Origin: Eukaryota sp. GEM-RC1
Lineage: Eukaryota
DNA: 64,000 nucleotides
Reading direction: 5' to 3'
Assembly: GCA_040285855.1 (NCBI GenBank)
Contig: JAUFOQ010000006.1
Coordinates: 1,302,001 to 1,366,000, forward strand
The notes beneath the pieces were generated by a model. The model saw nothing but the letters and a program-made list of their open reading frames with translations, was not told the origin of the DNA and did not search any database. Both the position numbers and the translations under genes were made by a program. This document shows, in pieces, positions 1 through 64,000 of this stretch. Numbering within the stretch: the stretch's first letter is position 1; each line of letters begins with the position of its first letter.

Positions 1-3000
1 ATAAAGTACAGGCAACTCATCGTATAGAACTTGAGGCTCAGACTCGGAGAGACATCCAGATTGAGAATCCCACCGAGCTCCTTCTAAGAAAAGGCCATGA
101 ACATAGACACCTTCACGAGGAGGCGTGGTAATTTCTGAAACTTTCTTTTAGTAACTTCTGTTTGAATAACCATGTTATCTAAGGGCCATTGATTCTTTCT
201 AGCAGTGACTTGCATTACAGCTGTCAAAAATGATTGAGGATTAAATAGACCAGAAAGCCATAAAACTGGTGGAACTGAGTTCAAGTTGATTGTCCACTCA
301 GTTAGTTGACGGTGTCTATCTAAAAGATTCAAGAACCACTCTTGAAGTGGTCTAAGTGAAGCATAAGCAACAGCAGCAAAGTTTGCAGGAACTCTGTTGG
401 TGAAAAGATCGTCAATTATGGTATCCATTTTCTCTGAAATGGTCAAATCTCCAGCTAATCCGAGTTGAACTTCCTTTAATGAGGTCCTAATTTCCTTTAG
501 TAAAACATTCATTCGATCACATTCTTGAAGACAAACAGCTACAAACGGAGATAGAGATTCCACTCGAGAATAGAGATCAACCAAGTCAAACTCAGGAGGA
601 AGTCGCTCTAGAATCGGTTCAAGGACTTGACCGGCCTTTTTCTTCTCTTGAGATTCCACCTGCAGCAAGTGCTTGCTTCGGCTGAATATCTAGGATAGTG
701 TTGAAAAGATCGTTGGCAATTAAAGTTAAATATCGAATTTCAGCATTGGAATGAAGTCCAAATAGCTCAGGAGTTTCAGCGGGCATTGAGTCTAGGTACT
801 CGACATAAGCTTCATAAGTAGAAGGCGAAGGTGATGGGAATCCGGGAGCTAATAACATTTCCTCAAACAAATCCTCCTTCATCAATACTTCTAGATAAGT
901 TTTACACAAAAGTCGATCCCAGTCATCAGAAATATGACCTCCGTACATGATTTCTCCAAAGATATATTTAATATCAGCCCATGGAATCTGCAAGTTTCCT
1001 TCTAACTGATTATATAACACGTCAGCGCAGACAGTCAGATCTCCCAGGTTAAAAGGATAAGGTCTGTTCCATCCCAATGGGCCAAACTTCCTACGTTCTA
1101 AAATGACTCCATGGAAGAAGCAGAGAGCAAAAAGAATGGATTTAAACTCAGAGGATTTTGAACACTTTTCAAAGAATTCGTTATCGAAGCAATCAAGAGC
1201 TCTTCTCATGATAGCTTTAACTCCAGATGGAGGTTCATTTGTCACTTTAATACAATTCTGCAAAATACCAGGACTTATAGGGGCTGGTTCAGCAGTTAAA
1301 AAGAGTCTAAACTCTGGATGAGAGGGAACTTCTGATTCTCTAAAGGACTCCATTAACTTCTCTAGAGAAGGTAGCCACTTTAGAACTAGATGGAGGTTCT
1401 CAAGCATTACCCAAATTCCAGTTTCAAAGCCTTCTTTCAACGCAGCTTCAGCAAAGGGGGTTTGACCTTGACCAAGAGAAACAATTTTAAAAGTCTTTTG
1501 ATCAATTGTCTTGTTCTTAGTTCTACCAAAGACTTCAACCTGCTTAACAGGATCGACACCAGGAGATAGAATAAAGAAGAGAGGTACATCGGGGGAAGTT
1601 TCTTCATATGTGGATTCCAATGAGTAAGGAATAGAATCTACATATTGAGAGCCAATACTAGAAGAAACAAATACCTTAAGTGTATGAGTCAGTCTGTCTG
1701 GTCTAAGAGCTCTAAGAATCATTAACTTTTGGAACTCTGATTTCTTAGAATAATCCTGAGGTAGCCGTGTACTTTCAGGGGCGTTTGATTGGAACCACTC
1801 CCGCCAACGTTTTGACCCCTGATTCGACATCGATTGCAATCATTTTTAAATCATCAAATTGAGTAAGACCATTAAGAGCAGCCCATGCTTGGTCATCGAG
1901 CCAATTAAGAGGATTGGGCTTAGAAAAATCCTTAGTTCCTCGGATTAAATAATCTAATTCTTCTGCATTGATTTGGTCATTACGAAGAAGAATTTTAAAG
2001 CAGAGCTGAGAAGAAAAGATAAGCTTATGTCTTTCAAATAGCCCACGAGATGCATAGCAAAACACTGCAAACGTGATCGAATCAATCAAATCAGTTACTC
2101 TTCTGTTGACGTCATCAGTCGTTGGAGTTCTATCAATAGCCTTATGGAAAGTGTTAACAAAAGCTCTTAATGAAAACTGATACATTTCATCAACTACTGA
2201 TAAATCATTCAACAAAAAGTAAAGCATTGCGGATCTTATAGCAACAGGTCTGTAGATTTCACGTGTAGCATTAATACTGGCTTCTGTTTCTTTAGCAGCT
2301 TTGACTTTGATCTCAATTTCATTGGCTGTAACTTTGGTGTTTTCCAAATTAGAAATTAGAGTAATGTTAGACAAAATGTCACCTTCAGATTGTGAGAGCA
2401 TCTGAAGCAAGGAATCTTCTAAGTCTTTTAATTTAATTTTGAACTCATTTTGTTGTCTAATTAGCACAGCCTTTTGTTCTTCTAATTCCGGACGTTCTTT
2501 TGAACAACTTCAGCAAGAAGCTGTTCTTCAAGACCATCTTCAGTAACAATGAAGTTTACTAGAGTGGTCTGAGCTTGTAACTCAGCTCTATAGTGGGGGT
2601 TGGAAAGCTTGGTTTGAATGAAAAGTCTAAACTTTGGATCGTATTCGATCTCTTTGTCACCAATTTTAATGAATGAAATCCTACCCTTTTTAATAATATT
2701 TCTTTGAATTATTGGATCAAGAACGGCATCCAGATCTTCACCAATATTTTCAATCAAAACCGGATCACCTTCTGCAATTGCTTGTTCAATTTTATCCAAA
2801 TACTTTGATTGATTCAATCTAACAATTTTGAGTCTTTCTCCCAAATGATTTTTGAGCCATGACGTTCCCTGTAATTGGGGGTCAATAATCAAAGGCCATC
2901 GTTCACAATTGGAAACGATTGATGCATTTTCTACAGATACAGTATCAGTAGGTAGACCTTCATTGGACCAAGAAGCAATTCTTGTTTCATTAGTCAACAA

Positions 3001-6000
3001 CAGCAAAGGATCGCATTGGTCAGAAACAGGAATTTTTGAATTTTTCAAAAATGGAATCCAATCATCATCTAAAAGACTATGCCTAAACTGACGATCAAAA
3101 GGTCCAATGTAAGACACAAAAGCTGCCGCAAGAAGAACGTCACCCACCAAGTTAATATCACGTTCCTTAAGAGATTCGACACTTTCTGACCACCTTACCT
3201 TTTCAGAAGACAAACCATTGACCAGTCTGTTAGCCAATTGAAGACGTTCTTGGGTTTTTTGAGCGATTGCAATGACTTCGTTCTTTTGACTCGTGGCCTC
3301 CTCAAACTGATCTTGAAGGGCTTTAAGCCTCCTTTCCAGCTTCTCTACTTTGGCTGTAACTGCTGCTAGTTTGGCACGTGATTCGTCCAGCTGGGCATTA
3401 GCTTCTGCGAGTCGTTGTCTTTTAGGTTCAACTTCACAATGAATATCGTAGAAAATGACAACGTTTCGAGCCCATTCACAGATACCGGCAGCAGCAGCAG
3501 ACTTTGTCTTAATAAAGTCTCCATTAAAGTTTTCATCAGCTAAGTAGGGACGGACAGCCGCAAGAGCTTTGTCAGGGATGTTTTCCTTATCAAAAGTCTG
3601 TAGACCTGTTAAAAACTGATCTACTTGATTCATACACTTCTTAGCGGCATTCCAAGACAAATCCTTGGGAGGAGTCTTACCGTGAGGAGTCAAAAGAAGC
3701 ATAACAACTTCCATTACTTTTGCCACGTCACCAGGAGGAGTGGCCATGGACTTAAGTTCAGTTAAATTAGGTTTGTTTAAAGTATTAAGAGCAGCCTCGG
3801 CAGCTTCAACGGCAGGAAGCGCTCTTTCAAGGTCTTTCTCACAGTCTCTTTGGACAGTTGAGACGTGAGCTTCCTTTTCAGCACACTTACCAGCCTCTAC
3901 ACTGGCCAAAGCTTGCTCAGACTCGACAATCTCAGTCTCTTTAGCTACTTGGTCCAGGAGCTTGGCTGCAGCTTCTTTCTTTCCTTCAACCACGACTTGT
4001 TGAGCCTCTAGATCGACCTTCAACTGGTCCACGTCGGCAGCAGTTTGATTCAGCTTAATCAATCCACTTTCCAATCTGTCAATGGTGTTTTGAATGTCAA
4101 GTTTCTTATCACGAATCATAGATAAGTAAACATCAATAAGTTCAAGAAAAGACTTTGGAGTAGTGTAAACGTGGCGTCTCGTCATTGATTTAAACCTGCC
4201 AGCCATTTCATTGGTAGAGAGATGTACATGAGACATGAATTCAACAATATCACTCACAACTTCGTCAGATCCTAAGTAAACTCCTTCAGCACTGGCAATT
4301 CTATGGGCAGCAACTGAAACCAGAGCTTCCTTGGGCCATTGTTGGAACCAGTCAATTGTGGTACAAGTAACCAAGGTAGGGAACTTTCTACAACGAACTC
4401 TAAGAGAGTCACCGTCTGGGGAGAAGCAGAGAGCTAAATGAAGGTTATCTCGGACACGATTGATGAAGAAGGACCAGCAGTTATGTTTAGAGTCAATCAA
4501 ACCAGCCATTTTGACCTCATTTCTGACCGCATCTAGAATTTGATCGACCTCGTCATCAGCAAAGAGATCTGGGATTTCTCCGGTAGATAAGAAATCGTTG
4601 ATGAAAATTAAAAATCTTTCATCTACAATTTGAAAATCTGTTAATAAGAATACAGTTGGTTGGTTTTTGGCACCTGTTTGAAGATAAACATTTTTAAAAT
4701 CATTCAGAAAATCTGTCACCCCGTAATTAGATGTAAGCGTGATCTGAAAGACCTCCATATCACTCATGAAGGCGGCCAATCTAACAAGTGATTGCTTTCC
4801 ACTTCCACCAACACCTACGAGCATTATAGAACCTCTCGGAGATTCCAAAACTCTAGAGATCTTTAACACGTGTTGCATGGCGTCACTAAAGAAGACTAAG
4901 GGCATTGCTGGCTTAACAGTACTGTAGTTTTCGAGAGAATCTTCAAGAATCTTGTGTAAAGTGTCGATTGATGCGATCTCAGTATAAGTCTTGGTTGATT
5001 CAGTAGTACCAAAGTAAGAGAACAAATGATCACCCTCCAAAGAAGAAGGAGCGAAATCCTCGGAAATGACAGACACAGCAACTGACTTTAGAAGTGATTC
5101 AAATCTGTCAATGTCGACAAAATCAACCAATCTATCACCGTAAACTCTTTTGAACTCACAAACCAGTAATCTAAAGATAGATCCTGGAGTTTTGTAAACA
5201 GTGGGACTAACATTGAGAAGAGTACCAACAACGCTGGAAATATCTCGAAGATTGAATTGGTAATGAAATTTAACAGCGGTAGGAAGGAAGGAAAGAGAAA
5301 CTTTCTCATGGAATGTGAGAAGAAACTCTAAAACTTTATCTTTTACAGACAGAATAGCTTTGGAGAAGGACTTTGAAGTGAACAGTCCCTCCAATATGGA
5401 ACCATAGATTAACTGAAGAGACTCAAATGAAGGAGAATTGACACCAAATGTACTGAAATGTCGTTTAAGCCTTGGGTTTACATCAAAAGATCCAGAAGTG
5501 GGGTTCATTGCAGCCATTAGGAATACGTTTTGAACAACTTTAAGAGTTAGTTTCTGGCGATCATAGAAATGTTTGTAGTCCAGGTACTGTCGTAGCAAAG
5601 TGATTGGAGATTGAGTTCCGTATTGATCAACATCTGGAACATTAAGGTCATCAACAAAGAATACTAGTTTCTTATTACCCGTAGGACCATAGTTCTTACC
5701 TGCTTTACGTTCTAATTGGGCTTCAATTACAGTTTGAAGAGTAGTAGCATCAGTGTAATAATTGAAATTTACGGTCTTAGATGAATAAATGTCCTCATCA
5801 AGAGAATTTAAATAATTTTGAATAATTGAAGTTTTTCCAGTACCCGCTCCACCAACTAGTAAAACTGGGAACTGATTCAACGTCAGAAGATTCATGAGAT
5901 AATCAACACGTTTAGTCTCAGAAGTAGATACTAGCACACCACTAGAATCACTTGATTCGGGGTCGTATTGGAAATCTTCAGTGAGTGAGCTCCACGAGAC

Positions 6001-6970
6001 CCATTTAATCAATTTGGAATCATCAGGGTCAGGTATACAGGCCCAATCAAAAACAGAATCATCAGAGGGAAACTTTCCTTGTCCGGAAAGGGTTTTATAC
6101 CATTCAGCTTTAAACCACTTGTCAAAGTTAATTCTGTAGTTTTCAAGAGTATCAACTAACAAAGCTCCTCCAAATCCCCAAATTAAAGAGAATACAAAAT
6201 AAGCTTCTAATAAATCAGGGGGCACTTGGACATTGTCTAGATCCAATTTGTGGTGATTGTAGTGCTGGTCTAAAACAGAGCCAAGAATTCTACAGAGAGT
6301 TGACACTTTGTTGACGTCAGAAACATGACACACGAACTTATAGTCTATTCGCAACTCATCAAGACATCTCTGAACCAATTTATCAAACAAAACCAGTAGA
6401 TTTCCGTGCTCATGTTTTGGTCTCTTCTCAATCCAGGATCTTACAAGGGAGACCAACCTACATCGCTTTCATTGATGAACAGGATGCCGGCACGGGAGAC
6501 AGTGGCAGGGGTGGCGTACTTGAGATGGCCAATTTCAAAGAGTAGGCGCATGGTGGGTTTGAGGGGAATACGTTCATTGGAAGCGAGGGTGAGAACTTTG
6601 TTGTCGTCCATAACAGTATTCATGGATTCAATCCAGCCTAATGTGAGAAAGGAGATGAGAGGGAGAACAAACCAGGGTCAATGTCACCGTCAAGGATGAG
6701 CCAACGAAGGGTCTCTTGCTTGCGATCGCCTTTAGCTGCATGAAGAGACTTGGCCTGGGTGAGAAGCTCGGAGCATTCAGTAGACAGAGTTTGAAGAGAC
6801 TTTGAATCTGTAGAGGAAGACTTCTGGGACTGTAAGTAGTCACTGATGTCGGAAAGATCCGTAATAACCGTTTTAAGAGAAGGTATAGAAATGGAAGAAG
6901 AACATGACTTTAGTAGAGTCCTAACCTCAGCAAAGATGTTTTTGATATCCGTAAGGAACTCAGTCTTCAT
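1..6970 (-). CDS. Axonemal outer-arm dynein heavy chain beta-type (DNAH9/11/17-like), C-terminal half only (AAA2 to C-terminal domain), running off the left window edge
   Basis: Motifs [41 protein letters not shown] (AAA3), GVGGSGKQS (AAA4), stalk coiled coil, [48 protein letters not shown]. The ORF pieces join through single-base indels in homopolymers (~6448, ~2500, ~1817, ~638, ~147) and one 35-nt intron. Confidence 0.93.
6638..6672 (-). other. 35-nt GT-AG spliceosomal intron in dynein
   Basis: GTTTGT...CACATTAG; removing it restores conserved [15 protein letters not shown]. Confidence 0.88.
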
Positions 6971-7279
6971 CTAGGGGAATAAGAGAGAAGGCGGCAGAAG
7001 CGTTGGTGTTATAAATAATTGTGTTTCAGTGATGCAGTCAAACTTCAAGAACGTGTTAACACCTGATAAAAGATCAAGATCATTATTAACATAACGATAT
7101 CGAGCAAACTACTGCCTTGGTATCTGAGAGATAGTGGAAAAGGAAAATGAAGTCACCTTTACAAGAACGAGTTGTTCAAAGAACTGGTAACAAGTTATCC
7201 TTTTTAAAATACGAATTAAAATAACACCTTTTGTTTCCAAATACAATTAAAGAATATCATCAATCTTAACACAGAAGAC

Positions 7280-7620
7280 CCTACATCACCTCAAAGGCAT
7301 GTCTTAATTCAAAGAGACGGTATAAAATCGAATCAAAATACCTAAACAATGCTATAAAAAAGGAAAAATGACACCCTTCTTCAATAAAAACTGTCATTAA
7401 ATTTTTGTAGCCAAGCGTTGGATGGAAAACAAAAGGATTGTGTCAACGAGAATTCATCTTTGTAATTCATTCTCAATAACAATTCAATTTTTTTCCTTTC
7501 AACAGGTCCAGGAGCTGAATAGATTTCGTCTAAAATTTTGTTAACAGAAGTTGAGTTACAAGGATCAACCATAGGAAAGTCCATAATTACTTCTTGAGAG
7601 GACAACCAAGGACTGATCAA
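7280..7620 (-). mobile_element. Degenerate 3' fragment of an RLE-type non-LTR retrotransposon
   Basis: ISPWLSSQEVIMDFPMVDPC resembles the IGPWLSCQEIVVDFTTVDPC copy at 53534-54088. Confidence 0.65.
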
Positions 7621-7677
7621 ATCAGATTAAATGTTTCAGAGTAACAACACGATTTATACACAAATAACTTGAAATAA

Positions 7678-10562
7678 CTAGAGTTCTTGGTCCTCCCAAA
7701 TGACGTCACCAACAGTAGCTTTAACCTTCGTTTGAAAATCTTTGTTACCTAAATAACATATGCCCACACGATCACTCTGCAGAGCTTCAGCTACAGACAC
7801 AATATCTTCTTTACTGATTCCTAAAACTCGTTCTCTATACTTCTGCCTTTCATCTTTACTTCTTTCACTGAGAACTTCTTCGAATTCATCCCTAGCAAAA
7901 TCAAAGGGACTTGAAGGAACATCCAGCCGTCTAATTACTGAGAAAACCCCCTCCTTTACATTGGAAAACTCCCCTGAAGATACCCAGGTAATTGCTTCGT
8001 TATAAACCTTCAGACTTTGATGAGGGTTGGGATCTCTGTAACTCATGAAAGAAAAGGTATTGGTGTAAGTGTCAACTTTTGCATAAGCACCATACGCACC
8101 CCCTTTTTCTCTTATTTCAGAGTGAAGAAACGAAGCTTGCATTATCTTAGAACCAACTTCTAAGATGGGTACTTGAGGAGAAGTAAAATCAGGAATTGAG
8201 CACGAGCGTGCAGTGTATCCGACAGGTGTACTGACAGACCAGAAATGGTGTGATTTGTCATTGCGGAGGTCAAGAGACACCTGTTGACCTGATGACTTTC
8301 CTGGAAAGAGATCAGATATGAAACAGGAGAAGTGTTTAATCAAAACTGACATGTCTGATTGTTCTCCAACCAAAATTGACTGGCATGATGATGATAAGAT
8401 GATGTTGTGGAGTGATTGAAGGTCATTAATCAAAGAGAGAAGCTGATCAGAAGATAAATCGAGCAATGCTTTGACATTCTTTACTAGAGTCAAGCCAGAG
8501 GTCACTTCAATAACTTTTGAAATTTCAGACAGACTCGCGGAGGCAGACTTGGCAGCATATGAATGACCACAACGAGAAACATTTGAGTCTAGTTTTGAGT
8601 ATAATTGTTTAATAATTTGAGTTAGTCTAGCACTGTTAGAAAAATCTGTTGTTAGCAGCACTTTCTTTACAAGATCAAACATTTTTGAAATATATCTTGA
8701 TAAGCACTTACCGCGGATTTCAACACAAATTTCAAATTTCTTGTCAGTTTTAGGAATTGGTACGACACAAAAATTAATTCCACCAGTAAAAGCTTCTAAT
8801 TCCTTGGCCAAATCATCAAATGTAAGGTCTTTGATATCCATAAGGCCTAACAATTGACAATATAAAGGTAGAAGACAAAGCTGATCATAGGAAATTTGGG
8901 ATGCTTCAACAAAAATGGAGAAGTAAGAAATGCCATTGGTAGGGCTTTCAAAGAACTTCAAGTCTGAATTACGACCATCAATTTTGATTGATTGATATTC
9001 AGCAAATCTCTGGTTAGGAGTGATGTCAGAAACTTCTAAATCCGGTAGACACGATAAATCCTCTTTAGATTCTTGATGTTTCTTGAGCTCAATTGCACTA
9101 TTTTTGATCCTTTCAACTTCAGATTGTTGTAAATCCTTTTGAATATCACGTAATTCTTGTTTGAAGAAGTTCTCTTGCTCTTCCTTCAAACTAGCTCTGG
9201 GTTTAAGCAAAAGATCAATAAAATGACTTTGCTTAAGGAAATACTTTTTAATCAACTCTTGGAAAAAATTGGAATTATTTTCAAAAGCCTTTCGCACTTC
9301 AAGTAATCCATTTAAAGCATTTAGTCCATCTAAAGAGCCCGTATGAACATACAAGGGAAGGAAACGGAACATCAACGTGAGAGGGTACGGGTAAGAAGAG
9401 GAGGAAATTTCCTTCATTTCAAATTCCAATCTATTTAAAACGCCAAGCACGTGTTCATTAGTAAATCCTTCTTGTGATAACTGAATCAAGGTCGAAGTAA
9501 TCAACTCTTGAATGTCTTTTCTACATTCTTCATTAGTGCCCATTAGTCCAACACTAAAGAAAGTAGTTCGAGTATCTTCAGAAAATCCACTGGCGGGAGC
9601 TAGTCGTTGGCCTAGATTACTATCAATCAGAGCCTTTCTTAACGGGGATCCATCATTTCCAATCAAAAGTCTTTCTAAAACGGAAAGTGCTGACCTGGCA
9701 AATGAATCAGATACGTCATCACAAAGCCAGGCTTTGAGTACTACAGAGTTGTTCACTTCATTAGAAGAAGCGAATTCTTCAGTCACAGTCCGACTTTCAG
9801 ATCTCGGATGTTGAACGGGTATTGCGGTATCAACTTCTAAAAAGTCAAACTTTGACAATGCATTATCATGAATAAAGTCCAAAACTGAGCATATATCCAA
9901 ATCACCGTAAGTAACAAAAACAGCATTGGAGGGGTGGTAATGACTCCTATGGAAATCAACCAAGTCTTGGTGTTTGATAGTGATGATAGATGAAGGTTCA
10001 CCACCGCTATTATAGTGGTATGTGATGTTGTCGTCAAAAGATGCTTGACTAATCGTCTATAGGTAAGACTAGCGGGATCAGACATTGCTCCCAACATTTC
10101 ATTGAAAACAACTCCCTTAAACTGGAGCTCGTCCTCCTCATACTCTAACCTAATTCCTTCTTGGGCAAATGCAAGGTCTGTAAGAGAAGGGAAGAAGACG
10201 GCATCGAGGTAAACTGAGAGCAGATTGTAGTAATCTTTATCCACTGTGCTGGAGAAGGGATAGTACGTACCATCAGATCCAGTAAGTGCATTCATGAAGC
10301 TATTGACAGATCGCTTGAGCATGGAGAAAAAGGGATCTCGAACTGGATAATTTTGGGACCCACAGAGAACTGTGTGTTCCAAGATATGTGCGATACCGGT
10401 ATCATTCATTGGAGCAGTTCGGAATCCAACACTGAAAAACTTATTGGGATCGTCGCATTCTATGTGAACAAGACGAGCACCAACTGGATGATGATATTCA
10501 TGAGCAGTGATATTCAGTTCAGGTACTGGTAGTTTCTTAACCACACTCCAAGACGTTGACAT
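7678..10562 (-). CDS. Presequence protease PreP/Cym1-like (peptidase M16C, pitrilysin family)
   Basis: HILEH (HxxEH) in TGIAHILEHTVLCGSQNYPVRDPFFSML, FMNALT, KGVVFNEM, IREKGGAYG, SYRDP; one frameshift near 10020. Confidence 0.92.
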
Positions 10563-10616
10563 GTGAGAAAAACTGTAAACAGTAATTTTTTGATCCGCTC
10601 ATTTTATGCTTTTGAC

Positions 10617-11257
10617 CATACCTGGAAAATACAAGGGTTGAACAAAATACAAATACAAATACAAAAATACAGATACAGATTAAAATACAAAAATACAAAT
10701 TCAAGGATGTTGTATTATCTCCATTTTTAGTAGTGTACATAGACAACAATAATGTTAAATGATCGCCTACATGTGCATGTATATAGATTCGTTTCTATTA
10801 ATACTTAAGTAAACCACAATTCCTTCCAGTAAATAGAGATTGGTCAGTTGTCTCTCACTCCTAGTCAGACTCAATTGTGCTTTTGTTTTCTTGTGGTCAG
10901 GTTTTGACAAGTATTTTGTGTCCTGCTTTTGAGAAAAACAATCAAGGAGCACTACTTCCTCCAATTATTCCACAACCGAATCCAGTAGACTAATGAAGTT
11001 TGTTCATCTGTCTTCTGTTTTGGTTGCTGATAAACTGCTACCACTATTTCGTCTGGTATCTTGATTGATATCATGTTTTTGGTTATTTCTTTAAATCACA
11101 TGAAGAAAAATTGGAGATAAAAGAACTACATGTACATCCAAAATAGGTACTTTTACAGGTAAGTAAGTTCAAAAACGTATTCCTAAAAAATACAAATAAA
11201 CAAATACACGTGATACAAAAAGACAGAAAATACAGAAAAGTGTATTTTCCAGGTATG
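10617..11257. mobile_element. Non-autonomous hAT-like DNA transposon (641 bp)
   Basis: 17-bp perfect TIR CATACCTGGAAAATACA, perfect 8-bp TSD CTTTTGAC (10609-10616 and 11258-11265), subterminal AAATAC repeats. Confidence 0.88.
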
Positions 11258-11324
11258 CTTTTGACGCAATATGATTCATGACGACTAACATCATTTTGAT
11301 TTAGAGACTTTCTCCAAAAATAGT

Positions 11325-12315
11325 CAGGGATGCCGAAAAATATATTGCAATATATATTGTACGTTTTAAACATTGCAATAAATATTTTGTGGTTTGCGAA
11401 TATTGCAATAAATATACTGATATTGTCACCTGTCGCAATAAATATATTGCAATATTTTCAATTCTTCACAGTGATCATGTGCTGACAGTTCAGTTTTTTC
11501 AATATTTGTTCATGTAAGAAAATTGGGAGTGTTTGTAAAATATTTATTCAGCCAAAACAGTTAAAGAGAACTACGAATCATTGTTCCACAATTTGGACAA
11601 ATGGACAATGGCAAATGATGGATTTGATGGTGCTCTCATCCCAATATGATCTATTGTAAAGAAGGAAGAGTTGTTTTTCCAACGATTCTGAAGTAAGTTT
11701 TGTTCTGAGACATCCTACAGTCAGTTTGGTGAATAATTCGTATAGTTGTTCATGAACGGATATCCTTCATGAAGAACCGTAAAAGCAGCTTTGGCAGACA
11801 AGACGGAAGTGTCTTCATTTTGTAAAAACTTTGTAATGCTTTCAAAGTCCTCGTAAGCTTTTGATAGTTCCTTCACTGTTGCATTTTGATTAAAGGACAG
11901 AACACATTCTCCCACATCAGAACCAAAATGTTCATAGACGCTTAATTCAATGTACTGCAGGTGTCTCCGTATCATGACCACAGCAGAAGACCAACGTGTA
12001 GCATTTCTCTTTTACGGTCTAAGTAAAAAAGTGATCAGCGAATGTTTTTGGAGTGGGTTCTGACATGAAGTGACACTTTTGTTTTTCTTCACAAGTTCTG
12101 TTATACTTGTACTCTAATGTTTCACAGAGTATAAGAGCACAGCAAACAACTTTGTTCTCTGAACACGAGTCCAAATATTGCAATATATTGTACAATATAT
12201 TGCAATATATTGCAATAACTGAAGTCTTGCAATAAATATATTGTACTTGTGAAACAGACACAATATGTATTGCAATATTATGTATTGCAATACAATATAT
12301 TTTTCGGCATCCCTG
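11325..12315 (-). mobile_element. Internally deleted hAT element (991 bp)
   Basis: 23-bp perfect TIR CAGGGATGCCGAAAAATATATTG, perfect 8-bp TSD AAAATAGT, TATTGCAATA subterminal palindromes, transposase remnant with NATRWSS motif (~11720-12010, minus). Confidence 0.9.
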
Positions 12316-13027
12316 AAAATAGTTTTAATTCCGCGTCAACTGTAGAAGCACTTTGAAGCAACACTGTAACATGATTCCAAGTTTTGCGTAGGAAATGTCG
12401 GATGAAAGAGGAATTGGTTTGTAACATATTCTTATTAAACGTGTTAAAAGGTGCGCATTTTGACACCACTTGTAAGTAGAAGGAATCTAAGGTCAGCAGT
12501 TGAATTGGGTCAACAATATCCAAAAGTATTACTAGTGATTTAAAAACTTTCAATAATTGCATTGTATATATACACTCTGAATTTATAATATAGTAACAGA
12601 ATTATGATTAAAAATCAAGTCTGAATTGAGAAGTGTCAACAAACGATCCTATTTACAAGATATTATTAACAAGTTGATAAATAATGAAAAACAATACAAA
12701 TAAGTAAGTATGTAAGTAAGTGAAGACTAGACAAAGAATAGACTACGATCCTTAAGTGTTTTCAAAAGTATATCAAAGAAAGAACATAATGTTTGCAATG
12801 TTTTCAAAAGATAGGACTAGGAACAAACACTTTAATGATTCCTTATCCACAATACTAATTAAAAAAGACTTAATTTTGACTCGTTTCACTTCAACTGGCT
12901 CAGAAACACGTGATAACGTGATCAAAATAAGAAACAAAATAATACAAAATAAATACGTGTAAGTTCACAGTTAGGCGTGGTACCTGGGTTAGGCGTGGGT
13001 AGGTGTGATAAGGAACCAATACAGTAA

Positions 13028-14434
13028 CTAAGTTGGTTCTAATTTAACGTACAAGAGAGGTTGAAATAAACAAGTAAGATTCTCTGCAGAATACAGTATA
13101 TTAGTTTCATCTTGAAGCCAAGAATAACCTCGAAGTAAACAAATTTCAAATCCAGAATCATTCTTTAAATTTTTAATGAGATCATTTACATTTAACCAAG
13201 CTTTCTTTGGATCAGAAGATAAACCTAATTCAAAAACTGATGAAGCAGTTGTGAAATCAACCGAGATCCATAGCATTAAGGGTATAGACCTTTGGGACAA
13301 TTTTGAAATAATTTCAGACTTTTTAGGGTGAGTGTGGATATCAAATGTTCGTGCATCAACAATGGAATAATTAACAAATTTTAAATTTGTTTGCAATAGT
13401 CTAAAATCAGAGTCATCAGGCCCGAGTTCTTTAGACCATGGAATTTGATTACATCTCCGATCAGAACAATCAGATTTGATTGACAATCCTTGAAGTCTTT
13501 TGATTTCTTCATCTTTTTGAGCTACAATACGTTCTAAAGACTGGATTTTTGAGACTAATGAGGATACTAATTGAATATCCACCGAGTAACTGATCATTTT
13601 AGATTCCAGCCAAGACTTAGCGGTACCTGAAACATTGTCTAAATCAAAGTTTGTTGAAGTATTAGAACAATTGAACTTTGCTAATAACACGCAATCGTCC
13701 CACTCATTACCTATTGAATCATAGGGAAAGGTAAGAAACTTATCACCAATGAAACCAAACTTTTTGAAAAAAGAAACAGCGTCATGATCACTCCAAGTGA
13801 TGAAAACGTCATATGGGTCATAAAACTGGGGAATTCCCTTGACTTCGGGGGTTAATGCACCCAATATCAGAAACTTAGCTAGACCCAGTTGCTGCATAGA
13901 GGTTCGAACTCCGATCAAAGAAAGTTGGTGACAGATTTGAGATGAGCAAGACCAGAAAGAAGAAGAAGAGCTTGAGACCACAGTTTCAATGGTAACAGCT
14001 GCTGAAATAAGGGATTTAGCCAGAATAATGTCAGTATCAACGATAGAAGTTTCATCTGATTCACTACTACTGTTGACATCATCAGAGTCATCGTCGGATT
14101 CGTCAGCAGAATCTGACATAGAATGGGTAGATAATTGGTCAGATGAGAGTTCAAATAGGGACTCCTCATTATACCCAACAGAAGAGGGCAGCGGAAAGGG
14201 AGAAAGGGAGTTGTCAAGAGGAATTGGTGCCTGGTGTTTGAAAAGAGCGAGAGTGACAGCATTATGCCTAGAGAGAAGCTGGCGAATCATGGGCTTGGAG
14301 ACATTCGGCAAGATGTGACTATACAAAGAAGTTGTAGCTTCAGCGAGAGCATCGTATTTAGAAGAAGCTCTGAACAACACAAGATCAAAGAGGACATCAC
14401 CAACTGTTACTAGAGATTGGAACAACTTTGGCAT
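13028..14434 (-). CDS. GNAT/GCN5-like acetyltransferase-domain protein with acidic insert and coiled coil
   Basis: LIGVRTSMQQLGLAKFLI and ITWSDHDAVSFFKKFGF resemble GCN5 motifs A/B. Confidence 0.6.
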   Translation of the reverse strand: MPKLFQSLVTVGDVLFDLVLFRASSKYDALAEATTSLYSHILPNVSKPMIRQLLSRHNAVTLALFKHQAPIPLDNSLSPFPLPSSVGYNEESLFELSSDQLSTHSMSDSADESDDDSDDVNSSSESDETSIVDTDIILAKSLISAAVTIETVVSSSSSSFWSCSSQICHQLSLIGVRTSMQQLGLAKFLILGALTPEVKGIPQFYDPYDVFITWSDHDAVSFFKKFGFIGDKFLTFPYDSIGNEWDDCVLLAKFNCSNTSTNFDLDNVSGTAKSWLESKMISYSVDIQLVSSLVSKIQSLERIVAQKDEEIKRLQGLSIKSDCSDRRCNQIPWSKELGPDDSDFRLLQTNLKFVNYSIVDARTFDIHTHPKKSEIISKLSQRSIPLMLWISVDFTTASSVFELGLSSDPKKAWLNVNDLIKNLKNDSGFEICLLRGYSWLQDETNILYSAENLTCLFQPLLYVKLEPT

Positions 14435-15086
14435 ATCGAATGCGGTTGTACAATGATTGATTATCGATTTCTTTCAGTTGTTAAGTCGGACAATTTTGAG
14501 CATTCGTTGAAGTTCGCCAACCAAGTGTCTTCTTGTTGAGCAGGATATCAGTAAGTAAATATTAAGTATATCCATCGTATTTAAGGATTAGTGGTACCCA
14601 AATGTACGGTTCTCTATCAGAAACTGTAACACCATTACTTGAAATCTTTGTGATGATTGTGAAAGAGAAAACATCTACTGTATGACGTTTGATCTTCGTT
14701 TTTGGAAAAATCGAATTGTGTTTGCTAATTTTTTAATGTTTGGTGACTTCTGTGTTTAACTTTTTTTAACTTATCGTGTTTTAATTGACAACAACACTAC
14801 AGTGTACATACATCTAATAATCAATATCCTCAAAGTCCAGATTGCCCAACTGGAAATTTTCACCTACCTTATCCTTATAATTTCTGCCAAGAGATAATAA
14901 AGCGCTAGATACAAAAGTCACCATACATTTAAGGATAGTGTTAGTACTAGTGCAGTACCCTTAAAATAAATTTACTTTACCTATTTACATGTCATCCCAA
15001 GACAACAATAGCAAACACAATTCGATTTTAAAAAAATTTATACAAGAAAGCTTCTCAACATAATATTATGGAAGGACAATAAATAA

Positions 15087-15404
15087 TCAGAATGAGTAAT
15101 CAATATCAGATGTAATTGCCACATAACCCTTTCCAAAATCAAGAGTAGTTTTCTTAATTACGACTCCCTTAGTGACTGGAATTTCAAGTCCATTTTCCAG
15201 TGCAGGATTGAAGAAAGGAACCAAACCATATCTACACAAGTCATTAATCACTTTACTAAGCTTTTGACCATCAATCTTGACAAATTCAGACTTAATAACT
15301 TTGAACTTGAATCCGACCAAATCAATCTTCCCATGAACTCTCATCTTGCTCAGGTGAACTTCAGCAACAGCATCGACGTTAAAGATTACAGTTTGCAACA
15401 TCAA
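15087..15404 (-). pseudogene. C-terminal fragment of a BPI/LBP-family lipid-binding protein
   Basis: VPFFNPALENGLEIPVTKGVVIKKTTLDFGKGYVAITSD matches the BPI C-terminal pattern; a retroelement fragment lies where the 5' part would be. Confidence 0.55.
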
Positions 15405-15506
15405 CCGTCACACCAAAAGGACAACAATATTCAAACAAATATCGCACTGTTTTTGTTCTATATTTACCAAGAAGAATTTTATTATAAACGTATTAGACCA
15501 AAACAA

Positions 15507-16140
15507 CTAATATTTGATATCATTAAAACAACACCCGTCGCTATCAAACCTTACAACAGCTTTGTCCTCATAAAAGAAACTCACTGCTAATAAAGCTTTG
15601 GAGATGATTAGGGGAATTGTTTTAAAAACAGTAAAAACGATCCGATTAACCCATAACATATGATCAAAACGTTTTTTCATCCTATTTTTTACGATTTTTC
15701 CGAAGTCGTTTAAAAAATTCAAAGCACATTTTCCTAAACGTCCGTAAATTGGAAACAGCAAAGGGCATAATTCGTACTCAACAGGTTTTACATGTTTTAA
15801 AGCCATCAATGGTTTCGTGTACTTATCCTGTTTGGCCTGTTCAGAAATGTCTAAAGGAGAAGTTTCAGACGCAGCGTTCTTTAATGATGTCTTTTTACAA
15901 ACATCCACTGACACTACATCAACAACAAACAATTTGTCTGAAGAAGAAGGGGCAACAACATCTGCTCTCCGTTTACCAAAAAATTGGTTCTGTTTTTCGA
16001 CAATACAATTATTACTTGGTTCTAAAGATCTTAGAAGTGGTTCAACAAATTACTCAATTTTGTATGACTTACACATAGCATGTATTTGATCTCTTACAGC
16101 ATCATACATACACGTTCGGTAAGTTATGTAGCGATTACAA
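15507..16140 (-). mobile_element. RLE-type non-LTR retrotransposon 3' fragment (zinc knuckle + restriction-like endonuclease)
   Basis: YDAVRDQIHAMCKSYKIE..., GKRRAD, VVDVVSVDVC, EQAKQDKY, YGRLGKCA, WVNRIVFTVFK. Confidence 0.8.
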
Positions 16141-16294
16141 CTTAACAGATTTATATTTACGAAAATTGAAGAAAATGGCAACAATTGCTCGATTATGAGT
16201 TGCTTTATGACAAATCCAACCACCGGTTCGGTTTTATTTGATATCATGAATTGAACACCACTTGGGCCAAATTTCGATTGATTTAATGTTTTTA

Positions 16295-17896
16295 TAGGAC
16301 TGTCCAAATTAGGTTCAGTTCATACAGGTTCGGTTCAAGCTCCATGAACCTGAACCGAACCGAACCTGAACCTGAACCAGTATAAACCGGTTCAGAACTA
16401 GTTCAAAACGATAATTTATCCTTTATTTTAATAGTAATATATAATTAGACTCTGGGTAAATGCACCACATTATGCACCACATATTCTAGTTATTTTGTAA
16501 AATGCACCACATAATATATTTTTTGATTTTTCAGGAAGCAACAGTAGACATAAATTATAGATCAACAGGACAAGACATTATCTTTGACCTTGTTGGGTTG
16601 ATTTCTTGTACCTCTAACAGGTAGTTCAAAGGAGGACGGATCTTTAAGAGTAGACTTAAATGGATTCTTATTGGGAGATCCAGGAAGTCTTCCTTGAGCT
16701 CTACGTGCAACAGGGAGCAGACGTTAGGAAGCTCGCTAAGGAGAGAACATAATTGTTGCCTTAAGCAATCTTCGTCTAGGTTGTTTGGTAGAGATTGTCA
16801 TGTCGTATTACACAGTTGTTCTCCATCTTTAACCAGCTTGTAAGAGATGACAATCCATTGAGTTCTTTGATACAAATGAGGTCATTTTGATCATTTACAT
16901 GCTCAACCCTACTTTGGAACGATGGAAGTTTAGTATTCTGGGTTAGAGACGTTCTGTTTGCTTAAAGAACATCTGTCATCCAAGGATCTTAAGTCATCAA
17001 CAATTGTGTAATGTTCAACACTAGCGTTGATCAGGTGCCTACTGTTGTACTGGTGATGTGTGGTGTGGTTTTACTTATGTGGTGCATTTTGAATGTGGTG
17101 CATTTTACAAAATTAATAGAATATGTGGTACATAATGTGGTGCATTTACCCAGAGTCTATAATTAAGCCAACAAATATAAAATTAAACACGCTCATCAAA
17201 CAATTTCAGCAAAGACATCAAACTAACCAACGAAGTAACACTTTCATCAGACAAAGAAGCTCGAAATTCTGTGGCTGTCCGGCATGTAGAAGAAATCAGT
17301 TGTTCAGATGGAACAGATGTTGCTTGAAGCGCAATGTAATTTCTAGCAATCGAAGCCAGTTGAGGACAACGTTGACATCCTTCATATTGCCACCAGACAA
17401 GAGCTTCGGAGTTTTGAGCCAATGCAGGCTCATCACAGTGTGACCGCAATTCTTCAGCAGCACTTAAACTAGATCTTGAACGGTTAACATTATGTTCGAA
17501 TATATTATCTTCTGCTAGAGCAGTTGAACAACTGTCGCTGCTATCAAATTTCGAACAAATCGATGTAAAAAGCAACTTTATCTGTTCCAGGAAGCATGGT
17601 TTTGGGAATTTGGGGATCCAAAGAAGACAACCAAACACCGCAGTTTCGTCAATTCAACAAATTATTTTAAACATAAAGAACTCATATTGATGTTTATTGC
17701 TGAAATGCATTGCTAGAAGCAGATTAGGTTTTGATGAATTAACTGGTTCGGAACTGGTTCGGAACTGGTTCGGAACTGGTCAGGTTCAGTTCCAACAAAT
17801 CACGAACCTGAACCGACTAAATTAGTGAACCGGAACTGGTTTGAACCAGTTTGGAACTGGTTCGGAACTGAACTGAACCGAATTTGGACAGTCCTA
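16295..17896 (-). mobile_element. Defective hAT transposon with C-terminal dimerisation-domain remnant
   Basis: ~28-bp TIR TAGGACTGTCCAAATT(A/C)GGTTCAGTTCA, TSD GTTTTT(T)A, GAACC/GGTTC subterminal repeats; ORF 17183-17638 has WW...PQLASIARNYIALQATSVPSEQL (hATC). Confidence 0.88.
16448..17157 (-). mobile_element. Nested non-autonomous MULE-like element
   Basis: ~65-bp TIR starting GACTCTGGGTAAATGCACCACATT, 8-bp TSD TATAATTA; internal remnant RAQGRLPGSPNK..STLKDPSSFE resembles MULE transposase C-termini. Confidence 0.75.
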
Positions 17897-17994
17897 GTTT
17901 TTTATCGTGTCAAGTTGACAGTGTCAAAAGAAAGAAAAATTGAGACCTGCGAAAGTTGATATCTTGAATCTACCAGATCTTTGATGATCAATCT

Positions 17995-20243
17995 ATGCAC
18001 GCCCGATCTTTATCCAATCCAATAGCAAACCTGCTACATCCTAATGTTTCTTTTGAAAAAGCTTGGTTCGAGAAACTCAAACCTGCTCTTCATTCCATCT
18101 TCGAGCAAAGAACATCCAGTCTTTCATTTGAAGAACTCTACAGACATGCTTATCAGCTTGTTAATGGTTCTAAATCTTCTGCTTTGTACAAACACCTTGA
18201 ACATGAAATGAATCAGCGAAGCCTTGTCATTAGCGAACTTCTTTCCCTAGCTCCAGATTCAAGCTTTCTAGATTCTTTTGTTACACATTGCCAAAACTAC
18301 TTACAATCAGCAAAACTTATCTCTGATATCTTCATGTACCTTGACAGAAACTACATTAGCACCCAACCTGACCTTGACTCTGTATACAATATGTGCGTCA
18401 TCACTCTAACTCATGTCTTTTTCCCCTCCAACCCCCCGTCTTTCCTTCAGCAACGTCTCTCCTCAATCTTGGAGGACTCTTTCAACAGAGCAAGGACTCA
18501 TTGGATGTCCGACGTGGACATCTCGGATTCAAGCAAGAATGCCATCCGAATTTTGTTTTCCTTAGGTTTCAACAGCAGAACAGTCTACCTTCACGTCATT
18601 GAATCCCACTTTCTTCACGCTACGTTCAGCTTTTATACCCAGTACTCGTCTGACCGATTGATGAATGTCTCTCTTGCTGATTATATTAATGACGTCAGCA
18701 GAGTGTTGACTTTTGAGGAAAGTCTTGTAAAGTCAGCTGTTGATGATGTGGGAGCCAATGCTTCTAGGAAAGTTGCCCATCAAGCTTTGATTTTGGATCA
18801 TTTAGATCACATATTTTCTCTCGATTCTGGACCAATTATTTGGCTTAAAGTTCCCGATCAAAATTTAAAAACTTTGAATCAGTTCTATTTTTTAATTAAG
18901 GAAGAAAAACCAGCTCTAGAAAGACTGACCGCCATGGTAATTGATTTTCTTTCCAGTTCCATGAGCACTGTTTTTTTAAATTTCAGTGAGAATTTTGACA
19001 CTAATTTTATCATGTTTGTTGAGTCGGTAATTCATCTATTCAACCAAGTGTTTGTTCAAATTTTAAAGAATTCCTTTGAAAACGATCCCTATGTTAAACG
19101 TTCGGTATCAGATGCTTTTGAAAAACTCTCAACTCTGACTGCGATCCTTACAAGAAAGACGCTTCCTTTATCGCTTTATCATTCAGTAGATATGTTGATT
19201 ACATGATTAGGACAAAACTACCCGGTCAAAATGACGTGATTGCGGCCAAAATGATTGATTCCATTATCTCTTTGTTTCGTTTTCTACAGGCCAAAGATGT
19301 GTTTGAAACTTCTTTTAAGGTATTTCTATCCAACAGACTTTTGAAGGGCCATTCTACTAACTTCGACGTGGAGAAACTCTTTCTATCTAAACTACGTATG
19401 GAAATTGGCCAAACTATTTTTCCAATGGAAAGCATGGTCAAAGATATTGAAATCTCCAGAAGTCTTCTCTCTGAGTGGAATCCTGTTGACCTTATCCCTT
19501 CAACCACAGTACTTTGTTTAACTCAGGGAAAATGGCCTTTTGGAGTGCAGAGCTACTCCCCGATCATTCCTCACGTGCTATCTCAATCGTTTGAGCTCTA
19601 TTCCAATTGGTACAGGTCAAAATACAAGGGAAGGCGACTGGTATTGCACTCATCTAAGTCTACAGTCGAGTTAAATTTTGAAAAAGATTCTACAGTTTAC
19701 TCAATTCTATGTTCACTTCACCAGGCCCTGGTTTTACTCTCGTTCAATGGCATTGGTCAAATTCAATCACTGGCTGAGATCATATCAGTTACTGGTCTTA
19801 CTCAAGAAGAATTAGTTGAAATTTTGAAAATTCTGTGTCGTGATTCAAAATATAGACTTTTGCTTCGTCGACCTCGTGATAAGGAAAATTCAAAAAATTG
19901 GACAATATATGATGAATTCACTGTTAACAGAAATTTCTCAAGTAAAACAATTCGAGTTGTGCTGAGACAAGAACTTCCATCTACCATAGAAACTGAAAAT
20001 TTAAATATTTCAACACAAGTTTCTAGGGATCGGACGCAAATGATAGACGCTTGTATTGTTCGACTTATGAAGATGAATCAACGACTAACTCACCGTGATT
20101 TGATCGGCAAGGTTGTTAATGATTTAAAAGTGCATTTTATTCCAAATGTTACTGTAATCAAAGGTCGAATTGACAGCTTAATTGAAAGAGAGTTTATTGA
20201 CCGTGATGACCGTGACAGAGAGCTTTATAGGTATGTGAGTTAG
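17995..20243 (+). CDS. Cullin (CUL3/CUL4-like)
   Basis: SLSFEELYRHAY, IFMYLDRNY, FLQAKDVFE, IDACIVRLMK neddylation motif, IDSLIEREFIDR..YRYVS; one frameshift near 19120-19200. Confidence 0.93.
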
Positions 20244-20539
20244 CCAAGATTGTTGCTTTTGAAGTGGTGAGCGTTCTAATGATTATGTGTTTTTGTTTAC
20301 TGTCATAAAGTTATTATCAATTGTTCGGTGTTTTACCAAAACTAAGTCAAAACGGTTTTTCCTTTGATAATTTCTGGTTTTGTTTGGTGAGTTACTACAT
20401 GCAGTCCTCTTTTGTTCGTTGAAAGTCCGAAATTCATGCTTAAAAACTTTAAAATTCTAATGACAAATGGGAATTGAAGAAAATCAAAAAATCCTTTTTG
20501 TAGAACTTTACATTTTTAGAACATAAACTAGAACTAAAT

Positions 20540-20750
20540 ATCATAAAAGCAACATTCATTGCCATTAAAACTCACATCAGTTTTTTCTTCACAAAAAACA
20601 CTGAGAGCTAACAGAGCTTTTGAAATCATAATAGGAATTGTTCTAAAAATTGTAAAGACAATACGATTCAACAAAAACTTTAAATGAAATTTCTTGTTTA
20701 CTCATTCTTTAACAGCTTTCTCAAAATCAGAGGGAAAACAAAGATCATCC
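20540..20750 (-). mobile_element. Short 3' fragment of the RLE retrotransposon family
   Basis: Sequence similar to 56785-56900 and 15590-15720 (LNRIVFTIFRTIP). Confidence 0.65.
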
Positions 20751-20974
20751 GAAAGCTGTAAAGACTTTCTCCAGGATGGATGACCACTACTCGTAAACAT
20801 AGCGAGATATTTCGAATAATGATCTAGACTGACATTAAGTACAGGTAAAAATACGCAAACCTAAATTAAGGTCAGCTATGTAGTACCTTCAATAGACTTT
20901 AACGGTAAGACCTTACCGTCAATAACAAATTTGGGAAGAACGAAAACTTTGAACTTACAAAACTTCCACTCTTA

Positions 20975-21862
20975 ATGTCATCAGTGGTTGCTCATGTTTC
21001 TCCTCTTGCAGTTATGAATGTTGTTGACAGTCTTACACGCTCTTGTGCCAAAAGTCTGCCTCATCGAATCCCCTATCGTTCTAGAGGTCTTTTGCTTGGT
21101 CGATTTGATGGTTCTTCAATCTTCTTAACCACTGCTTTCCCCATAATCTCTAACGAATCCGATCCTCCCTCATTTGAAATGAATTACGCTAAGCAACGAA
21201 CGCAACAGTACCTGGAGGTATTTAAAACAGACTACATCATTGGAACATACACTTGTGGATATGACACGGTGGATCTCTCCAAGGAGGCTTTCCTTTGTAG
21301 ATCTACCTTAAAGTCCTTGGCTGAAGTGGTTCCAGATATTCTTCCTTCCTCTGGCATCGTCCTGGAACATACACCAACACCATCTACATCTATAGAAGCT
21401 CCCATTGTACAGATTTATGACGTGTCTACTGACGTCTTTTCCTCTGTAAGTGTCACCATCACGTCATCAGATCCTGAACGTGTTTGTTTAGAAACACTGC
21501 AACAAACCTCCACAGAAGAGGACTCTCGAAGTAGTGTTACTTCCACTTTGAGCGATTCACTTGCTGTTTTTGCTCGAAAATTGGAGGTAATAGCTGATTA
21601 TATTGATGAAGTAGCAAATGGTTCTAGGGAGGCTGATCCTGAAATTTTAAAAATTTTGAACTCGATTCACAGCTCAATTTCTTCAACGATTTCCATTGAC
21701 CAGGTTTCAGATAGTATTAAGAAATCTTCAATTCATGGAACTTTTTTACTTACTTTAACCACAAAGTTACAGGCATTAATTAGTGAAATTGAAATTCCTT
21801 CTATTAGAGATACTGAACCAGAGCTCTATGGAAAACGATTTCGACATCGAATGTACATGTAA
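20975..21862 (+). CDS. Non-catalytic MPN-domain protein (CSN6/eIF3f/Rpn8 family, most like CSN6)
   Basis: HVSPLAVMNVVDSLTR, GLLLG, YLEVFKTDYIIGTY, C-terminal ERV..., YIDEVANG..ADPEIL. Confidence 0.75.
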   Translation: MSSVVAHVSPLAVMNVVDSLTRSCAKSLPHRIPYRSRGLLLGRFDGSSIFLTTAFPIISNESDPPSFEMNYAKQRTQQYLEVFKTDYIIGTYTCGYDTVDLSKEAFLCRSTLKSLAEVVPDILPSSGIVLEHTPTPSTSIEAPIVQIYDVSTDVFSSVSVTITSSDPERVCLETLQQTSTEEDSRSSVTSTLSDSLAVFARKLEVIADYIDEVANGSREADPEILKILNSIHSSISSTISIDQVSDSIKKSSIHGTFLLTLTTKLQALISEIEIPSIRDTEPELYGKRFRHRMYM

Positions 21863-22171
21863 CAATAAATTCAGTTGTAATTTCAATTAAAAAGGCACAA
21901 TGATAGTGAATTCTTCACACATATCGTGTCTGTTTGACAAGCACTCTAAATTATGTATATATATAGTCAATAACGATTTACAGTTCTTTTAGTTCCAGAC
22001 TTCAGATCAATTAACTCTTGGTGTAGAATCCTTCTTACTAAAGAAATCGACCACTAGTGGAAGAACTAGTGGTCTCGAGTGGAACATTGGTACAATTCTG
22101 TAACCGTAAAGGTGATTATCGTCGAGGTCCCAATACTAGCAACCTTAATATTACTGTACAAACATACCCTT

Positions 22172-23061
22172 TACTATGCTTGTATTGGAACCTTGCTTGT
22201 ATTAGGGTCCCTTAAAGCTCACTTTTGACTGAGCAACTATTGATCACGATAAGTGGACCAACAATGAAGTTGAAACCACTTTCTGTCATTCAATATCCTA
22301 GTCCATCTTGATCGCCTAATTCAAAACAAAAGGTGAACAAAAGTATGTCTCCTTCATCAATTTCTTGATCATTCAAGTGTCTATATAAAAAGCATCTGTT
22401 ATTGTGCTGCCAATTGAGATTATCTCCATCATTTCTTTGAACTCTAACAATTCTTCGTCAACTTACTGGTTCCTCAGAAATTCTTCTTACTTTTACAATA
22501 ATTCACCATAGTCAACTCGGTAATAATACACATGAATCTAGTTAATAAATTGTGAAACACAGACTCTTGAAACCATCAAAGAGATTTGATTTCTGAGGAT
22601 GTCCTGTATACGATTTTTTTGTAAAGTCACTGTTTCTTTAACAACGACTGTATTCGACAAACTACGAGATAAACTAATGTAACAAATTGAGTCAAGAGCA
22701 GAAAACAACAAAGAGTAACAAAGTTCATTCAACAGTAGTTTTATAGACGAACATGATATATCATTTTGGTCACGTGTTTATTAATAGATACAAGTACAAT
22801 GTACAACAAGTTATCTGACACAAAGTGACATCTAATGGACGCGAACGAATTGTGTAAAATTATACGAGTTGAATGTAGCACCAGTACTTGTACCGGTAGG
22901 TGAAATCAATAAAGAATTCCAATGTGGCCCACTGATGTTGTATATCAATGTTCTGAGCTACTTGAAGAAACATGAGAGTTTATTAAGGGAAACAATACAA
23001 GCAATACAATATAAATACAAGCCCTCTACTATGCTTGTATTGGAACCTTGCTTGTATTAGG
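22172..23061. repeat. 35-bp direct repeat pair (22172-22206, 23027-23061); related inverted copy at ~33027-33090
   Basis: TACTATGCTTGTATTGGAACCTTGCTTGTATTAGG occurs twice. Confidence 0.75.
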
Positions 23062-23176
23062 ATCTCGACGATATACTAGTAGGAGAAAAAATCTGTTCAC
23101 CCCATTTCACTAATCTAAAATTAGCTTGTCATCTCATTACTGTTCTGTACATCTCTAAAGCACATCCCTTCCTACA

Positions 23177-25480
23177 ATGTCTCTATGTAAATATCAGCAC
23201 AAATTGACTCTTCCTGCGCACATGAATTGTCCTTTTCCTTTAGACTTTGTTCAGTCTGTTTTTCTAGAACGTTGTGCTGACCTAGAAATAGAAGTATCTA
23301 CTGCCATTTGGATACGTTTCATTACACGCTTTTCTATGGTTAGTTCCTTAAAGTTTCTTGACTTCACATCTACTGGTTTTGGGGAACGTTCTTTCTGCTT
23401 TCTATTTGACCACCTATCCTCACTTGAAGTCTCCCAGACTGTATTCGCTCTAGATCTTTCAGATAATCCTGTTTCAGACCGTGCATCTGTCAGCATTGCT
23501 TCTTTCCTTTCTTCATCCCCTCCTAGATTATCTGCTCTTGTCCTACGTGGCTGTGGACTCTCGCCAATAGCTTCTACAACCATTATCAAATCTATTGCTG
23601 CTTCCCCCTACATTACTTTTCTTGATCTCTCATCTTCTTCTTCTGGAGTCCGTAATCATCTAGGACAAGAAGCTGCCGCTTCCATTGGAGATCTACTTTC
23701 GAATAACGTCATTCGAACTCTAAATTTGACTGGATGTGGTCTCGGTGGACACGTGTCATTGTTTTGTTCGGCCTTGTCACGTTGCAGCTCTATTAGGAAT
23801 CTTTACTTGGCATCAAATGCGTTGGGAGATCACTTTGATGCTGTTTCAGATCTTGTTTCTATTTTTAGTAACGGTCATCATTGTGGACTTCAAAAGATTT
23901 CTTTGAGTCGTAATCGTTTTACTTCACAGGCTGTGAAAGTTCTGTATAAGCTGATCACTAATTCGACCGTTGACCTTGAATCACTATCACCAATCGACGT
24001 ACCTTCCTGTTTCGGATTAATCCACCTCGACTTATCCCATAACCATTTCTATTCTTCAAGTGATCTGTGTAGCTTGTCCTCAGTACTGCCTGGATGTTTA
24101 GAATCAATCAATCTGTCTGATTGTAATGTTAATGATGACATGTTACAACTTCTTTTGCCTCGGGTTTTAAAAATCAAGAACGTGTCACTTTCCAAGAACA
24201 AAATCACGGATGGTGGTGTTTCTGCAATTGTAAGAGCATTTCATTCTTTTCAAAATTCAGAAATATTTGAAAGTTCTACAACAAATATTCTTGATTTAAG
24301 CAAAAACAAAATTCGTTCGAGTCCAGAATTACCTGAATTAGTTGTAGATTTTTCAATTTCGAAGCTAAATATGGCAGATAATAACATTCGTGATTCAGTT
24401 ATTCTCCAATTGGCTGACGTCATCAACTTAAGGGGACACCAATCAGTACTGAGTGAGCTCAATTTGTCGTCGAATGCAATCAAAGTTGATGGTGCTAGTA
24501 AATTGGTCAATGAACTTGAAAAATTGCCAAAAATTTCAAAAATTCTTCTGTTTGCTAATGATGTGACACGTGAAATCATGTACCGTGTGGAAGAGATCAT
24601 AGGGTCTAAAACACGTGATAATAATTCAAGTACCATTTCCAATTTACAAACTGAAATTGACCGTCTTGATACTTTAAAAATGGAAATACCAGCTCTCGAT
24701 AATGAAATTGAAACAGAAAATCGTTCGATTTTAAAAATCAACACAGACAAATCTACGTTGAATGCCAAAATTAAATCACACAAGGAAAAAATCTTGAAGT
24801 CAAGAGAAGTCCTGGATAAATCCTTGGCAGATACTAGAACTACTAGAAAAGAATCAGAAATTTTGATGGCTAACGTGACTGATAGACTCAATCTAAACAA
24901 AGCGGACAATCAATCAAGTGTTGATAGGATGATGTCGAAAATGGAACGAGAACGGAAGCAGAAAAGTGTATTGGAAAAGAATTTAAAACAAATCAAAACA
25001 GAATTTTCTCATTATGACGACGAAATTAATGAGCAACTGAAAATATCAAAATCTGCGTTACAAAATATTTCTAGAGAATTTGAATTTGAGCAACGAATGG
25101 CAGAATCAAAGATTCATTCAGAAACTGTTAAATCTACTAAACCAGCCTCAGCTTCTAAGAAAAAACCACCGAAAAGACCTAAAACTAAGACCTCAACGAG
25201 AGCTAGTAGTGTTCCGAAGGTCAAGAAAACACCTAATAGAAGAGCAAAAACACCGCCCGTGCCACGTGGACGATCATCGTCACCACAAGTTCTTGGAACA
25301 ACAAAAGTTAGAAAATCTAAAATCAAGACACGAAGTAGCTCAAAATCAAAAACAGTTTGCCAAATGTTGACGTTTCTGAACCTTTCTTGGAATCAGATCT
25401 TAAAATTTCTGAACCTTTCTCTCCAAAGGTTGCCGTCCAGAATGTTCAAATGGATGAGAATCTGGTCAACTCCAAATTGA
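23177..25480 (+). CDS. RNI-like leucine-rich repeat protein with coiled coil and basic tail
   Basis: Repeated LxLSxN motifs, coiled coil, Lys/Ser-rich C-terminus (3' end possibly frameshifted). Confidence 0.8.
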   Translation: MSLCKYQHKLTLPAHMNCPFPLDFVQSVFLERCADLEIEVSTAIWIRFITRFSMVSSLKFLDFTSTGFGERSFCFLFDHLSSLEVSQTVFALDLSDNPVSDRASVSIASFLSSSPPRLSALVLRGCGLSPIASTTIIKSIAASPYITFLDLSSSSSGVRNHLGQEAAASIGDLLSNNVIRTLNLTGCGLGGHVSLFCSALSRCSSIRNLYLASNALGDHFDAVSDLVSIFSNGHHCGLQKISLSRNRFTSQAVKVLYKLITNSTVDLESLSPIDVPSCFGLIHLDLSHNHFYSSSDLCSLSSVLPGCLESINLSDCNVNDDMLQLLLPRVLKIKNVSLSKNKITDGGVSAIVRAFHSFQNSEIFESSTTNILDLSKNKIRSSPELPELVVDFSISKLNMADNNIRDSVILQLADVINLRGHQSVLSELNLSSNAIKVDGASKLVNELEKLPKISKILLFANDVTREIMYRVEEIIGSKTRDNNSSTISNLQTEIDRLDTLKMEIPALDNEIETENRSILKINTDKSTLNAKIKSHKEKILKSREVLDKSLADTRTTRKESEILMANVTDRLNLNKADNQSSVDRMMSKMERERKQKSVLEKNLKQIKTEFSHYDDEINEQLKISKSALQNISREFEFEQRMAESKIHSETVKSTKPASASKKKPPKRPKTKTSTRASSVPKVKKTPNRRAKTPPVPRGRSSSPQVLGTTKVRKSKIKTRSSSKSKTVCQMLTFLNLSWNQILKFLNLSLQRLPSRMFKWMRIWSTPN

Positions 25481-25890
25481 GAGTTAAACAATGATCGTTT
25501 AAATGATGTACCTTAAATTTTATTGCAATGTATCATATTCAAAAACAAGTAGTTTTTGTAGACAATTTCAGATTGTAATTACCAAATAGTTTTTGTCAAT
25601 TATTTGTCTATATAAGTAGTTTTAGCGAATTTAATACTTGATTTACATTCCGAAGGTCTGTGAAATCATGAAGTTTGTCGTGTAAATAATTTAAATTTTT
25701 GTTGTTGTTACGTGATAAACGACCAATCAAAGAAATAATCCAAGGAAACGGTATTGCCACGTTTTCAAACTGTGTGAGATTTTGAAAAAGTCTATCAAAA
25801 TTTCCAAATTTTTAATATAGCACTGTGAAAATGATGATCCTAATTGTGAATAAATTGCGATTAATAAAATTCGAGTGAATAATTCAATAT

Positions 25891-27592
25891 CTAGAAACTG
25901 TGTTTTTGATTTTCAGTCAATATTTGATGAAGTTTTACCAAACACGAACTTATCAATTCTACCGAAAAATCGTCAATCAAATCCAAATACTGGTCATATA
26001 GTCTCAGTTTAATTTCGAAATATTTAAAATTGATTAAAGATCGTATTTTGAGGTCCAAAGGTGGAAATCCTAGAAATTTTGCCAAAATTTTAAAAAGAAT
26101 AGAAGCACTGTTGTAAATTCCACAATAATCAAAAACAAAACAATAATGATTTTCAAAATCGTTAAAATAATGTCTTATTTTTGCAAACAAATAAGACAAA
26201 AATGTTCTATCTTGGGGAATTTTAAGTGAGAAAAAATTTGAAAAATCGTTAAATTTGGCCTCCATAAATTGAACAAAGTAAAGCTTAATATAGTAAACCG
26301 TTAATAAAAACTGCATTCTAATGTCTGGAAGCAAACAATGTCTGAAACAAATTTAATAATTGCTGAAATTTCCCAAGACGGAAGCATGTTTCACATTCAA
26401 CAAATGCAAATAAATAAAAGGAATGTTTTTGAAAAACGTCATCATTGCTTTGGTTAAGTGAAGTGCGAATAGAAAACTCGAAAAGATCGGAATTGTTCGA
26501 ATTGCTTAAATTAAATAAATTCTTCGTTGAATTTTGAATTTTTGATGATCTGAAGCAGTGACAATGTTTCGAACTAAAAAGGTTAAACAAATTTGAAATT
26601 GCATTGAAAGAGCCAAAATTCCCCACAATTAATCTATTAGTTCTTGTATCAAAACCAAAATTAAAAAAAACCAGCAAATGGGAAAAAATTGAAATATTCA
26701 AAAAGACAGATGGAACATCAAGATTCACAACATGAGAATCTGTTTTAAAATGAAGAATCTTTTTAAATAAATGTAAATCAAAAATACAATCAGAAGAATC
26801 AAAATTCAAACTAAGTTTACAAATATACTCAAATAATTGAAACACAACAGAAAACGATTCAGAATGTGATGACAATGCTAAATGACTCTGAAAATCTGAA
26901 ATAACTAGCAATGACTTTGCAAATTGTCCAGAAAATATCAATTTATCAATTTTAGTGAAAATATGAGAGAACAGGCCTGATCCACTTGAATCTCTTAAAT
27001 GAGTCATTGAATCAATAGAACCTAGATTTGAATGGTCACATTCTGCATACAAGAACTTGTGAAGAGAATTAAAGAGATCCCGCAGACTATCTTCTGTCAA
27101 AGTGAACACTGTAGCAGAGATCATCCTAAGGAACAAACCAAATGGAGAAGTAGAAGGGAGGGTGGCATCTGAGATAGGACTTGCGATAGTAATGGAATGA
27201 AGTGTAGTGGAAAGAACAAGAAGATCAAGAGGATCGACCAGAGACAAACTTTGTGAAACTGAATCCAGTAATGTCAGCGCGGAGAGGTTACAAGAAGTTG
27301 AAGAAAGCAGAAGTTCCTTAAAAGTAGAAAACGAAGTCGAAACAGGGGGATGGAGAACCCAAGAAAAGAGTAGCGGAATTGTGTTGGAGAGATCTTCGTC
27401 AATAGAGACATGGTAGATAGATGCTGCAACTACTAGGTCTATTGGAGAAACGTTGCACATTTGCTTCAATAATCCAGAAATTCTTTTACTAAACTCCTTC
27501 GAGTTCAGGAGACAGGACCGTTCTGATCCGGTTTGACTAGTCATATTTTGTGCTACTTCTATTTCTGTAATTTGACTTCTTTTCAAGGGCAC
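25891..27592 (-). CDS. Divergent anaphase-promoting complex subunit 5 (APC5)-like protein
   Basis: VSPIDLVV and STSPFGLFLRMI...LFNSLHKFL resemble the APC5 N-terminal domain; frameshift near 26325. Confidence 0.5.
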
Positions 27593-28057
27593 TTTCAGTC
27601 AATGAAGGAAGGCCAATGAAAAAGAAGAAGATCTTGAACACTAGGATACTAGGATAAAATGAACAACTAAGGCCAATAATTATTATATAATCAGTGACTA
27701 GTCCTTGTGTTTCCAAAAAAAATCTAAAGCAATTAAAGAACTCTATATATTTTAAATTAATTTATTAGAATGTATCTTTTTTTAATCTATCAAAATGACC
27801 CAGAGCTAAAGTAGTTAATTACTGAAAAACTCCCTTTGTGAATGTGATGACGTGTCATGATGAAAGAACAGTGTTTAATTATTTAATAGATGTACCTTAC
27901 ATTGACTATTAGCGGTGGTTTTATCATCTCATCATCTTGGTGACGTCACTTCTTTCCAGCATGACACGATTAAACACTGTTCTTTCAGGAAACTGGGTAA
28001 ATCGACAAGTTTAAATTTCTTTCAATTTTTTAATTAGGAAGAACACCAGAAATCTTG

Positions 28058-30675
28058 CTACCCAGGCCCTTTCTTGGCTTTTTTGGATGGGGGAAGAACA
28101 GAAAAGGGGAGACTGTTCTTCTGCATAGTGGAGGTCTTTCTGAGTGCTGTCGTGATTGGTGAGACGACAAAAGAAGAAGGTGATCCTGGTTGAACTGGGG
28201 GGTCAATCGGCTCTGGATTAGGAAGTTCACTGTCAATTGATTGATTGTCAATCGAATTAGGAAATAATTGCTCCAAGAGACCTGTTTGATGATGCTTTGA
28301 TAACAGAAGTTTAACAGTTTTCTTACCAGTATCAGTTTTTACAAATTTAAATAGATCAGAAACAACTTGTGATACATGATGATTGGAATCAAAATTGATT
28401 AACATTGATTTAATCATCAACACAATTTCTCGATCCAATTTTTCCTGCTGTTTTTTTAATTTTTTAAGGGACAAATCAACAGAAACATCAATCGCAACGT
28501 CATCATGGACTGGAACCAACACGTGTTGAATTGATTTCATGGCAGGTAAATCAAAATGATTGGTGACGACATCTACTGAAAAAGGAAGGAGTATTGGTGA
28601 GATTTTGGTACTTCTTGGAGACGAGAAACCTTCCGACACTGGTAAAACAACTAAATGAGAGTGAACAGATCCGAGAACAAAGATTTGAGAAGTTTCGATT
28701 AGACATTTATCGAAAGGAATCGGGGTGGTATCAGGAGATTTAGAAATTAAATGATGACAATGTGAAATTTTTAAAATTTGTGTTTCAAATTGATTTTGTA
28801 AGTTCAACAAAAGAGATCACCCTTAGAATCAAAATAGGAAGGTCGACCGTGACAGAATCCGACCCATCTGATACAGATTCCAGGAAGTAGAGAGAAATCC
28901 ATGGAACTAAATGGATTCAAGTCAGAATTACTGATGACGTCATCATCAGAAACTAGAAAAGCTCGTAAAACTGACCCCAAATGACTTTGATTGATCAATC
29001 GAATAATCACTGTAGAGTTTCCCAAAGAGGAAAGGGTAAGAAATACTCCAACTTGATTGAAAACCCTGATTGGAATACCACTTAGAGAGTAAACAATAGT
29101 CTGGCTTTCAGTGACCACAATCACGTGTTTGGCAGTCAATCCAAGGCCATAAATGGACTCATTGAGCTCAATAGTCCACGGCTGATACTCCATGGCAGCA
29201 ATAGAAAAGGGAGAAAAGTGGAGAACAGACGTAGAACAAGAAGAAAAAAAGGGACTCGTGCAACAAACCAATCCAACGCTATTAATAGAGGCCAAATCGG
29301 GATCAAAATTAGGCACGCGATGGGATTGATTGATGATGTGATGATCTGCCAGAGTAAAGATCTCATCTGTTGTAAAATCTCTAATCGACCTGACAAAACC
29401 AACATTTGAACAATGAAGTACCTTGACTTTTGTATTCAACCCCGTATCAAAGGAACTAGAAGGTCTGTCTCCCATATGAAGAGACCACTGGGCAGAAGTA
29501 GAATCAAACGGAAAAGGCAGGAGCTTATTACAAGTATCAATCAAATCAGTATCAAAACGTGATAAGTGACTGGGAGTCGAAAAACCAGATGAGAATGATT
29601 GAAACTCGCCTGGTCTAGAATCATAATATAGTGATTCATCTTCTAAATTCTTTTCGTCATCAGAAGGGATCATGTTATCAGTTTGATTGGTATCAGAATC
29701 TTCTTCGATTGGAGTGGGAAACTCTGGCAAACGAGAGAAGTCCAAAAAGAACTTTAATTCAAATTTTTGAAAAAAGTAAATTGTCTCGCCATTGATAATT
29801 ACTTTGTTAAAAGAGCTTTCAGTAATTTTTTCTGCAGATAGATTTCCATCTACATCTACTAGATAAAAACTTGAATCAGTATATACTAAAACTTCAAATT
29901 TTTCAAATTTTTCAAATGAAGGATTAGGAATAAGACCAGTAAGACCAGAAACTATTGACTTTTTGGAACTATTTGATTTTGTGAAATGGTAAAAGCAATC
30001 CTGACCCACAACAAAGAACCTTCCAGAAAAGGACACTCCAATTGATTGCCCATCAGTTCGTGCTGAATCAATTCCATCCACGACATCTCCAGAAGGAAAG
30101 TGTATCACTGATTGATTGGATGTGATTAGAGCCGCTGACGTGTCCTCATCAGGTCCGAAAGAGGCAAGTGCTCCATCAACAAATAATTGCTCCTTCTTGG
30201 GAATCTTCTCTTCTTTAATCAAATCTGATTGATTCAGATCCTCGTTAGGAAGGTGGTAAAACATTGCAGCAGGGTCGTCTCCTGCGTACATAATACCATC
30301 ACCATTAAGAGTCAGAGAGAGGGAGGTGAGAGGAGAGGTGAGTCTGGAGAGAGGAATTGGAGAAGAGAAAGAGAAGGTGTCATTGGTGTGTTTAAGGTTG
30401 AGACAGAAAGGTTGGTTGTCGAAGGAATAAGTGACTATGAAGGAGGAGTGGGAGGAACGATAGGGGGTACAACAAAGTTGTGGGGAAGTTATTTTGTTAA
30501 TTGGAGGGAGAAGATAAGTTTCTGCTGTGAGAAACGGAGAGTCGTCTTTAGATTTTGATAAACGACTGTATTTGATAACATATAAAGAAGGAAGAGAAGA
30601 AAGAACCAAGAAATGGTGCTCGAGGGGTAGTCCTATCAAGCACAAAGCTGTTTCTGAGTCAGGAATGTCGGGCAT
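28058..30675 (-). CDS. Ctf4/AND-1/WDHD1-like replisome factor
   Basis: SepB-domain signatures FSSGFSTP, WTIELNESIYGLGL..VIVVT..YSLSGIP, IRWVGF..GRPSYFDSKG; frameshift near 28808. Confidence 0.7.
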
Positions 30676-30768
30676 TTAGGAGAGAGATGTAGTTTTAGTT
30701 TGGTAAGTAAAAACAATACTTTTATTTGAAGACACCAACTTACCACGTACAATGTACACTAAACAAAA

Positions 30769-31060
30769 CTAGAAGACACTAGTTAAGGTACTAGTATCTG
30801 AACTAAATTCCACCTGACTAGAATCAAACAATTTAGCTAAAATAGAATTGAAATATCTAAACATCGACCGAAACAAATCAAAAGTCAATCTTGATAAATC
30901 CCGCATTGAACACCTTTCCATACTTGAACACAATTTTCCAAAAGAGACTAAAAACTGTTGAGCTGAAGGTCCAATATTACCATAAAGGGTTGAAAACAAA
31001 ACAATTATAACTATCAGCATTCAGCCCAATAATTGAGTCACCATATTTTGTGCCCTTACC
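30769..31060 (-). mobile_element. RLE retrotransposon 3' fragment
   Basis: STLYGNIGPSAQQFL...FDLFRSMFRYF. Confidence 0.7.
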
Positions 31061-31878
31061 ATTTTCCGCAGTCCTAAAAAAGGAAATGACATCTAACTGT
31101 CAAATATACAAAAAGCCGATTTATGTGCGGAGAAAAGCACACAACAAGAAAACAACAAATAAATAAAGACTATTAATGATAAAACAAAGCGGTAGTATCA
31201 AAAACTCTGATTAAAGAAATTATTCAACGACCACGACGTAATTTTGGAAAAGCATCAAAGAGATCCTCAAAAGAGTTCCAGTATTTCCAGAAAAGAAATG
31301 ATATCTACTACTTAACAAATATAAAATCCCGTGTTTAATGATCAGATGTACTTTTAAGCGGAGGTACCAAAGTGGCATGACCATTCTCTTGGGTTAGACT
31401 GGAACCGAGTTTTTCAACCATTAGGTATGTCAGAGTTTGAAGAAGTTTGGCACATAAACGCAAAAGACAAAAATTTCTTATCCCATGACAAAGAGAATGA
31501 GATGAAAAGATAAGAAAACAACAGCGTCCTTAAAAACAGCAAAAAGATGATACAGGTACTACAACATCCCCAGATAAAAGGACAACAGAACGTACTGTAT
31601 TGTGATCAACCTAAGTCATGATGAACAAAACGAATGTGAAGACAATACGTTGAAAAAAAGGGGTTGAGTCTTCGCTCTAATACACCAATCCTTTGCGGAG
31701 GTGTTGCTAATCATCTCTGTCTAGTTTCCATTTTAGTGGAGCCAAGGGACAAGCCCAAGGCTATTCCATTAATGCAATGCGTTTGACTCAAAAGTATTGA
31801 GACCCAATGCTTTATCCGACACTTTTACAGTCTGTAGTGTGACGTAAAACAAAATAAGTCTCCCCAAATGTTGGGTTC

Positions 31879-32390
31879 TTGCTGTTTACTCATGAAAACT
31901 TCGAACAAAGTAACAAATCTCGACATGACAACAATCACATCTTCTCAGATCCTCAACTTAGTAGTGTTGGTTTCACTTCATCTAAATGGTGGACAAAATC
32001 AGCTACCAATCATTATGCTGTCAGAGATCAAATTCATGCCATGTGTAAGTCCTACAAAATCGAATCTTTCGTTGAGCCACTGTTGAGATCACTTGTGATC
32101 AATAATGTTAAAAATAGTGATTTTGATAAGACTTTTGGTAAAAGAAGAGCTGATGTCATAGTTCCATCAGTCAATGATGAACTAACGGTTGTTGTTGTGA
32201 TTACTTGTGGATGTTTGTTGTATTTAGAGATGCTAAAAATGAAATGCATCCCCTTGATTTTTCAGAACATTATAAGAGAAACAAATACTATTACCGTGTA
32301 CCCTTGACTGCTCTCAAATAGACAGGGCACGTTGAGTACAAATTATGTCTTTTTGCACTTTCAATTTATGGTCGACTTGGATGCTCTTCC
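31879..32390 (+). mobile_element. RLE retrotransposon fragment
   Basis: HYAVRDQIHAMCKSYKIESFVEPLL...FGKRRADVIVP; same family as 15507-16140 and 56785-57200. Confidence 0.8.
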
Positions 32391-32395
32391 TAGTG

Positions 32396-33012
32396 TAGTA
32401 TACGGTTTAATTAGTCTGGATCAGACTAATATTCATTGTCATTCTGATGTTCAAAAATATGGATTAGTCTGGATCAGACGAATTAAAATCGCGACTAATT
32501 TGCATTTATTTTTATTAGTCTGGGTCAGACCAATATGTCATGAAATAAATTAGTCTGAATTTTTGTTTTGGAATAGAATCACAGCAAACTCAAATTGTAT
32601 ATGATTAAGCATCTATAACTTATTCATCATACTAACTTCATCACTTTTGAGCCTTGCTACCATTAAAGTCTTATTGATGGTTTGCAACGATTTCCTGTTG
32701 CTAAGGCTTCAACAAGATGAACGGCAGGTTCTTCGTCAAGTTCAATAGCGTCGTCATTTTCTTGAAAATGATTCTGTTGCGATCGAATTCTCACGACACC
32801 ATTTAAGATAGAGAAACTATGTGATGGGGAATTAAAAATGGCAACTCAATAGCAGCAATATGGCACCAATCTTCTACTGACGTTTTTGGAGATGGGTTCA
32901 AAATTCAGACTAATTATCATAAAATTGGACATTTTTTATTTTTGATATACTAGAATAAGAATTAGTCTGGATCAGACTAATTTAAAATCCAGACTAATTA
33001 AACCGTTTACTG
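32396..33012. mobile_element. Tc1/pogo-like MITE
   Basis: 25-bp TIR (C/T)AGTA(A/T)ACGGTTTAATTAGTCTGGA with internal TTAGTCTGGATCAGACTAA near-palindromes; TSD not clear. Confidence 0.65.
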
Positions 33013-33655
33013 TTGTTTTCTTTCTGAATACAAGCAAGATTCCAATACAAGCTTAGTAGGGTATGCTTGCATTGTTTCCCTTGGTAAACTCACATATTTG
33101 TTTAAACAATTACTAGTTTTGATGCACAAACGTTTGGAATTTTTCAGTCTCTAGACAAACAGTTTGATCATAAGTTTTGGTTGAATCGTGTTGTCTTTAC
33201 AAACAATTCCTGTTTTGATTTCGAAAGCTCTTTTACTCTTAATGTTTTTTATGACGAAAAAGCTTCTGTGAGTTTCAATAGCAATAAATGTTGTTTGAAT
33301 TATATTGAGTTCTAGTCTTTGCTCACTACTTCTGTTTAAAAAATCGTCTTGAATTGCATCCACAAACTTTCTTTTCAGAAAGCTGCTTGGAGCTATTGCA
33401 TCTCTATTGCAGAGTAATGAGAGTAGTGATGACGTGTAGTTTATGATCCTTGTTACCTTTGATAAACAATTCTTCTCTTTGGGACCTTAGAAAGGCAACA
33501 TGTCCTTCAAGAAACTGATAAGCCACCATCCAGATTCAATAGAGTCTGAAAGAACAGTGTCTTTGAATTGCGATCAGGACTAATCTTCTTTATATTGTGG
33601 AAGTAAAAAACCAATCTAAAAAAACAAATTTCACTTTACATAGAAGAATAACAAT

Positions 33656-34802
33656 CTACCAAAGAAGTTCACGTAAATGATATCCTAAATCCTTAATGTG
33701 TTCTAATAAACTTAGCTCTGTCATAGGTTTAACTTCGACAGGGTCAAAATGATCACATCCGAGTTCTTGAGGATCAAATCTCTTATCTTCTGCCGTTACT
33801 TCTTTGTGATCAATATAATCAAAACATTCGTAATCGCAAGGTTCTGAGTGGCAAACGTGATGACATTCCTGGAAAAGGACACCATTATTGAAGCAAAGAT
33901 CCATCTTGAAGACCCAGAATTCAAATTGATAGAGGGAGCACTTTCCAGCTTGGGTTTGTTTTGTACCAACGTAGTCAAAGAGGAAAGAATAACGAAGAGC
34001 GGTTACATCAAAATTATCAAGCGATGAGTCATTTTTGAAAAAACAATGGTCATCTTCATTTTTCCAATACCAACTTTCTTCATTCTGAACAGCTGAGTAT
34101 GTGGAGTTGTGGAGGTAGGCTAACTCGGCATCAAGTTCATAAGCGATGTCCATAACATCACCACTGGAAGAAATTCTTTTAGCTTCGAATGCAGTTTGTT
34201 GCATGATTGGACAGTGATGCTTGGGATTAAAAGCAGGGGAGTTCTTGTTAACTCTTTTGTGGTGGAAAAACTCAACACATTCTTCCAAATCATCCTCAAC
34301 TCTACACATAGCATAGACATATCCTTTGTTCATGCAAAGATGGTTGGATGTTGCATTAAACCAAGAACATTCACCGGCTCCACTTTGATAGGTTTCATTA
34401 GTCTGAACGTGATCATCTGTGACAAGCAACTCCTTCGCAAAGAAGAGTTCATCGGCTTCAAAGGGAGGGGACACACTACAGAGGTCATGGCCAATAGTCC
34501 AAAAGCGCTGTGTTTCACCGTCAATGAGCAACACTGGAACCATGTTTGCGTTTGACGTACTGTTTGCAACTAACACAAGAATTATGTTTGTTTCAAGATT
34601 AGCAACATATCTTGCAGCAAAGTTCCCATCTGATGTTTCAAAAGAATAATAAAGCACTTGGCCGTCACTTTCGCCGGAAAGTAGAAAAGCAACAACAACA
34701 ATTGCTGCTACAATCACAACAGCGATAGCTATGATAATAACAATGTTAGAACTTTTTCTTCTTGGGAGGATCGTCTAGAAGGTACTGACTGTCTGTTTGC
34801 AT
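33656..34802 (-). CDS. Type II membrane/secreted Cys-rich protein with an internal two-fold repeat, function unknown
   Basis: N-terminal hydrophobic anchor; duplicated (A/G)G.C..F/Y...LC...G.....C module; probable ATG at 34802 with a homopolymer frameshift. Confidence 0.6.
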
Positions 34803-34998
34803 TGGAACAAGTGATTAGTCAAAAGTGACCCTCGTTCATCACATAACGGATGTGTTTGTTTCCCCTCTCCCTGGTTTGATGTTGACTGACCGCTGGTGGA
34901 ACTTGAAACACCTCCATCATAGAATACTCAACATGCAATCGGACTTCTCTTCAAAGTTCTCAGAGTTCAGATATCTCTAAATATACTACACTCCTGTC

Positions 34999-35878
34999 AT
35001 GTACTATCCTTTGCCTGACGGTTCTTACGGATATGGGATCCGTGACTTTGTCACAATCTTTCTGTGCTCACTCATCATCACCTCAATCAGACTAGTTCTT
35101 TCACTCACTCTGTCACGAACAATACCGAAACACATAAACATATGCCCATCCACGCTCAAAAAGTTTATTGAAAACTCATTCTATGCCCTCTACTACATCT
35201 TCGCTGTTCTGCTTGAATTGATCCTACTCTCACGTCACAAGTGGTTCTGGTTTACCTCATGGCCCGAGTCTGTGATTTCTATGAATTTAACCTACTGTTC
35301 ATATGAGACCAAGCTCGTTTACATGATTCAGATGGGATTTTACTTACAAGGATTCTTTGCCTTGTTTCATGAGTCAACCAAATCCAAGAACGATTTTTCC
35401 ATGATGATCATTCACCATGCCTCCACCTCTTTACTTCTTCTCACTTCATATTTCGGATCAAGGGCTGTTGACTATGGAACTCTCGTTCTATTTCTACATG
35501 ACGTATCAGACATCCTTCTGTTTGTCTCCAAAGCTCTTAACTATTTAGACTTGAACTACTATGCAAACAAAGGGTTTTCGGCCTTTGCCATTCTATTTTT
35601 CGTCTGCAGATTGGTTTTGTTTCCTTGGCTTATTGGAACCCTCTATAGAGGTAGTAAGTATTTGGACTGTAGGTATCCACGCCTAAATGTGTATGGTTTT
35701 ATTTGTAATATCTAATTTTAGAACTTTCTGGGGTTTCCCGCTATTCTTTCTTCAGTTGTTACATGTAAAATGGTTTACAATGATACTGCGAATGGTTTTT
35801 GAGAAACTTTCCCATGGTAAATTGACTGGGGATATACGCAGTCCTCCTAGAGAAGTAGAAAAGAGTCATGTTATATAA
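34999..35878 (+). CDS. TLC-domain ceramide synthase (LAG1/LAC1 family)
   Basis: KKFIEN, KNDFSMMIIHH, LFLHDVSD, DIRS; 31-nt intron 35691-35721 (GTATGG...CTAAT..TAG). Confidence 0.9.
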
Positions 35879-35989
35879 GTTTATATCTATTTCTTAAACC
35901 TTTTCTGTGGTGTTTAAATAAAGTGCTCATTTTTAGAATACGTTCTTAAACAGAGTTGGATTGCTAACATAATTATCCTTTGTACGTAT

Positions 35990-36171
35990 TACAACACTTT
36001 TTGTATCTCTTACATACAGGGTACATTGAGAGTTGACAGGATGATCCAATTGCTCTTTTCCTGGATTCTTCTCAACTTGTGGTTGATTGCAACAGTTGAC
36101 CCGGTTCCAAAAGTCTATATGGAATTAACCAAATATGACGGGGTTTCACCCGTCAGCTAACAAAAATAAAG
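35990..36171 (-). ncRNA. Putative Fanzor omegaRNA
   Basis: Immediately 3' of the Fanzor stop; stems TGACGGG/CCCGTCA, TTCCA/TGGAA, TTGAGA/TCTCAA with inner ATCCA/TGGAT; boundaries inferred. Confidence 0.45.
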
Positions 36172-38460
36172 CTAATTTCTACATAAGTACTCCACTCTCT
36201 CATCACTACCATTCATCCAGTGTTCGAACATGTTCATCATGTTCAAACAAGCCATCTTGTTTCGATTCCAATACATTTGAGTGGGCACTGTGTGCCCTTT
36301 CTTTTCCCCCTTTCAATCGTTTCTTGACTTCTCCCAGACAATGTTCACTCCTACACTCTAGTAAGCCATGTGGGTGAATCCATTCTCTTTTCTCTCTTGA
36401 TTTGGGCTTTGGGTTGACAACCTCAATGGAAGTTTCAAAAACATCTTCATGACATTCTGGACACTTGGACGAAGTGTTTCTCTCATCATTCATCACTGTT
36501 AAAAAACCGTTTCTCTGAAAGAATGAAGTCCAAGTCTTAGTTCTGGATGGTGGACTGTGTTTTAAGTTGGACATTGGCTTCTGACCTAAATCACCAATAC
36601 ATAGTACGATTTTGTCACGGCTACCAAAAGTTTTTACAATGCTGTTAACCAATTTAGACTCTGTCTTTTGCTTATGGACATGATTTTGGATTTTGTGAAT
36701 CCTCCATATATGCAAAGCATAGAAGTCTTTAGTTGCATTGTAATGAATACATTTAGCCAGAATAAACTTTCTAAATTTAGTGTAATTAACAGTTTTAGAA
36801 TCATGTTCTTCACTTAACCAAGTGTTCCATTTCTCAATTTTCATTGTCACAGTTATTGGATTATCATCACCTGCTCTCACGGTAGTAGTACCTGATCTCC
36901 TTCTAACAAGGTACTGGTGGATTCTTTTATGCTTTCGTGAAACTCTAGACCACTCAGCATATGTCAATCGTAAGAAGTTGTATTTCTTTAGAGGATTTTG
37001 AGTTTCCCTATTTGATTTAGATGCAAGTTGTAGCATATCTCTCTTTCCAATGTCCACATAAACCATTTGTTTAGAAATATAATCAGACCTATCACATTCA
37101 TTGAAATATTGTACTTTTACTGAAGCTTTACTTGAATCAGGTTTACATTTCATACCTTTCAGATCCTTTCTCACAAATTGAAAACAAATAGAAATTCCAT
37201 CAGTTACAGCATAGTTGTTGAATTCAAAATTGGCTTTGTCAAAACTTCTGTCTTCACAGTTAAACCATCTTTTCCAGTAATCTTGTTGTTGAGAATGGGT
37301 CATGTTTTGGATCTGGTCTTTACTCATATAATTAGTCACTTTCGAATGTAAAGGACCAATCTTCTTATCATTATTCTTATATCCAAAACAGTGCTTAGCC
37401 AGTCCCCAAAGAGTTCTAGTATCTATTGGGAAAAAACAGGGAGTATTCTCTAAACTTAGAGGAATTACATTATACAACTTAGCACCCTTTGATTCCAAGT
37501 AATCTGAGATTTGAAGAGAATTTCTTAGAAAATGAAGTGGATACTCCTGAACGGTGTAAAGTAAATTATGAACGTCTACAGTTTCATTGTCGTTAGTAGT
37601 GATTGTAGCAGGAAATATGATGTTAAATCTTTGAAGTAGTTCTGGAATTTTATCAGCCATTAGAGAATTAACCTGTTCAAATATTAACATACTGAAATCA
37701 TCATCAAAAACTTTAGAAACTTCATCAATAAACTTAACATTTTCAGGGTGAGTGGCAGAGTTAAAAGAATTAATATACTGTAAGGCTTCATCTCTAGGTC
37801 GATACAAAATCTGGTCTTTCAACATCTTTAAACGAAATCTGAAGTAACTAGTGAACTTTTGTGCTTCACGACTTGTTAGTCCTGCAAGTTCTGGACCTAA
37901 AACCAAATTACGTTTCTTTTTCATTCCCTTTTCAAACTCTTTCTTACCCATTACTGTATTGATAAATCTTTTAATGTACAACTCATAATTGCGGCGAATA
38001 TTTAATTCAAACGCAGGCCACATTTCATACTGAGTAGTCTATTCAAAAGCTCTACTGATATGATCAAAATCAAGTTCTGGTAAATGACATGTGCCAAATG
38101 TATCAGTAACACAGTGCTTATATCCAGGGTAGTTTGAGTCAGCATTATAGATTCCTTCTCCAGCAACAAAATCACGAAGGTCTGGATCAATCGTTCGTAT
38201 AGGACTATTATTTGGAATTTTAAAGTTATGAACTTCAGATGAAAGATTTCTAATTGAAAGCATTGTATGATAAAACAACTTGTAATCAAACTTAGACAAA
38301 TCTTGTCCAAGACGATAGCGAGCCAACAGATATTCTTTAACACACATTGTAGTCTGTTGTCTTAACGCATTGTAGAACTCAGATCCTAAAAGCATGGCAT
38401 CTTGAACTTCTTGATGTTTTACCACACTAACAACTGATGTTTTAATAGAAGCCCATGATT
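36172..38460 (-). CDS. Fanzor1 (eukaryotic TnpB-like RNA-guided RuvC nuclease) domain, ~760 aa, interrupted by one in-frame TAG and one frameshift
   Basis: WASIKTSVVSVVK N-terminus, ELNIRRNY, TDGISIC, RuvC-I YVDIG, IGDLG, RuvC-II NDERNTSSKCPEC, HGLLEC..C, RuvC-III YWNRNKMACLNM, ends ERVEYLCRN*. Confidence 0.88.
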
Positions 38461-38489
38461 GAAAAACAATTTTGTCTTTTTGAAATAAA

Positions 38490-39240
38490 ATAAACAATTT
38501 AAACGCCAGAATTGAATCATGAAGACAGTAGTTGATTAGCGTTTTCATTCTTTTATCACTTCTTAAACAATCAACTGGGAGTAAGTGGTCCAAGTCTTTA
38601 TCCAATTTCAATTTAGGTTCAGAAAGTAAATTCCAAGATAAATTGGCTAGACTACAACCATACTTGAGACCAATATACTTCTTTGCAAATAAGAAGGTAT
38701 CCAAAACTGTAAAACCATTGTGATCTTTTATGATATCCAGCCATCGACTATGTAAAGGCAACTGAATTGGATTTGGATTTGTTAAAAGAGGAAGGTCAAG
38801 AGCCCACATTCTATTGTCAATTATGGGCAAATCAAAATTGAAAATATTATGGCCAATAAAAGCATTTGGTTTATATTGACTAACAATATTAGCGTACTTA
38901 ACCAATAATTCTTTTCATTTGGGAAGTCCAAAAGATCTAATTTAAAAGCTGGTGTTTCTGAATCACCAAATTTGATTTTATAATTGTAATCAGTGTAAAG
39001 GACGATTGAGCTGTCAAATTGTAACTCACCATTGGATTGCAATTTTGCAATAATGACAGAGATCATGATGATTTGTTGATCTGCGAGAAAATCAATGTCG
39101 TGAGCTTCTTTCTCAAAATCATTCATTAACAATCTTCTCTGTTTCAAAGACTCTTTTCCGTTCTACGATGTTTATTCAATTCTTTGTTCACTCGTGTAGG
39201 AATTCTCTCATTGATATTTCTTGTTTCAATATCAATTATA
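38490..39240 (-). CDS. Family-B DNA polymerase-type (DEDDy/DnaQ) 3'-5' exonuclease domain, fused in frame to Fanzor
   Basis: ExoI IIDIET, IIMISV, NEKELL, ExoII IGHNIFNFDLPII, ExoIII NYCLHDS; no polymerase motifs; two homopolymer frameshifts. Confidence 0.82.
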
Positions 39241-39739
39241 AACACTGTAGGAAGGTTGTCATCAACAACAGTATCAGTTGCAATGTCAATAAATGGAATT
39301 CTTGATTCTTTTTCCTTTTTTCCTTTAACAACTGGAATTTCAGGAAATTCATTCAAAGAACCAGTTGAACCTTCAACTACTTGCGAGCTTTGACATTCTT
39401 CGTCAGTTTTAGGGAATTTTGTACAACCACTAGATTGATCATACAGTCTCTGTTGACGTTTAGAACCTTGTTCTTGAGGACGATGAATTACTGACGAATG
39501 ACACTTTTTGGTTTCCGTTCTAGTCGTCGTGCTTTAGAGTTTTTGACGGATGTGTCAGATGAAGAAGAATAACTTGATGAAATTTTATTAGTTACTTCTA
39601 GAGTTTTACGACGAGATAACAGACGTGTAGAAGGTTCAGAATCGGAAGATTTATTTCTTTTCCAGCAGGTTGATTAGTTTTGGGAGATTTTTTCTTTCCA
39701 GTGTCCGATCTACTATGTTGTTGCTGAGGAAGTGTAGGT

Positions 39740-40370
39740 GGAACTATTGTTGGTTGTAAAGATTGAAGATACAATTTTATTACTTGCCTACTCTCTTGAG
39801 CATTGATAGAGTTTTGCAACAATATACCAGCAGCTTGAATAAGAGGTTGATCTGAGAATTCATGTGAAGTGAGAAGTTCTAAAAGTCCTCTCATATACTC
39901 AAGAACATAAATTCCACAATCATTTGGTGTTTGCTTCTCTATCACTGGAACAATAATGAGTCGATACTGGAGTTGATGAAGAGTTTCGTCTATTCTCGAA
40001 ATAACTTGATTCAAAAACGAATTAATTTCATGTAAATTCTTACCAACATCCTGTCTGTGATTTTCAACATCATAAAGAGGATCGAGAAAGATGAAAAGTT
40101 CATCATGTGTATCGATTACAACCAAACCCCAATGTATACCAGAACTTTCGTTGATCAATGCGTCATTTATTGGAAGAAACAGATATCTAGAATTTGCCTG
40201 AAGAATCTTGTTGATGAAAAATTGGTGAAGAGATTGATTTTCATGAACTAAAAATGATTGAACAGATCCAGGAGTTACAAAGGCGTTTAAATCAACTCCA
40301 TATATCTCCATCAAATGTCAAGAGTACCAATTAACACAATCGTCCACAATCCAACCATCAGGTGACAAAG
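39740..40370 (-). CDS. Ulp1/SENP8-like cysteine protease domain 2
   Basis: GWIVDDCVNWY, FLPIND...GIHWGLVVID, FLDPL, KQTPNDCGIYVL (H-D-Q-C); in-frame TGA at 40318-40320. Confidence 0.8.
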
Positions 40371-40684
40371 TCTTGATTGCTTCTGAAACCTCTTTTAAAT
40401 CATTTTGTGTCAGAGCATTGGGATTTGAATCTGGAATTTCATCAGGAGATGACATAAGTGTTGAAGGTTCAGATATTTCAGAAGTACCAACAGATGTATT
40501 CATTTGTTGTTGAGATTGGGTTGAATGAACGTCAGTAGGTAACCCTAGGTAATTCCTTATTTCATTATTTAACATAGTCCTGTATACTGTAGGATCAAAA
40601 GTTTGATAAGATAAATCGAATTGACATGTGGTGAATGCGGTACAATGACTTAAACCTAACAACCGATTGTATTCTGTGTAAAAC

Positions 40685-40965
40685 TGATTGATGGCATTTT
40701 GATAGTCATTCTGTGCCTTTTCTAAATGTTTTACCTGAGTTTCTGGGTCGTTTCTATTGATCAATTCTTGCAGTGATTGCACTTTCTCATCCAATAATGG
40801 AAGTTTATACTTCAAATCAATAATTATCAACTGATTGACCGCATTTTGATAGTCATTCTTTGCGTCTTCTAATTGTTTTACCTCAGTTTCTGGGTCGTTG
40901 TTATTGATCAATTCTTGCAGTTTTTGAACTTTCTCCTCCAATATTGGAAGTTTATGCTGCAAATC
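40685..40965 (-). repeat. Two tandem 147-bp (49-aa) helical repeats within the polyprotein
   Basis: KLPILEEKVQKLQELINNNDPETEVKQLEDAKNDYQNAVNQ / KLPLLDEKVQSLQELINRNDPETQVKHLEKAQNDYQNAINQ. Confidence 0.9.
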
Positions 40966-40968
40966 AAC

Positions 40969-41733
40969 TTAATTCAAAAGCTGGTTATTGAAGCTTTTAT
41001 ACAAAGTTTCAATCACATATAAAACAAAAATCCCACAATCATAGTCATTGTTTTGTTGTGGTACACTTAGATTGTGAGGATGAAAAAGATTGCTAGCACG
41101 TGCTACATGTTCTTTGGTTGAATTTAAGAACATTTTTCCATTAAGGGAATCTGCGAAATACAAATGACTCAAAGCAAGATCGTAAATAGCAAGTCCCCAA
41201 TGACTTCCAGGAAATAATGCAGTTATAGCATCATTAATAGGCATTACTACTAACACTTTACCAACGTTTTTAGATTTAATGGTTGCAGAAACATCGGCCA
41301 AATTATCTTGATTTCGTATAGCGCTGCCAAACTCCATAGGGTCGAAATCTCCTATAATCTCTGCAGCTAAAGGATACTTTTGTGCTATCAAGTGATGTCC
41401 AAAATTTAAATGTGAAGATTCTAGCCATGTTTCATCATCCAGAGGACTAATACCACCAAAAGCAATTTCTGGGCCAGGGTTTGACTCAATGTCTCCGTCC
41501 ATAGTCAAATCACGGACAAATTGTGATGACTGGAGATTTATGTTGGTTTTTGTAATACAACAAGAACAACAAGAACCACTACAGTATGGAGTACTATAAC
41601 AAAAACAAAAAAGAAATAGAAGAGATTTGAGGATCGAGGGACCCATGAAAATCTTCATAAAGACCTGACGGTCTTGAGCGAAAATAAAGCAACAAACCAA
41701 GCAAAGGAGTGATCTGAGGATCAAAAGACCCAT
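40969..41733 (-). CDS. Hydrophobic leader + 2A peptide + Ulp1/SENP8-like protease domain 1
   Basis: ETWLESSHL, MPIND...GSHWGLAIYD, FADSL, PQQNNDYDCGIFVL. Confidence 0.82.
   Translation of the reverse strand: MGLLILRSLLCLVCCFIFAQDRQVFMKIFMGPSILKSLLFLFCFCYSTPYCSGSCCSCCITKTNINLQSSQFVRDLTMDGDIESNPGPEIAFGGISPLDDETWLESSHLNFGHHLIAQKYPLAAEIIGDFDPMEFGSAIRNQDNLADVSATIKSKNVGKVLVVMPINDAITALFPGSHWGLAIYDLALSHLYFADSLNGKMFLNSTKEHVARASNLFHPHNLSVPQQNNDYDCGIFVLYVIETLYKSFNNQLLN
41470..41520 (-). other. 2A/StopGo ribosome-skipping motif FVRDLTMDGDIESNPGP
   Basis: Exact match to the GD(V/I)ExNPGP consensus. Confidence 0.85.
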
Positions 41734-41929
41734 AGAAGGCTCCTGACAGTGGGGAGACGAAGCACAGTGAGATATCTAACCAACACGAAGTCGATAGACA
41801 TCTCACTAAGCGAATGATCTTAAATTTCTGTTTGAACTATTTGTGGTTAATGTCTACATTGACATGTTGACATCTTGACGATGGACTGCATTTTGTCTAC
41901 AGTAATTTCACTGGAAATTTGTAAATAAT

Positions 41930-42415
41930 ATGCCGTTACATCTACCTCACCAATGTAAGAACTCTCTTCGCAAGATCAGAACAACACTTCGCAGCTTACA
42001 TCACCCTGCTTCAAAGTCCTCTAGTGCTGACACTCATTCGTACTATATTGATGTTCCCGAACAATGCGATCTTCACAACGTAGTACTTATATATGATCAA
42101 GACCGAGAATTATTTCGTCCCGCAACGCTTTCTGATCCGCCTCATTGTATAAATCATTTAGCAATCATCCCACTTACGACTCCTCTGAAGCTCACTAACC
42201 GTACAGGAAAAGTGTTTCTTGTCACACAGGTTTGCCAGGAATGCTCACAGTATTTTGTTTCTTTGGATCCTCTTCCTGTGATGACGTCGTCTCCTGATAA
42301 CGTGGTAGTCACTAGTCCTCCTTCTGGTCCTACTTCTGGTCCTTTCTTGTACCCTCTCTTGGACAGAGAGGAGACAGATAGTGCACCATCAGCCCCTGTT
42401 ATGGATGATATTTGA
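41930..42415 (+). CDS. Hypothetical 161-aa protein divergent from the polyprotein
   Basis: ATG-started intact ORF with a CxxC motif; no recognised family. Confidence 0.4.
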   Translation: MPLHLPHQCKNSLRKIRTTLRSLHHPASKSSSADTHSYYIDVPEQCDLHNVVLIYDQDRELFRPATLSDPPHCINHLAIIPLTTPLKLTNRTGKVFLVTQVCQECSQYFVSLDPLPVMTSSPDNVVVTSPPSGPTSGPFLYPLLDREETDSAPSAPVMDDI

Positions 42416-42669
42416 GTGATCCTTTGACAAGTTCTTCTTTCCCATGTAGGTGATCATTAATGACTTGTGTATTAAACGTATGATCATTATGTTTCTTCTA
42501 TCTTTGTCACATTTTTATGAATATTTAGCCTTCTAATGTTCTTCTAGTTTGATGTGATTCATTTGATCAATGAAAGAGCTCTGAGAAAAAACAATCAAAT
42601 TTGATCTTGGTGACAGTAGACATCTACTAACACAAGATTTGCTACAAACATCTACTGTAGTAAAATCCA

Positions 42670-43380
42670 TTAATGATTGACTCGATTTAAGCCACGGAGT
42701 ATGGAGATCCCGTCTTTTTGATCAGTAAATTCATTTTCTGAAAGATGATTCAAAACTGGTTCAACTATAGAGTGAAAACCATGCGCTTTAAACATGGAAT
42801 AGCAAGAATCACGTACACCATCATGAATTACTGCACGTAGATGAATATAATATCGACAATTAATTAAATGACGAAATACACCATTAGCTCCACAAGAACA
42901 AGTCGAATAGTTTAATAAATTTGCAGGCCAAATAGCCAAACGAAGACGCATATTGATCATCCAAGCTTCATCAGATAGATGAAATGCCAACACATTAGGA
43001 ATTTGAGAAATAAATCCAGAAGGTCCACTATTACAAAGGTCCATTAAAAAAGCAGCGAACTCGGGACTATTAGTTTTAGCCAAGCTAATACGATTATTAA
43101 AGTCCAAGAGTTCAAACTCCTTGTCAATTTATTTTGGAGCTTACATACAGCAGACGGTAGAGATGAAATATTTTTTAAAGGAGTCTCATTCAATTGAGCA
43201 GGGAACAAAGATTCTCACATTTCAGGAGACAAAGATGATACCAAATCTTTAGCAGATTGAATCCAACGGCAATTACTGGAATTCAACAGATTGATTCCAT
43301 CCAAGGGAAACCGTTTCAAAAATTCAAACATAAAATTCTTAACACCTCCTAAAAAAGCAGATTTTCTAATGATTTTAGCA
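42670..43380 (-). mobile_element. RLE retrotransposon fragment (post-RT region and zinc knuckle)
   Basis: WMINMRLRL, CSCG...HLINC...HDGVRD. Confidence 0.8.
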
Positions 43381-43610
43381 TGGGTGAAACCTACCCTGCA
43401 AATTCAGGTAAATAGAAAGCATGAAATGGAATCTTAGTCTCATCAATTTCAGTCAAGTTAATTGAATACAACAACAATCACAACACAAAATCTCCACACA
43501 ATAATTGTGATATGCAACTATGTTGTTAAATAGCTAAAATTTGAATTTTGATGAAGATCAGATGGTGTTTCAACTTGAAACACCTCTTTCAAGAAAGAAA
43601 CTAACTGATC

Positions 43611-44978
43611 ATGGATGACTTCCTTTCACCCAAACAAGTTGTGATATTTCTATCGCTTGTATATCTGTTGTTTCAAACAGTTATCCATGTTGTTCTTTAT
43701 TTCTTCCACTTCACACACTCGTATTTGTTGCTCATTGCTGTGTTCAGTTTAACCATATCTTCTTTAGTGGTTGTTTGTGCCCTAAACTACGTCCGAACAT
43801 TAGAGAAATCAAACAATGGAGTCTTGCAACGGGTATTTCTCAGCTACTTTTTCACTATCGCTGCTACCCATACATTGCTGACTCGGTTTTGGGTGGAAAC
43901 AGATCATTTTGATTTGTACCTCATCTCCGCCTCAGTCATTTCTTTATTTGCTCTCTTCATGACCCTAACTCACAACTATAACCCTTCCCTACTTCTATCA
44001 CTCTCTATATTTGGAATCATCACCACCCTCCTTCTTCTTTTCTTTTCCCAACTTCCCAATATTTCTGGTTATACTTCAACCTTCCGCACTCTAGATCACT
44101 ACCATATCCTTGTTGGAGATCCAGGTGATAGCTACGTGCCTACCGACCTTGACGATCTTCTCAGTTCAATCAAATCTGATCATGGGCTCTATGTGTTATC
44201 AGGTCCACCTGGAATAGGAAAGAGTTTAGCTCTCTATCGTCGTTTTAGGAAGGAACGCGTGATTTGGCTGAGTGCTAGGGCAAGCCTATCAACTAACCTT
44301 TTACATTTGGGCTATAGAGAATCTGATGAAATTAAATGTTTTGATTTCATTACGAGAGAACTCAGAACAAACAAATACGTGCTTGTAGTTGATGACGCAC
44401 ACTTAGCTCGAAACGATTCTCTAATCTCAAAACTCTACCTTGGAGTTGGATCTGTAAAACCTCAGTTCAAAATCTTTTTGATTGTATCCGATTACAATCA
44501 TTACTTATCACGTATTCGGGATCAAGTCAGTCGGACAGTGATTGATCTCTTTGGGTCCTACCCTCAGTCTAATGTTGTTAAAGAAGTTTGTTTAAAGCAC
44601 AATCTTACTAATTGGGAAGTAGTAGTCAACTTGACTGGTCCCTCGCTTCGATTGATTGCTAACTATGCTGATTATGATCGATCTATCATGAGGATGAAAT
44701 GCAACGGTCAGATTGATTCTCTTTTACTGTATCAGCATGTCCAACCAGCTTTGTTGGAGTTTACGACGATGTTTAAAAGTGATTATGGTCGACTTGATTT
44801 AAGAAAGTCTGGAATCAATCAAGAAATGTTTGATTTTCTTGTGATTAGGAATATTTTATCTGGGATTTATTCAAATGCCTATTTCCATGATCCTCTTGTC
44901 CGCAGAGCTGCTTGTACGTTGTTTGAGCACCACAATCTACCTTCTTGTAACGTCACCCTTTGTCATCAGATCACGTGA
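43611..44978 (+). CDS. Multi-TM protein fused to a P-loop ATPase
   Basis: ~5 hydrophobic helices, Walker A GPPGIGKS, Walker B LVVDD. Confidence 0.7.
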   Translation: MDDFLSPKQVVIFLSLVYLLFQTVIHVVLYFFHFTHSYLLLIAVFSLTISSLVVVCALNYVRTLEKSNNGVLQRVFLSYFFTIAATHTLLTRFWVETDHFDLYLISASVISLFALFMTLTHNYNPSLLLSLSIFGIITTLLLLFFSQLPNISGYTSTFRTLDHYHILVGDPGDSYVPTDLDDLLSSIKSDHGLYVLSGPPGIGKSLALYRRFRKERVIWLSARASLSTNLLHLGYRESDEIKCFDFITRELRTNKYVLVVDDAHLARNDSLISKLYLGVGSVKPQFKIFLIVSDYNHYLSRIRDQVSRTVIDLFGSYPQSNVVKEVCLKHNLTNWEVVVNLTGPSLRLIANYADYDRSIMRMKCNGQIDSLLLYQHVQPALLEFTTMFKSDYGRLDLRKSGINQEMFDFLVIRNILSGIYSNAYFHDPLVRRAACTLFEHHNLPSCNVTLCHQIT

Positions 44979-45477
44979 GTTTCTTTAATTAAATATCTTT
45001 TATTTATCACCTTTTTTTGTTAGTGTTTTCTTATTTTTAAAAAAGAATGGCTTCTGTGCATTATACCAAAATTGTACAAACTGAATTTCTTGGAGATTAA
45101 TATAGTGTATAGTGTTTTATATAAAATGACGTTTTTTTCTGAAGACAATTACTCAGCATATTTTATGATTATTGATCTGTCTAAATGACCAGATATCTAA
45201 TCTACAGCGGCAAGAGAGGTATTTCATAGTAATTTAGAATAGAATCAAGAAGCGTTTTTCAATCAGATCTTCAAACACTTTTTTAAAACCTGTTTTGAAA
45301 GTAAGACAATGCTGGACACAGTGACAACTTTGAGCTGCTTATCTGTATCAAATAGCATATACACTGTTCTTAATTATTCCAATCGTCATAACAATTGAAA
45401 ATCAAAACATTTCTTCTTCAAGATATCATTCGTCATCACATGCATTGTAGATACCCGTAGAGTTTCACTGATACCAA

Positions 45478-46050
45478 ATGTCATCTTTCTTGGCCAGCTA
45501 CTTAAGACCAGGTCAGGTATTTCGGGGTTGTCAGATTCCCGGTGGTTCGAAGGCAAATTGGGATGTAGAACTTAGCATACGTGAATCGAACACATTAGGC
45601 TTCTCTGGTGTTCTTAAGTCAACGATCCCCACACATCAAGCCGTATACACTCTCTTTCATGCAGAGTTGATAGATGGAATCCACACTAGTTTCTTCACAA
45701 CAAATCAGAAGTCAAATCCAACAGAAGATATACAACATTGGTCTCGATTCAAGACTTTCAAAGATCACTTTGGTACAACTTCTAAGGCCAAGTTATTTGC
45801 ACCTTCAGCAGAACTGGCAGATGCACTGACGCGTTGCCCTGGTCTATTCTTTCGAATAGAGGAACTTTGCTTTCTTCAGTCTGTACATAGTGCAGAACAT
45901 TTGACAATAGAAGGTTTCTACTTCGCTCAATACTCCAAGAGTTCAGGTGCTATTGAGGGATATTACTATGAGAGACGTGCTCGACCAGGACAAAAGCTTC
46001 AGTTACGGCCTGTCACCGCAAATAATATTCCAGACGTTAATATTCAGTGA
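45478..46050 (+). CDS. GID4: GID4/Vid24 Pro/N-degron recognin
   Basis: YLRPGQVFRGCQ, WDVELSI, EDIQHWSRF, TIEGFYF, IEGYYY..Q.L.L. Confidence 0.82.
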   Translation: MSSFLASYLRPGQVFRGCQIPGGSKANWDVELSIRESNTLGFSGVLKSTIPTHQAVYTLFHAELIDGIHTSFFTTNQKSNPTEDIQHWSRFKTFKDHFGTTSKAKLFAPSAELADALTRCPGLFFRIEELCFLQSVHSAEHLTIEGFYFAQYSKSSGAIEGYYYERRARPGQKLQLRPVTANNIPDVNIQ

Positions 46051-46713
46051 CGGTTTCTCTTTTTAATTGTGTTTATTTTATTTTATTAACTCGAATGTTT
46101 CTTAACTTCTTTAACATTTACGTTTAGAATAAACAGTTTTGTGCCCCATAATATATGTCTGCTATTTACATTCATCACCGAAAAGTACCGTTAACTGAAC
46201 ACGGATCTTCGTGTTCAGTTAATAGTTCCAATGTACTATTATAATGGTAGATGTATAACAAAGTACGTCATGATATTTGCGAAGTACAATAATATTGTCT
46301 TTCAGTCTTTTGTGCATCTTTACATTGAAATATTGGTCCTAAGGAGTTCTTAAATTTGTTTGAAAATTTGGTAAGAAGATCAACAGATGGATCGCAATGG
46401 AAGATTAAATTTGCTTGTTCGATTTTAAAGTCAATGTATAGATATATTGATTCCGTTTTGTCCAAGTTGTTTGGTGGCAACTACTTTTCCGAATTGGGTT
46501 GTTCTTTTGATAATTAAACACGTGTTTTGATTTGGTTTTTTTTGTTTTGATAGAGTATATTTGGATTATTGGAATACAAATCCATTTTAATGGGAGCTTC
46601 TAGGTGGTTAAATCCTTTTGAAGTTATACTGTTGACACCAATTTAAGCACACGCAATATTATTACACTAAGGTTAATTTGACTGGATTCAAGAAAGTCAA
46701 TATTCTTCTTCAA

Positions 46714-48148
46714 ATGTCTTTTATTTCTATTCCACAAAAACAGTACAACGTTCACGCCATACAAGAAGATGGAACTGTCATTCCCAATCCGGAGCCCTCT
46801 TTTGAAACGATTCTCTTTGAAAAACTATCTCGTACTGATTTTTCCGATCTTGAACTTCTAAAAGGAGGAGCTCTCAAGATCCCACCTTCATCTGGTCAAT
46901 CTCAACCTCAACTCTTTGCATATCTCCGTTCTCTTGAAGAAGCGATCTCAGCTGCTCGTTCACAAGCATTTCTTTTATCAGAACTACTCAACCTTGTTCA
47001 TAACGGCTTCATTTCCCCTTCACAAATTTCCCCTGCCATTAAATATCAGGACCCTTCCACTGAAACTTCTCAACTGCTCAACCTCTTCATTACTCGAAGG
47101 AAAGTACTGTCAGACGGAGGTATATTGGTGGATGAAAAGTCGAAGGAAACATTGGAGTCCATAGAGATATCGGCAAGGAACTTTGAAAAGGCATCGTTTT
47201 TCCGTAAGTTGAATTATGATTTTTCTGTAGTTAAAAAAAGTCCACAATTGGTTTTTCGATTAGGCAGCTGTTCTAAAACTGTGGATTTGAATGTTTTAAA
47301 TATTGAAAATGACCAATATTTGACAGAATTTTTAAAAGGATTTGGATTTGAATTCGCCACGAATTTTACAGTGAATTATTTTGGCAAAACCTTGGAAAAT
47401 CTAAAATTTGTAACAGATGATTTTTGTTTGTTCTTTAACCCAGACTATACTGGTTTTGAAGTGACTTCTCCTTTTTCAAACCTATCTTCTTTAGAGTTCG
47501 CCTCTAAATTATCAACATTATTTATTCAATACTCAATTAAAACTTATTTGAAGACGCGTCATGCGACTTTCTCGTCTCAATCAGATTTGATTGATCCTTT
47601 TTCTTTGTTTGTAATTCTATTCGAGGTATTGTATACAAATTCAAATGTTTACAGACTTTAAAAAAGTTAAAACTTCGTGATTTGGTGGCAAGTTACTCAG
47701 ACAATTTCTGTTTAGAAGTGTGTAATCAAAATTCTAATCAATTAAACTTTTCAATTTTGAATAATCAAAAACGTGGTCAACTCTTTCTATTTGTTTCCTT
47801 GAAAATTTCATCAGATTTCATTTTCTTCCGTTGAATTTAGTTTTCGTACATTGTTTTGATCAAAAATTTCCAAAAATTGATATTGTGCATTTTTTAGGCT
47901 TATTCATATTAACTTGTACTTTCCAACAATTTACTCCACTCCAGTTGTCAACTTTTTTTAAAATTTCTCAAAGTTTTATTTCTTTTTCTTTCAAAGACTT
48001 AAACTTTTCTCTTAGTTGGACTGTGGATACCCCTTGTCAAAATTTTAATTTTTTATTGTTGGAAACTAACAAAACTACACAAGAACTGTCTCTTTTACAG
48101 CTGAAACAGTTTTTTGAAGAACACTTGAATCCACTGTTTTCGCAATAA
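46714..48148 (+). CDS. Hypothetical protein (weak resemblance to Med17 N-terminus), frameshifted 3' half
   Basis: 327-aa ORF plus downstream pieces. Confidence 0.4.
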
Positions 48149-48493
48149 TTTTTCAATTTTGTTTGTTTGTTCCTTTAACTATGATAGATAACAAAATTGA
48201 AAAACTGTTTAACTCGAATCAAAAACATCGACTTACTGCAGCTTATGTTCAAGTCGAATTTAAAGTCTTTTACTCTTACTTCCATCAATCCTGTCTGAGA
48301 CCGCTGATCCAATTTGTGATGCTCCTTTTGTCAATCTTTATGTACAACATAAAGATTGTACCTACATCGCAGTATGATTTGATGAATTCAATTTTGATCA
48401 TAAGCAAATGTCTCTTTATTAAATTTAGCTGTAAAAGTTCATTTCCTTTAGTTTTATTGATCTATAAACAGTTTAATCGATCTTTAATTAAAC

Positions 48494-49566
48494 TTAAAGA
48501 ATTTCATCATCAGACTCATCCTCAGGAACTTCAATAACAGCATTAACTTCTTCCTCTTCACCTGACATTTCCAATTCGCTCATTCTCTCTTGAATAACCT
48601 GTACATCTTGACCTACATCTCCATCTGACAGTGTTTCTACAACACGTGGTCTGATCTCCATTTTATCGAGGTCAATCGGCAGTTTCTTAGCCACCTTCCC
48701 AATTGAGTGCATCAAATACCCTATTCCTTGGTCACTTTGGCCTATTTCTACAATCTTTTCTTCATCTCTACTCTCATAGGCGTCTAGTAAAGCCTGAATT
48801 GAGTTAAAGTCAGGGCTCTGCATTAAACGGGTACCAGCACAATTAGCCATGAAGTACTCGTCGGCTTTGTGGTAGTCACCTGCTGCTAGTAGAAGTATAA
48901 TGGCACTAAAGATGTCCTTCCACGAGTTCTCCATTTGACCAATATCTATGTGTAATTGTTTAACTGAATCAAAAACTGAGCACACTCTTCATACTTTTGA
49001 CCCTTGAGGAGGAGGTTTACAAGTGGTGTTACTACAGAATCAATAACCAATCGTTTGGTTAACTCTTCTGATAAACTTAAATCAAAAGCTTCCTTATAGG
49101 TCGATACAGCTTCATCCTGAGCTCCAGCAGCAACCTGGGCTTCTGCTGCTTTAGCTAGGGCCTTTATCCTGGCTGCAAGGTTATCAGACAGACCATATTC
49201 TAGGGAAGCGTCCAAGTAGAGAGTGACAGACTCAGAGTGGTCATTGAGTTTAGTGGCTAGAGAAGCAGCTAGTTCAAGGTTTTTACCAGCAGAGTAATGT
49301 CTACAACAAGAAGAAGAGTATTGGCATACATTCCAGTTTGAGAGTGAGATAGGGCAGACTTCTTGAAAGCATCGATTGCTTTGGGGAAATCCTTGGCTAC
49401 TTTAAAGGAAGTAGCAGCTCTTTCAAAGTGCATAGCAGCTGATTGATGCTCCGGTTTCCATTTGAAGAGACTGGTCTTGAGACTAAGTTGAGCAAATGCG
49501 AAAGACAACGAACGCAGAGCTCCCGTCACGATAATGGGCTTCAGCTTTAGCCAAAGGTGTAGCCAT
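48494..49566 (-). CDS. NAPG: Gamma-SNAP
   Basis: LKTSLFKWKPEHQSAAMHFERAA, TPR-like helices, acidic C-terminus DDEIL; introns 49483-49513 (31 nt) and 49301-49329 (29 nt). Confidence 0.85.
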
Positions 49567-49688
49567 TTACAAGGAAAAATTGTTTATTATTTTTCAACTC
49601 TCAAGATTTGTAGATCTAACTAGTACTTTTATACTGGAATTGAAGCCGATTTGCTTCTTCTTTCAAAGGAGAATTAGTTATCCTGTAT

Positions 49689-51200
49689 ATGTCTTCTGAA
49701 AAATCATGCTCCATTTGTACCGATTCCTTAAAACAATCTCTCTTGGGATGCTATGTTATCCCTCGTCTACTGAAAAAGCTCTATTCTGAAGAGTTCCAAC
49801 AGCTAACTCCAAGTAACTACCCGCTTTCTAAAACCGTCTTATCAACTTTCTCCTTATTTGGCAACGTTAGTCAGTTGTTCTATAAAACAACCTTTTGTGC
49901 CATCACAATGTTTCTCTCTAGAATCCCAATCGTCATTTCATGTGATCACCATATTCTAGACTTGGAGTTCGTTTCACATCATTTCAACCATTCACTGACC
50001 TCAACATGTATTGACTTGTATTTACCAACACGTGTTACACGTTCTCGAGATCCCACATTAGTTCGCAACTTCCCTTCATTTGGTTTGTCTCTCTGTTCTT
50101 AAGACTTCTCTTGACTTAAACAGAACCCCTCCTGAGTTCATTCAAATGCTTCCTCTCTTTCATAATCTTAGAACTCTCTCATTGTCTTTTGGATCGCCAT
50201 CACGTGATCTAATCACGTCAGCATTGGAAAATCTTCAGAATCTAAAAGAGCTCTTGCTAATACACTGCTCATTGGAAACGTCATCAACGGAAACGTCATC
50301 GTTCCTATCAAGATTGCTGCTTCGAGGAAACTTGTCAGTACTTAAGGTGTTTTCAGATAATGCACCTTATATTTCTTCCTTCATTTTTGAATCTCTTTCT
50401 AGAAACTGTCATTTGTTGGAATTACAATTGTGTCATACAAAACTTTCTTTTCAATGTTTCAATCACTTTTTAATTCATTGAGAAATACTACCTTTTTAAG
50501 AAAGCTATTACTTGTTGATTGTCTCCAAACTGAGTTTCTGACTGGTCAACAACTGAATATGGAAGGTTTGACTTCCAATCAATCTTTGATTAGCTTATGT
50601 TTTTCAAATACATTTAATGGTTACCGGTCAAACACTGGTTATTCTCCCGGAATTCCAGTGGAAATTTTAAATTCTCTTGAATTTAAAAATATTAAGGAAC
50701 TGTCGCTAAATTCAGTTTGCCCATCATTTATTGATTATGATGACGATTGTGATTATGACGACGATAATTGTGGTGTTCGACAATCCTTCTTTAGTGAGAG
50801 TCAATTTGATTCTATTCTGAGACTTATTTTAAATAATTCTTCAATAACTTCGTTAGATCTCAGTAATAACAAGTTCGCTTCTGACCAATTCCAAGGTCTT
50901 TGTAGTGTCTTGAAACTTAATTCTTAAAAAATTAAATTTCTGAATTAATTCTGGATGATCAAACTGTATAATAGCTGAAATTGAATTTATTGTGGACATG
51001 TTGAGTTGTAATTCATCAATTCAACATGTTGATTTTCAAGATTCTACTTTGCGATCTTTAGATTTGATTAGGTTAGCCGAATTATCACGGATTAGGAAGG
51101 TTTCTTTCAAATTTAATGACATGAGCCAAATGAGAGAACTTTCTTCTATAATCAGTGACTTTTAATCTGATTGATTAATTGATGTTTTCTGTTCATTTTA
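49689..51200 (+). CDS. LRR protein, multiply frameshifted (gene or pseudogene)
   Basis: LRTLSL, LKELLL, ITSLDLSNN repeats across three frames. Confidence 0.55.
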
Positions 51201-51500
51201 TAAAACAACACCCCCAACTATACCTACATTTGGTGACCAGTGTTTCTTTAAAGAAGATTTGGTGACATTCTTTTACAACAGATCTTTTCTTAAACAAATA
51301 TAGATGACAATCAAAACCATTAGATACTGTATTATAAAAAAACATAATGATACAGTTTTTAAAATGCAATATGGATTCGGAAATATTCACTCAAAACTCT
51401 CAAATTGGCTTCTATTTCATAGTTTTTTCTCAATAGTTTACTCTAAAAGAGATTTTGAGGATAGTGCTTTTTGAAGTACATTGTACAGTGTACTTCTTTT

Positions 51501-51590
51501 CAGTGAACGCTAACACGTAACAAAATTGAATCTAACACGTGTTAACACGCGTGTTACGTGTTAGGACGTGTTACGTGTTAGCGTTCACTG
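51501..51590. mobile_element. 90-bp hAT-type MITE
   Basis: 22-bp perfect TIR CAGTGAACGCTAACACGTAACA, perfect 8-bp TSD CTTCTTTT. Confidence 0.9.
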
Positions 51591-51763
51591 CTTCTTTTCA
51601 GTTTGTTGTATTATCATTACCACAATATACAGTTTAAGTTTCAAAAGAAAAATCGTCACAATACAAATTTATTAAAAATGTAAAATAAAAGCCACACAGA
51701 AAGGCGAATAATTGAATTTAGAATCAATATGAACACTAAAGATATTTTAAAAATGTAAACTGA

Positions 51764-53149
51764 TTAAGAAATCATAGAATGAGAATCAACCAGTTCAAAG
51801 AAATCTTCACTAATTGTTTGGTAGCGACTCATAAATTTTAAAAATTTGGTCTTAACAGAAGAATTAACTAAATACTCAATGTTCGTGATCTTATTCCCGA
51901 CAAAAATTAAATAATTCTGTAAATTTTCAATAGAATCACGAAGTGCATTTGGACTGCAAGGATTCGGTACCACGGCAAGCTTGGACACGATATCTCCACA
52001 GCGGTCCTTTAAAACATCTAAATCATGTTCAAATTCATCCAGAATTTTTAAAAATACTGGTGAGGGAAGATTCACAGACAACATCTGATCTAAGATTAAC
52101 AAAAATTCAAAATTTTAAACATACTATCTTTGATAAATCCGACACTTTCTTTTTAATCCAGATATTTCTGAAGAAATCCACCTTGAATGTTCCATTAACA
52201 CCGACACCCGCAGTTTAACTTCTTTACAATTCTGAACAAGAGACTTTGACTGGATTGCCAAGGAAGCAATAGGATTTGAAGAAGAAAATAGGTTGGAGGA
52301 GAGCAGCTCTTGAACGTTGTCTTTTGAAGTGATGGACTTGGTTAAAGTTTGATGTTTCTTGATATGTTTGTTTAGCTCTTGCAGCTGAGATTTGAGGTCG
52401 TTGGGTAGATCGGAGAACTTAGTGGTTTCTGAGAAGTGGTGGTAAGCAGGGAAGTACTGTGTAATTGGTTGGGTAGGGGTGGGGGCGCTGTAAGAAGAGG
52501 TGCCAAACCCACTAAAGCTCGGTGTGGGCTGAGTGGGTTGAGATTGTCCAAAGAGCGAAGGTTGAGTTGTGGTATTTGATGATCCACCAAAAGAAAACGA
52601 TGGAGTTGAAGTAGTTCCTGAAGGTTGAATTGTGGTATTTGATGATCCACCAAAAGAAAACGATGGAGTTGAAGTAGTTCCTGAAGGTTGAGTTGTTGTA
52701 TTTGATGATCCATCAAAAGAAAACGATGGAGTTGAAGTAGTTCCTGAAGGTTGAGTTGTGGTATTTGATGATCCACCAAAGGAAAACGATGGAGTTGAAC
52801 TAGTTCCTGAAGGTTGAGTTGTGGTATTTGATGATCCATCAAAAGAAAACGATGGAGTTGAAGTAGTTCCTGAAGGTTGAGTTGTGGTATTTGATGATCC
52901 ACCAAAGGAAAACGATGGAGTTGAAGTAGTTCCTGAAGGTTGAGTTGTGGTATTTGATGATCCACCAAAGGAAAACGATGGAGTTGAAGTAGTTCCTGAA
53001 GGTTGAGTTGTGGTATTTGATGATCCACCAAAGGAAAACGATGGAGTTGAACTAGTTCCTGAAGGTTGAGTTGTGGTATTTGATGATCCACCAAAGGAAA
53101 ACGATGGAGTTGAACTAGTTCCTGAAGGCTGACCAAAAGAAAAAGACAT
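51764..53149 (-). CDS. FG nucleoporin Nup58/Nup49-like
   Basis: FSFG repeats, TKFSDLP..L...I, LPSPVF...FE coiled coil; 35-nt intron 52090-52124 (GTATGT...TTAG). Confidence 0.72.
52557..53128 (-). repeat. Nine near-identical 63-bp coding tandem repeats (QPSGT(T/S)STPSFSFGGSSNTTT)
   Basis: Direct inspection. Confidence 0.95.
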
Positions 53150-53533
53150 GGGTGATTAGTGTAGGAAAATCTTTGTGAAAATTGTAAAAGTGGAAGACTT
53201 TTGATCAGGGAAAAAACACAAGAAAACAACAAATAATAAAACTACAAAACATTATTCAGTACCCAATAAGGTAACATTCCTACAAATCTATGAAATTGTA
53301 AAAACAAACAAATAATACTAAGATTAAATCCAAATGACTTCATCCCCATCCGGTTAACATTTGCGTTGTTTCGTTCAATGCACAGATATTTTAATTCAAT
53401 TTTAGGTAAGTTGTTCGGTGATGGACAGAAGGATCATAGTTTAGATACTTTAGTTAGTGTCTGTTAGTAAAAAAAACGGATTTATGTGCGGAGAAAAACA
53501 CATAATAAGTTAAGTACAAATAGATAAACACTA

Positions 53534-54088
53534 TTAAAACAAATTATCAAACGAACTACCTAATTCCGAAAAGTAGTTGCCTCCAAACAACTTGGACAAA
53601 ATGGAATCAACATATCTATACATAGACCTAAAAATCGAAAAAGCAAATTTACTCTTCCAGTACGATCTGTTAAACTTTTTGCCAAGTTCTGAACACAAAT
53701 TTTCAAATAAACTTAAAAACTCCTTGGTAGAAGAACCGAAATTTCCGTACAATGAAACTGCAAAAGGCTGAAAGACGATATTATTGTGTCTTCGTGAATT
53801 CAATGCAGCAACTTGATGTCCATACTTAGACACTTTGGCGTTCTCAGCGTCTTTCAGCGGATCATTTGAGGGATTCAAAATGTTGGCAATAGCTGAAGCT
53901 TTGCAAGGATCAACGGTCGTAAAATCAACAACAATTTCTTGGCATGACAACCAAGGGCCAATAAAACCACCACGTTTCTGAGTAGAATCAGGGTGATCTG
54001 AAAGATGAGAAAGTAATGGTTCGACTTTGCCATGGAAACCATTTGCCTTAAACATTTCCAAACATGTATCTCGAAGACTGTTGTGCAA
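53534..54088 (-). mobile_element. RLE retrotransposon 3' fragment
   Basis: HNSLRD, VEPLL, VVDFTTVDP, AENAKVSKY, PFAVSLYG, WKSKFAFSIFR. Confidence 0.82.
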
Positions 54089-54429
54089 AATTGAACGACA
54101 ATATATGAACTTAGTCTGTTAGTTATTAACTTCTGCAAATGCATTTATTTCACTGACTGATCATAAACCCCGTTTTATTCCCCATCCGGTAAAAGATTAC
54201 CTTTTTCAACATTAACCTTCACACCAAACTTGTACAATTTCTCAATTAATCGAGAGAAATAGAAACGCATATTCCGATATATGGAAAACACTGTACGGTA
54301 TTTCCATTCAGCCATTCTAAACTTCCGCTTCTTTTCTTTACACAGTTCTTTGAAATCCTTGAAAAATTGATCACCATCATAATGTTATTGTACTTATTGC
54401 AATATATTATATTATATATTATTTATATT

Positions 54430-55160
54430 TTCTTGGAAGCAAAATATGCGTCTTCGTTTAGGTTTATTCCCTAGTGGTTTGCTAAATAATTCAATCTGTG
54501 TTTGCGATAACCGAGCTACAGCCACATTTCGTCATGTTGTTAGTTGCAAGAAATTTTTGCAATTTCGACCTGTTCTACATAACGCTATTCGTGACGTTAC
54601 TTATGAAATGTTCAAATCCTACAATTATAGTTGTAAAATTGAACCTCTTCTGAAACATTATAGCGACAATAACGTGTTTGATTCTCGGCGTGGTGACTTA
54701 ATTGCTCCTTTCCTGGATTCATCTCAAGTTGTGGTTGATTTTACTACAGTTGACCCGTTTGCAAAAGTCTACCAAGACTCCATATTGAATGATTCGAATG
54801 GTCATCTGGAAAAGGCTGAACAACGAAAGTGTTCAAATTATGCGGATGCTTTGCAGAAGCTTAATGAAAATCTATATTCAAAGTTTTCATTTGTTCCATT
54901 TGCCATTTCAATTTTTGGAAATATTGGTCCAGCCGGTTTAAAGTTAATTAGTGATTTTAGTCTTTTATGTCGTTCTAATGGCAAGGTGTTTAATAGCGCT
55001 GTATGGATTAATCGAATTATGTTCGCTCTTTATAGAAGCATTCTCAAGTATTTATGTTCCATTTATTCGAAGTTGTATAGGGACAATTCTCGTGTTGATG
55101 TGGAGAATTTAACTTCTTTCATTTTCTGAATTAGTATGTATTAATTTATTGTTGCAAATA
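54430..55160 (+). mobile_element. RLE retrotransposon 3' fragment, next to a hAT right end (TIR-like CAATATATTTTTTCCAATCCCTG, ~55182-55204)
   Basis: MRLRLG, CVC...HVVSC...HNAIRD, RRGD, VVDFTTVDP, AEQRK, PFAISIFG. Confidence 0.85.
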
Positions 55161-55566
55161 AACTCTTTACTATTGCAGTAACAATATATTTTTTCCAATC
55201 CCTGCCACTGAGACTACATGTAATTAATGTCACCGTTGTAGTAGTTTGTATATGGTTAAGTTAATTTATGACACAAACTATTTGTACACATGTTGTACTA
55301 ATTTACTGCAAAAATTGGAGCATACTTGTACTTCTACAGGATTGGATTCCACCAGGCTTTTTCCAATACAGTCCTACATGCTTCATCTTCAAAGTACTTT
55401 TCTTTTATTGATGGTATTCGTGTTCTTTATTGTTAATTGTACATAACAGTTTTTTGACTTTGATTGGCATTGTTCACCATTTAAATCATTTCTTCAACAC
55501 CACTGATACTGAAACACCAACAAATTCGTCAATCATGACTTTCAAAAATGATTTTACACTCTTTTA

Positions 55567-56274
55567 ATGATGGCTGTTGTCCCACTAAAGAGTACCGTTC
55601 CTCGTTTTTCTCAATTGTTCTGGTCTATCCCATTACTACTATGTACACTAGTCTTTCAGTTTCTTATACCACTCCCTTTACGAGATTTTGATGTCAATGA
55701 CTTCACTATCTCTCACAAACATGTTCCTGAAACTGTTTCTCCAACTATTTTGATCATTGTAGCTACTCTTTCTTTTGTGATTGTGTTTTACATGTCATTT
55801 CGCAAACAACAACTTCTACCACGTATATCATCTGGTTGTATCGCCGTAGCTTTCTCTTACTCCCTAAACTTGTTCGTCGTCCACTTCTTCAAGGCTCTAG
55901 TTGGCCGTCTACGTCCTGACTTCTTATCAAGATGCGCTCTTGTTGATGGAGAATGTACTGGTGTGGCCTTGTTGATACGTGAGGGTCGTCTATCCTTCCC
56001 CAGTGGACATACAGGTACAGCCTTCCATTTTGCTTCTTTCCTCTGTTTCATTGTGGACTCTAGTTTTGGTCTAAATTACAAGAACTCCTTTGTACCACCT
56101 AATATTATTGCTTTCCTTCCTCTAGTGTTTGGCGCTTCTTTTGTTGGTGTAAGTAGGATTACTGATTACAGACATCACGTTTCAGATGTTGTCGTTGGAG
56201 GTCTGATTGGAATCATTACTGGTTATTACGGATTCTTTTGTTCAGGTCAAATGGATATCCTGAGGATGAATTAA
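55567..56274 (+). CDS. PAP2-family lipid phosphate phosphatase
   Basis: KALVGRLRP, SFPSGH, SRITDYRHHVSDV. Confidence 0.93.
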   Translation: MMAVVPLKSTVPRFSQLFWSIPLLLCTLVFQFLIPLPLRDFDVNDFTISHKHVPETVSPTILIIVATLSFVIVFYMSFRKQQLLPRISSGCIAVAFSYSLNLFVVHFFKALVGRLRPDFLSRCALVDGECTGVALLIREGRLSFPSGHTGTAFHFASFLCFIVDSSFGLNYKNSFVPPNIIAFLPLVFGASFVGVSRITDYRHHVSDVVVGGLIGIITGYYGFFCSGQMDILRMN

Positions 56275-56784
56275 AAGGGTTTATGCAAGAAGAACTTAAT
56301 AGCACCAAGCAAAACGTAATAGTCTGAGTCAATCAATCAATTTTGATGGATTTCGTTTTCTTTTAGTATTTCTTTTCATTTTAGTGTTTTTATTTAATCC
56401 ATTTGGTGTATCTTTTAGACCACTATTTTCAACAGTTTTAATGTCATTTAGTACTATTATTTATAAACTATTTTAGTTTCTTTAGTTTTTCTCTTTCTTC
56501 GCCGTGAAATCGACAAAATCGATTCGAACACGTGTTACCGTCCACTGTTTCTTCGCGTTTTGTAGTACAAACCTTTTACAGAACCGAACCGTACATGTAT
56601 TCTATAATAACGTACTGTAACTATGTTTGACTTTTGGTTCTAAAATCATTTTGGAAACGTGCGAGAATCACTTTGGGCATTGTTATCGTGTGCCAATTCA
56701 TGTGCAAACTCTAATTCTTACTTCTTTTTGAGTCGGTGTTTAATTAACGAAGTTGTTCAAGAAGGTACAGTTTTTTCCAAAAAA

Positions 56785-57400
56785 CTATACCTTACTAGTA
56801 GGAATTGTTTTAAACATTGTAAAAACAATACGATTCAACCAAAACTTGAAATCAAATTTCTTGTTCATTCTTTCTTTGACAACTTTGTCAAAATCAGAGA
56901 GAAAACAGAGAGCATCTTTACCAAGTCGACCATAAATTGAAATGGCGAAAGGACATAATTTGTTCTCAACACGTCTAATATGTTTGAGAGCAGTCAAGGG
57001 AACAACATATTTGTTTCTCTTGTATTGTTCTGAAAAATCAAGTGGAGAAACTTCATTTTTGCATCCTAGTCCTTGAATGCATTTTTTTCTGCAAACATCC
57101 ACAGTACTCACATCAAAAACCGTTAGTTCATCATTGACTGATGGAACTATGACATCAGCTCTTCTTTTACCAAAAGTCTTGTCAGAATCACTATTGTTTA
57201 AATTATTGAACTTTTTCGGTACCCAAAAATGTAACCTTCCTACAAACTATGAATTTGCAAAAACAAACAAACAATACTAAGATTAAATCCAAACGACTTC
57301 ATCACCATCCGGTAAAAGATTACGTATTTAAACATCTACAATTTCTCAAGTAATCGAAAGAAATAGAAAGTCATATTCCGATAAATGGAAAACACTCTAA
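56785..57400 (-). mobile_element. RLE retrotransposon 3' fragments of two families
   Basis: GKRRAD, YKRNKY, YGRLGKD; 57218-57400 matches 53258-53355 and 54178-54292. Confidence 0.78.
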
Positions 57401-57852
57401 TTGAATTACTGAATGTGTTTTAAACTGCGGATAAAACTGTAGTAAGTGCACGACAAAATAGCAAACACTCCAAAAAACAATGCATTGAGCAAGTTGGTCG
57501 AGTGGAAAGTAAATAGATCAATCTTTTCCAATTTCGGATCAAGCTGATCTACAAAAGGAGGTAACTGTAGAAAGGGGAAACTATTTATGAATCAAATCAC
57601 AAATAAAGAATCCTAATACCAAAGGGATCAATCATTTATAACTTAAGAAAATGATTGGAGGGTAATAAGAAACAGAGAAAACTAAGAGTGAATTCGAAAA
57701 AGTAATATAGGAGTGTACTTGAAAGGACAAAATTCCTACATCAGAATCACGGAAAACTAGAAAACATCTAGAAGAAGAATCTTCATCATAGATTTGCCTA
57801 ATATCTGGCAGAATTAAAATTTTAAAATTTTCAATAGAAACATCACGTCACC

Positions 57853-59574
57853 TCACTTCATTTTCTCGGTTTGATTTAGCTGTTTGATGGAAACGTCATC
57901 TAGCGGTAGAGGACGTTGACCGTCAACCATTTCCTTCCAGTAATTAAAGAGTTTTATGTAAAGTTTTCTGTTCGATGAAGGCAGTACCACGGTGAAGTCA
58001 CACATGTTTGAAACAGCTTCCCTATAACATTCGAATATCTTCAACGCCATGGACCCAAGGACACAAGCTCCAACGGAAGCTGAAGCATTAACATTAAGAA
58101 GGACAGTTATACCTGTAATGTCTGCTACACACTGAGCAAATAGCAGTAGAAGTTCAAACTCCACATCTGGTAGAGGACAAACTAATGAAAGAGTTTCTGG
58201 AGGATCAAGTTCCATTTGCTCCAAACAAAAGAACATTCTGTATACACAAGACTCTAGGTAGGCTCGTTTAACCTCATTTTCAGTATAATGTAAGTGATCA
58301 TCGTCTGGTACACAGGAAACGTACGCTTCTCTGACAGGACTTATCACTTTTGAACTAGAATACTCTGGAATGTATAAAAGTCCTCGTGACCCTGGTGGTG
58401 AAGTTGTTAAAGAATTTAGCAATGTGCTAGTGTAGTTAAAGATCTCACTTGATGACATTGGAGAGGTTTTCTTCGTAGTGGACAGTGACAAACACGAGGC
58501 CGATCGAAACTGTAGGACATCATTCATCTTGAGAAAAAGTGCTGCTGCATCAATAGAGGACGGATCTAGAGGGTTTCTTCGAATCAGAACGTCATGAGAC
58601 GACGGATCGGTGAAGAATAACTGTTGTTCTAGAAGTTCAAGCTTAGTACAAGCTAGTATTGAGCCATGATTCACAGAAGGGACAGCCCTGAATCTGGTGG
58701 AAAAGTTAGGGTTTCTGACAGTGGTTGAAATGACATTGGCATAGGAAATTGACTCGTTGAATTGAAGTAATCCTTGTTCAGGTAGAGTACATCCTACGGC
58801 AACACTCATACATGAATTGGTATCAGCTCCAACAACTATTAAAGCTGTAGGTTCAAACCCGCATTGGTTTATCATGATATCAGTAATTTTACCTGCAATT
58901 GCATGAGCATCGTAAATATCGGGCATAACAGAGGTAGAAAGACCCAGTTGTTGTAGTTGAAGCTCATCCCATGAGTTTAGTCCTACTTTCCATAAGCCTG
59001 TCGAGAATGCATCTGAAACTGAAGTAACAGCAGTCCCACAGAAAGCAAATCGGAAGTAATCGCAGACTGTGATCAATCTACCGATCTTATCGGAAGTGAG
59101 ATCGGGATCGAGAGCTTGGAGGAGTTGAAAACGATGTAGATGAGCTGGGATGTCGAAAGATGTTGATTCAGAGAAGATTACATCAGACATGACATCATTC
59201 TCTTTATTCAGAAGAACAAGAGAATGTGAGTCTCCAGAAATGCAGATAGCAATAACACGGGAGAGTATTTGGCGATTTGGTATGTGGTTCAAAGCACTTT
59301 TAAATGAGTTGAAGATGTCAGGGATTGTCTGTGTGTAAATAAATGAAGAACCACGGGGATTTGACACTTTAGAAGTCGCTGTCAGACGAAGCTCGATGGA
59401 GGAAGACGTACCAATACTGCAGAACAAAAGCTCCATGGAACCGCAAGTAACATGGATACTGAGGATGATGGGAGAAGAACACGAGCATAATAGTAGATCG
59501 CATGAGCGAGGATCATGTGCAGGTATCTTGATTGGTGATGACCCCCGAGATAAAGACTTTTTGGGGCGGGCCAT
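57853..59574 (-). CDS. Divergent FGGY carbohydrate kinase (xylulokinase-like)
   Basis: ICISGDSHSLVLL, TSVSDAFSTGL, VVGADT, PPGSRGLLYIP, RAYLES. Confidence 0.75.
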   Translation of the reverse strand: MARPKKSLSRGSSPIKIPAHDPRSCDLLLCSCSSPIILSIHVTCGSMELLFCSIGTSSSIELRLTATSKVSNPRGSSFIYTQTIPDIFNSFKSALNHIPNRQILSRVIAICISGDSHSLVLLNKENDVMSDVIFSESTSFDIPAHLHRFQLLQALDPDLTSDKIGRLITVCDYFRFAFCGTAVTSVSDAFSTGLWKVGLNSWDELQLQQLGLSTSVMPDIYDAHAIAGKITDIMINQCGFEPTALIVVGADTNSCMSVAVGCTLPEQGLLQFNESISYANVISTTVRNPNFSTRFRAVPSVNHGSILACTKLELLEQQLFFTDPSSHDVLIRRNPLDPSSIDAAALFLKMNDVLQFRSASCLSLSTTKKTSPMSSSEIFNYTSTLLNSLTTSPPGSRGLLYIPEYSSSKVISPVREAYVSCVPDDDHLHYTENEVKRAYLESCVYRMFFCLEQMELDPPETLSLVCPLPDVEFELLLLFAQCVADITGITVLLNVNASASVGACVLGSMALKIFECYREAVSNMCDFTVVLPSSNRKLYIKLFNYWKEMVDGQRPLPLDDVSIKQLNQTEKMK

Positions 59575-60229
59575 TATGCCGGTAAGAGGACGGATGCCGG
59601 GAAAGCTTTATTTTTTTGGGAAAGTTTTTTTGAGTACATCCCCTCACTCCCGAGTTACCGTAATTTTTGTAAACGCAATCCTATTATTCTTATAACACAT
59701 CACATCTCACATCTGGTCAAGATTTACGGACACCGAAGATCAACTCTTCAGAAGACGTTCGCGTTCGTGCCATAACAACGTTCCTTTCGTGCTCTAGTAC
59801 ACAAAAACAAGCTGCACAGCACTATTTAGTGAGCCAGTCCACGATTTTACCAATTCCCCCACACACCCAATTCCCACCAACTCTTTTTTACTTATGGGAT
59901 ACACTTTTGAGATGCTCTGGGACTCAAGACTCTACTTAACGAGCATGTCTATCCACGCTTCGGAAGGCACCAAAGTGATGGCTGTTTGGTCCTATCTCTG
60001 GATGGGGGAGAACCATCTTTCTTTCTTCCTTGTCTCGCAAAGTACGATCTCTCGCTGGATAAACAGTGCATATACTCCTTCTTCTGATAATCTTTCATCT
60101 TCTCATTCTGACCGTCACAAGCTGAAAGCATATGTCGACTTGGAAATCTTGATTGATTATGTTTTTCTTTAGTTCATAAAGTTAAGTCACTTATGCAAGT
60201 CTATTGTCACTATCTATTGTCTTTTAGTT

Positions 60230-60395
60230 GTTACAAGATGTGTAACACAAGATTTGTTTTACAAGATGTGTTTTACAAGATGTGTAACACAAGATTTATA
60301 ATGCAACATTTGTAATACAAGATGTGTTTTACAAGATGTGTAACACAACATTTGTAATACAAGATTTGTAACACAACATTTGTAATACAAGATGA
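60230..60395. repeat. Degenerate tandem minisatellite (ACAAGATGTGT/ACAAGATTTGT/AACATTTGT units)
   Basis: Direct inspection. Confidence 0.85.
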
Positions 60396-62895
60396 AACTA
60401 TCAAAATTACCTATATTGTCCAATCTTTTCAAAATTAAATATAATTCAAATAAAACACACATACCAGTCTTTTCATCATTTTTCAAATATTCTTTCAAAA
60501 CATGAAATAATTCCACAAGCACATCACTACAATAACGTTCATCAACATTATCCCTATTAATCACATCGGTAATGTAACAGTTTCTTATTGTTTTCACTTC
60601 CATACTTGATGCAGATTCAGATCCAATACAATCTAGTACATTATCGACAATTGACTGAATTCCAATAGTTAAGTCAACTCTCAATTGTTTTGAAGTAGCA
60701 ACACGATCATACTCCAAAATAGGAGACAATGATATTGTTTCATAATTCACATTGTCAGTTTGTTGATATTCACATATGGAATCACATTGGTCATTTTCAA
60801 CAATACTTTCAGTCTGAACTTCCTTGAGACAAAATCGTTTTTCATCATCAATAAGAGGAAACACTTGGGAACTTTTTCTTTCTACACCAGCATTAATATT
60901 CTTTTGTAGAAGGAAATTCTTCGTTGGTAAAGGGGTTTTCTTCAAACGAGGGAGCGATGGTAGAGTACTGTTGCCTCGTGGTAATTGAGGAAGTTTACAC
61001 TTTTTCACACAAACCTCTGGAGAATTTTTGTTAAAAATAGAGTCACAATTAATAAATTTGGGAGGAATATTAGTTTCATCTTCTTCAAGTTCATCATTTA
61101 CAACAAAATCATCTAAACTTGTTGAAATTGTATCACTGTCAGATTCATCACCAGAATCGGATCCTGATAGTAGTGCTTCTGTTTCAAATAAATTTGATTT
61201 TTCGAAATGATTTTTGTCCAAGTCAATAATTTGATTATCATTATTTTCAATAATTTGTTCATCAACATTATCAACAATAACTTCATCAACAACTTCATCA
61301 ACACAATGAACATCTTCAGGAACAACAACATCATCCATAATTGGTTCACTCGATTCTGCACAAAAGTTTACAAACAATGAATCAAAATGATTGAAATCTC
61401 GTTGAAGACGATGTTGATTTCCCAAAACATACAAATCAATAGTGGATGGCTTAACAGGATGAAAAGTTGAATAATACCATTGATACAATTCCAAATTTGG
61501 TACTGGATAACTTCTTCCAATGCTTAAAATCTTTAAACTCCTCCAAGACCTAACCCTACTTAAAGTCACATAAAGTTGGGCATATTCCCAAAACTGGATA
61601 GCAACTTCAATCCCGTCAATTGTTAAACCTTGGGATCGATGCACTGTTATCGCCCAGCAAGGTCTTAGCGGAAACTGAATTCTTTTCGCCACTTGAACAG
61701 GTCTTCCGATTTCGTTCAAGTGTTCGATAGCAAACCTTGACTGACTGATTCTTTTCGGTTCTGCTTCAGCGTTGAACCGAACATCAATATATGTATCTGA
61801 AAAATTAACAATAACTCCTTTTGAACCATTAACTAGTCCAAGTTCAGGCTTATTTTGAGTGTACATCACTTGTCCACCCAAAACGCAGTCTAGTTTTTTT
61901 CAGCAAAGTCATCCAAGCGACTTGTCAGGACGGAAGTTTCAATGTCATAATATTTTTCCAAATTAGATTCATTGACTGGAAATCTACAACTTCTTTTTCT
62001 AATTTGAGATTTTAATTCAGATTCATTGAATTTGTCAACAGCTACAAATTCAATTGAATCTGAATTTTGGCCAGAATTTTGAATTGTTTCAAATTTTCTC
62101 TAGCAACATCAGTATTCTTTCCGTATAAAATTGTTTGGTTTTCAACAGATTCTGCTGTTTCGAAATGAGTACGCAGAATTGATTTCATAAAATTATCTAA
62201 CAGACCCAATCTCAATTGATTTAGAAAATTAAAAAATTGTGAGTCTGATTGTTGCCGAATACTTCCAGCCAGTTCACAATATTTAAAATTTAAATTGTTC
62301 CAAGCTCTTGATGAAAAAGCGAAATCTGAAATTACCACTTTTCGATTTCCTTTTCCATCAAGACTTTTCTAACAGGGGCTAATTGAAGAAAGTCCCCAAA
62401 ACAAATTATCTGAATTCCTCCAAATGGTTTCTTCGGGGAGTGACATTTTTGCGTGTGCATAAGTTCGCTCAAAATGTCACTCGCCCGTTGAAACAATTTG
62501 GAGGACAACATTGAAATTTCATCAATGATCAACATTGAATTTCTTGCTGTAATTTTTTTTAACAAAATTTTGACATTTGATGGCATACATTTGATAACAT
62601 CATGTATGGATTCTTCTTCTTTCATAAGCTTATAACCAAACAGTGAGTGTATGGTCTGTCCACCAAAAACAGTTGAGGCAACCCCAGTTGTTGCAGTGAA
62701 GAAGATTTCACCATTAGCACGCATGAGACGAGATCCAACGTTACTCCACCAGTTTTTGAGAGCATGTAAAAGATAAGATTTTCCTGATCCTGCACCGCCA
62801 GTGACAAAGAAGTTGCGTCTGCTGGTAGTGATTGCGTTAAAGATCTCACGTTGGTCATCTGTGAGATTGATGTTGTGTATAGTGGTTGGTGGCAT
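60259..62895 (-). CDS. PIF1-family (SF1B) helicase with long acidic C-terminal extension, frameshifted; probably transposon-borne
   Basis: TGGAGSGKS, ATTGVAS, TIHSLFG, IIDEISM, FGGIQIICFGDFLQLAPV, LVNGSKG, QFPLRPCWAITVHRSQGLT, QLYVTLSRV. Confidence 0.88.
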
Positions 62896-63019
62896 TGAGT
62901 TGATGGATTGTTTGAGCGCAGGGAAACTTGGTCTTCATCAAATTTCTCTTTCAGAAGCCCCTTATCATACGTTAGCTTTGTCAGAGAGTGATGTTTTGTA
63001 TGGGTTTGGGTACAATGCC

Positions 63020-63917
63020 CAGAATCAGAAGCTGAGCGATATAACGTATATTTGAATTCTTTCTACGAAGATGACTGGTTTAGAAAGAGGAAATTCCAAA
63101 TTTATTCAAATAACCAACGGTCGGAAAAAAACATGCTGGAACGCTTCAATTTAACATATGGACCTCCAGAAGACGTCGTCATTGGCTATGGGGATTGGAG
63201 CTCAAAAGGTAAAACAAGAAAGGGCAAAACCTCTACTGTGGAAATCCGTAAAATGTTAAGAAAATATGGATACCAAATATTTCTTGTTGATGAATACAGA
63301 ACAAGCAAGTGTTGTTCCAAATGTGCTAAGGAAAAATCAACTTTCGTAGAATGTGAAAATGTTTCAGAACTAAAGGTTCTTGGTCCCAAAGGCAAGAGAC
63401 AGCTAAGAAGGAAGAAGAGAAAGTTAAGAAGAGAAATTTTGCTCAAAAACAAACAAGATCCTCTAAACCAACGGGATTTTTGGAAGCAGAGTGGGAGGTG
63501 AAGCAGAAGTCATTGGAAGAAGAAGCTAAATCCACACCCTGGGGACTGGTAAGGTGCTCAGGTGCTAAGTGTGGTACTTATTGGAATAGAGACCTAAATT
63601 CTGCCATCAATATCTATTCCATCATTGAAGCAACGATCAATGGTCAAGGTAGACCATCCGCTCTCGAGAGATCTAAAACTCAAACAACAGATCTCGAGAG
63701 TGGTAAGGATACTTTGGCGAGAGACCAGAAGAAGAAGAAGACTGCGACCAAAAAGAAGAAAACTTCAACAGGAAAGACTCGTAAGAAACCAACATGTGGA
63801 AATTGTGGCCAAGAAGGTCATAACAAAACGTCATGCAAGAATCCACCAAAAGAAATGAGTTCGCCTAAAAGAAGAAGCGTAAAGTCAGTCAAGAAGAAGA
63901 AGGTCTCTCGTAAATAA
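63020..63917 (+). pseudogene. 5'-truncated Fanzor (RuvC-II, zinc finger, RuvC-III) with basic tail and CCHC knuckle
   Basis: FRKRKFQIY..NQRSE, IGYGDWS, LVDEYRTSKCCSKC, WGLVRC..C, YWNRDLNSAINI, GRP, CGNCGQEGHNKTSC; frameshift near 63478. Confidence 0.85.
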
Positions 63918-64000
63918 CTTTAGTGTACTCTTAACAGTACACAGCGCAGTGGGCTTAGCTCACTGAGTGTCTGTGGTTACGATACTCTAATCAAAATGAA
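63918..64000 (+). ncRNA. Putative omegaRNA start of the second Fanzor
   Basis: Adjacent hairpins GTGTACT/AGTACAC (63923-63942) and CAGTGGGC/GCTCACTG (63947-63965) directly after the stop; may continue beyond the window. Confidence 0.45.

Follow-up and report, generated by a model that had tools for sequence, protein, structure and literature searches.

The Fanzor1 proteins known to date are mostly single-domain ORFs of 600-700 aa (PMC11423790), with a characteristic D-x(125-275)-TS-xx-C4 zinc finger motif (PMC3627910). Restorative homing is the accepted role of OMEGA systems, and piggyBac is listed among the Fanzor carriers (PMC13565253); some piggyBac and P elements have accessory genes for DEDDh nucleases (PMC3627910). 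In elements such as Spu-1 (SpuFz1, PDB 8GKH/9CEU) and that of GtFz1, a few dozen bases separate the end of the ORF from a structured 3' end, and no transposase is carried. The locus described here, in 64,000 nucleotides of contig JAUFOQ010000006.1 from Eukaryota sp. GEM-RC1 (the window), shares these properties as well as the full Fanzor1 fold, the rearranged RuvC-II Glu and the C4 zinc finger. Unlike in those elements, however, the ORF is here 1,200-1,850 aa long and has Fanzor as its C-terminal part, along with a 2A motif, an exonuclease and optional proteases. The locus is a decayed copy of a multi-copy mobile element of an anaerobic protist, with the following features:

36129-41846, minus strand: candidate whole element, 5,718 bp, with the ends CCACAAATA ... 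TATTTGG
41847-41850, no strand: TTAA, candidate target-site duplication at the 5' (left) end, post hoc, single copy
41766-41807, minus strand: long stem-loop inside the 5' end, before the first ATG, z -6.0 (80-nt window)
41512-41733, minus strand: hydrophobic leader, Cys/Leu/Phe/Ser-rich, no conservation between subfamilies
41470-41511, minus strand: 2A/StopGo-like motif RDLTMDG-DIESNPG/P, canonical core and upstream class
40972-41472, minus strand: protease 1, CE-clan (C48), SENP8-like, His 41202, Asp 41151, Cys 41037
40682-40967, minus strand: two 49-residue helical repeats, from a 147-nt tandem repeat, 88% identical
39770-40400, minus strand: protease 2, CE-clan, SENP8-like, His 40134, Asp 40083, Cys 39918, broken by stop 40318
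39250-39769, minus strand: basic linker, rich in Ser/Lys/Arg, two frameshifts, similar in composition to that of P0039
38470-39249, minus strand: PolB-type DEDDy 3'-5' exonuclease with two frameshifts, Asp 39233, Glu 39227, Asp 38833, Asp 38518
36172-38469, minus strand: Fanzor1, about 760 aa, RuvC Asp 37054, Glu 36484, Asn 36261, C4 zinc finger 36463-36340
36136-36155, minus strand: GC-rich 7-bp stem-loop, 17 nt past the stop codon, z -2.7, candidate part of an omegaRNA scaffold
36125-36128, no strand: TTAA, candidate target-site duplication at the 3' (right) end, post hoc, single copy

In relatives, the core of 2A, basic linker, PolB-type DEDDy exonuclease and Fanzor1 was intact in one frame of 1,194-1,473 aa, as in P0001/2/4/11/13 (1,194-1,308 aa), P0039 (1,233 aa), P0053 and P0108. 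These core relatives came from three named skoliomonad annotations, with protein clusters of 14, 18 and 11, and from unnamed subfamilies at 25-50% identity. All are automated gene models, in which predicted introns may step over breaks. A sequence-only reading of the window had proposed a distinct mobile element with Fanzor in one frame with the other domains, and for the 2A and the exonuclease this is borne out by the intact relatives. It had also not recognised the architecture from described Fanzor loci; the papers searched likewise gave no Fanzor-exonuclease fusion. Metagenome scans yielded no confirmed locus. With P0108 included, one common origin of the fusion was compatible with the data but not demonstrated (p-AU 0.41).

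Fanzors described so far are compact stand-alone genes, and here a conserved fusion with an intact-looking 3'-5' exonuclease was found. Such a fusion directly predicts what becomes of DNA ends once they are cut, and relatives in which it is intact occur in nature. Engineered nuclease-exonuclease editors exist, of which a Fanzor-exonuclease would be the natural counterpart.

The Fanzor polyprotein segments of the window copy sit on the minus strand where they had been placed before, beginning with the ATG at 41733 and ending with the stop codon 36174-36172 (1,853 codons). Seven joined ORFs had been claimed; the segments were recovered, but they number nine, with eight breaks (three in-frame stops and five frameshifts). 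Three junctions had been described as in-frame stops, at 40969, 40318 and 38039. These positions are correct, but two of the stops do not separate domains: 40318 falls within protease 2 and 38039 about 140 codons into Fanzor, which starts near 38449. All three stops are substitutions and look like real decay of this copy. The frameshifts, near 39660, 39500, 39156, 38914 and 36300, are located in A/G runs; frame steps also break the window's host genes for dynein, presequence protease, SNAP and cullin, and errors in homopolymers had been suggested earlier for dynein and gamma-SNAP.

Two of these breaks, stop 38039 and the frameshift near 36300, interrupt the window Fanzor. The intact relative P0039 matched SpuFz1 by sequence (E 1.6e-14), and the model of P0001 (pLDDT 74.5) had the Fanzor1 fold (WED/REC/RuvC/TNB) when compared with SpuFz1 (TM by target 0.80, E 6e-26). 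The spacing of the Fanzor1 motif is kept, with about 193 residues from Asp 37054 to the TS near 36475, and the zinc-finger cysteines are in CPEC 36463 and CRSEHC 36355. The RuvC-II Glu is at the rearranged position (ERNTSSKC 36484), six residues before the zinc finger, and the canonical position is occupied by Gly (IGDL 36598). In RuvC-III, the Asp (RD) is replaced by Asn (WNRN) throughout the main clade and is kept in P0108. As the active GtFz1 has the same D-E-N triad (PMC11423790), the Asn does not exclude membership of Fanzor1. The domain is predicted to cut DNA under RNA guidance. Non-fused Fanzor1 matches of at least 550 aa (n=102) had a median length of 677 aa and a maximum of 817 aa. 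The precomputed label on the Fanzor part was PF26935.

For the exonuclease, the DNA_pol_B_exo1 profile matched the window copy with an E of 1.4e-7, and ExoI (DIE 39233), ExoII (FD 38833) and ExoIII (YCLHD 38530, YxxxD) are of the PolB DEDDy type. The first three acidic residues are kept in 9/9 aligned representatives and the fourth also in 9/9, at pairwise identities of 23-51%. The P0001 model matched PolB exonucleases (E 2e-5); its exonuclease/Fanzor junction was poor (pLDDT <50 at residues 421-454). From the ExoIII Asp to the first Fanzor strand there are 25 residues in eight of the nine representatives. The intact core and the conserved catalytic residues support the earlier proposal of a proofreading-type exonuclease in frame with Fanzor, as predicted from sequence. 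An Atlas search with P0039 returned only sub-threshold exonuclease leads.

Peptidase_C48 matched the window copy twice over the Pfam cut-off (E 3e-7 and 4e-10). Two Ulp1 domains had been claimed, of which the two C48 proteases stand, with SENP8 a closer match than Ulp1: protease 1 matched SENP8 with an E of 2.5e-7, compared with 3e-4 for Ulp1, and the protease of the close copy P0049 matched SENP8 with an E of 5e-4. SENP8/NEDP1 (PDB 2BKQ, 1XT9) was the best solved match, by sequence, for all three protease domains tested, which keep the His-Asp-Cys triad and the oxyanion Gln. The element proteases thus resemble the deneddylase SENP8 more closely than Ulp1; unlike SENP8/NEDP1, they sit in a mobile element, in tandem in the window copy, and the similarity is weak (E 1e-7 to 1e-3). 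Because SENP8/NEDP1 is the best match, polyprotein processing is probably not their likeliest job. The proteases are optional cargo, in 0, 1 or 2 copies; they are absent from the intact 1,194-1,473 aa relatives, and their earlier description as a constant component was not supported. The findings suggest a deneddylase-like cargo carried by a mobile element. The helical repeats, also present in P0049, gave a weak UBA_4 match (E 3e-5).

DIESNPGP at 41493 is the sole NPGP in six frames of the window. It has the canonical D(V/I)ExNPGP core and, in RDLTMDG, an upstream motif of the supporting (R/K)DLTxDG class (PMC12846837), and skipping is predicted. 2A motifs are present in 16 other family proteins, and in those of P0058 and P0076 the Glu is replaced by His. 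The residues FLSCYVI make up 50-66% of six long leaders, and leader pairwise scores between subfamilies are at background level. Among 927 candidates, no longer relatives of the leader-protease-1 ORF were found, which is weak evidence. 2A recoding, reported in viruses and retroelements, appears to be extended here to a probable DNA element.

For the right end of the element, a flanking repeat fragment and the terminal hairpin set independent bounds at 36118-36135. The TTAA/CC...GG/TTAA ends, picked post hoc in one copy, have a chance probability of about 0.003 on the right and 0.025-0.15 on the left, with a terminal match of only about 7 perfect bases. A blind search with 12-mers found terminal repeats, inverted or direct, only at the level of shuffled sequence. 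Region 41600-41900 had a z of -5.1, and the 3'-end hairpins -2.5 to -2.7 (one DNA copy). Rfam gave no match in 35500-44000, therefore no known ribozyme or omegaRNA family is located there. As had been noted earlier, no transposase is present among the element's ORFs; these hold no piggyBac DDD transposase, and no transposase partner was found. The piggyBac reading is therefore compatible only with a non-autonomous element. The candidate TTAA duplications and CC...GG ends would be like those of the piggyBac superfamily, in which both accessory DEDDh nuclease and Fanzor genes have been reported (PMC3627910, PMC13565253); unlike piggyBac, the element has no transposase and a very short terminal match, and its exonuclease is of the PolB type and fused to Fanzor instead of separate.

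We consider the chances to be even that this is a DNA transposon of the non-autonomous kind, with a Fanzor that cleaves the empty site and a fused exonuclease that trims 3' tails for homing. 2A skipping would drop the unconserved hydrophobic leader, so that the working protein would begin at a fixed proline. Fanzor would be loaded with an omegaRNA that comes from the 3' end of the element and takes its guide from the right flank. A transposase supplied in trans, piggyBac-like because of the TTAA/CC...GG/TTAA ends, would excise the element. At the site left empty, Fanzor would then cleave at a distance of about 20 nt from the junction. The rigidly attached exonuclease could remove the short junction-crossing 3' tail that mismatches the template, allowing host recombination to copy the element back. 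In yeast, Pol delta proofreading removes short non-homologous 3' tails. The optional proteases may strip NEDD8 or ubiquitin, shielding the complex from host turnover. It is possible, if somewhat doubtful, that the family is a natural cut-and-trim lineage, in which Fanzor1 fused to an active proofreading exonuclease, released by 2A from a polyprotein, would process its own break and so bias repair to element copying, while the deneddylases would disarm host cullin ligases.

How much of the frame is genuine can be questioned at two levels. A chance pile-up of unrelated fragments or an endogenous virus relic could be suspected from the eight breaks and the surrounding repeat fragments, and from the 2A motifs and CE proteases that viruses commonly have. 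The same domain order is, however, intact in many relatives, which refutes the pile-up; the element and the scanned window ORFs have no capsid, packaging ATPase, polymerase or integrase gene of an endogenous virus or Polinton, and scans of viral contigs were empty. This explanation is therefore very improbable, and the virus-like origin proposed before was not upheld. We regard it as rather unlikely that the proteases of the window subfamily form a separate upstream ORF, with true fusion limited to exonuclease-Fanzor. Three close copies extend to the end of protease 2, and none of them continues into the linker: P0048 and P0049 stop at the same codon and P0046 later, at the position of the window copy. 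In P0024 a 2A lies immediately before the linker. An open frame of 61 codons (chance about 0.014) with linker-like composition nevertheless bridges the gap in the window copy; the distal linker aligns to that of P0039 (0/1000 shuffles as good), the proximal linker does not (355/1000). Close copies also share shifts at the C-terminal homopolymer, where three different frames are used by 7 of them, so that shared breaks can be systematic error. The joint is in frame in P0058 (2A-protease-linker-exonuclease-Fanzor, with no 2A between protease and exonuclease), and P0042 has an in-frame protease upstream of the exonuclease, with a 2A between them. A protease in the Fanzor frame, as first suggested, thus holds for at least some subfamilies. 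The single frame of about 1,850 codons is likely for the window subfamily but unproven, as 0/20 close copies cross the protease-2/linker joint in frame.

The same fusion could also serve guide maturation, with the exonuclease trimming the 3' end of a read-through transcript to 15-20 nt instead of DNA. DEDD exonucleases can act on RNA, the DEDDy enzymes of Terminons were proposed to process structured RNA or ssDNA 3' ends (PMC6431247), and the exonuclease joins at the start of WED, the part of SpuFz1 that stacks against the first base of the guide (PMC10432273). This is unlikely when every sequence and structure match is to a DNA-polymerase proofreading domain and about 100 stand-alone Fanzor1 matches have no exonuclease domain. 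Similarly improbable is movement other than cut-and-paste, by Helitron2-like rolling circle or by trans copying through the abundant non-LTR elements. Hairpins lie near both element ends, and a second family member, without its 5' part, adjoins a PIF1 helicase; an asymmetric inverted repeat pair above chance was not found, however, and the element has no Rep, helicase, RT or poly(A), with TTAA beside both candidate ends. Non-LTR ORF2 proteins typically have N-terminal 2A motifs as well as deubiquitinase domains (PMC13405545). The 2A-bearing non-LTR retrotransposons (L1Tc, Ingi, CR1/L2) resemble the element in having an N-terminal 2A before the enzyme and optional cysteine-isopeptidase cargo, some of it OTU or Josephin (PMC13405545; PMC3708506). 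The element differs in having Fanzor as its enzyme, without reverse transcriptase or APE endonuclease, and PMC13565253 reports no Fanzor-encoding retrotransposon.

In the flanks, an Atlas search with ORF 41930-42415 gave nothing usable. The idea that an apparent signal-peptide gene at 35918-36160 is a host gene that was interrupted had to be rejected: within it, 36048-36117 is a fragment of a repeat that is also present at 54700, and the element's other end showed no continuation of it.

Two of the domain families anticipated from the sequence were recovered in the window copy above the Pfam cut-off, Peptidase_C48 twice and DNA_pol_B_exo1 once. The proteases retain His, Asp, Gln and Cys, and the deneddylase SENP8/NEDP1 outranked Ulp1 or SENP1 as the match for each of the three protease domains tested. 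Between the two proteases comes a 147-nt tandem repeat. This 49-residue repeat (40682-40967, minus strand) scored barely over the UBA_4 cut-off; a ubiquitin-binding role next to isopeptidases is possible, and a coiled-coil artefact is as likely. The 2A motif, DIESNPGP at 41493, is the sole NPGP across the six frames of the window, and it matches both the core and the upstream (R/K)DLTxDG class of PMC12846837. The RuvC triad of the Fanzor is D-E-N, which need not mean inactivation of this predicted nuclease, because GtFz1 employs the same triad and D606N increases the activity of SpuFz1 (PMC11423790).

Using the window Fanzor segment as query, we found P0001 (1,194 aa, in a cluster of 14) from Eukaryota sp. 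TZLM3-RCL, close relatives in Eukaryota sp. GEM-RC1 (one cluster of 18, another of 2) and, in Eukaryota sp. TZLM1-RC, 11 more that form a single cluster. These strain names correspond to skoliomonad metamonads in PMC11316075, which describes long-read assemblies rich in repeats, with automated gene models. The host of the window copy is accordingly closely akin to them. A structure model of P0001, built on a 114-row alignment (pLDDT 74.5, pTM 0.66), matched SpuFz1, PpFz1 and GtFz1 best, followed by PolB exonuclease domains, and a viral library returned the same two classes. By sequence, the related protein P0039 matched SpuFz1 with an E-value of 1.6e-14 and Pol delta weakly.

P0001, searched against 1.84 billion representatives, had 1,235 matches, and nine of the 150 listed carry the exonuclease. 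Among those listed, the 102 non-fused matches of at least 550 aa show a median of 677 aa. The exonuclease and an entire Fanzor share a single frame in P0053 (1,281 aa) and P0108 (1,473 aa), the latter with a 2A. P0058 follows the window order, leader-2A-protease-linker-exonuclease-Fanzor start, but with one protease; P0042 runs protease end-2A-linker-exonuclease, and in P0001, P0039, P0024 and P0076 the 2A abuts the linker directly. Judged from these orders, 2A-exonuclease-Fanzor is the invariant core and the proteases are movable cargo. Of the polyprotein proposed in the sequence-only reading, this core stands, while the proteases, absent from the P0001/P0039 arrangement, are not a fixed part. 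The first three acidic residues of the exonuclease and the fourth are each kept in all nine aligned representatives, with 25 residues from the fourth, an Asp, to the first Fanzor strand in eight of them. Twelve family rows formed one branch with support 1.0 in a 63-row tree (midpoint root, 50 outside sequences); in a 35-row tree 8/9 grouped together (SH-aLRT 99), and constraining P0108 into the family was not rejected (p-AU 0.41). We hold this domain combination with high confidence. Hydrophobic leaders precede the 2A, and they show no relation to one another. P0024 and P0001, compared with P0002, have distinct 2A-ending leaders on one common downstream linker, which suggests an exchange of modules at the 2A sequence, or else splicing in the gene models.

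No Fanzor fused to an exonuclease or protease was found described in the literature searched, in agreement with the earlier impression that the architecture is foreign to described Fanzor loci; supplements, Repbase and most subscription journals, beyond that search, might list long fused entries. The fusion is absent from the accessible portions of PMC3627910, PMC10530073, PMC10711439, PMC10432273, PMC10691335, PMC13565253, PMC12846837, PMC13405545, PMC6338049 and PMC6431247. Every part is individually known as transposon cargo, and it is their joining into a single Fanzor ORF that appears undescribed. The element is a variant of Fanzor1 elements, set apart by this fusion.

On the minus strand, the window copy opens with an ATG at 41733 and closes with a stop at 36174-36172. 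Its 1,853 codons agree with the ~1850-codon length first proposed, in nine segments rather than seven. The three in-frame stops reported at 40969, 40318 and 38039 were found, together with five frameshifts near 39660, 39500, 39156, 38914 and 36300, four of which are single bases missing within A/G runs. As had been claimed, host genes, dynein and SNAP among them, are broken likewise.

Host genes of the window split by frame steps
87-6468, dynein heavy chain (three breaks)
7681-10598, M16 presequence-type protease
17968-20240, cullin
48497-49401, SNAP-like gene

Because the frameshifts lie in A/G runs and host genes carry like steps, those of dynein in homopolymers wherever readable, residual assembly error is probably their source. 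The three stops are substitutions and probably reflect genuine decay of this copy.

Twenty close copies (best match at least 84%, window's own proteins excluded, 16 of 18 cluster members listed) were compared at each break. One reaches the stop at 40969, with Gln there, and three reach 40318, with Arg, Arg and Gln; one continues through 39156 and three through 38914. Nine of the ten reaching 38039 remain in frame. Near 36300, seven copies use three frames, the conserved one in two. The joint between protease 2 and the linker is spanned by 0/20, which counts against a full single frame and would suit proteases encoded as a separate ORF. Among copies reaching the end of protease 2, P0046 terminates at the same stop as the window copy, before the linker, and P0048 and P0049 terminate earlier, at one shared codon. 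In favour of the single frame, the gap is bridged by an open frame of 61 codons (chance ~0.014) whose composition is that of the P0039 linker; the linker aligns significantly to P0039 in its distal part only. A full single frame from leader to Fanzor in this subfamily is, we consider, likely.

How the element moves and what the fusion does are matters on which our proposal, taken whole, is evenly poised. The element would be a non-autonomous DNA transposon whose Fanzor carries out restorative homing, a role reviewed in PMC13565253. TvTnpB cut 21-22 nt from the TAM (PMC10530073), and such nucleases ~20 nt. Because of this distance, one broken end would bear a short tail over the junction, mismatching the filled template. 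The tethered proofreading-type exonuclease, suited to tail removal, could take off this junction-crossing tail, for which there is precedent in yeast; alternatively, it could trim the guide instead. The 2A would release the enzyme from the unconserved leader, and the proteases may counteract turnover dependent on NEDD8 or ubiquitin.

Rolling-circle movement or retro-mobilisation is a rival reading of how the element moves, and the ends bear on this. A blind search for terminal repeats at the element gave nothing beyond chance. Downstream of the stop codon lies a GC-rich hairpin (36155-36136), and a fragment of another repeat (36048-36117) starts at 36117, beyond the right end, thus limiting that end to 18 bases, within which GG|TTAA occurs. 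TTAA|CC at 41850-41845 shortly precedes a strong hairpin (41807-41766). These would bound a candidate element of 5,718 bp with a TTAA duplication and the terminus signature of piggyBac, a pattern noticed post hoc in one copy; motif density puts the chance at ~0.003 on the right and at 0.025-0.15 on the left, the ends having been picked after the blind search. TTAA is given for piggyBac in PMC13565253. The window's second family member terminates in the 8 bases of the left-end complement, TGTGG|TTA, which lends the ends weak support. That no transposase is nearby, as first stated, holds within the element; the sole transposase match among scanned window ORFs is a hAT fragment 19 kb distant.

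This hAT C-terminal fragment (17186-17653, minus strand, E 5e-11) lies inside inverted repeats 16295/17896 and 16446/17159. The second Fanzor fragment (62992-63917, plus strand) lacks its 5' part and is 46% identical to P0108. Its NRD is canonical, it contains one frameshift, and its C-terminus has a CCHC knuckle and a basic tail; hairpins and, at 63972, TGTGG|TTAC come after it. Head to head with this fragment is a broken PIF1-family helicase (60262-62934, minus strand) with an acidic C-terminal extension and a 90-nt palindrome (62416-62505), either a host gene or a Helitron-like relic. Immediately beyond the candidate left end, a 161-aa ORF (41930-42415, plus strand; singleton cluster) had no match in Pfam and no usable Atlas match. 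The repeat at 36048-36117 recurs as numerous short fragments (15510-16105, 20519-20749, 31858-32380, 33155-33324, 42540-43250, 53537-54118, 54383-55126 and 56788-57246); those scanned had no Pfam match, and we take their translations to resemble the C-terminal zinc-knuckle/restriction-like endonuclease of non-LTR elements. A MITE-like element (32397-33011) has 25-nt terminal inverted repeats (96%) and palindromic sub-repeats inside, and a nucleoporin-like protein (52127-53155, minus strand) carries a 21-residue FG-type tandem repeat.

Follow-up and report, generated by a model that had tools for sequence, protein, structure and literature searches.

Whether an exonuclease has truly been welded to a Fanzor nuclease, and what such a protein might do with asparagine in place of the third RuvC aspartate, is the question raised by a locus in the 64,000-nt stretch of Eukaryota sp. 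GEM-RC1 DNA analysed here (the window). A preliminary description had offered three readings: an RNA-guided nuclease coupled to 3' end trimming, a RuvC-impaired RNA-guided binder, or simple decay by a G-to-A transition. From the 5' end of the gene to its 3' flank, the locus comprises:

41470..41493, minus strand: DIESNPGP, which we take to be a 2A-like ribosome-skip motif, after a poorly conserved leader (from sequence; related motifs in 16 relatives)
40990..41259, minus strand: Ulp1/C48 cysteine protease domain 1 (PF02902, E 3e-7; matches P0196 residues 66-318)
40682..40967, minus strand: 147-bp tandem duplication in the inter-protease spacer (two copies, 88% identical)
39874..40197, minus strand: Ulp1/C48 cysteine protease domain 2 (PF02902, E 3.9e-10; matches P0196 residues 402-603)
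39240..39600, minus strand: Lys-rich low-complexity linker with a stop and a frame break (the matching stretch of a relative's model has pLDDT <50)
38480..39239, minus strand: PolB-type (DEDDy) 3'-5' exonuclease domain with two frameshifts (PF03104, profile and fold)
36172..38470, minus strand: complete Fanzor1 (WED/REC/RuvC/TNB) with a TAG and a frameshift (motifs, alignments and fold search)
36118..36260, minus strand: candidate omegaRNA scaffold and element right end (7-bp hairpin at 36155-36136)
36048..36117, plus strand: candidate guide region in the 3' flank, consisting of a piece of a repeated, presumably retrotransposon-like RLE-endonuclease sequence (repeat identity)

The window gene belongs to a mobile gene family of protists, and this copy is broken. 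As described before, the ExoIII motif (YCLHD, 38530-38516) is followed 20 codons on by the Fanzor N-terminus (WASIKTS, 38455-38435) within one ORF (38039..38914, minus strand), and the junction is uninterrupted in the raw window DNA. All three exonuclease motifs are indeed present, but they had been called intact, and ExoI (IIDIET, 39239-39222, minus strand) is separated from ExoII (GHNIFNFD, 38854-38831, minus strand) by two frameshifts (~39153-39156 and ~38914-38950). Nor is the frame open throughout, as had been implied: an in-frame TAG (38039-38041) lies 138 codons past WASIKTS, and the RuvC-III motif sits past a further frameshift (~36302-36312). Upstream, the protease part is interrupted by TAA (40969-71), TGA (40318-20) and a break near 39480-39640, so that the damage totals at least three in-frame stops and four frame breaks. 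A special genetic code does not account for the stops: read with table 1, the host genes nearby form long open frames, and the relatives have no interruption at the stop positions. Ribosomal slippage by -1 on the G/A run that precedes RuvC-III was likewise rejected, as the frame needed is +1.

Despite this damage, the domains can be recognised, and their matches are not due to chance, given an E-value of 1.4e-7 for the window exonuclease against PF03104 and of 3e-103 for the best full-length relative. Both Ulp1/C48 domains carry the His-Asp-Cys triad and QxxxDCG (His near 41202 and QxxxDCG near 41055 in the first; 40134 and 39933 in the second). On the minus strand, the Fanzor part retains the RuvC-I aspartate (VDIGK, 37057-37043) and RuvC-II glutamate (DERNTS, 36487-36470), and it has a C4 zinc finger (CPEC...CRSEHC). 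As noted earlier, its RuvC-III reads WNRN (36270-36259; Asn codon AAC, 36261-36259), as opposed to WNRD (63582-63593; Asp codon GAC) in the window's second Fanzor. A divergent 161-aa ORF nearby (41930-42412) gave no usable Atlas match and was left outside the element.

Relatives comprised 87 named proteins from three skoliomonad-type protist isolates; tallies over this set take in many near-identical copies, and the sequence of one member, P0006, also occurs unchanged within the window's own ORF. ExoIII through RuvC-III lie within a single chain in 14 of the 87, and 10 named proteins keep every scored exonuclease and RuvC residue. Two intact relatives (1846 and 1905 aa) share the window's 2A-Ulp1-Ulp1-Exo-Fanzor order, and P0196 and P0202 have its full layout. 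In intact copies the exonuclease is thus neither absent nor separately translated: the spacing from the ExoIII aspartate to the Fanzor KT motif is 25 residues in 36/36 relatives, and none of the 36 has a 2A motif between the two parts. The 2A and Ulp1 modules, in contrast, differ in number and order among relatives, and 2A can split them off.

The fusion recurs in three isolates and about eight families, between which the exonuclease domain is 22-60% identical. Trees of the exonuclease and of the Fanzor N-terminal half recover the same three resolved groups (Mantel rho 0.45, p 0.04, 8 families), and the clade is supported at 100/99 in a tree built without the RuvC-III column. Relatives are multi-copy, with clusters of 18, 11, 10 and 7 members. 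The fusion proposed in the preliminary description is real, and it is old. The exonuclease is carried by no other Fanzor-like match among the 150 listed, and the literature searched holds no natural Fanzor paired with one. A metagenome scan with P0023 returned 589 pattern matches, 0 of them confirmed; used as a query, the window's protease region had no match among 7997 scored candidates; and for the exonuclease-junction stretch the Atlas yielded nothing beyond sub-0.9 leads, which pointed to PolB exonuclease clusters. A common origin with the window's second Fanzor was rejected, as that protein sits on a long branch of uncertain placement outside the clade. P0178 bears an N-terminal DEAH helicase, which was seen once, may be a gene-model merge and was excluded from the analysis.

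The exonuclease has the hallmarks of the PolB-type DEDDy group—DxE at ExoI, Nx3-4D at ExoII, YxxxD at ExoIII—and matches PF03104 at up to E 3e-17. Its catalytic residues are nearly invariant among relatives (ExoI D in 28/28 and E in 27/28, ExoII D in 32/32, ExoIII Y and D both in 36/36). The best profile match is Pol delta (E 6e-12), and the fold matches PolB exonucleases at Z about 13. The motifs and fold are thus shared with the proofreading domains of family-B polymerases (Pol delta, RB69/T4 gp43, herpes UL30). In those enzymes a polymerase domain is present, whereas here palm, fingers and thumb are absent after the exonuclease, PF00136 finds no match, and the chain runs directly into the Fanzor.

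A predicted structure of the relative P0179 joins a PolB exonuclease (residues 132-377; the less confident part, with many 10-residue blocks at pLDDT 40-80) to a complete Fanzor1 (383-1096) beginning about 6 residues later. The latter superimposes on SpuFz1 residues 18-631 (Z 27.7, rmsd 3.1 over 573 residues; Foldseek E 8e-29), and the fold search places the Fanzor start at the WASIKTS junction. The RuvC-I aspartate, the rearranged RuvC-II glutamate (DExxTS) and the C4 zinc finger align with SpuFz1, PpFz1 and GtFz1; among relatives, the aspartate is kept in 43/45 and the glutamate in 47/48. The clade therefore shares the whole WED/REC/RuvC/TNB body of Fanzor1 (SpuFz1, 8GKH/9CEZ; PpFz1, 9CF0), and it differs from SpuFz1 and PpFz1 in its RuvC-III asparagine and in the N-terminal PolB exonuclease and 2A/Ulp1 modules, which bring the chain to 1200-1900 aa.

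Asparagine is the family state at RuvC-III. It occupies this position in 40/41 clade proteins from three isolates, which speaks against decay by a G-to-A transition, whereas aspartate is found in 100/105 hits outside the clade. The literal RD of the 2013 Fanzor1 motif is not present in the window copy, which has RN, as in GtFz1 (Guillardia theta Fanzor1, 9CER), to whose WNRN the clade motif aligns. One report (PMC11423790) describes the GtFz1 D-E-N triad as active in vitro and cutting DNA, with N658D reducing GtFz1 activity, D606N boosting that of SpuFz1, and D-to-N giving no increase for Cas12 or TnpB; GtFz1 produced no detectable indels in human cells (PMC10432273). Most copies thus carry WNRN and not WNRD, which does not imply an inactive RuvC, since the same residue occurs in active GtFz1. 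The loss of a RuvC catalytic residue that marks nuclease-dead, TldR-like proteins is likewise not seen, the third residue being the active-type asparagine. The solved GtFz1 chain lacks an exonuclease, and GtFz1 is farther from the clade in profile searches than SpuFz1 (E 1.6e-17 vs 1e-49), so the asparagine likely arose separately in the two.

At the 3' end, the candidate omegaRNA folds with z -2.2 (7/200 shuffles equally good; single copy) and has no Rfam match. Its hairpin at 36155-36136 is one of three such hairpins in 64 kb. The adjoining flank repeat is cut off at the Fanzor end and is 87.5% identical over 72 bp to 54700-54771; the RLE-like repeat has no Pfam match. Within the window copy we found no convincing TIR, ATIR or TSD, inverted matches being only chance-level (9-11 bp), and no transposase turned up in either the window copy or the long relative proteins. 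The polyprotein has no Rep domain. The subterminal 3' hairpin fits what is expected of Helitron2, a feature that is not specific, as omegaRNA stems look alike. The non-autonomous, Helitron2-type Fanzor1 elements CRe-1, 2 and 3 are also multi-copy and without a transposase of their own, with a subterminal 3' hairpin (PMC3627910). Unlike the window family, they have no reported exonuclease, and no ATIR, 5' hairpin or TSD was identified in the window copy.

The fusion of a Fanzor nuclease to a proofreading-type exonuclease suggests that intact copies cut and then trim. We thus retain, with a probability of roughly 0.5, the first of the earlier readings as a predicted activity: an RNA-guided D-E-N nuclease that, judging from sequence and modelling, likely goes on to shorten the exposed 3' end. 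Guidance to an empty target site would come from an omegaRNA derived from the 3' end of the gene, and RuvC would cut that site. In the Fanzor1s tested so far, the cut in the non-target strand lies 14-17 nt beyond the TAM (PMC10432273), and such a cut would leave a displaced, single-stranded 3' end of the kind that proofreading exonucleases prefer as substrate. Tethered at the N-terminal WED strand, on the TAM side, the exonuclease could trim toward the TAM and remove the 14-17-nt tail that would have no partner in the element-bearing donor; repair synthesis could then copy the element in (homing), and trimming would also block perfect re-ligation. The substrate itself—cut DNA end, omegaRNA or transposition intermediate—is assigned from the exonuclease family only. 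The 2A motif and Ulp1 proteases would be variable accessory modules, likely aiding expression or countering SUMO-type host control.

Precedents exist for this cut-and-trim reading. TnpB drives homing through break-stimulated recombination (PMC10690162), the efficiency of intron homing is influenced by DexA and by the 3'-5' exonuclease of T4 polymerase (PMC2988022, PMC12153337), and at an invading 3' end Pol delta proofreading can remove as many as 40 nt (PMC10868807). In both TnpB 'cut-and-copy' and T4 td intron homing, the cut made by the nuclease of the mobile element lies at a distance from the insertion point, and 3'-5' exonucleases (T4 43Exo, DexA) influence homing. Those exonucleases, however, are separate enzymes supplied by host or phage, whereas the window family has its own fused to the nuclease and is only predicted to home. 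More tentatively, and on balance doubtfully, the family could be a transposase-free eukaryotic homing element in which a guided cut is trimmed as far as the TAM, so that host repair has a primer placed precisely at the insertion site and copies the entire 6-kb element from it; homing into repeated sequence would then spread it to many loci.

An unlikely alternative is that the exonuclease serves as a weapon, turning each cut into a deletion and destroying targets such as competing retrotransposon-like repeats. Engineered TREX2-Cas9 fusions likewise tether an RNA-guided nuclease to a 3'-5' exonuclease, and TREX2-SpCas9 gives larger deletions and more mutations (PMC13370227); in the present case the fusion is natural, with a Fanzor rather than Cas9 and a PolB-derived domain at a fixed short junction. 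The 3' flank, from which a guide would derive, is moreover a conserved motif belonging to a sequence repeated many times across the window. This argument comes from one copy, however, no remainder of the repeat was seen at the element's other end, and the flank may be there by chance, about 9.5% of the window, and likely more of its intergenic part, being within 60 bp of such fragments.

It also seems improbable that the exonuclease shares the chain without acting on Fanzor cuts and works instead on excision or rolling-circle intermediates, or clears away DNA to which the host would otherwise react. Mobile-element polyproteins do carry accessory DnaQ-like 3'-5' exonucleases (PMC6338049), and Fanzor1s occur in Helitron2 elements with a 3' hairpin (PMC3627910), a feature also present in the window copy. 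Yet the ~6-residue junction, invariant in length and never with a 2A motif, sets the exonuclease apart from the other modules.

Some DEDDy enzymes are RNases, and the exonuclease might instead serve in omegaRNA maturation, cutting the guide back at its 3' end to the proper length. The 3' flank-derived guide of Fanzor omegaRNAs is protected only to ~15 bp (PMC11423790). We find this role quite improbable: the domain most closely matches those that proofread DNA (Pol delta by profile, PolB by fold), and Fanzors devoid of an exonuclease domain mature guides in yeast (PMC10432273). Very improbable, in our judgement, is a RuvC-impaired binder that delivers the exonuclease and proteases. The canonical aspartate is replaced, by a change that does not help Cas12 or TnpB, and a frame slip that would remove RuvC-III is common to 5/7 close (GEM-RC1-type) proteins reaching the C-terminus, window counted, with WNRN in frame in only 1/7. 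The other two RuvC residues are nevertheless kept, and the same asparagine supports activity in GtFz1 and raises it in SpuFz1. An accident of decay or gene prediction, conceivable for a copy so interrupted and one transition (GAC to AAC) from the canonical codon, is already refuted by the contiguous junction, its recurrence across isolates and families, the near-fixed asparagine and the congruent trees.

An exonuclease kept fused in families no more than about 25-30% identical points to cut-end processing as part of the role of Fanzors in their hosts. The clade is a natural counterpart of engineered nuclease-exonuclease editors, and, as a whole, is fixed for the D-E-N triad described from GtFz1. 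If the transposase-free homing reading is true, the family would amount to a naturally occurring cut-trim-copy system, on which Fanzor editors favouring precise insertion or defined deletions could be modelled. No reconstruction is needed, since intact natural copies are already in public protein sets, and the homing idea can be put directly to the test in a eukaryote by mutating each active site once.

The preliminary description had placed the Fanzor N-terminus shortly behind ExoIII within one ORF and had set the WNRN at its RuvC-III against the WNRD of a second Fanzor; both readings were recovered at the following positions:

39239-39222, minus strand, ExoI
38854-38831, minus strand, ExoII
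38530-38516, minus strand, ExoIII (YCLHD), in the same ORF as WASIKTS
38455-38435, minus strand, start of the Fanzor part (WASIKTS), 20 codons past YCLHD
37057-37043, minus strand, RuvC-I
36487-36470, minus strand, RuvC-II
36270-36259, minus strand, RuvC-III (WNRN, Asn encoded by AAC)
63582-63593, plus strand, WNRD of the second Fanzor

While all three Exo motifs are indeed present, the copy as such is broken: frameshifts occur near 39155 and at 38914-38950 as well as at 36302-36312, the Fanzor part carries an in-frame TAG (38039-41), and further stops lie at 40969-71, 40318-20 and near 39600. Upstream and co-directional with the exonuclease-Fanzor are a DIESNPGP motif, which we take to be 2A-like, and a pair of Ulp1/C48 protease domains, both matching PF02902 (E 3e-7 and 4e-10). 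The window is otherwise gene-dense eukaryotic DNA, with dynein, cullin and TLC protein genes.

Using a 902-aa read-through of the window copy (X at the stop) as query, we retrieved relatives named from three isolates: GEM-RC1, at 93-96% identity to the window copy, TZLM1-RC, at ~50%, and TZLM3-RCL, at ~30%. Since these strain names agree with the skoliomonad metamonads of 10.1101/2023.05.03.539051, the host probably belongs to that lineage, provided the names map as they appear to. The scored set comprised 87 proteins (drawn from listings that covered 15 of 18 members in the closest cluster and the other clusters in full), many of them near-identical copies and one, P0006, identical to part of the window's own ORF; residues were tallied only where a protein aligned at the column with local support. 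A single chain holds both ExoIII and RuvC-III in 14 of these proteins, with all three isolates represented, so the exonuclease is neither missing from intact copies nor separately translated, either of which the preliminary description had named as refuting its reading. Proteins outside these 14 are fragments or truncated; ten proteins retain all scored Exo and RuvC residues. Two long relatives, P0196 (1846 aa; aligned to the window from 41529 to 36181) and P0202 (1905 aa), display the entire window layout of leader, 2A, two Ulp1 domains, linker, exonuclease and Fanzor. The accessory part varies among relatives (zero, one or two proteases; 2A before or after them), and the junction is invariant, with 25 residues separating the ExoIII Asp from the KT motif in 36/36. 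Sixteen relatives (e.g. P0023, P0026, P0009, P0196, P0040 and P0206) contain a 2A-like DxExNPGP motif, in some cases as a variant such as DVHKNPGP or DIHPNAGP; its place relative to the Ulp1 domains differs from family to family, and none of the 16 motifs lies at the exonuclease-Fanzor junction. In a single TZLM3-RCL gene model, possibly a merged one (P0178, 2027 aa), a DEAH-box helicase is joined to the exonuclease-Fanzor.

An AlphaFold2 model of the 1096-aa relative P0179, built from a 129-row alignment (mean pLDDT 75, pTM 0.73; exonuclease less sure), predicts a complete Fanzor1 at residues 383-1096, matching SpuFz1 18-631 (Z 27.7, rmsd 3.1), PpFz1 (Z 25.5) and GtFz1 (Z 22.2). Residues 132-377 are modelled with the fold of a PolB exonuclease, for which Pol alpha, RB69, ASFV and Pol delta are equally good structural matches (Z ~12-13) and Pol delta is the best match by sequence profile (E 6e-12). 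Because the modelled exonuclease stops ~6 residues ahead of the first WED strand, the label 'Fanzor N-terminus' was apt. The clade protein thus belongs to Fanzor1 by motifs and fold, its omegaRNA and activity being predicted, but it is not a family-B polymerase: no polymerase domain was found in the P0179 model. The word 'exonuclease' is absent from the main texts of PMC3627910, PMC10432273, PMC10711439, PMC10530073 and the 2026 review PMC13565253, and the open literature yielded engineered fusions only, with no natural Fanzor-exonuclease or Fanzor-Ulp1 fusion. Survey supplements may include such fusions.

Sequence comparison indicates a long-established fusion that selection has maintained. 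Among clade proteins aligned at each column, ExoI retains D in 28/28 and E in 27/28, ExoII N in 31/32 and D in 32/32, and ExoIII Y and D in 36/36 each, at exonuclease identities of 22-60% between representative families. Trees built independently for the exonuclease (10 rows) and for the Fanzor N-half (9 rows) have all three resolved groups in common (Mantel rho 0.45, p 0.04, eight families). Eight clade members split from 26 chosen other Fanzors with branch support 100/99 in a tree built without the RuvC-III column, and a broader, quickly built tree (139 rows) supported the clade at 86-94. A 1.84-billion-protein search gave 751 hits, and within the top 150 the only exonuclease carriers were proteins later named from these isolates; a profile search matched five clade proteins and one ordinary PolB.

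RuvC-III reads Asn in 40/41 clade proteins (GEM-RC1 1/1, TZLM1-RC 8/9, TZLM3-RCL 31/31), as against Asp in 100/105 other Fanzor-like hits among the matches listed. Of the five Asn rows there, P0132 groups inside the clade; the others (P0048, P0063, P0144 and P0163) are unrelated Fanzor-like proteins on separate branches, so the D-E-N triad likely arose several times. The clade WNRN aligns with the WNRN of GtFz1 and the WNRD of SpuFz1. PMC11423790 reports that GtFz1 cuts DNA with Asn at this position, that N658D decreases its activity and D606N increases that of SpuFz1, and that Cas12 and TnpB do not benefit from the Asp-to-Asn change; indels by GtFz1 in human cells were undetectable according to PMC10432273. 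Given this clade-wide Asn, the alignment and the GtFz1 and SpuFz1 data, the residue signals neither simple decay nor an impaired binder, both of which had been proposed; nor was WNRD found in most copies, a result that the preliminary description had named as refuting an inactive RuvC. With RuvC-I D in 43/45 and RuvC-II E in 47/48, the RuvC is by analogy probably active. Only one of seven GEM-RC1-type proteins reaching the C-terminus (the window, P0008, P0010, P0012, P0015, P0016 and P0013) is in frame at WNRN; a slip in the preceding G/A run (window 36302-36312) is common to five and another occurs in one. As the relatives' assemblies are described as polished nanopore (10.1101/2023.05.03.539051), this slip may be a systematic long-read error or a real shared lesion, or else +1 recoding.

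The family is multi-copy, and searches of the window copy and the long relatives turned up neither TIR nor TSD nor transposase. A 7-bp hairpin (36155-36136), one of three such in the 64 kb, lies 16 nt past the stop, and the predicted fold of 36260-36118 is modestly more stable than that of shuffled sequence (z -2.2, one copy); this candidate omegaRNA region had no Rfam match. Immediately beyond, 36117-36048 is 87.5% identical to 54771-54700, a retrotransposon-like repeat presumably encoding an RLE endonuclease, judging by its motifs. This adjacency suggests an element end near 36118, from which a candidate guide would be read out of the repeat; such fragments are common, with ~9.5% of the window within 60 bp of one, and the rest of the repeat was not found on the element's 5' side. 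RLE-like fragments fill intergenic gaps at no fewer than 11 places, without a Pfam hit:

7219-7626, 15567-16151, 20633-20749, 30790-31078, 32002-32396, 33139-33201
36028-36124, 42554-43128, 46308-46514, 53351-55126, 56788-57246

The second Fanzor (62992-63917, plus strand), of another lineage, 5'-truncated and frameshifted, with WNRD and a Cys/His knuckle-like C-terminal tail, adjoins a broken gene for a PIF1-like helicase (60259-62934, minus strand; PF05970, E 2e-29) at that gene's start; the pair may be a Helitron-related remnant. A GC-richer 169-codon ORF (41906-42415, plus strand), divergent from the polyprotein 5' end and lacking Pfam or usable Atlas hits, is possibly part of the element. 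A 63-bp tandem array at 52557-53132 encodes FSFG-type repeats, likely of a nucleoporin.

At the sequence level it is thus established that the two domains are fused, that the fusion is conserved and that its triad is of the active type. The exonuclease is very probably active. We give a probability of about 0.6-0.65 to the reading that it trims Fanzor-cut ends. For the Fanzor1s tested, cleavage of the non-target strand is reported 14-17 nt beyond the TAM (PMC10432273), which would leave a displaced single-stranded 3' end. Proofreading exonucleases normally act on ends of this kind, and the exonuclease would be attached at the TAM-side WED strand. Alternatively, though less probably, the fusion could be a deletion-making weapon, like the TREX2-Cas9 described in PMC13370227; the exonuclease could be an uncoupled accessory enzyme (compare the account in PMC6338049), or it could trim omegaRNA. 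A RuvC-inactive binder fits poorly with the active-type Asn shared with GtFz1 and the retained RuvC-I and RuvC-II residues. That the fusion or the Asn is an artefact is contradicted by one-chain proteins from three isolates and the recurrence of the Asn. The homing-oriented reading of end trimming has, as a whole, an even chance. In TnpB homing as reported, the element sits directly after the TAM in the donor (PMC10690162); if the present element is arranged likewise, the 3' tail would lack a partner in the donor and would thus have to be removed before repair could complete copying of the element. Published accounts describe effects of the polymerase 3'-5' exonuclease and DexA on T4 intron homing efficiency (PMC2988022, PMC12153337), and show that Pol delta proofreading in yeast can resect an invading 3' end by as much as 40 nt (PMC10868807).

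What the first reader, a model, noticed from the sequence alone, without database searches (positions are those of the whole stretch)
41470..41733. 2A/StopGo peptide after a duplicated hydrophobic, Cys-rich leader
Seen: VRDLTMDGDIESNPGP follows two related hydrophobic segments (MGLLILRSLLCL / MGPSILKSLLFL, also a DNA-level repeat). Established: D(V/I)ExNPGP causes co-translational skipping in RNA viruses and in some non-LTR retrotransposons. Inference: skipping would release a membrane/secretory leader from the protease-exonuclease-Fanzor product, an unusual expression strategy for an OMEGA nuclease.
Basis: partly seen in the sequence, partly recalled or inferred. Interest (0 to 1): 0.72.

Follow-up and report, generated by a model that had tools for sequence, protein, structure and literature searches.

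The report
Ribosome-skipping peptide heads Fanzor polyprotein family
A family of selfish elements in free-living protists carries a virus-type ribosome-skipping (2A) motif directly in front of its protease, exonuclease and Fanzor nuclease domains, where it likely cuts off a variable, unconserved leader during translation; this particular copy is broken by stop codons.

Summary
The motif is conserved: 38 database proteins plus the window carry it, 36 of 39 canonical. Those looked up come from two skoliomonad protists. Five are intact ORFs of 1194-1308 aa reading leader-2A-PolB exonuclease-Fanzor1, about 32% identical to the window element. The 2A is the RDLTxDGD[VI]ExNPGP type of picorna-like viruses, whose tested analogues release the upstream peptide. 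The skip site lies at the start of a SENP8-like protease domain.

The secretory-leader reading does not hold family-wide. There are 14 different leader types, mostly tandem repeats, and only 1 of 13 looks like a signal peptide. Leaders and cargos are shuffled at or just after the 2A (18 combinations). Best reading: the 2A trims off whatever the swappable 5' module encodes, and may also limit nuclease output. Skipping is untested.

This copy has 3 in-frame stops (sense codons in sibling copies) and 5 frameshifts (probably assembly errors), so it would yield only a 167-aa protease. My searches found no report of a 2A with a Fanzor.

The parts
41765..41810 (-). Long hairpin about 30 nt upstream of the first ATG; role unknown (structured 5' UTR or element end)
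   Evidence: Fold of 41734-41880: -43.2 kcal/mol, z -4.66, 0 of 200 shuffles; position; no Rfam match
41527..41733 (-). Leader, 69 aa, with two in-frame ATG-initiated repeat units (41733, 41646); T-rich, Cys-rich; shared only with the nearest copy P0015
   Evidence: no Atlas hit
41470..41526 (-). 2A/StopGo peptide (class A core with RDLT upstream tract); predicted skip between Gly (41475-41473) and Pro (41472-41470)
   Evidence: tested viral analogues in PMC11512398
40972..41472 (-). C48 protease domain 1, closest solved relative SENP8/NEDP1; begins at the post-skip Pro; catalytic His (SHW, 41205) and Cys (DCG, 41046) motifs present
   Evidence: Pfam PF02902 E 3e-7; 2bkq E 2.7e-7
40969..40971 (-). 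In-frame TAA; Gln in sibling copy P0165
40682..40967 (-). Duplicated 49-codon helical segment (88% DNA identity, spacing 147 nt); weak UBA-like match
   Evidence: Pfam PF14555 E 3e-5
40318..40320 (-). In-frame TGA; Arg in sibling copies P0017 and P0165
39870..40400 (-). C48 protease domain 2 (HWG at 40137, DCG at 39924); boundaries approximate
   Evidence: Pfam PF02902 E 3.9e-10
38500..39240 (-). PolB-type 3'-5' exonuclease domain with ExoI (DIE, 39239), ExoII (GHN..FD, 38854) and ExoIII (Y..HD, 38530) motifs; split by two frameshifts in this assembly
   Evidence: Pfam PF03104 E 1.4e-7; P0200 is continuous across 38910
36172..38446 (-). Fanzor1 nuclease: RuvC D (VDIG, 37054), shifted E before the zinc finger (DERNTSSKCPEC, 36487), third residue N (WNRN, 36270); TAG at 38041-38039 (Tyr in P0200) and a frameshift near 36300; N-terminal boundary approximate
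   Evidence: tblastn with P0001 E 1e-114, 32%; relatives match SpuFz1 at E 2.5e-14 and 1.4e-21
36118..36171 (-). 3' tail with a hairpin (36155-36136); candidate omega-RNA scaffold and right end, abutting a non-LTR fragment at 36117
   Evidence: z -2.6, 3 of 200 shuffles; junction

Best explanation
The window holds a broken copy of a multicopy protist selfish element whose reading frame, as intact relatives show, runs leader - 2A motif - cargo (here two SENP8-like proteases, a PolB-type exonuclease and Fanzor1), and the 2A likely makes the ribosome release the leader and resume at Pro, so that the cargo would get a fixed N-terminus whatever 5' module lies upstream. Shown: the motif and its upstream tract are conserved across very different leaders and cargos; the skip site lies at a domain boundary; leaders are unrelated to each other and mostly tandem repeats; leaders and cargos occur in shuffled combinations; intact 2A-exonuclease-Fanzor1 ORFs exist in a related species. 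Inferred: that skipping happens in the host; that the leader is a by-product of translating from the first AUG of a T-rich, repeat-built promoter/5' region; that the 2A thereby lets 5' modules be exchanged without harming the nuclease; that the proteases act on NEDD8/SUMO conjugates; that the Fanzor is an active D-E-N nuclease guided by an RNA from the 3' tail. This copy would give only a leader and a 167-aa protease.
For: Conservation not built into my selection: in one protein per leader type, L at -12 is 13 of 13, D at -13 and T at -11 are 12 of 13, D at -9 is 11 of 13, and -16 is F in 9 and W in 4; positions -45 to -19 average 0.25 top-residue frequency. L at -12 matches F2A L7, which contacts the exit tunnel (PMC12846837). 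Near-identical viral peptides (aalivirus B1 2A1 and 2A3) gave full release with downstream translation in vitro (PMC11512398). The SENP8 alignment starts 6 residues after the post-skip Pro. Intact ORFs: P0001, P0002, P0004, P0011, P0013. The same cargo carries two different leader+2A modules in that species (P0001 vs P0002). 14 leader types, 11 cargo-start types, 18 combinations; 3 leader types occur with 2-3 cargos and 5 cargo types with 2-3 leaders. 10 of 13 leader types have a clear protein-level tandem repeat. [quoted passage not shown]
Against: No skipping assay, RNA or proteome data. The motif alone does not guarantee activity (PMC11512398). Several RDLT-type viral 2As gave only the upstream product (kunsagivirus C1 2A1, limnipivirus B1 2A1, WCP 2A1-3), which fits a throttle better. 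All relatives are predicted gene models whose DNA I could not read, so leader starts, in-frame repeats and some leader/cargo combinations could be annotation effects (P0001 and P0002 share their first 47 residues and may be different splicings). 3 of 39 motifs are degenerate. The Cys excess of this leader is unexplained. A Fanzor link is shown only for the window lineage and the P0001 lineage; for the other 2A-protease proteins the downstream gene is unknown, and P0190 did not align with P0200.
Confidence: 0.6

Rival explanations
1. The 2A is mainly a throttle: most ribosomes release the leader and do not resume, which keeps a toxic nuclease and proteases at low level. This can coexist with trimming.
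For: Close sequence analogues gave upstream product only in vitro (PMC11512398). Down-regulation of the downstream product was proposed for non-LTR 2As (PMC3708506), and many eukaryotic 2A-like peptides reduce protein abundance (PMC13405545). The cargo includes a DNA nuclease.
Against: Other close analogues (aalivirus B1) resume normally. A throttle does not explain why the skip site coincides with the domain start or why modules are exchanged there.
Confidence: 0.22
2. One reading: the leader is a functional signal or membrane peptide, and the 2A separates it from the nuclear cargo or gives dual targeting.
For: The window leader begins with a signal-peptide-like stretch (best 12-residue hydropathy 2.85) and is kept at 64 of 70 residues in P0015. 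A 2A-like signal sequence is described for sea-urchin proteins (PMC4981915, abstract start only). All leaders are poor in K, E, D, N, Q (9-20%).
Against: Only 1 of 13 leader types scores above 2.1 at the N-terminus; 3 of 13 are Cys-rich; leaders are unrelated. The leader diverges from P0015 as fast as the protease (6 of 70 vs 9 of 129). 54% of composition-matched shuffles also have a membrane-like stretch. No Atlas or Pfam relative.
Confidence: 0.1
3. The 2A is an inactive relic carried along from a captured RNA virus or retrotransposon 5' end and is translated as a plain linker.
For: The same peptide type occurs at 62 places in small viral contigs. The window is full of non-LTR fragments. This copy is decayed.
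Against: 36 of 39 motifs are canonical and the upstream tract is kept while the flanks are unrelated, in two species and across cargos only about 20-35% identical.
Confidence: 0.08

Closest known systems
2A/StopGo peptides of Paavivirinae picornaviruses (aalivirus B1 2A1/2A3, DERSV 2A6, WCP 2A3; PMC11512398 Table 1)
   Same: Same peptide type; the last 17 residues differ from DERSV 2A6 at 3 positions; class A core with a DLT tract.
   Different: Here it is in a chromosomal DNA element of a protist, occurs once, near the N-terminus, and separates no capsid from a replicase.
2A in APE-type non-LTR retrotransposons (L1Tc, Ingi, CR1, Crack, L2; PMC3708506, PMC13405545)
   Same: One 2A near the N-terminus, just before the first enzymatic domain, with inactive variants among copies; some such ORFs also carry deubiquitinase domains.
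   Different: No reverse transcriptase or APE domain in this element; the cargo is C48 protease, PolB exonuclease and Fanzor1.
Fanzor1 nucleases (SpuFz1 8gkh, PpFz1 9cf0, GtFz1 9cer)
   Same: RuvC with shifted glutamate and C4 zinc finger; D-E-N triad as in the active GtFz1 (PMC11423790); short structured tail between stop codon and element end.
   Different: Fused behind a PolB-type exonuclease and, in this lineage, two proteases, with a 2A in front; no clear terminal inverted repeats found; no such fusion in the passages I searched in five Fanzor papers.
SENP8/NEDP1 (C48 family), and Ulp1-type proteases carried by transposons (Ginger: search listing PMC2836005; NeSL, Helentron: recalled)
   Same: C48 fold motifs, carried as an accessory domain by a mobile element.
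   Different: Expressed behind a 2A, in 1-2 copies that differ between lineages; absent from the P0001 lineage.

Membership tests
Class A 2A/StopGo peptide | (G/H)D(V/I)ExNPGP core | tested here: met
   GDIESNPGP at 41496-41470
Class A 2A/StopGo peptide | Suitable upstream tract, hydrophobic residue at the F2A L7 position | tested here: met
   L at -12 in 13 of 13 leader types, aromatic at -16 in 13 of 13; F2A L7 role from PMC12846837
Class A 2A/StopGo peptide | Skipped peptide bond between Gly and Pro with continued translation | not testable with these tools
   Needs a reporter; tested analogues either resume or stop (PMC11512398)
Class B 2A peptide | Invariant upstream Trp and EG(I/V)E centre | tested here: not met
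   Window has Phe and GDIE; definition from PMC12338488
Fanzor1 | Sequence similarity to solved Fanzor1 proteins | tested here: met
   P0201 and P0001 hit SpuFz1 (E 2.5e-14, 1.4e-21) and PpFz1; window vs P0201 48%, vs P0001 32%
Fanzor1 | RuvC2 glutamate six residues before a C4 zinc finger | tested here: met
   DERNTSSKCPEC ... CRSEHC; definition from 10.1101/2023.08.09.552727
Fanzor1 | RuvC1 DPG motif and catalytic triad | tested here: inconclusive
   Window DIG, P0001 DPG; third residue N in window, P0001 and P0201, as in active GtFz1
Fanzor1 | omega-RNA from the 3' end and RNA-guided cleavage | not testable with these tools
   Only a 3' hairpin; no Rfam match; no DNA of other copies to test covariation
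Fanzor1 | Transposon ends (TIRs or hairpin ends) and a mobilising transposase | tested here: inconclusive
   Best inverted match 13 nt with mismatches; no transposase in the element; multicopy at protein level
C48 (Ulp1/SENP8) protease | Pfam C48 above cut-off with His, Asp, Cys motifs | tested here: met
   30.9 and 40.4 bits vs cut-off 20.7; alignment to 2bkq
C48 (Ulp1/SENP8) protease | Cleavage of NEDD8 or SUMO conjugates | not testable with these tools
   Best structural relative by sequence is SENP8; substrate untested
2A-bearing non-LTR retrotransposon | Reverse transcriptase and APE endonuclease downstream of the 2A | tested here: not met
   No RT or APE Pfam match in any ORF of the element or in the 22 relatives scanned
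Secretory signal peptide / membrane leader | Conserved N-terminal hydrophobic core across the family | tested here: not met
   1 of 13 leader types by a crude hydropathy test; no SignalP-type predictor was available

The most novel reading that the evidence does not exclude
Skoliomonad genomes hold a modular family of OMEGA elements in which a virus-type StopGo peptide is the universal joint: interchangeable repeat-built 5' modules are recombined onto interchangeable cargos at the 2A, and skipping frees a natural exonuclease-Fanzor1 fusion (with deneddylase-like proteases that could disarm host silencing or repair signalling) that cuts and then chews back its RNA-guided break. It would be the first StopGo in an element with no reverse transcriptase and an RNA-guided nuclease.
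Probability: 0.3. Interest if true: 0.8.

Novelty: new variant of a known kind. Interest (0 to 1): 0.63.

Why it matters
In the papers I read, 2A/StopGo is described from RNA viruses, reverse-transcribing elements and a few cellular genes. Here it heads a Fanzor1 polyprotein and is conserved across two protist species. The many copies with one 2A, many leaders and several cargos make the open question of what N-terminal eukaryotic 2As are for (trimming, throttling or targeting) directly testable in one natural series. The intact 1194-aa exonuclease-Fanzor1 relatives are natural counterparts of engineered exonuclease-nuclease fusions and are candidates for biochemistry. The window copy itself is a pseudogene and is a poor experimental subject apart from its 2A.

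Tried and rejected
No whole genome is held for the window and no sequencing run was listed, so copies could be compared only as predicted proteins. Alternative genetic code: rejected; host genes have long open frames in the standard code and the three stops are three different codons that read Q, R and Y in siblings. Scans of metagenome and viral contigs with the exonuclease-Fanzor alignment gave 3 + 3 loci matching only the generic exonuclease part; the metagenome scan covered 25 of 64 parts. The 2A-protease alignment against viral contigs gave 19 loci matching only the 2A region. A search for 1034-2950 aa proteins with the 2A-protease alignment found none; this is weak, since P0177 (1098 aa) exists but is not a cluster representative. 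AlphaFold2 on the P0001 alignment failed (pLDDT 28), so no fold search was run. Rfam: nothing below E 4.8. Terminal inverted repeats and Helitron-type ends: no convincing match. The two flanking non-LTR fragments are in opposite orientation, so they are not one element split by this insertion. Two ExNPG strings at 36073 and 54725 are antisense readings of non-LTR fragments, not 2As. P0190 against P0200: no alignment. The protease tree (FastTree, 157 domains) puts the window's first protease apart from the main clade that holds its second, but deep support is weak and the window's own second domain was dropped through a frame slip in my script (P0017 and P0165 stand for it). Earlier scan findings: none returned.

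Full report
Observation. On the - strand an ATG at 41733 opens a frame with two related starts 29 codons apart and DIESNPGP at 41493-41470. It is the only such motif in the window, with 3.1e-5 expected. The DNA repeat is 43 nt at 72% identity and beat all 300 local shuffles. The Cys content exceeds composition (10 vs median 3; 0 of 1135 stop-free shuffles), but the hydrophobicity mostly does not: the DNA is 43% T, and 6% of those shuffles match the observed value.

Anatomy. After the motif come a C48 protease, a duplicated 49-codon segment, a second C48 protease, a low-complexity linker, a PolB-type exonuclease and a nuclease ending at about 36172. The first protease is closest to SENP8 among solved structures, and the alignment starts 6 residues after the post-skip proline. 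The nuclease is a Fanzor1: its relatives P0001 and P0201 match SpuFz1 and PpFz1. Its third RuvC residue is Asn in the window and in both relatives, as in GtFz1, which is active (PMC11423790, passages). A hairpin follows the stop and a non-LTR fragment begins at 36117. A stronger hairpin lies at 41810-41765. I found no transposase or RT in the element and no convincing terminal repeats.

State of this copy. It has three in-frame stops and five frame breaks. Sibling proteins read Gln and Arg (P0165, P0017) and Tyr (P0200) at the stops, so the ancestral frame was open. All five frame breaks lie beside A or G runs, and the dynein heavy chain gene in the same window has three frame breaks, so these are probably assembly errors (inference). 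P0200 and P0021 are continuous across two of them, but P0034, P0193, P0194 and P0195 end in the same broken frame as the window near 39660. As assembled, skipping would give a leader and a 167-aa protease only.

Conservation. The only long relative of the nuclease among 3273 candidates was P0001, an intact 1194-aa ORF with a 2A at residue 69-76, an exonuclease and a Fanzor1, and no protease. Of its 14 cluster members, 8 carry the motif; the other 6 models begin downstream of it or have another start. Two different leader+2A modules precede the same cargo there. A phmmer search of 1.8 billion representatives with the leader-to-second-protease region listed 150 of 170 hits; 17 non-viral hits and 3 viral polyproteins carry the motif, and the other 130, mostly SENP8-like proteins, do not. 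With cluster members, 38 database proteins plus the window carry it, 36 of 39 canonical. Those whose source I looked up are labelled Eukaryota sp. GEM-RC1 or TZLM3-RCL; P0030, P0084 and P0135 were not looked up. These organisms are skoliomonad metamonads (PMC11316075, passages). A Fanzor relative at 48% occurs in a third (P0201, TZLM1-RC), but its model lacks the N-terminal part. The selection pattern fixed positions -8 to +1, so the independent evidence is upstream: D-13 12 of 13, L-12 13 of 13, T-11 12 of 13, aromatic at -16 13 of 13, against 0.25 further upstream. Four GEM-RC1 proteins read 2A-protease-exonuclease in one model (P0024, P0027, P0177, P0190), with degenerate exonuclease motifs and no demonstrated Fanzor. 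The tail of P0165 matches, by eye, an alternative frame inside the window's Fanzor region, which links protease and Fanzor in a second copy.

The leader. Clustering gave 17 leader groups, 3 of them too short to judge, hence 14 types; 11 cargo-start types; and 18 combinations. Three leader types occur with more than one cargo and five cargos with more than one leader. Of 13 types with at least 40 residues, 10 have a clear tandem repeat of 23-42 residues, the window's is weaker, and 2 have none. Three are Cys-rich and one, the window's, has a signal-like N-terminus. All are rich in residues of T-rich codons (48-67%) and poor in K, E, D, N, Q. These are gene models: in-frame repeats are partly an ascertainment effect, and wrong introns could create some combinations.

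Will it skip? The peptide belongs to the DLTxDGD[VI]ExNPGP type, found at 62 places in viral contigs of under 10 kb, which I did not classify. In PMC11512398 (section 3.2, Tables 1 and 3 in part) aalivirus B1 peptides of this type released fully and resumed, while kunsagivirus C1 2A1, limnipivirus B1 2A1 and WCP 2A1-3 gave the upstream product only; the closest, DERSV 2A6, was not determined. The conserved Leu matches F2A L7 (PMC12846837, part 2 of 7). In PMC12338488 (parts 1-3 of 8) 14 of 17 class A peptides were active. Release of the leader is therefore likely; how often translation resumes is open.

Mechanism. Most likely (0.6) the 2A trims off whatever is translated from a swappable, repeat-built 5' module and gives the cargo a fixed proline start. 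Throttling as the main role (0.22) is compatible with this. A functional secretory leader (0.1) fits this one subfamily only. An inactive relic (0.08) is hard to square with the conservation. [quoted passage not shown]

Novelty. Searches: Fanzor/2A peptide/ribosomal skipping, 2A-like/non-LTR/NPGP (20), Fanzor/exonuclease/Skoliomonas (35), Fanzor/Ulp1/protease/transposon (70), 2A-like/DNA transposon/StopGo/Helitron/TnpB (85) and Fanzor/StopGo/NPGP/2A-like/polyprotein (96). No listed paper held both Fanzor and a 2A term; only the top 11-25 of each list were seen. 'Fanzor' had no occurrence in PMC12846837 or PMC12338488. Passages searched in PMC3627910, PMC10432273, PMC10530073, 10.1101/2023.08.09.552727 and PMC13565253 showed no exonuclease or protease fusion. 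Supplements of PMC12338488 list the same tract only from a picornavirus, and those of PMC13405545 have no skoliomonad entry. Also read: passages of PMC3708506, PMC13405545 and 10.64898/2026.09.24.754024, part 1 of 4 of PMC6338049; PMC4981915 and PMC2836005 as listings only. Supplements of the bioRxiv papers, subscription papers and Repbase were not seen and could hold a prior record. NeSL and Helentron proteases are recalled, from no call.

Verdict. Observation confirmed; interpretation partly supported. A known recoding signal in a new setting, an exonuclease-Fanzor1 polyprotein family with exchangeable 5' modules: new variant of a known kind, interest 0.63.

Noticed in passing
window 38500-39240 fused to 36172-38446 (-); P0001, P0200: PolB-type 3'-5' exonuclease fused in frame to Fanzor1, with acidic motifs kept in two species; a natural exonuclease-nuclease fusion that deserves study apart from the 2A.
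   Followed up: partly
window 41906-42415 (+): 169-codon ORF divergent from the element, with a CxxC motif; no Pfam family and no usable Atlas hit. Unknown whether it belongs to the element.
   Followed up: partly
window 41765-41810 and about 41850-41875 (-): Two hairpins upstream of the leader ATG; the region folds at z -4.7; no Rfam match.
   Followed up: partly
window near 39660 (-): Frame break at an A run shared with four relatives that have a different protease (P0034, P0193, P0194, P0195) but absent from P0021: systematic sequencing error, shared lesion or a real recoding site.
   Followed up: partly
window 62992-63917 (+) and 60259-62934 (-): A second, frameshifted Fanzor (WNRD, canonical third Asp) back to back with a PIF1 helicase gene; possibly a Helitron-type element; no 2A.
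   Followed up: no
window 7311-7626, 15507-16151, 20519-20749, 30790-33325, 36048-36117, 42554-43128, 46286-46515, 53252-55129, 56785-57399: Many fragments of two related repeat families that look like the 3' endonuclease region of RLE-type non-LTR retrotransposons (label recalled; no Pfam match).
   Followed up: partly
window 84-6468 (-) and 7678-10598 (-): Genes that read as dynein heavy chain and presequence protease (labels from recall) are broken by 3 and 1 frame changes, which points to uncorrected indel errors in this assembly.
   Followed up: partly
window 17183-17653 (-): hAT dimerisation domain fragment (Pfam E 5e-11) between 67-nt inverted repeats nearby (16446-16512, 17093-17159).
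   Followed up: no
window 43605-44978 (+): Membrane protein with a C-terminal P-loop NTPase (weak AAA/STAND matches).
   Followed up: no
window 52124-53241: 63-nt tandem repeat encoding FSFGG repeats (nucleoporin-like, recalled); the opposite strand is also open for 289 codons.
   Followed up: no
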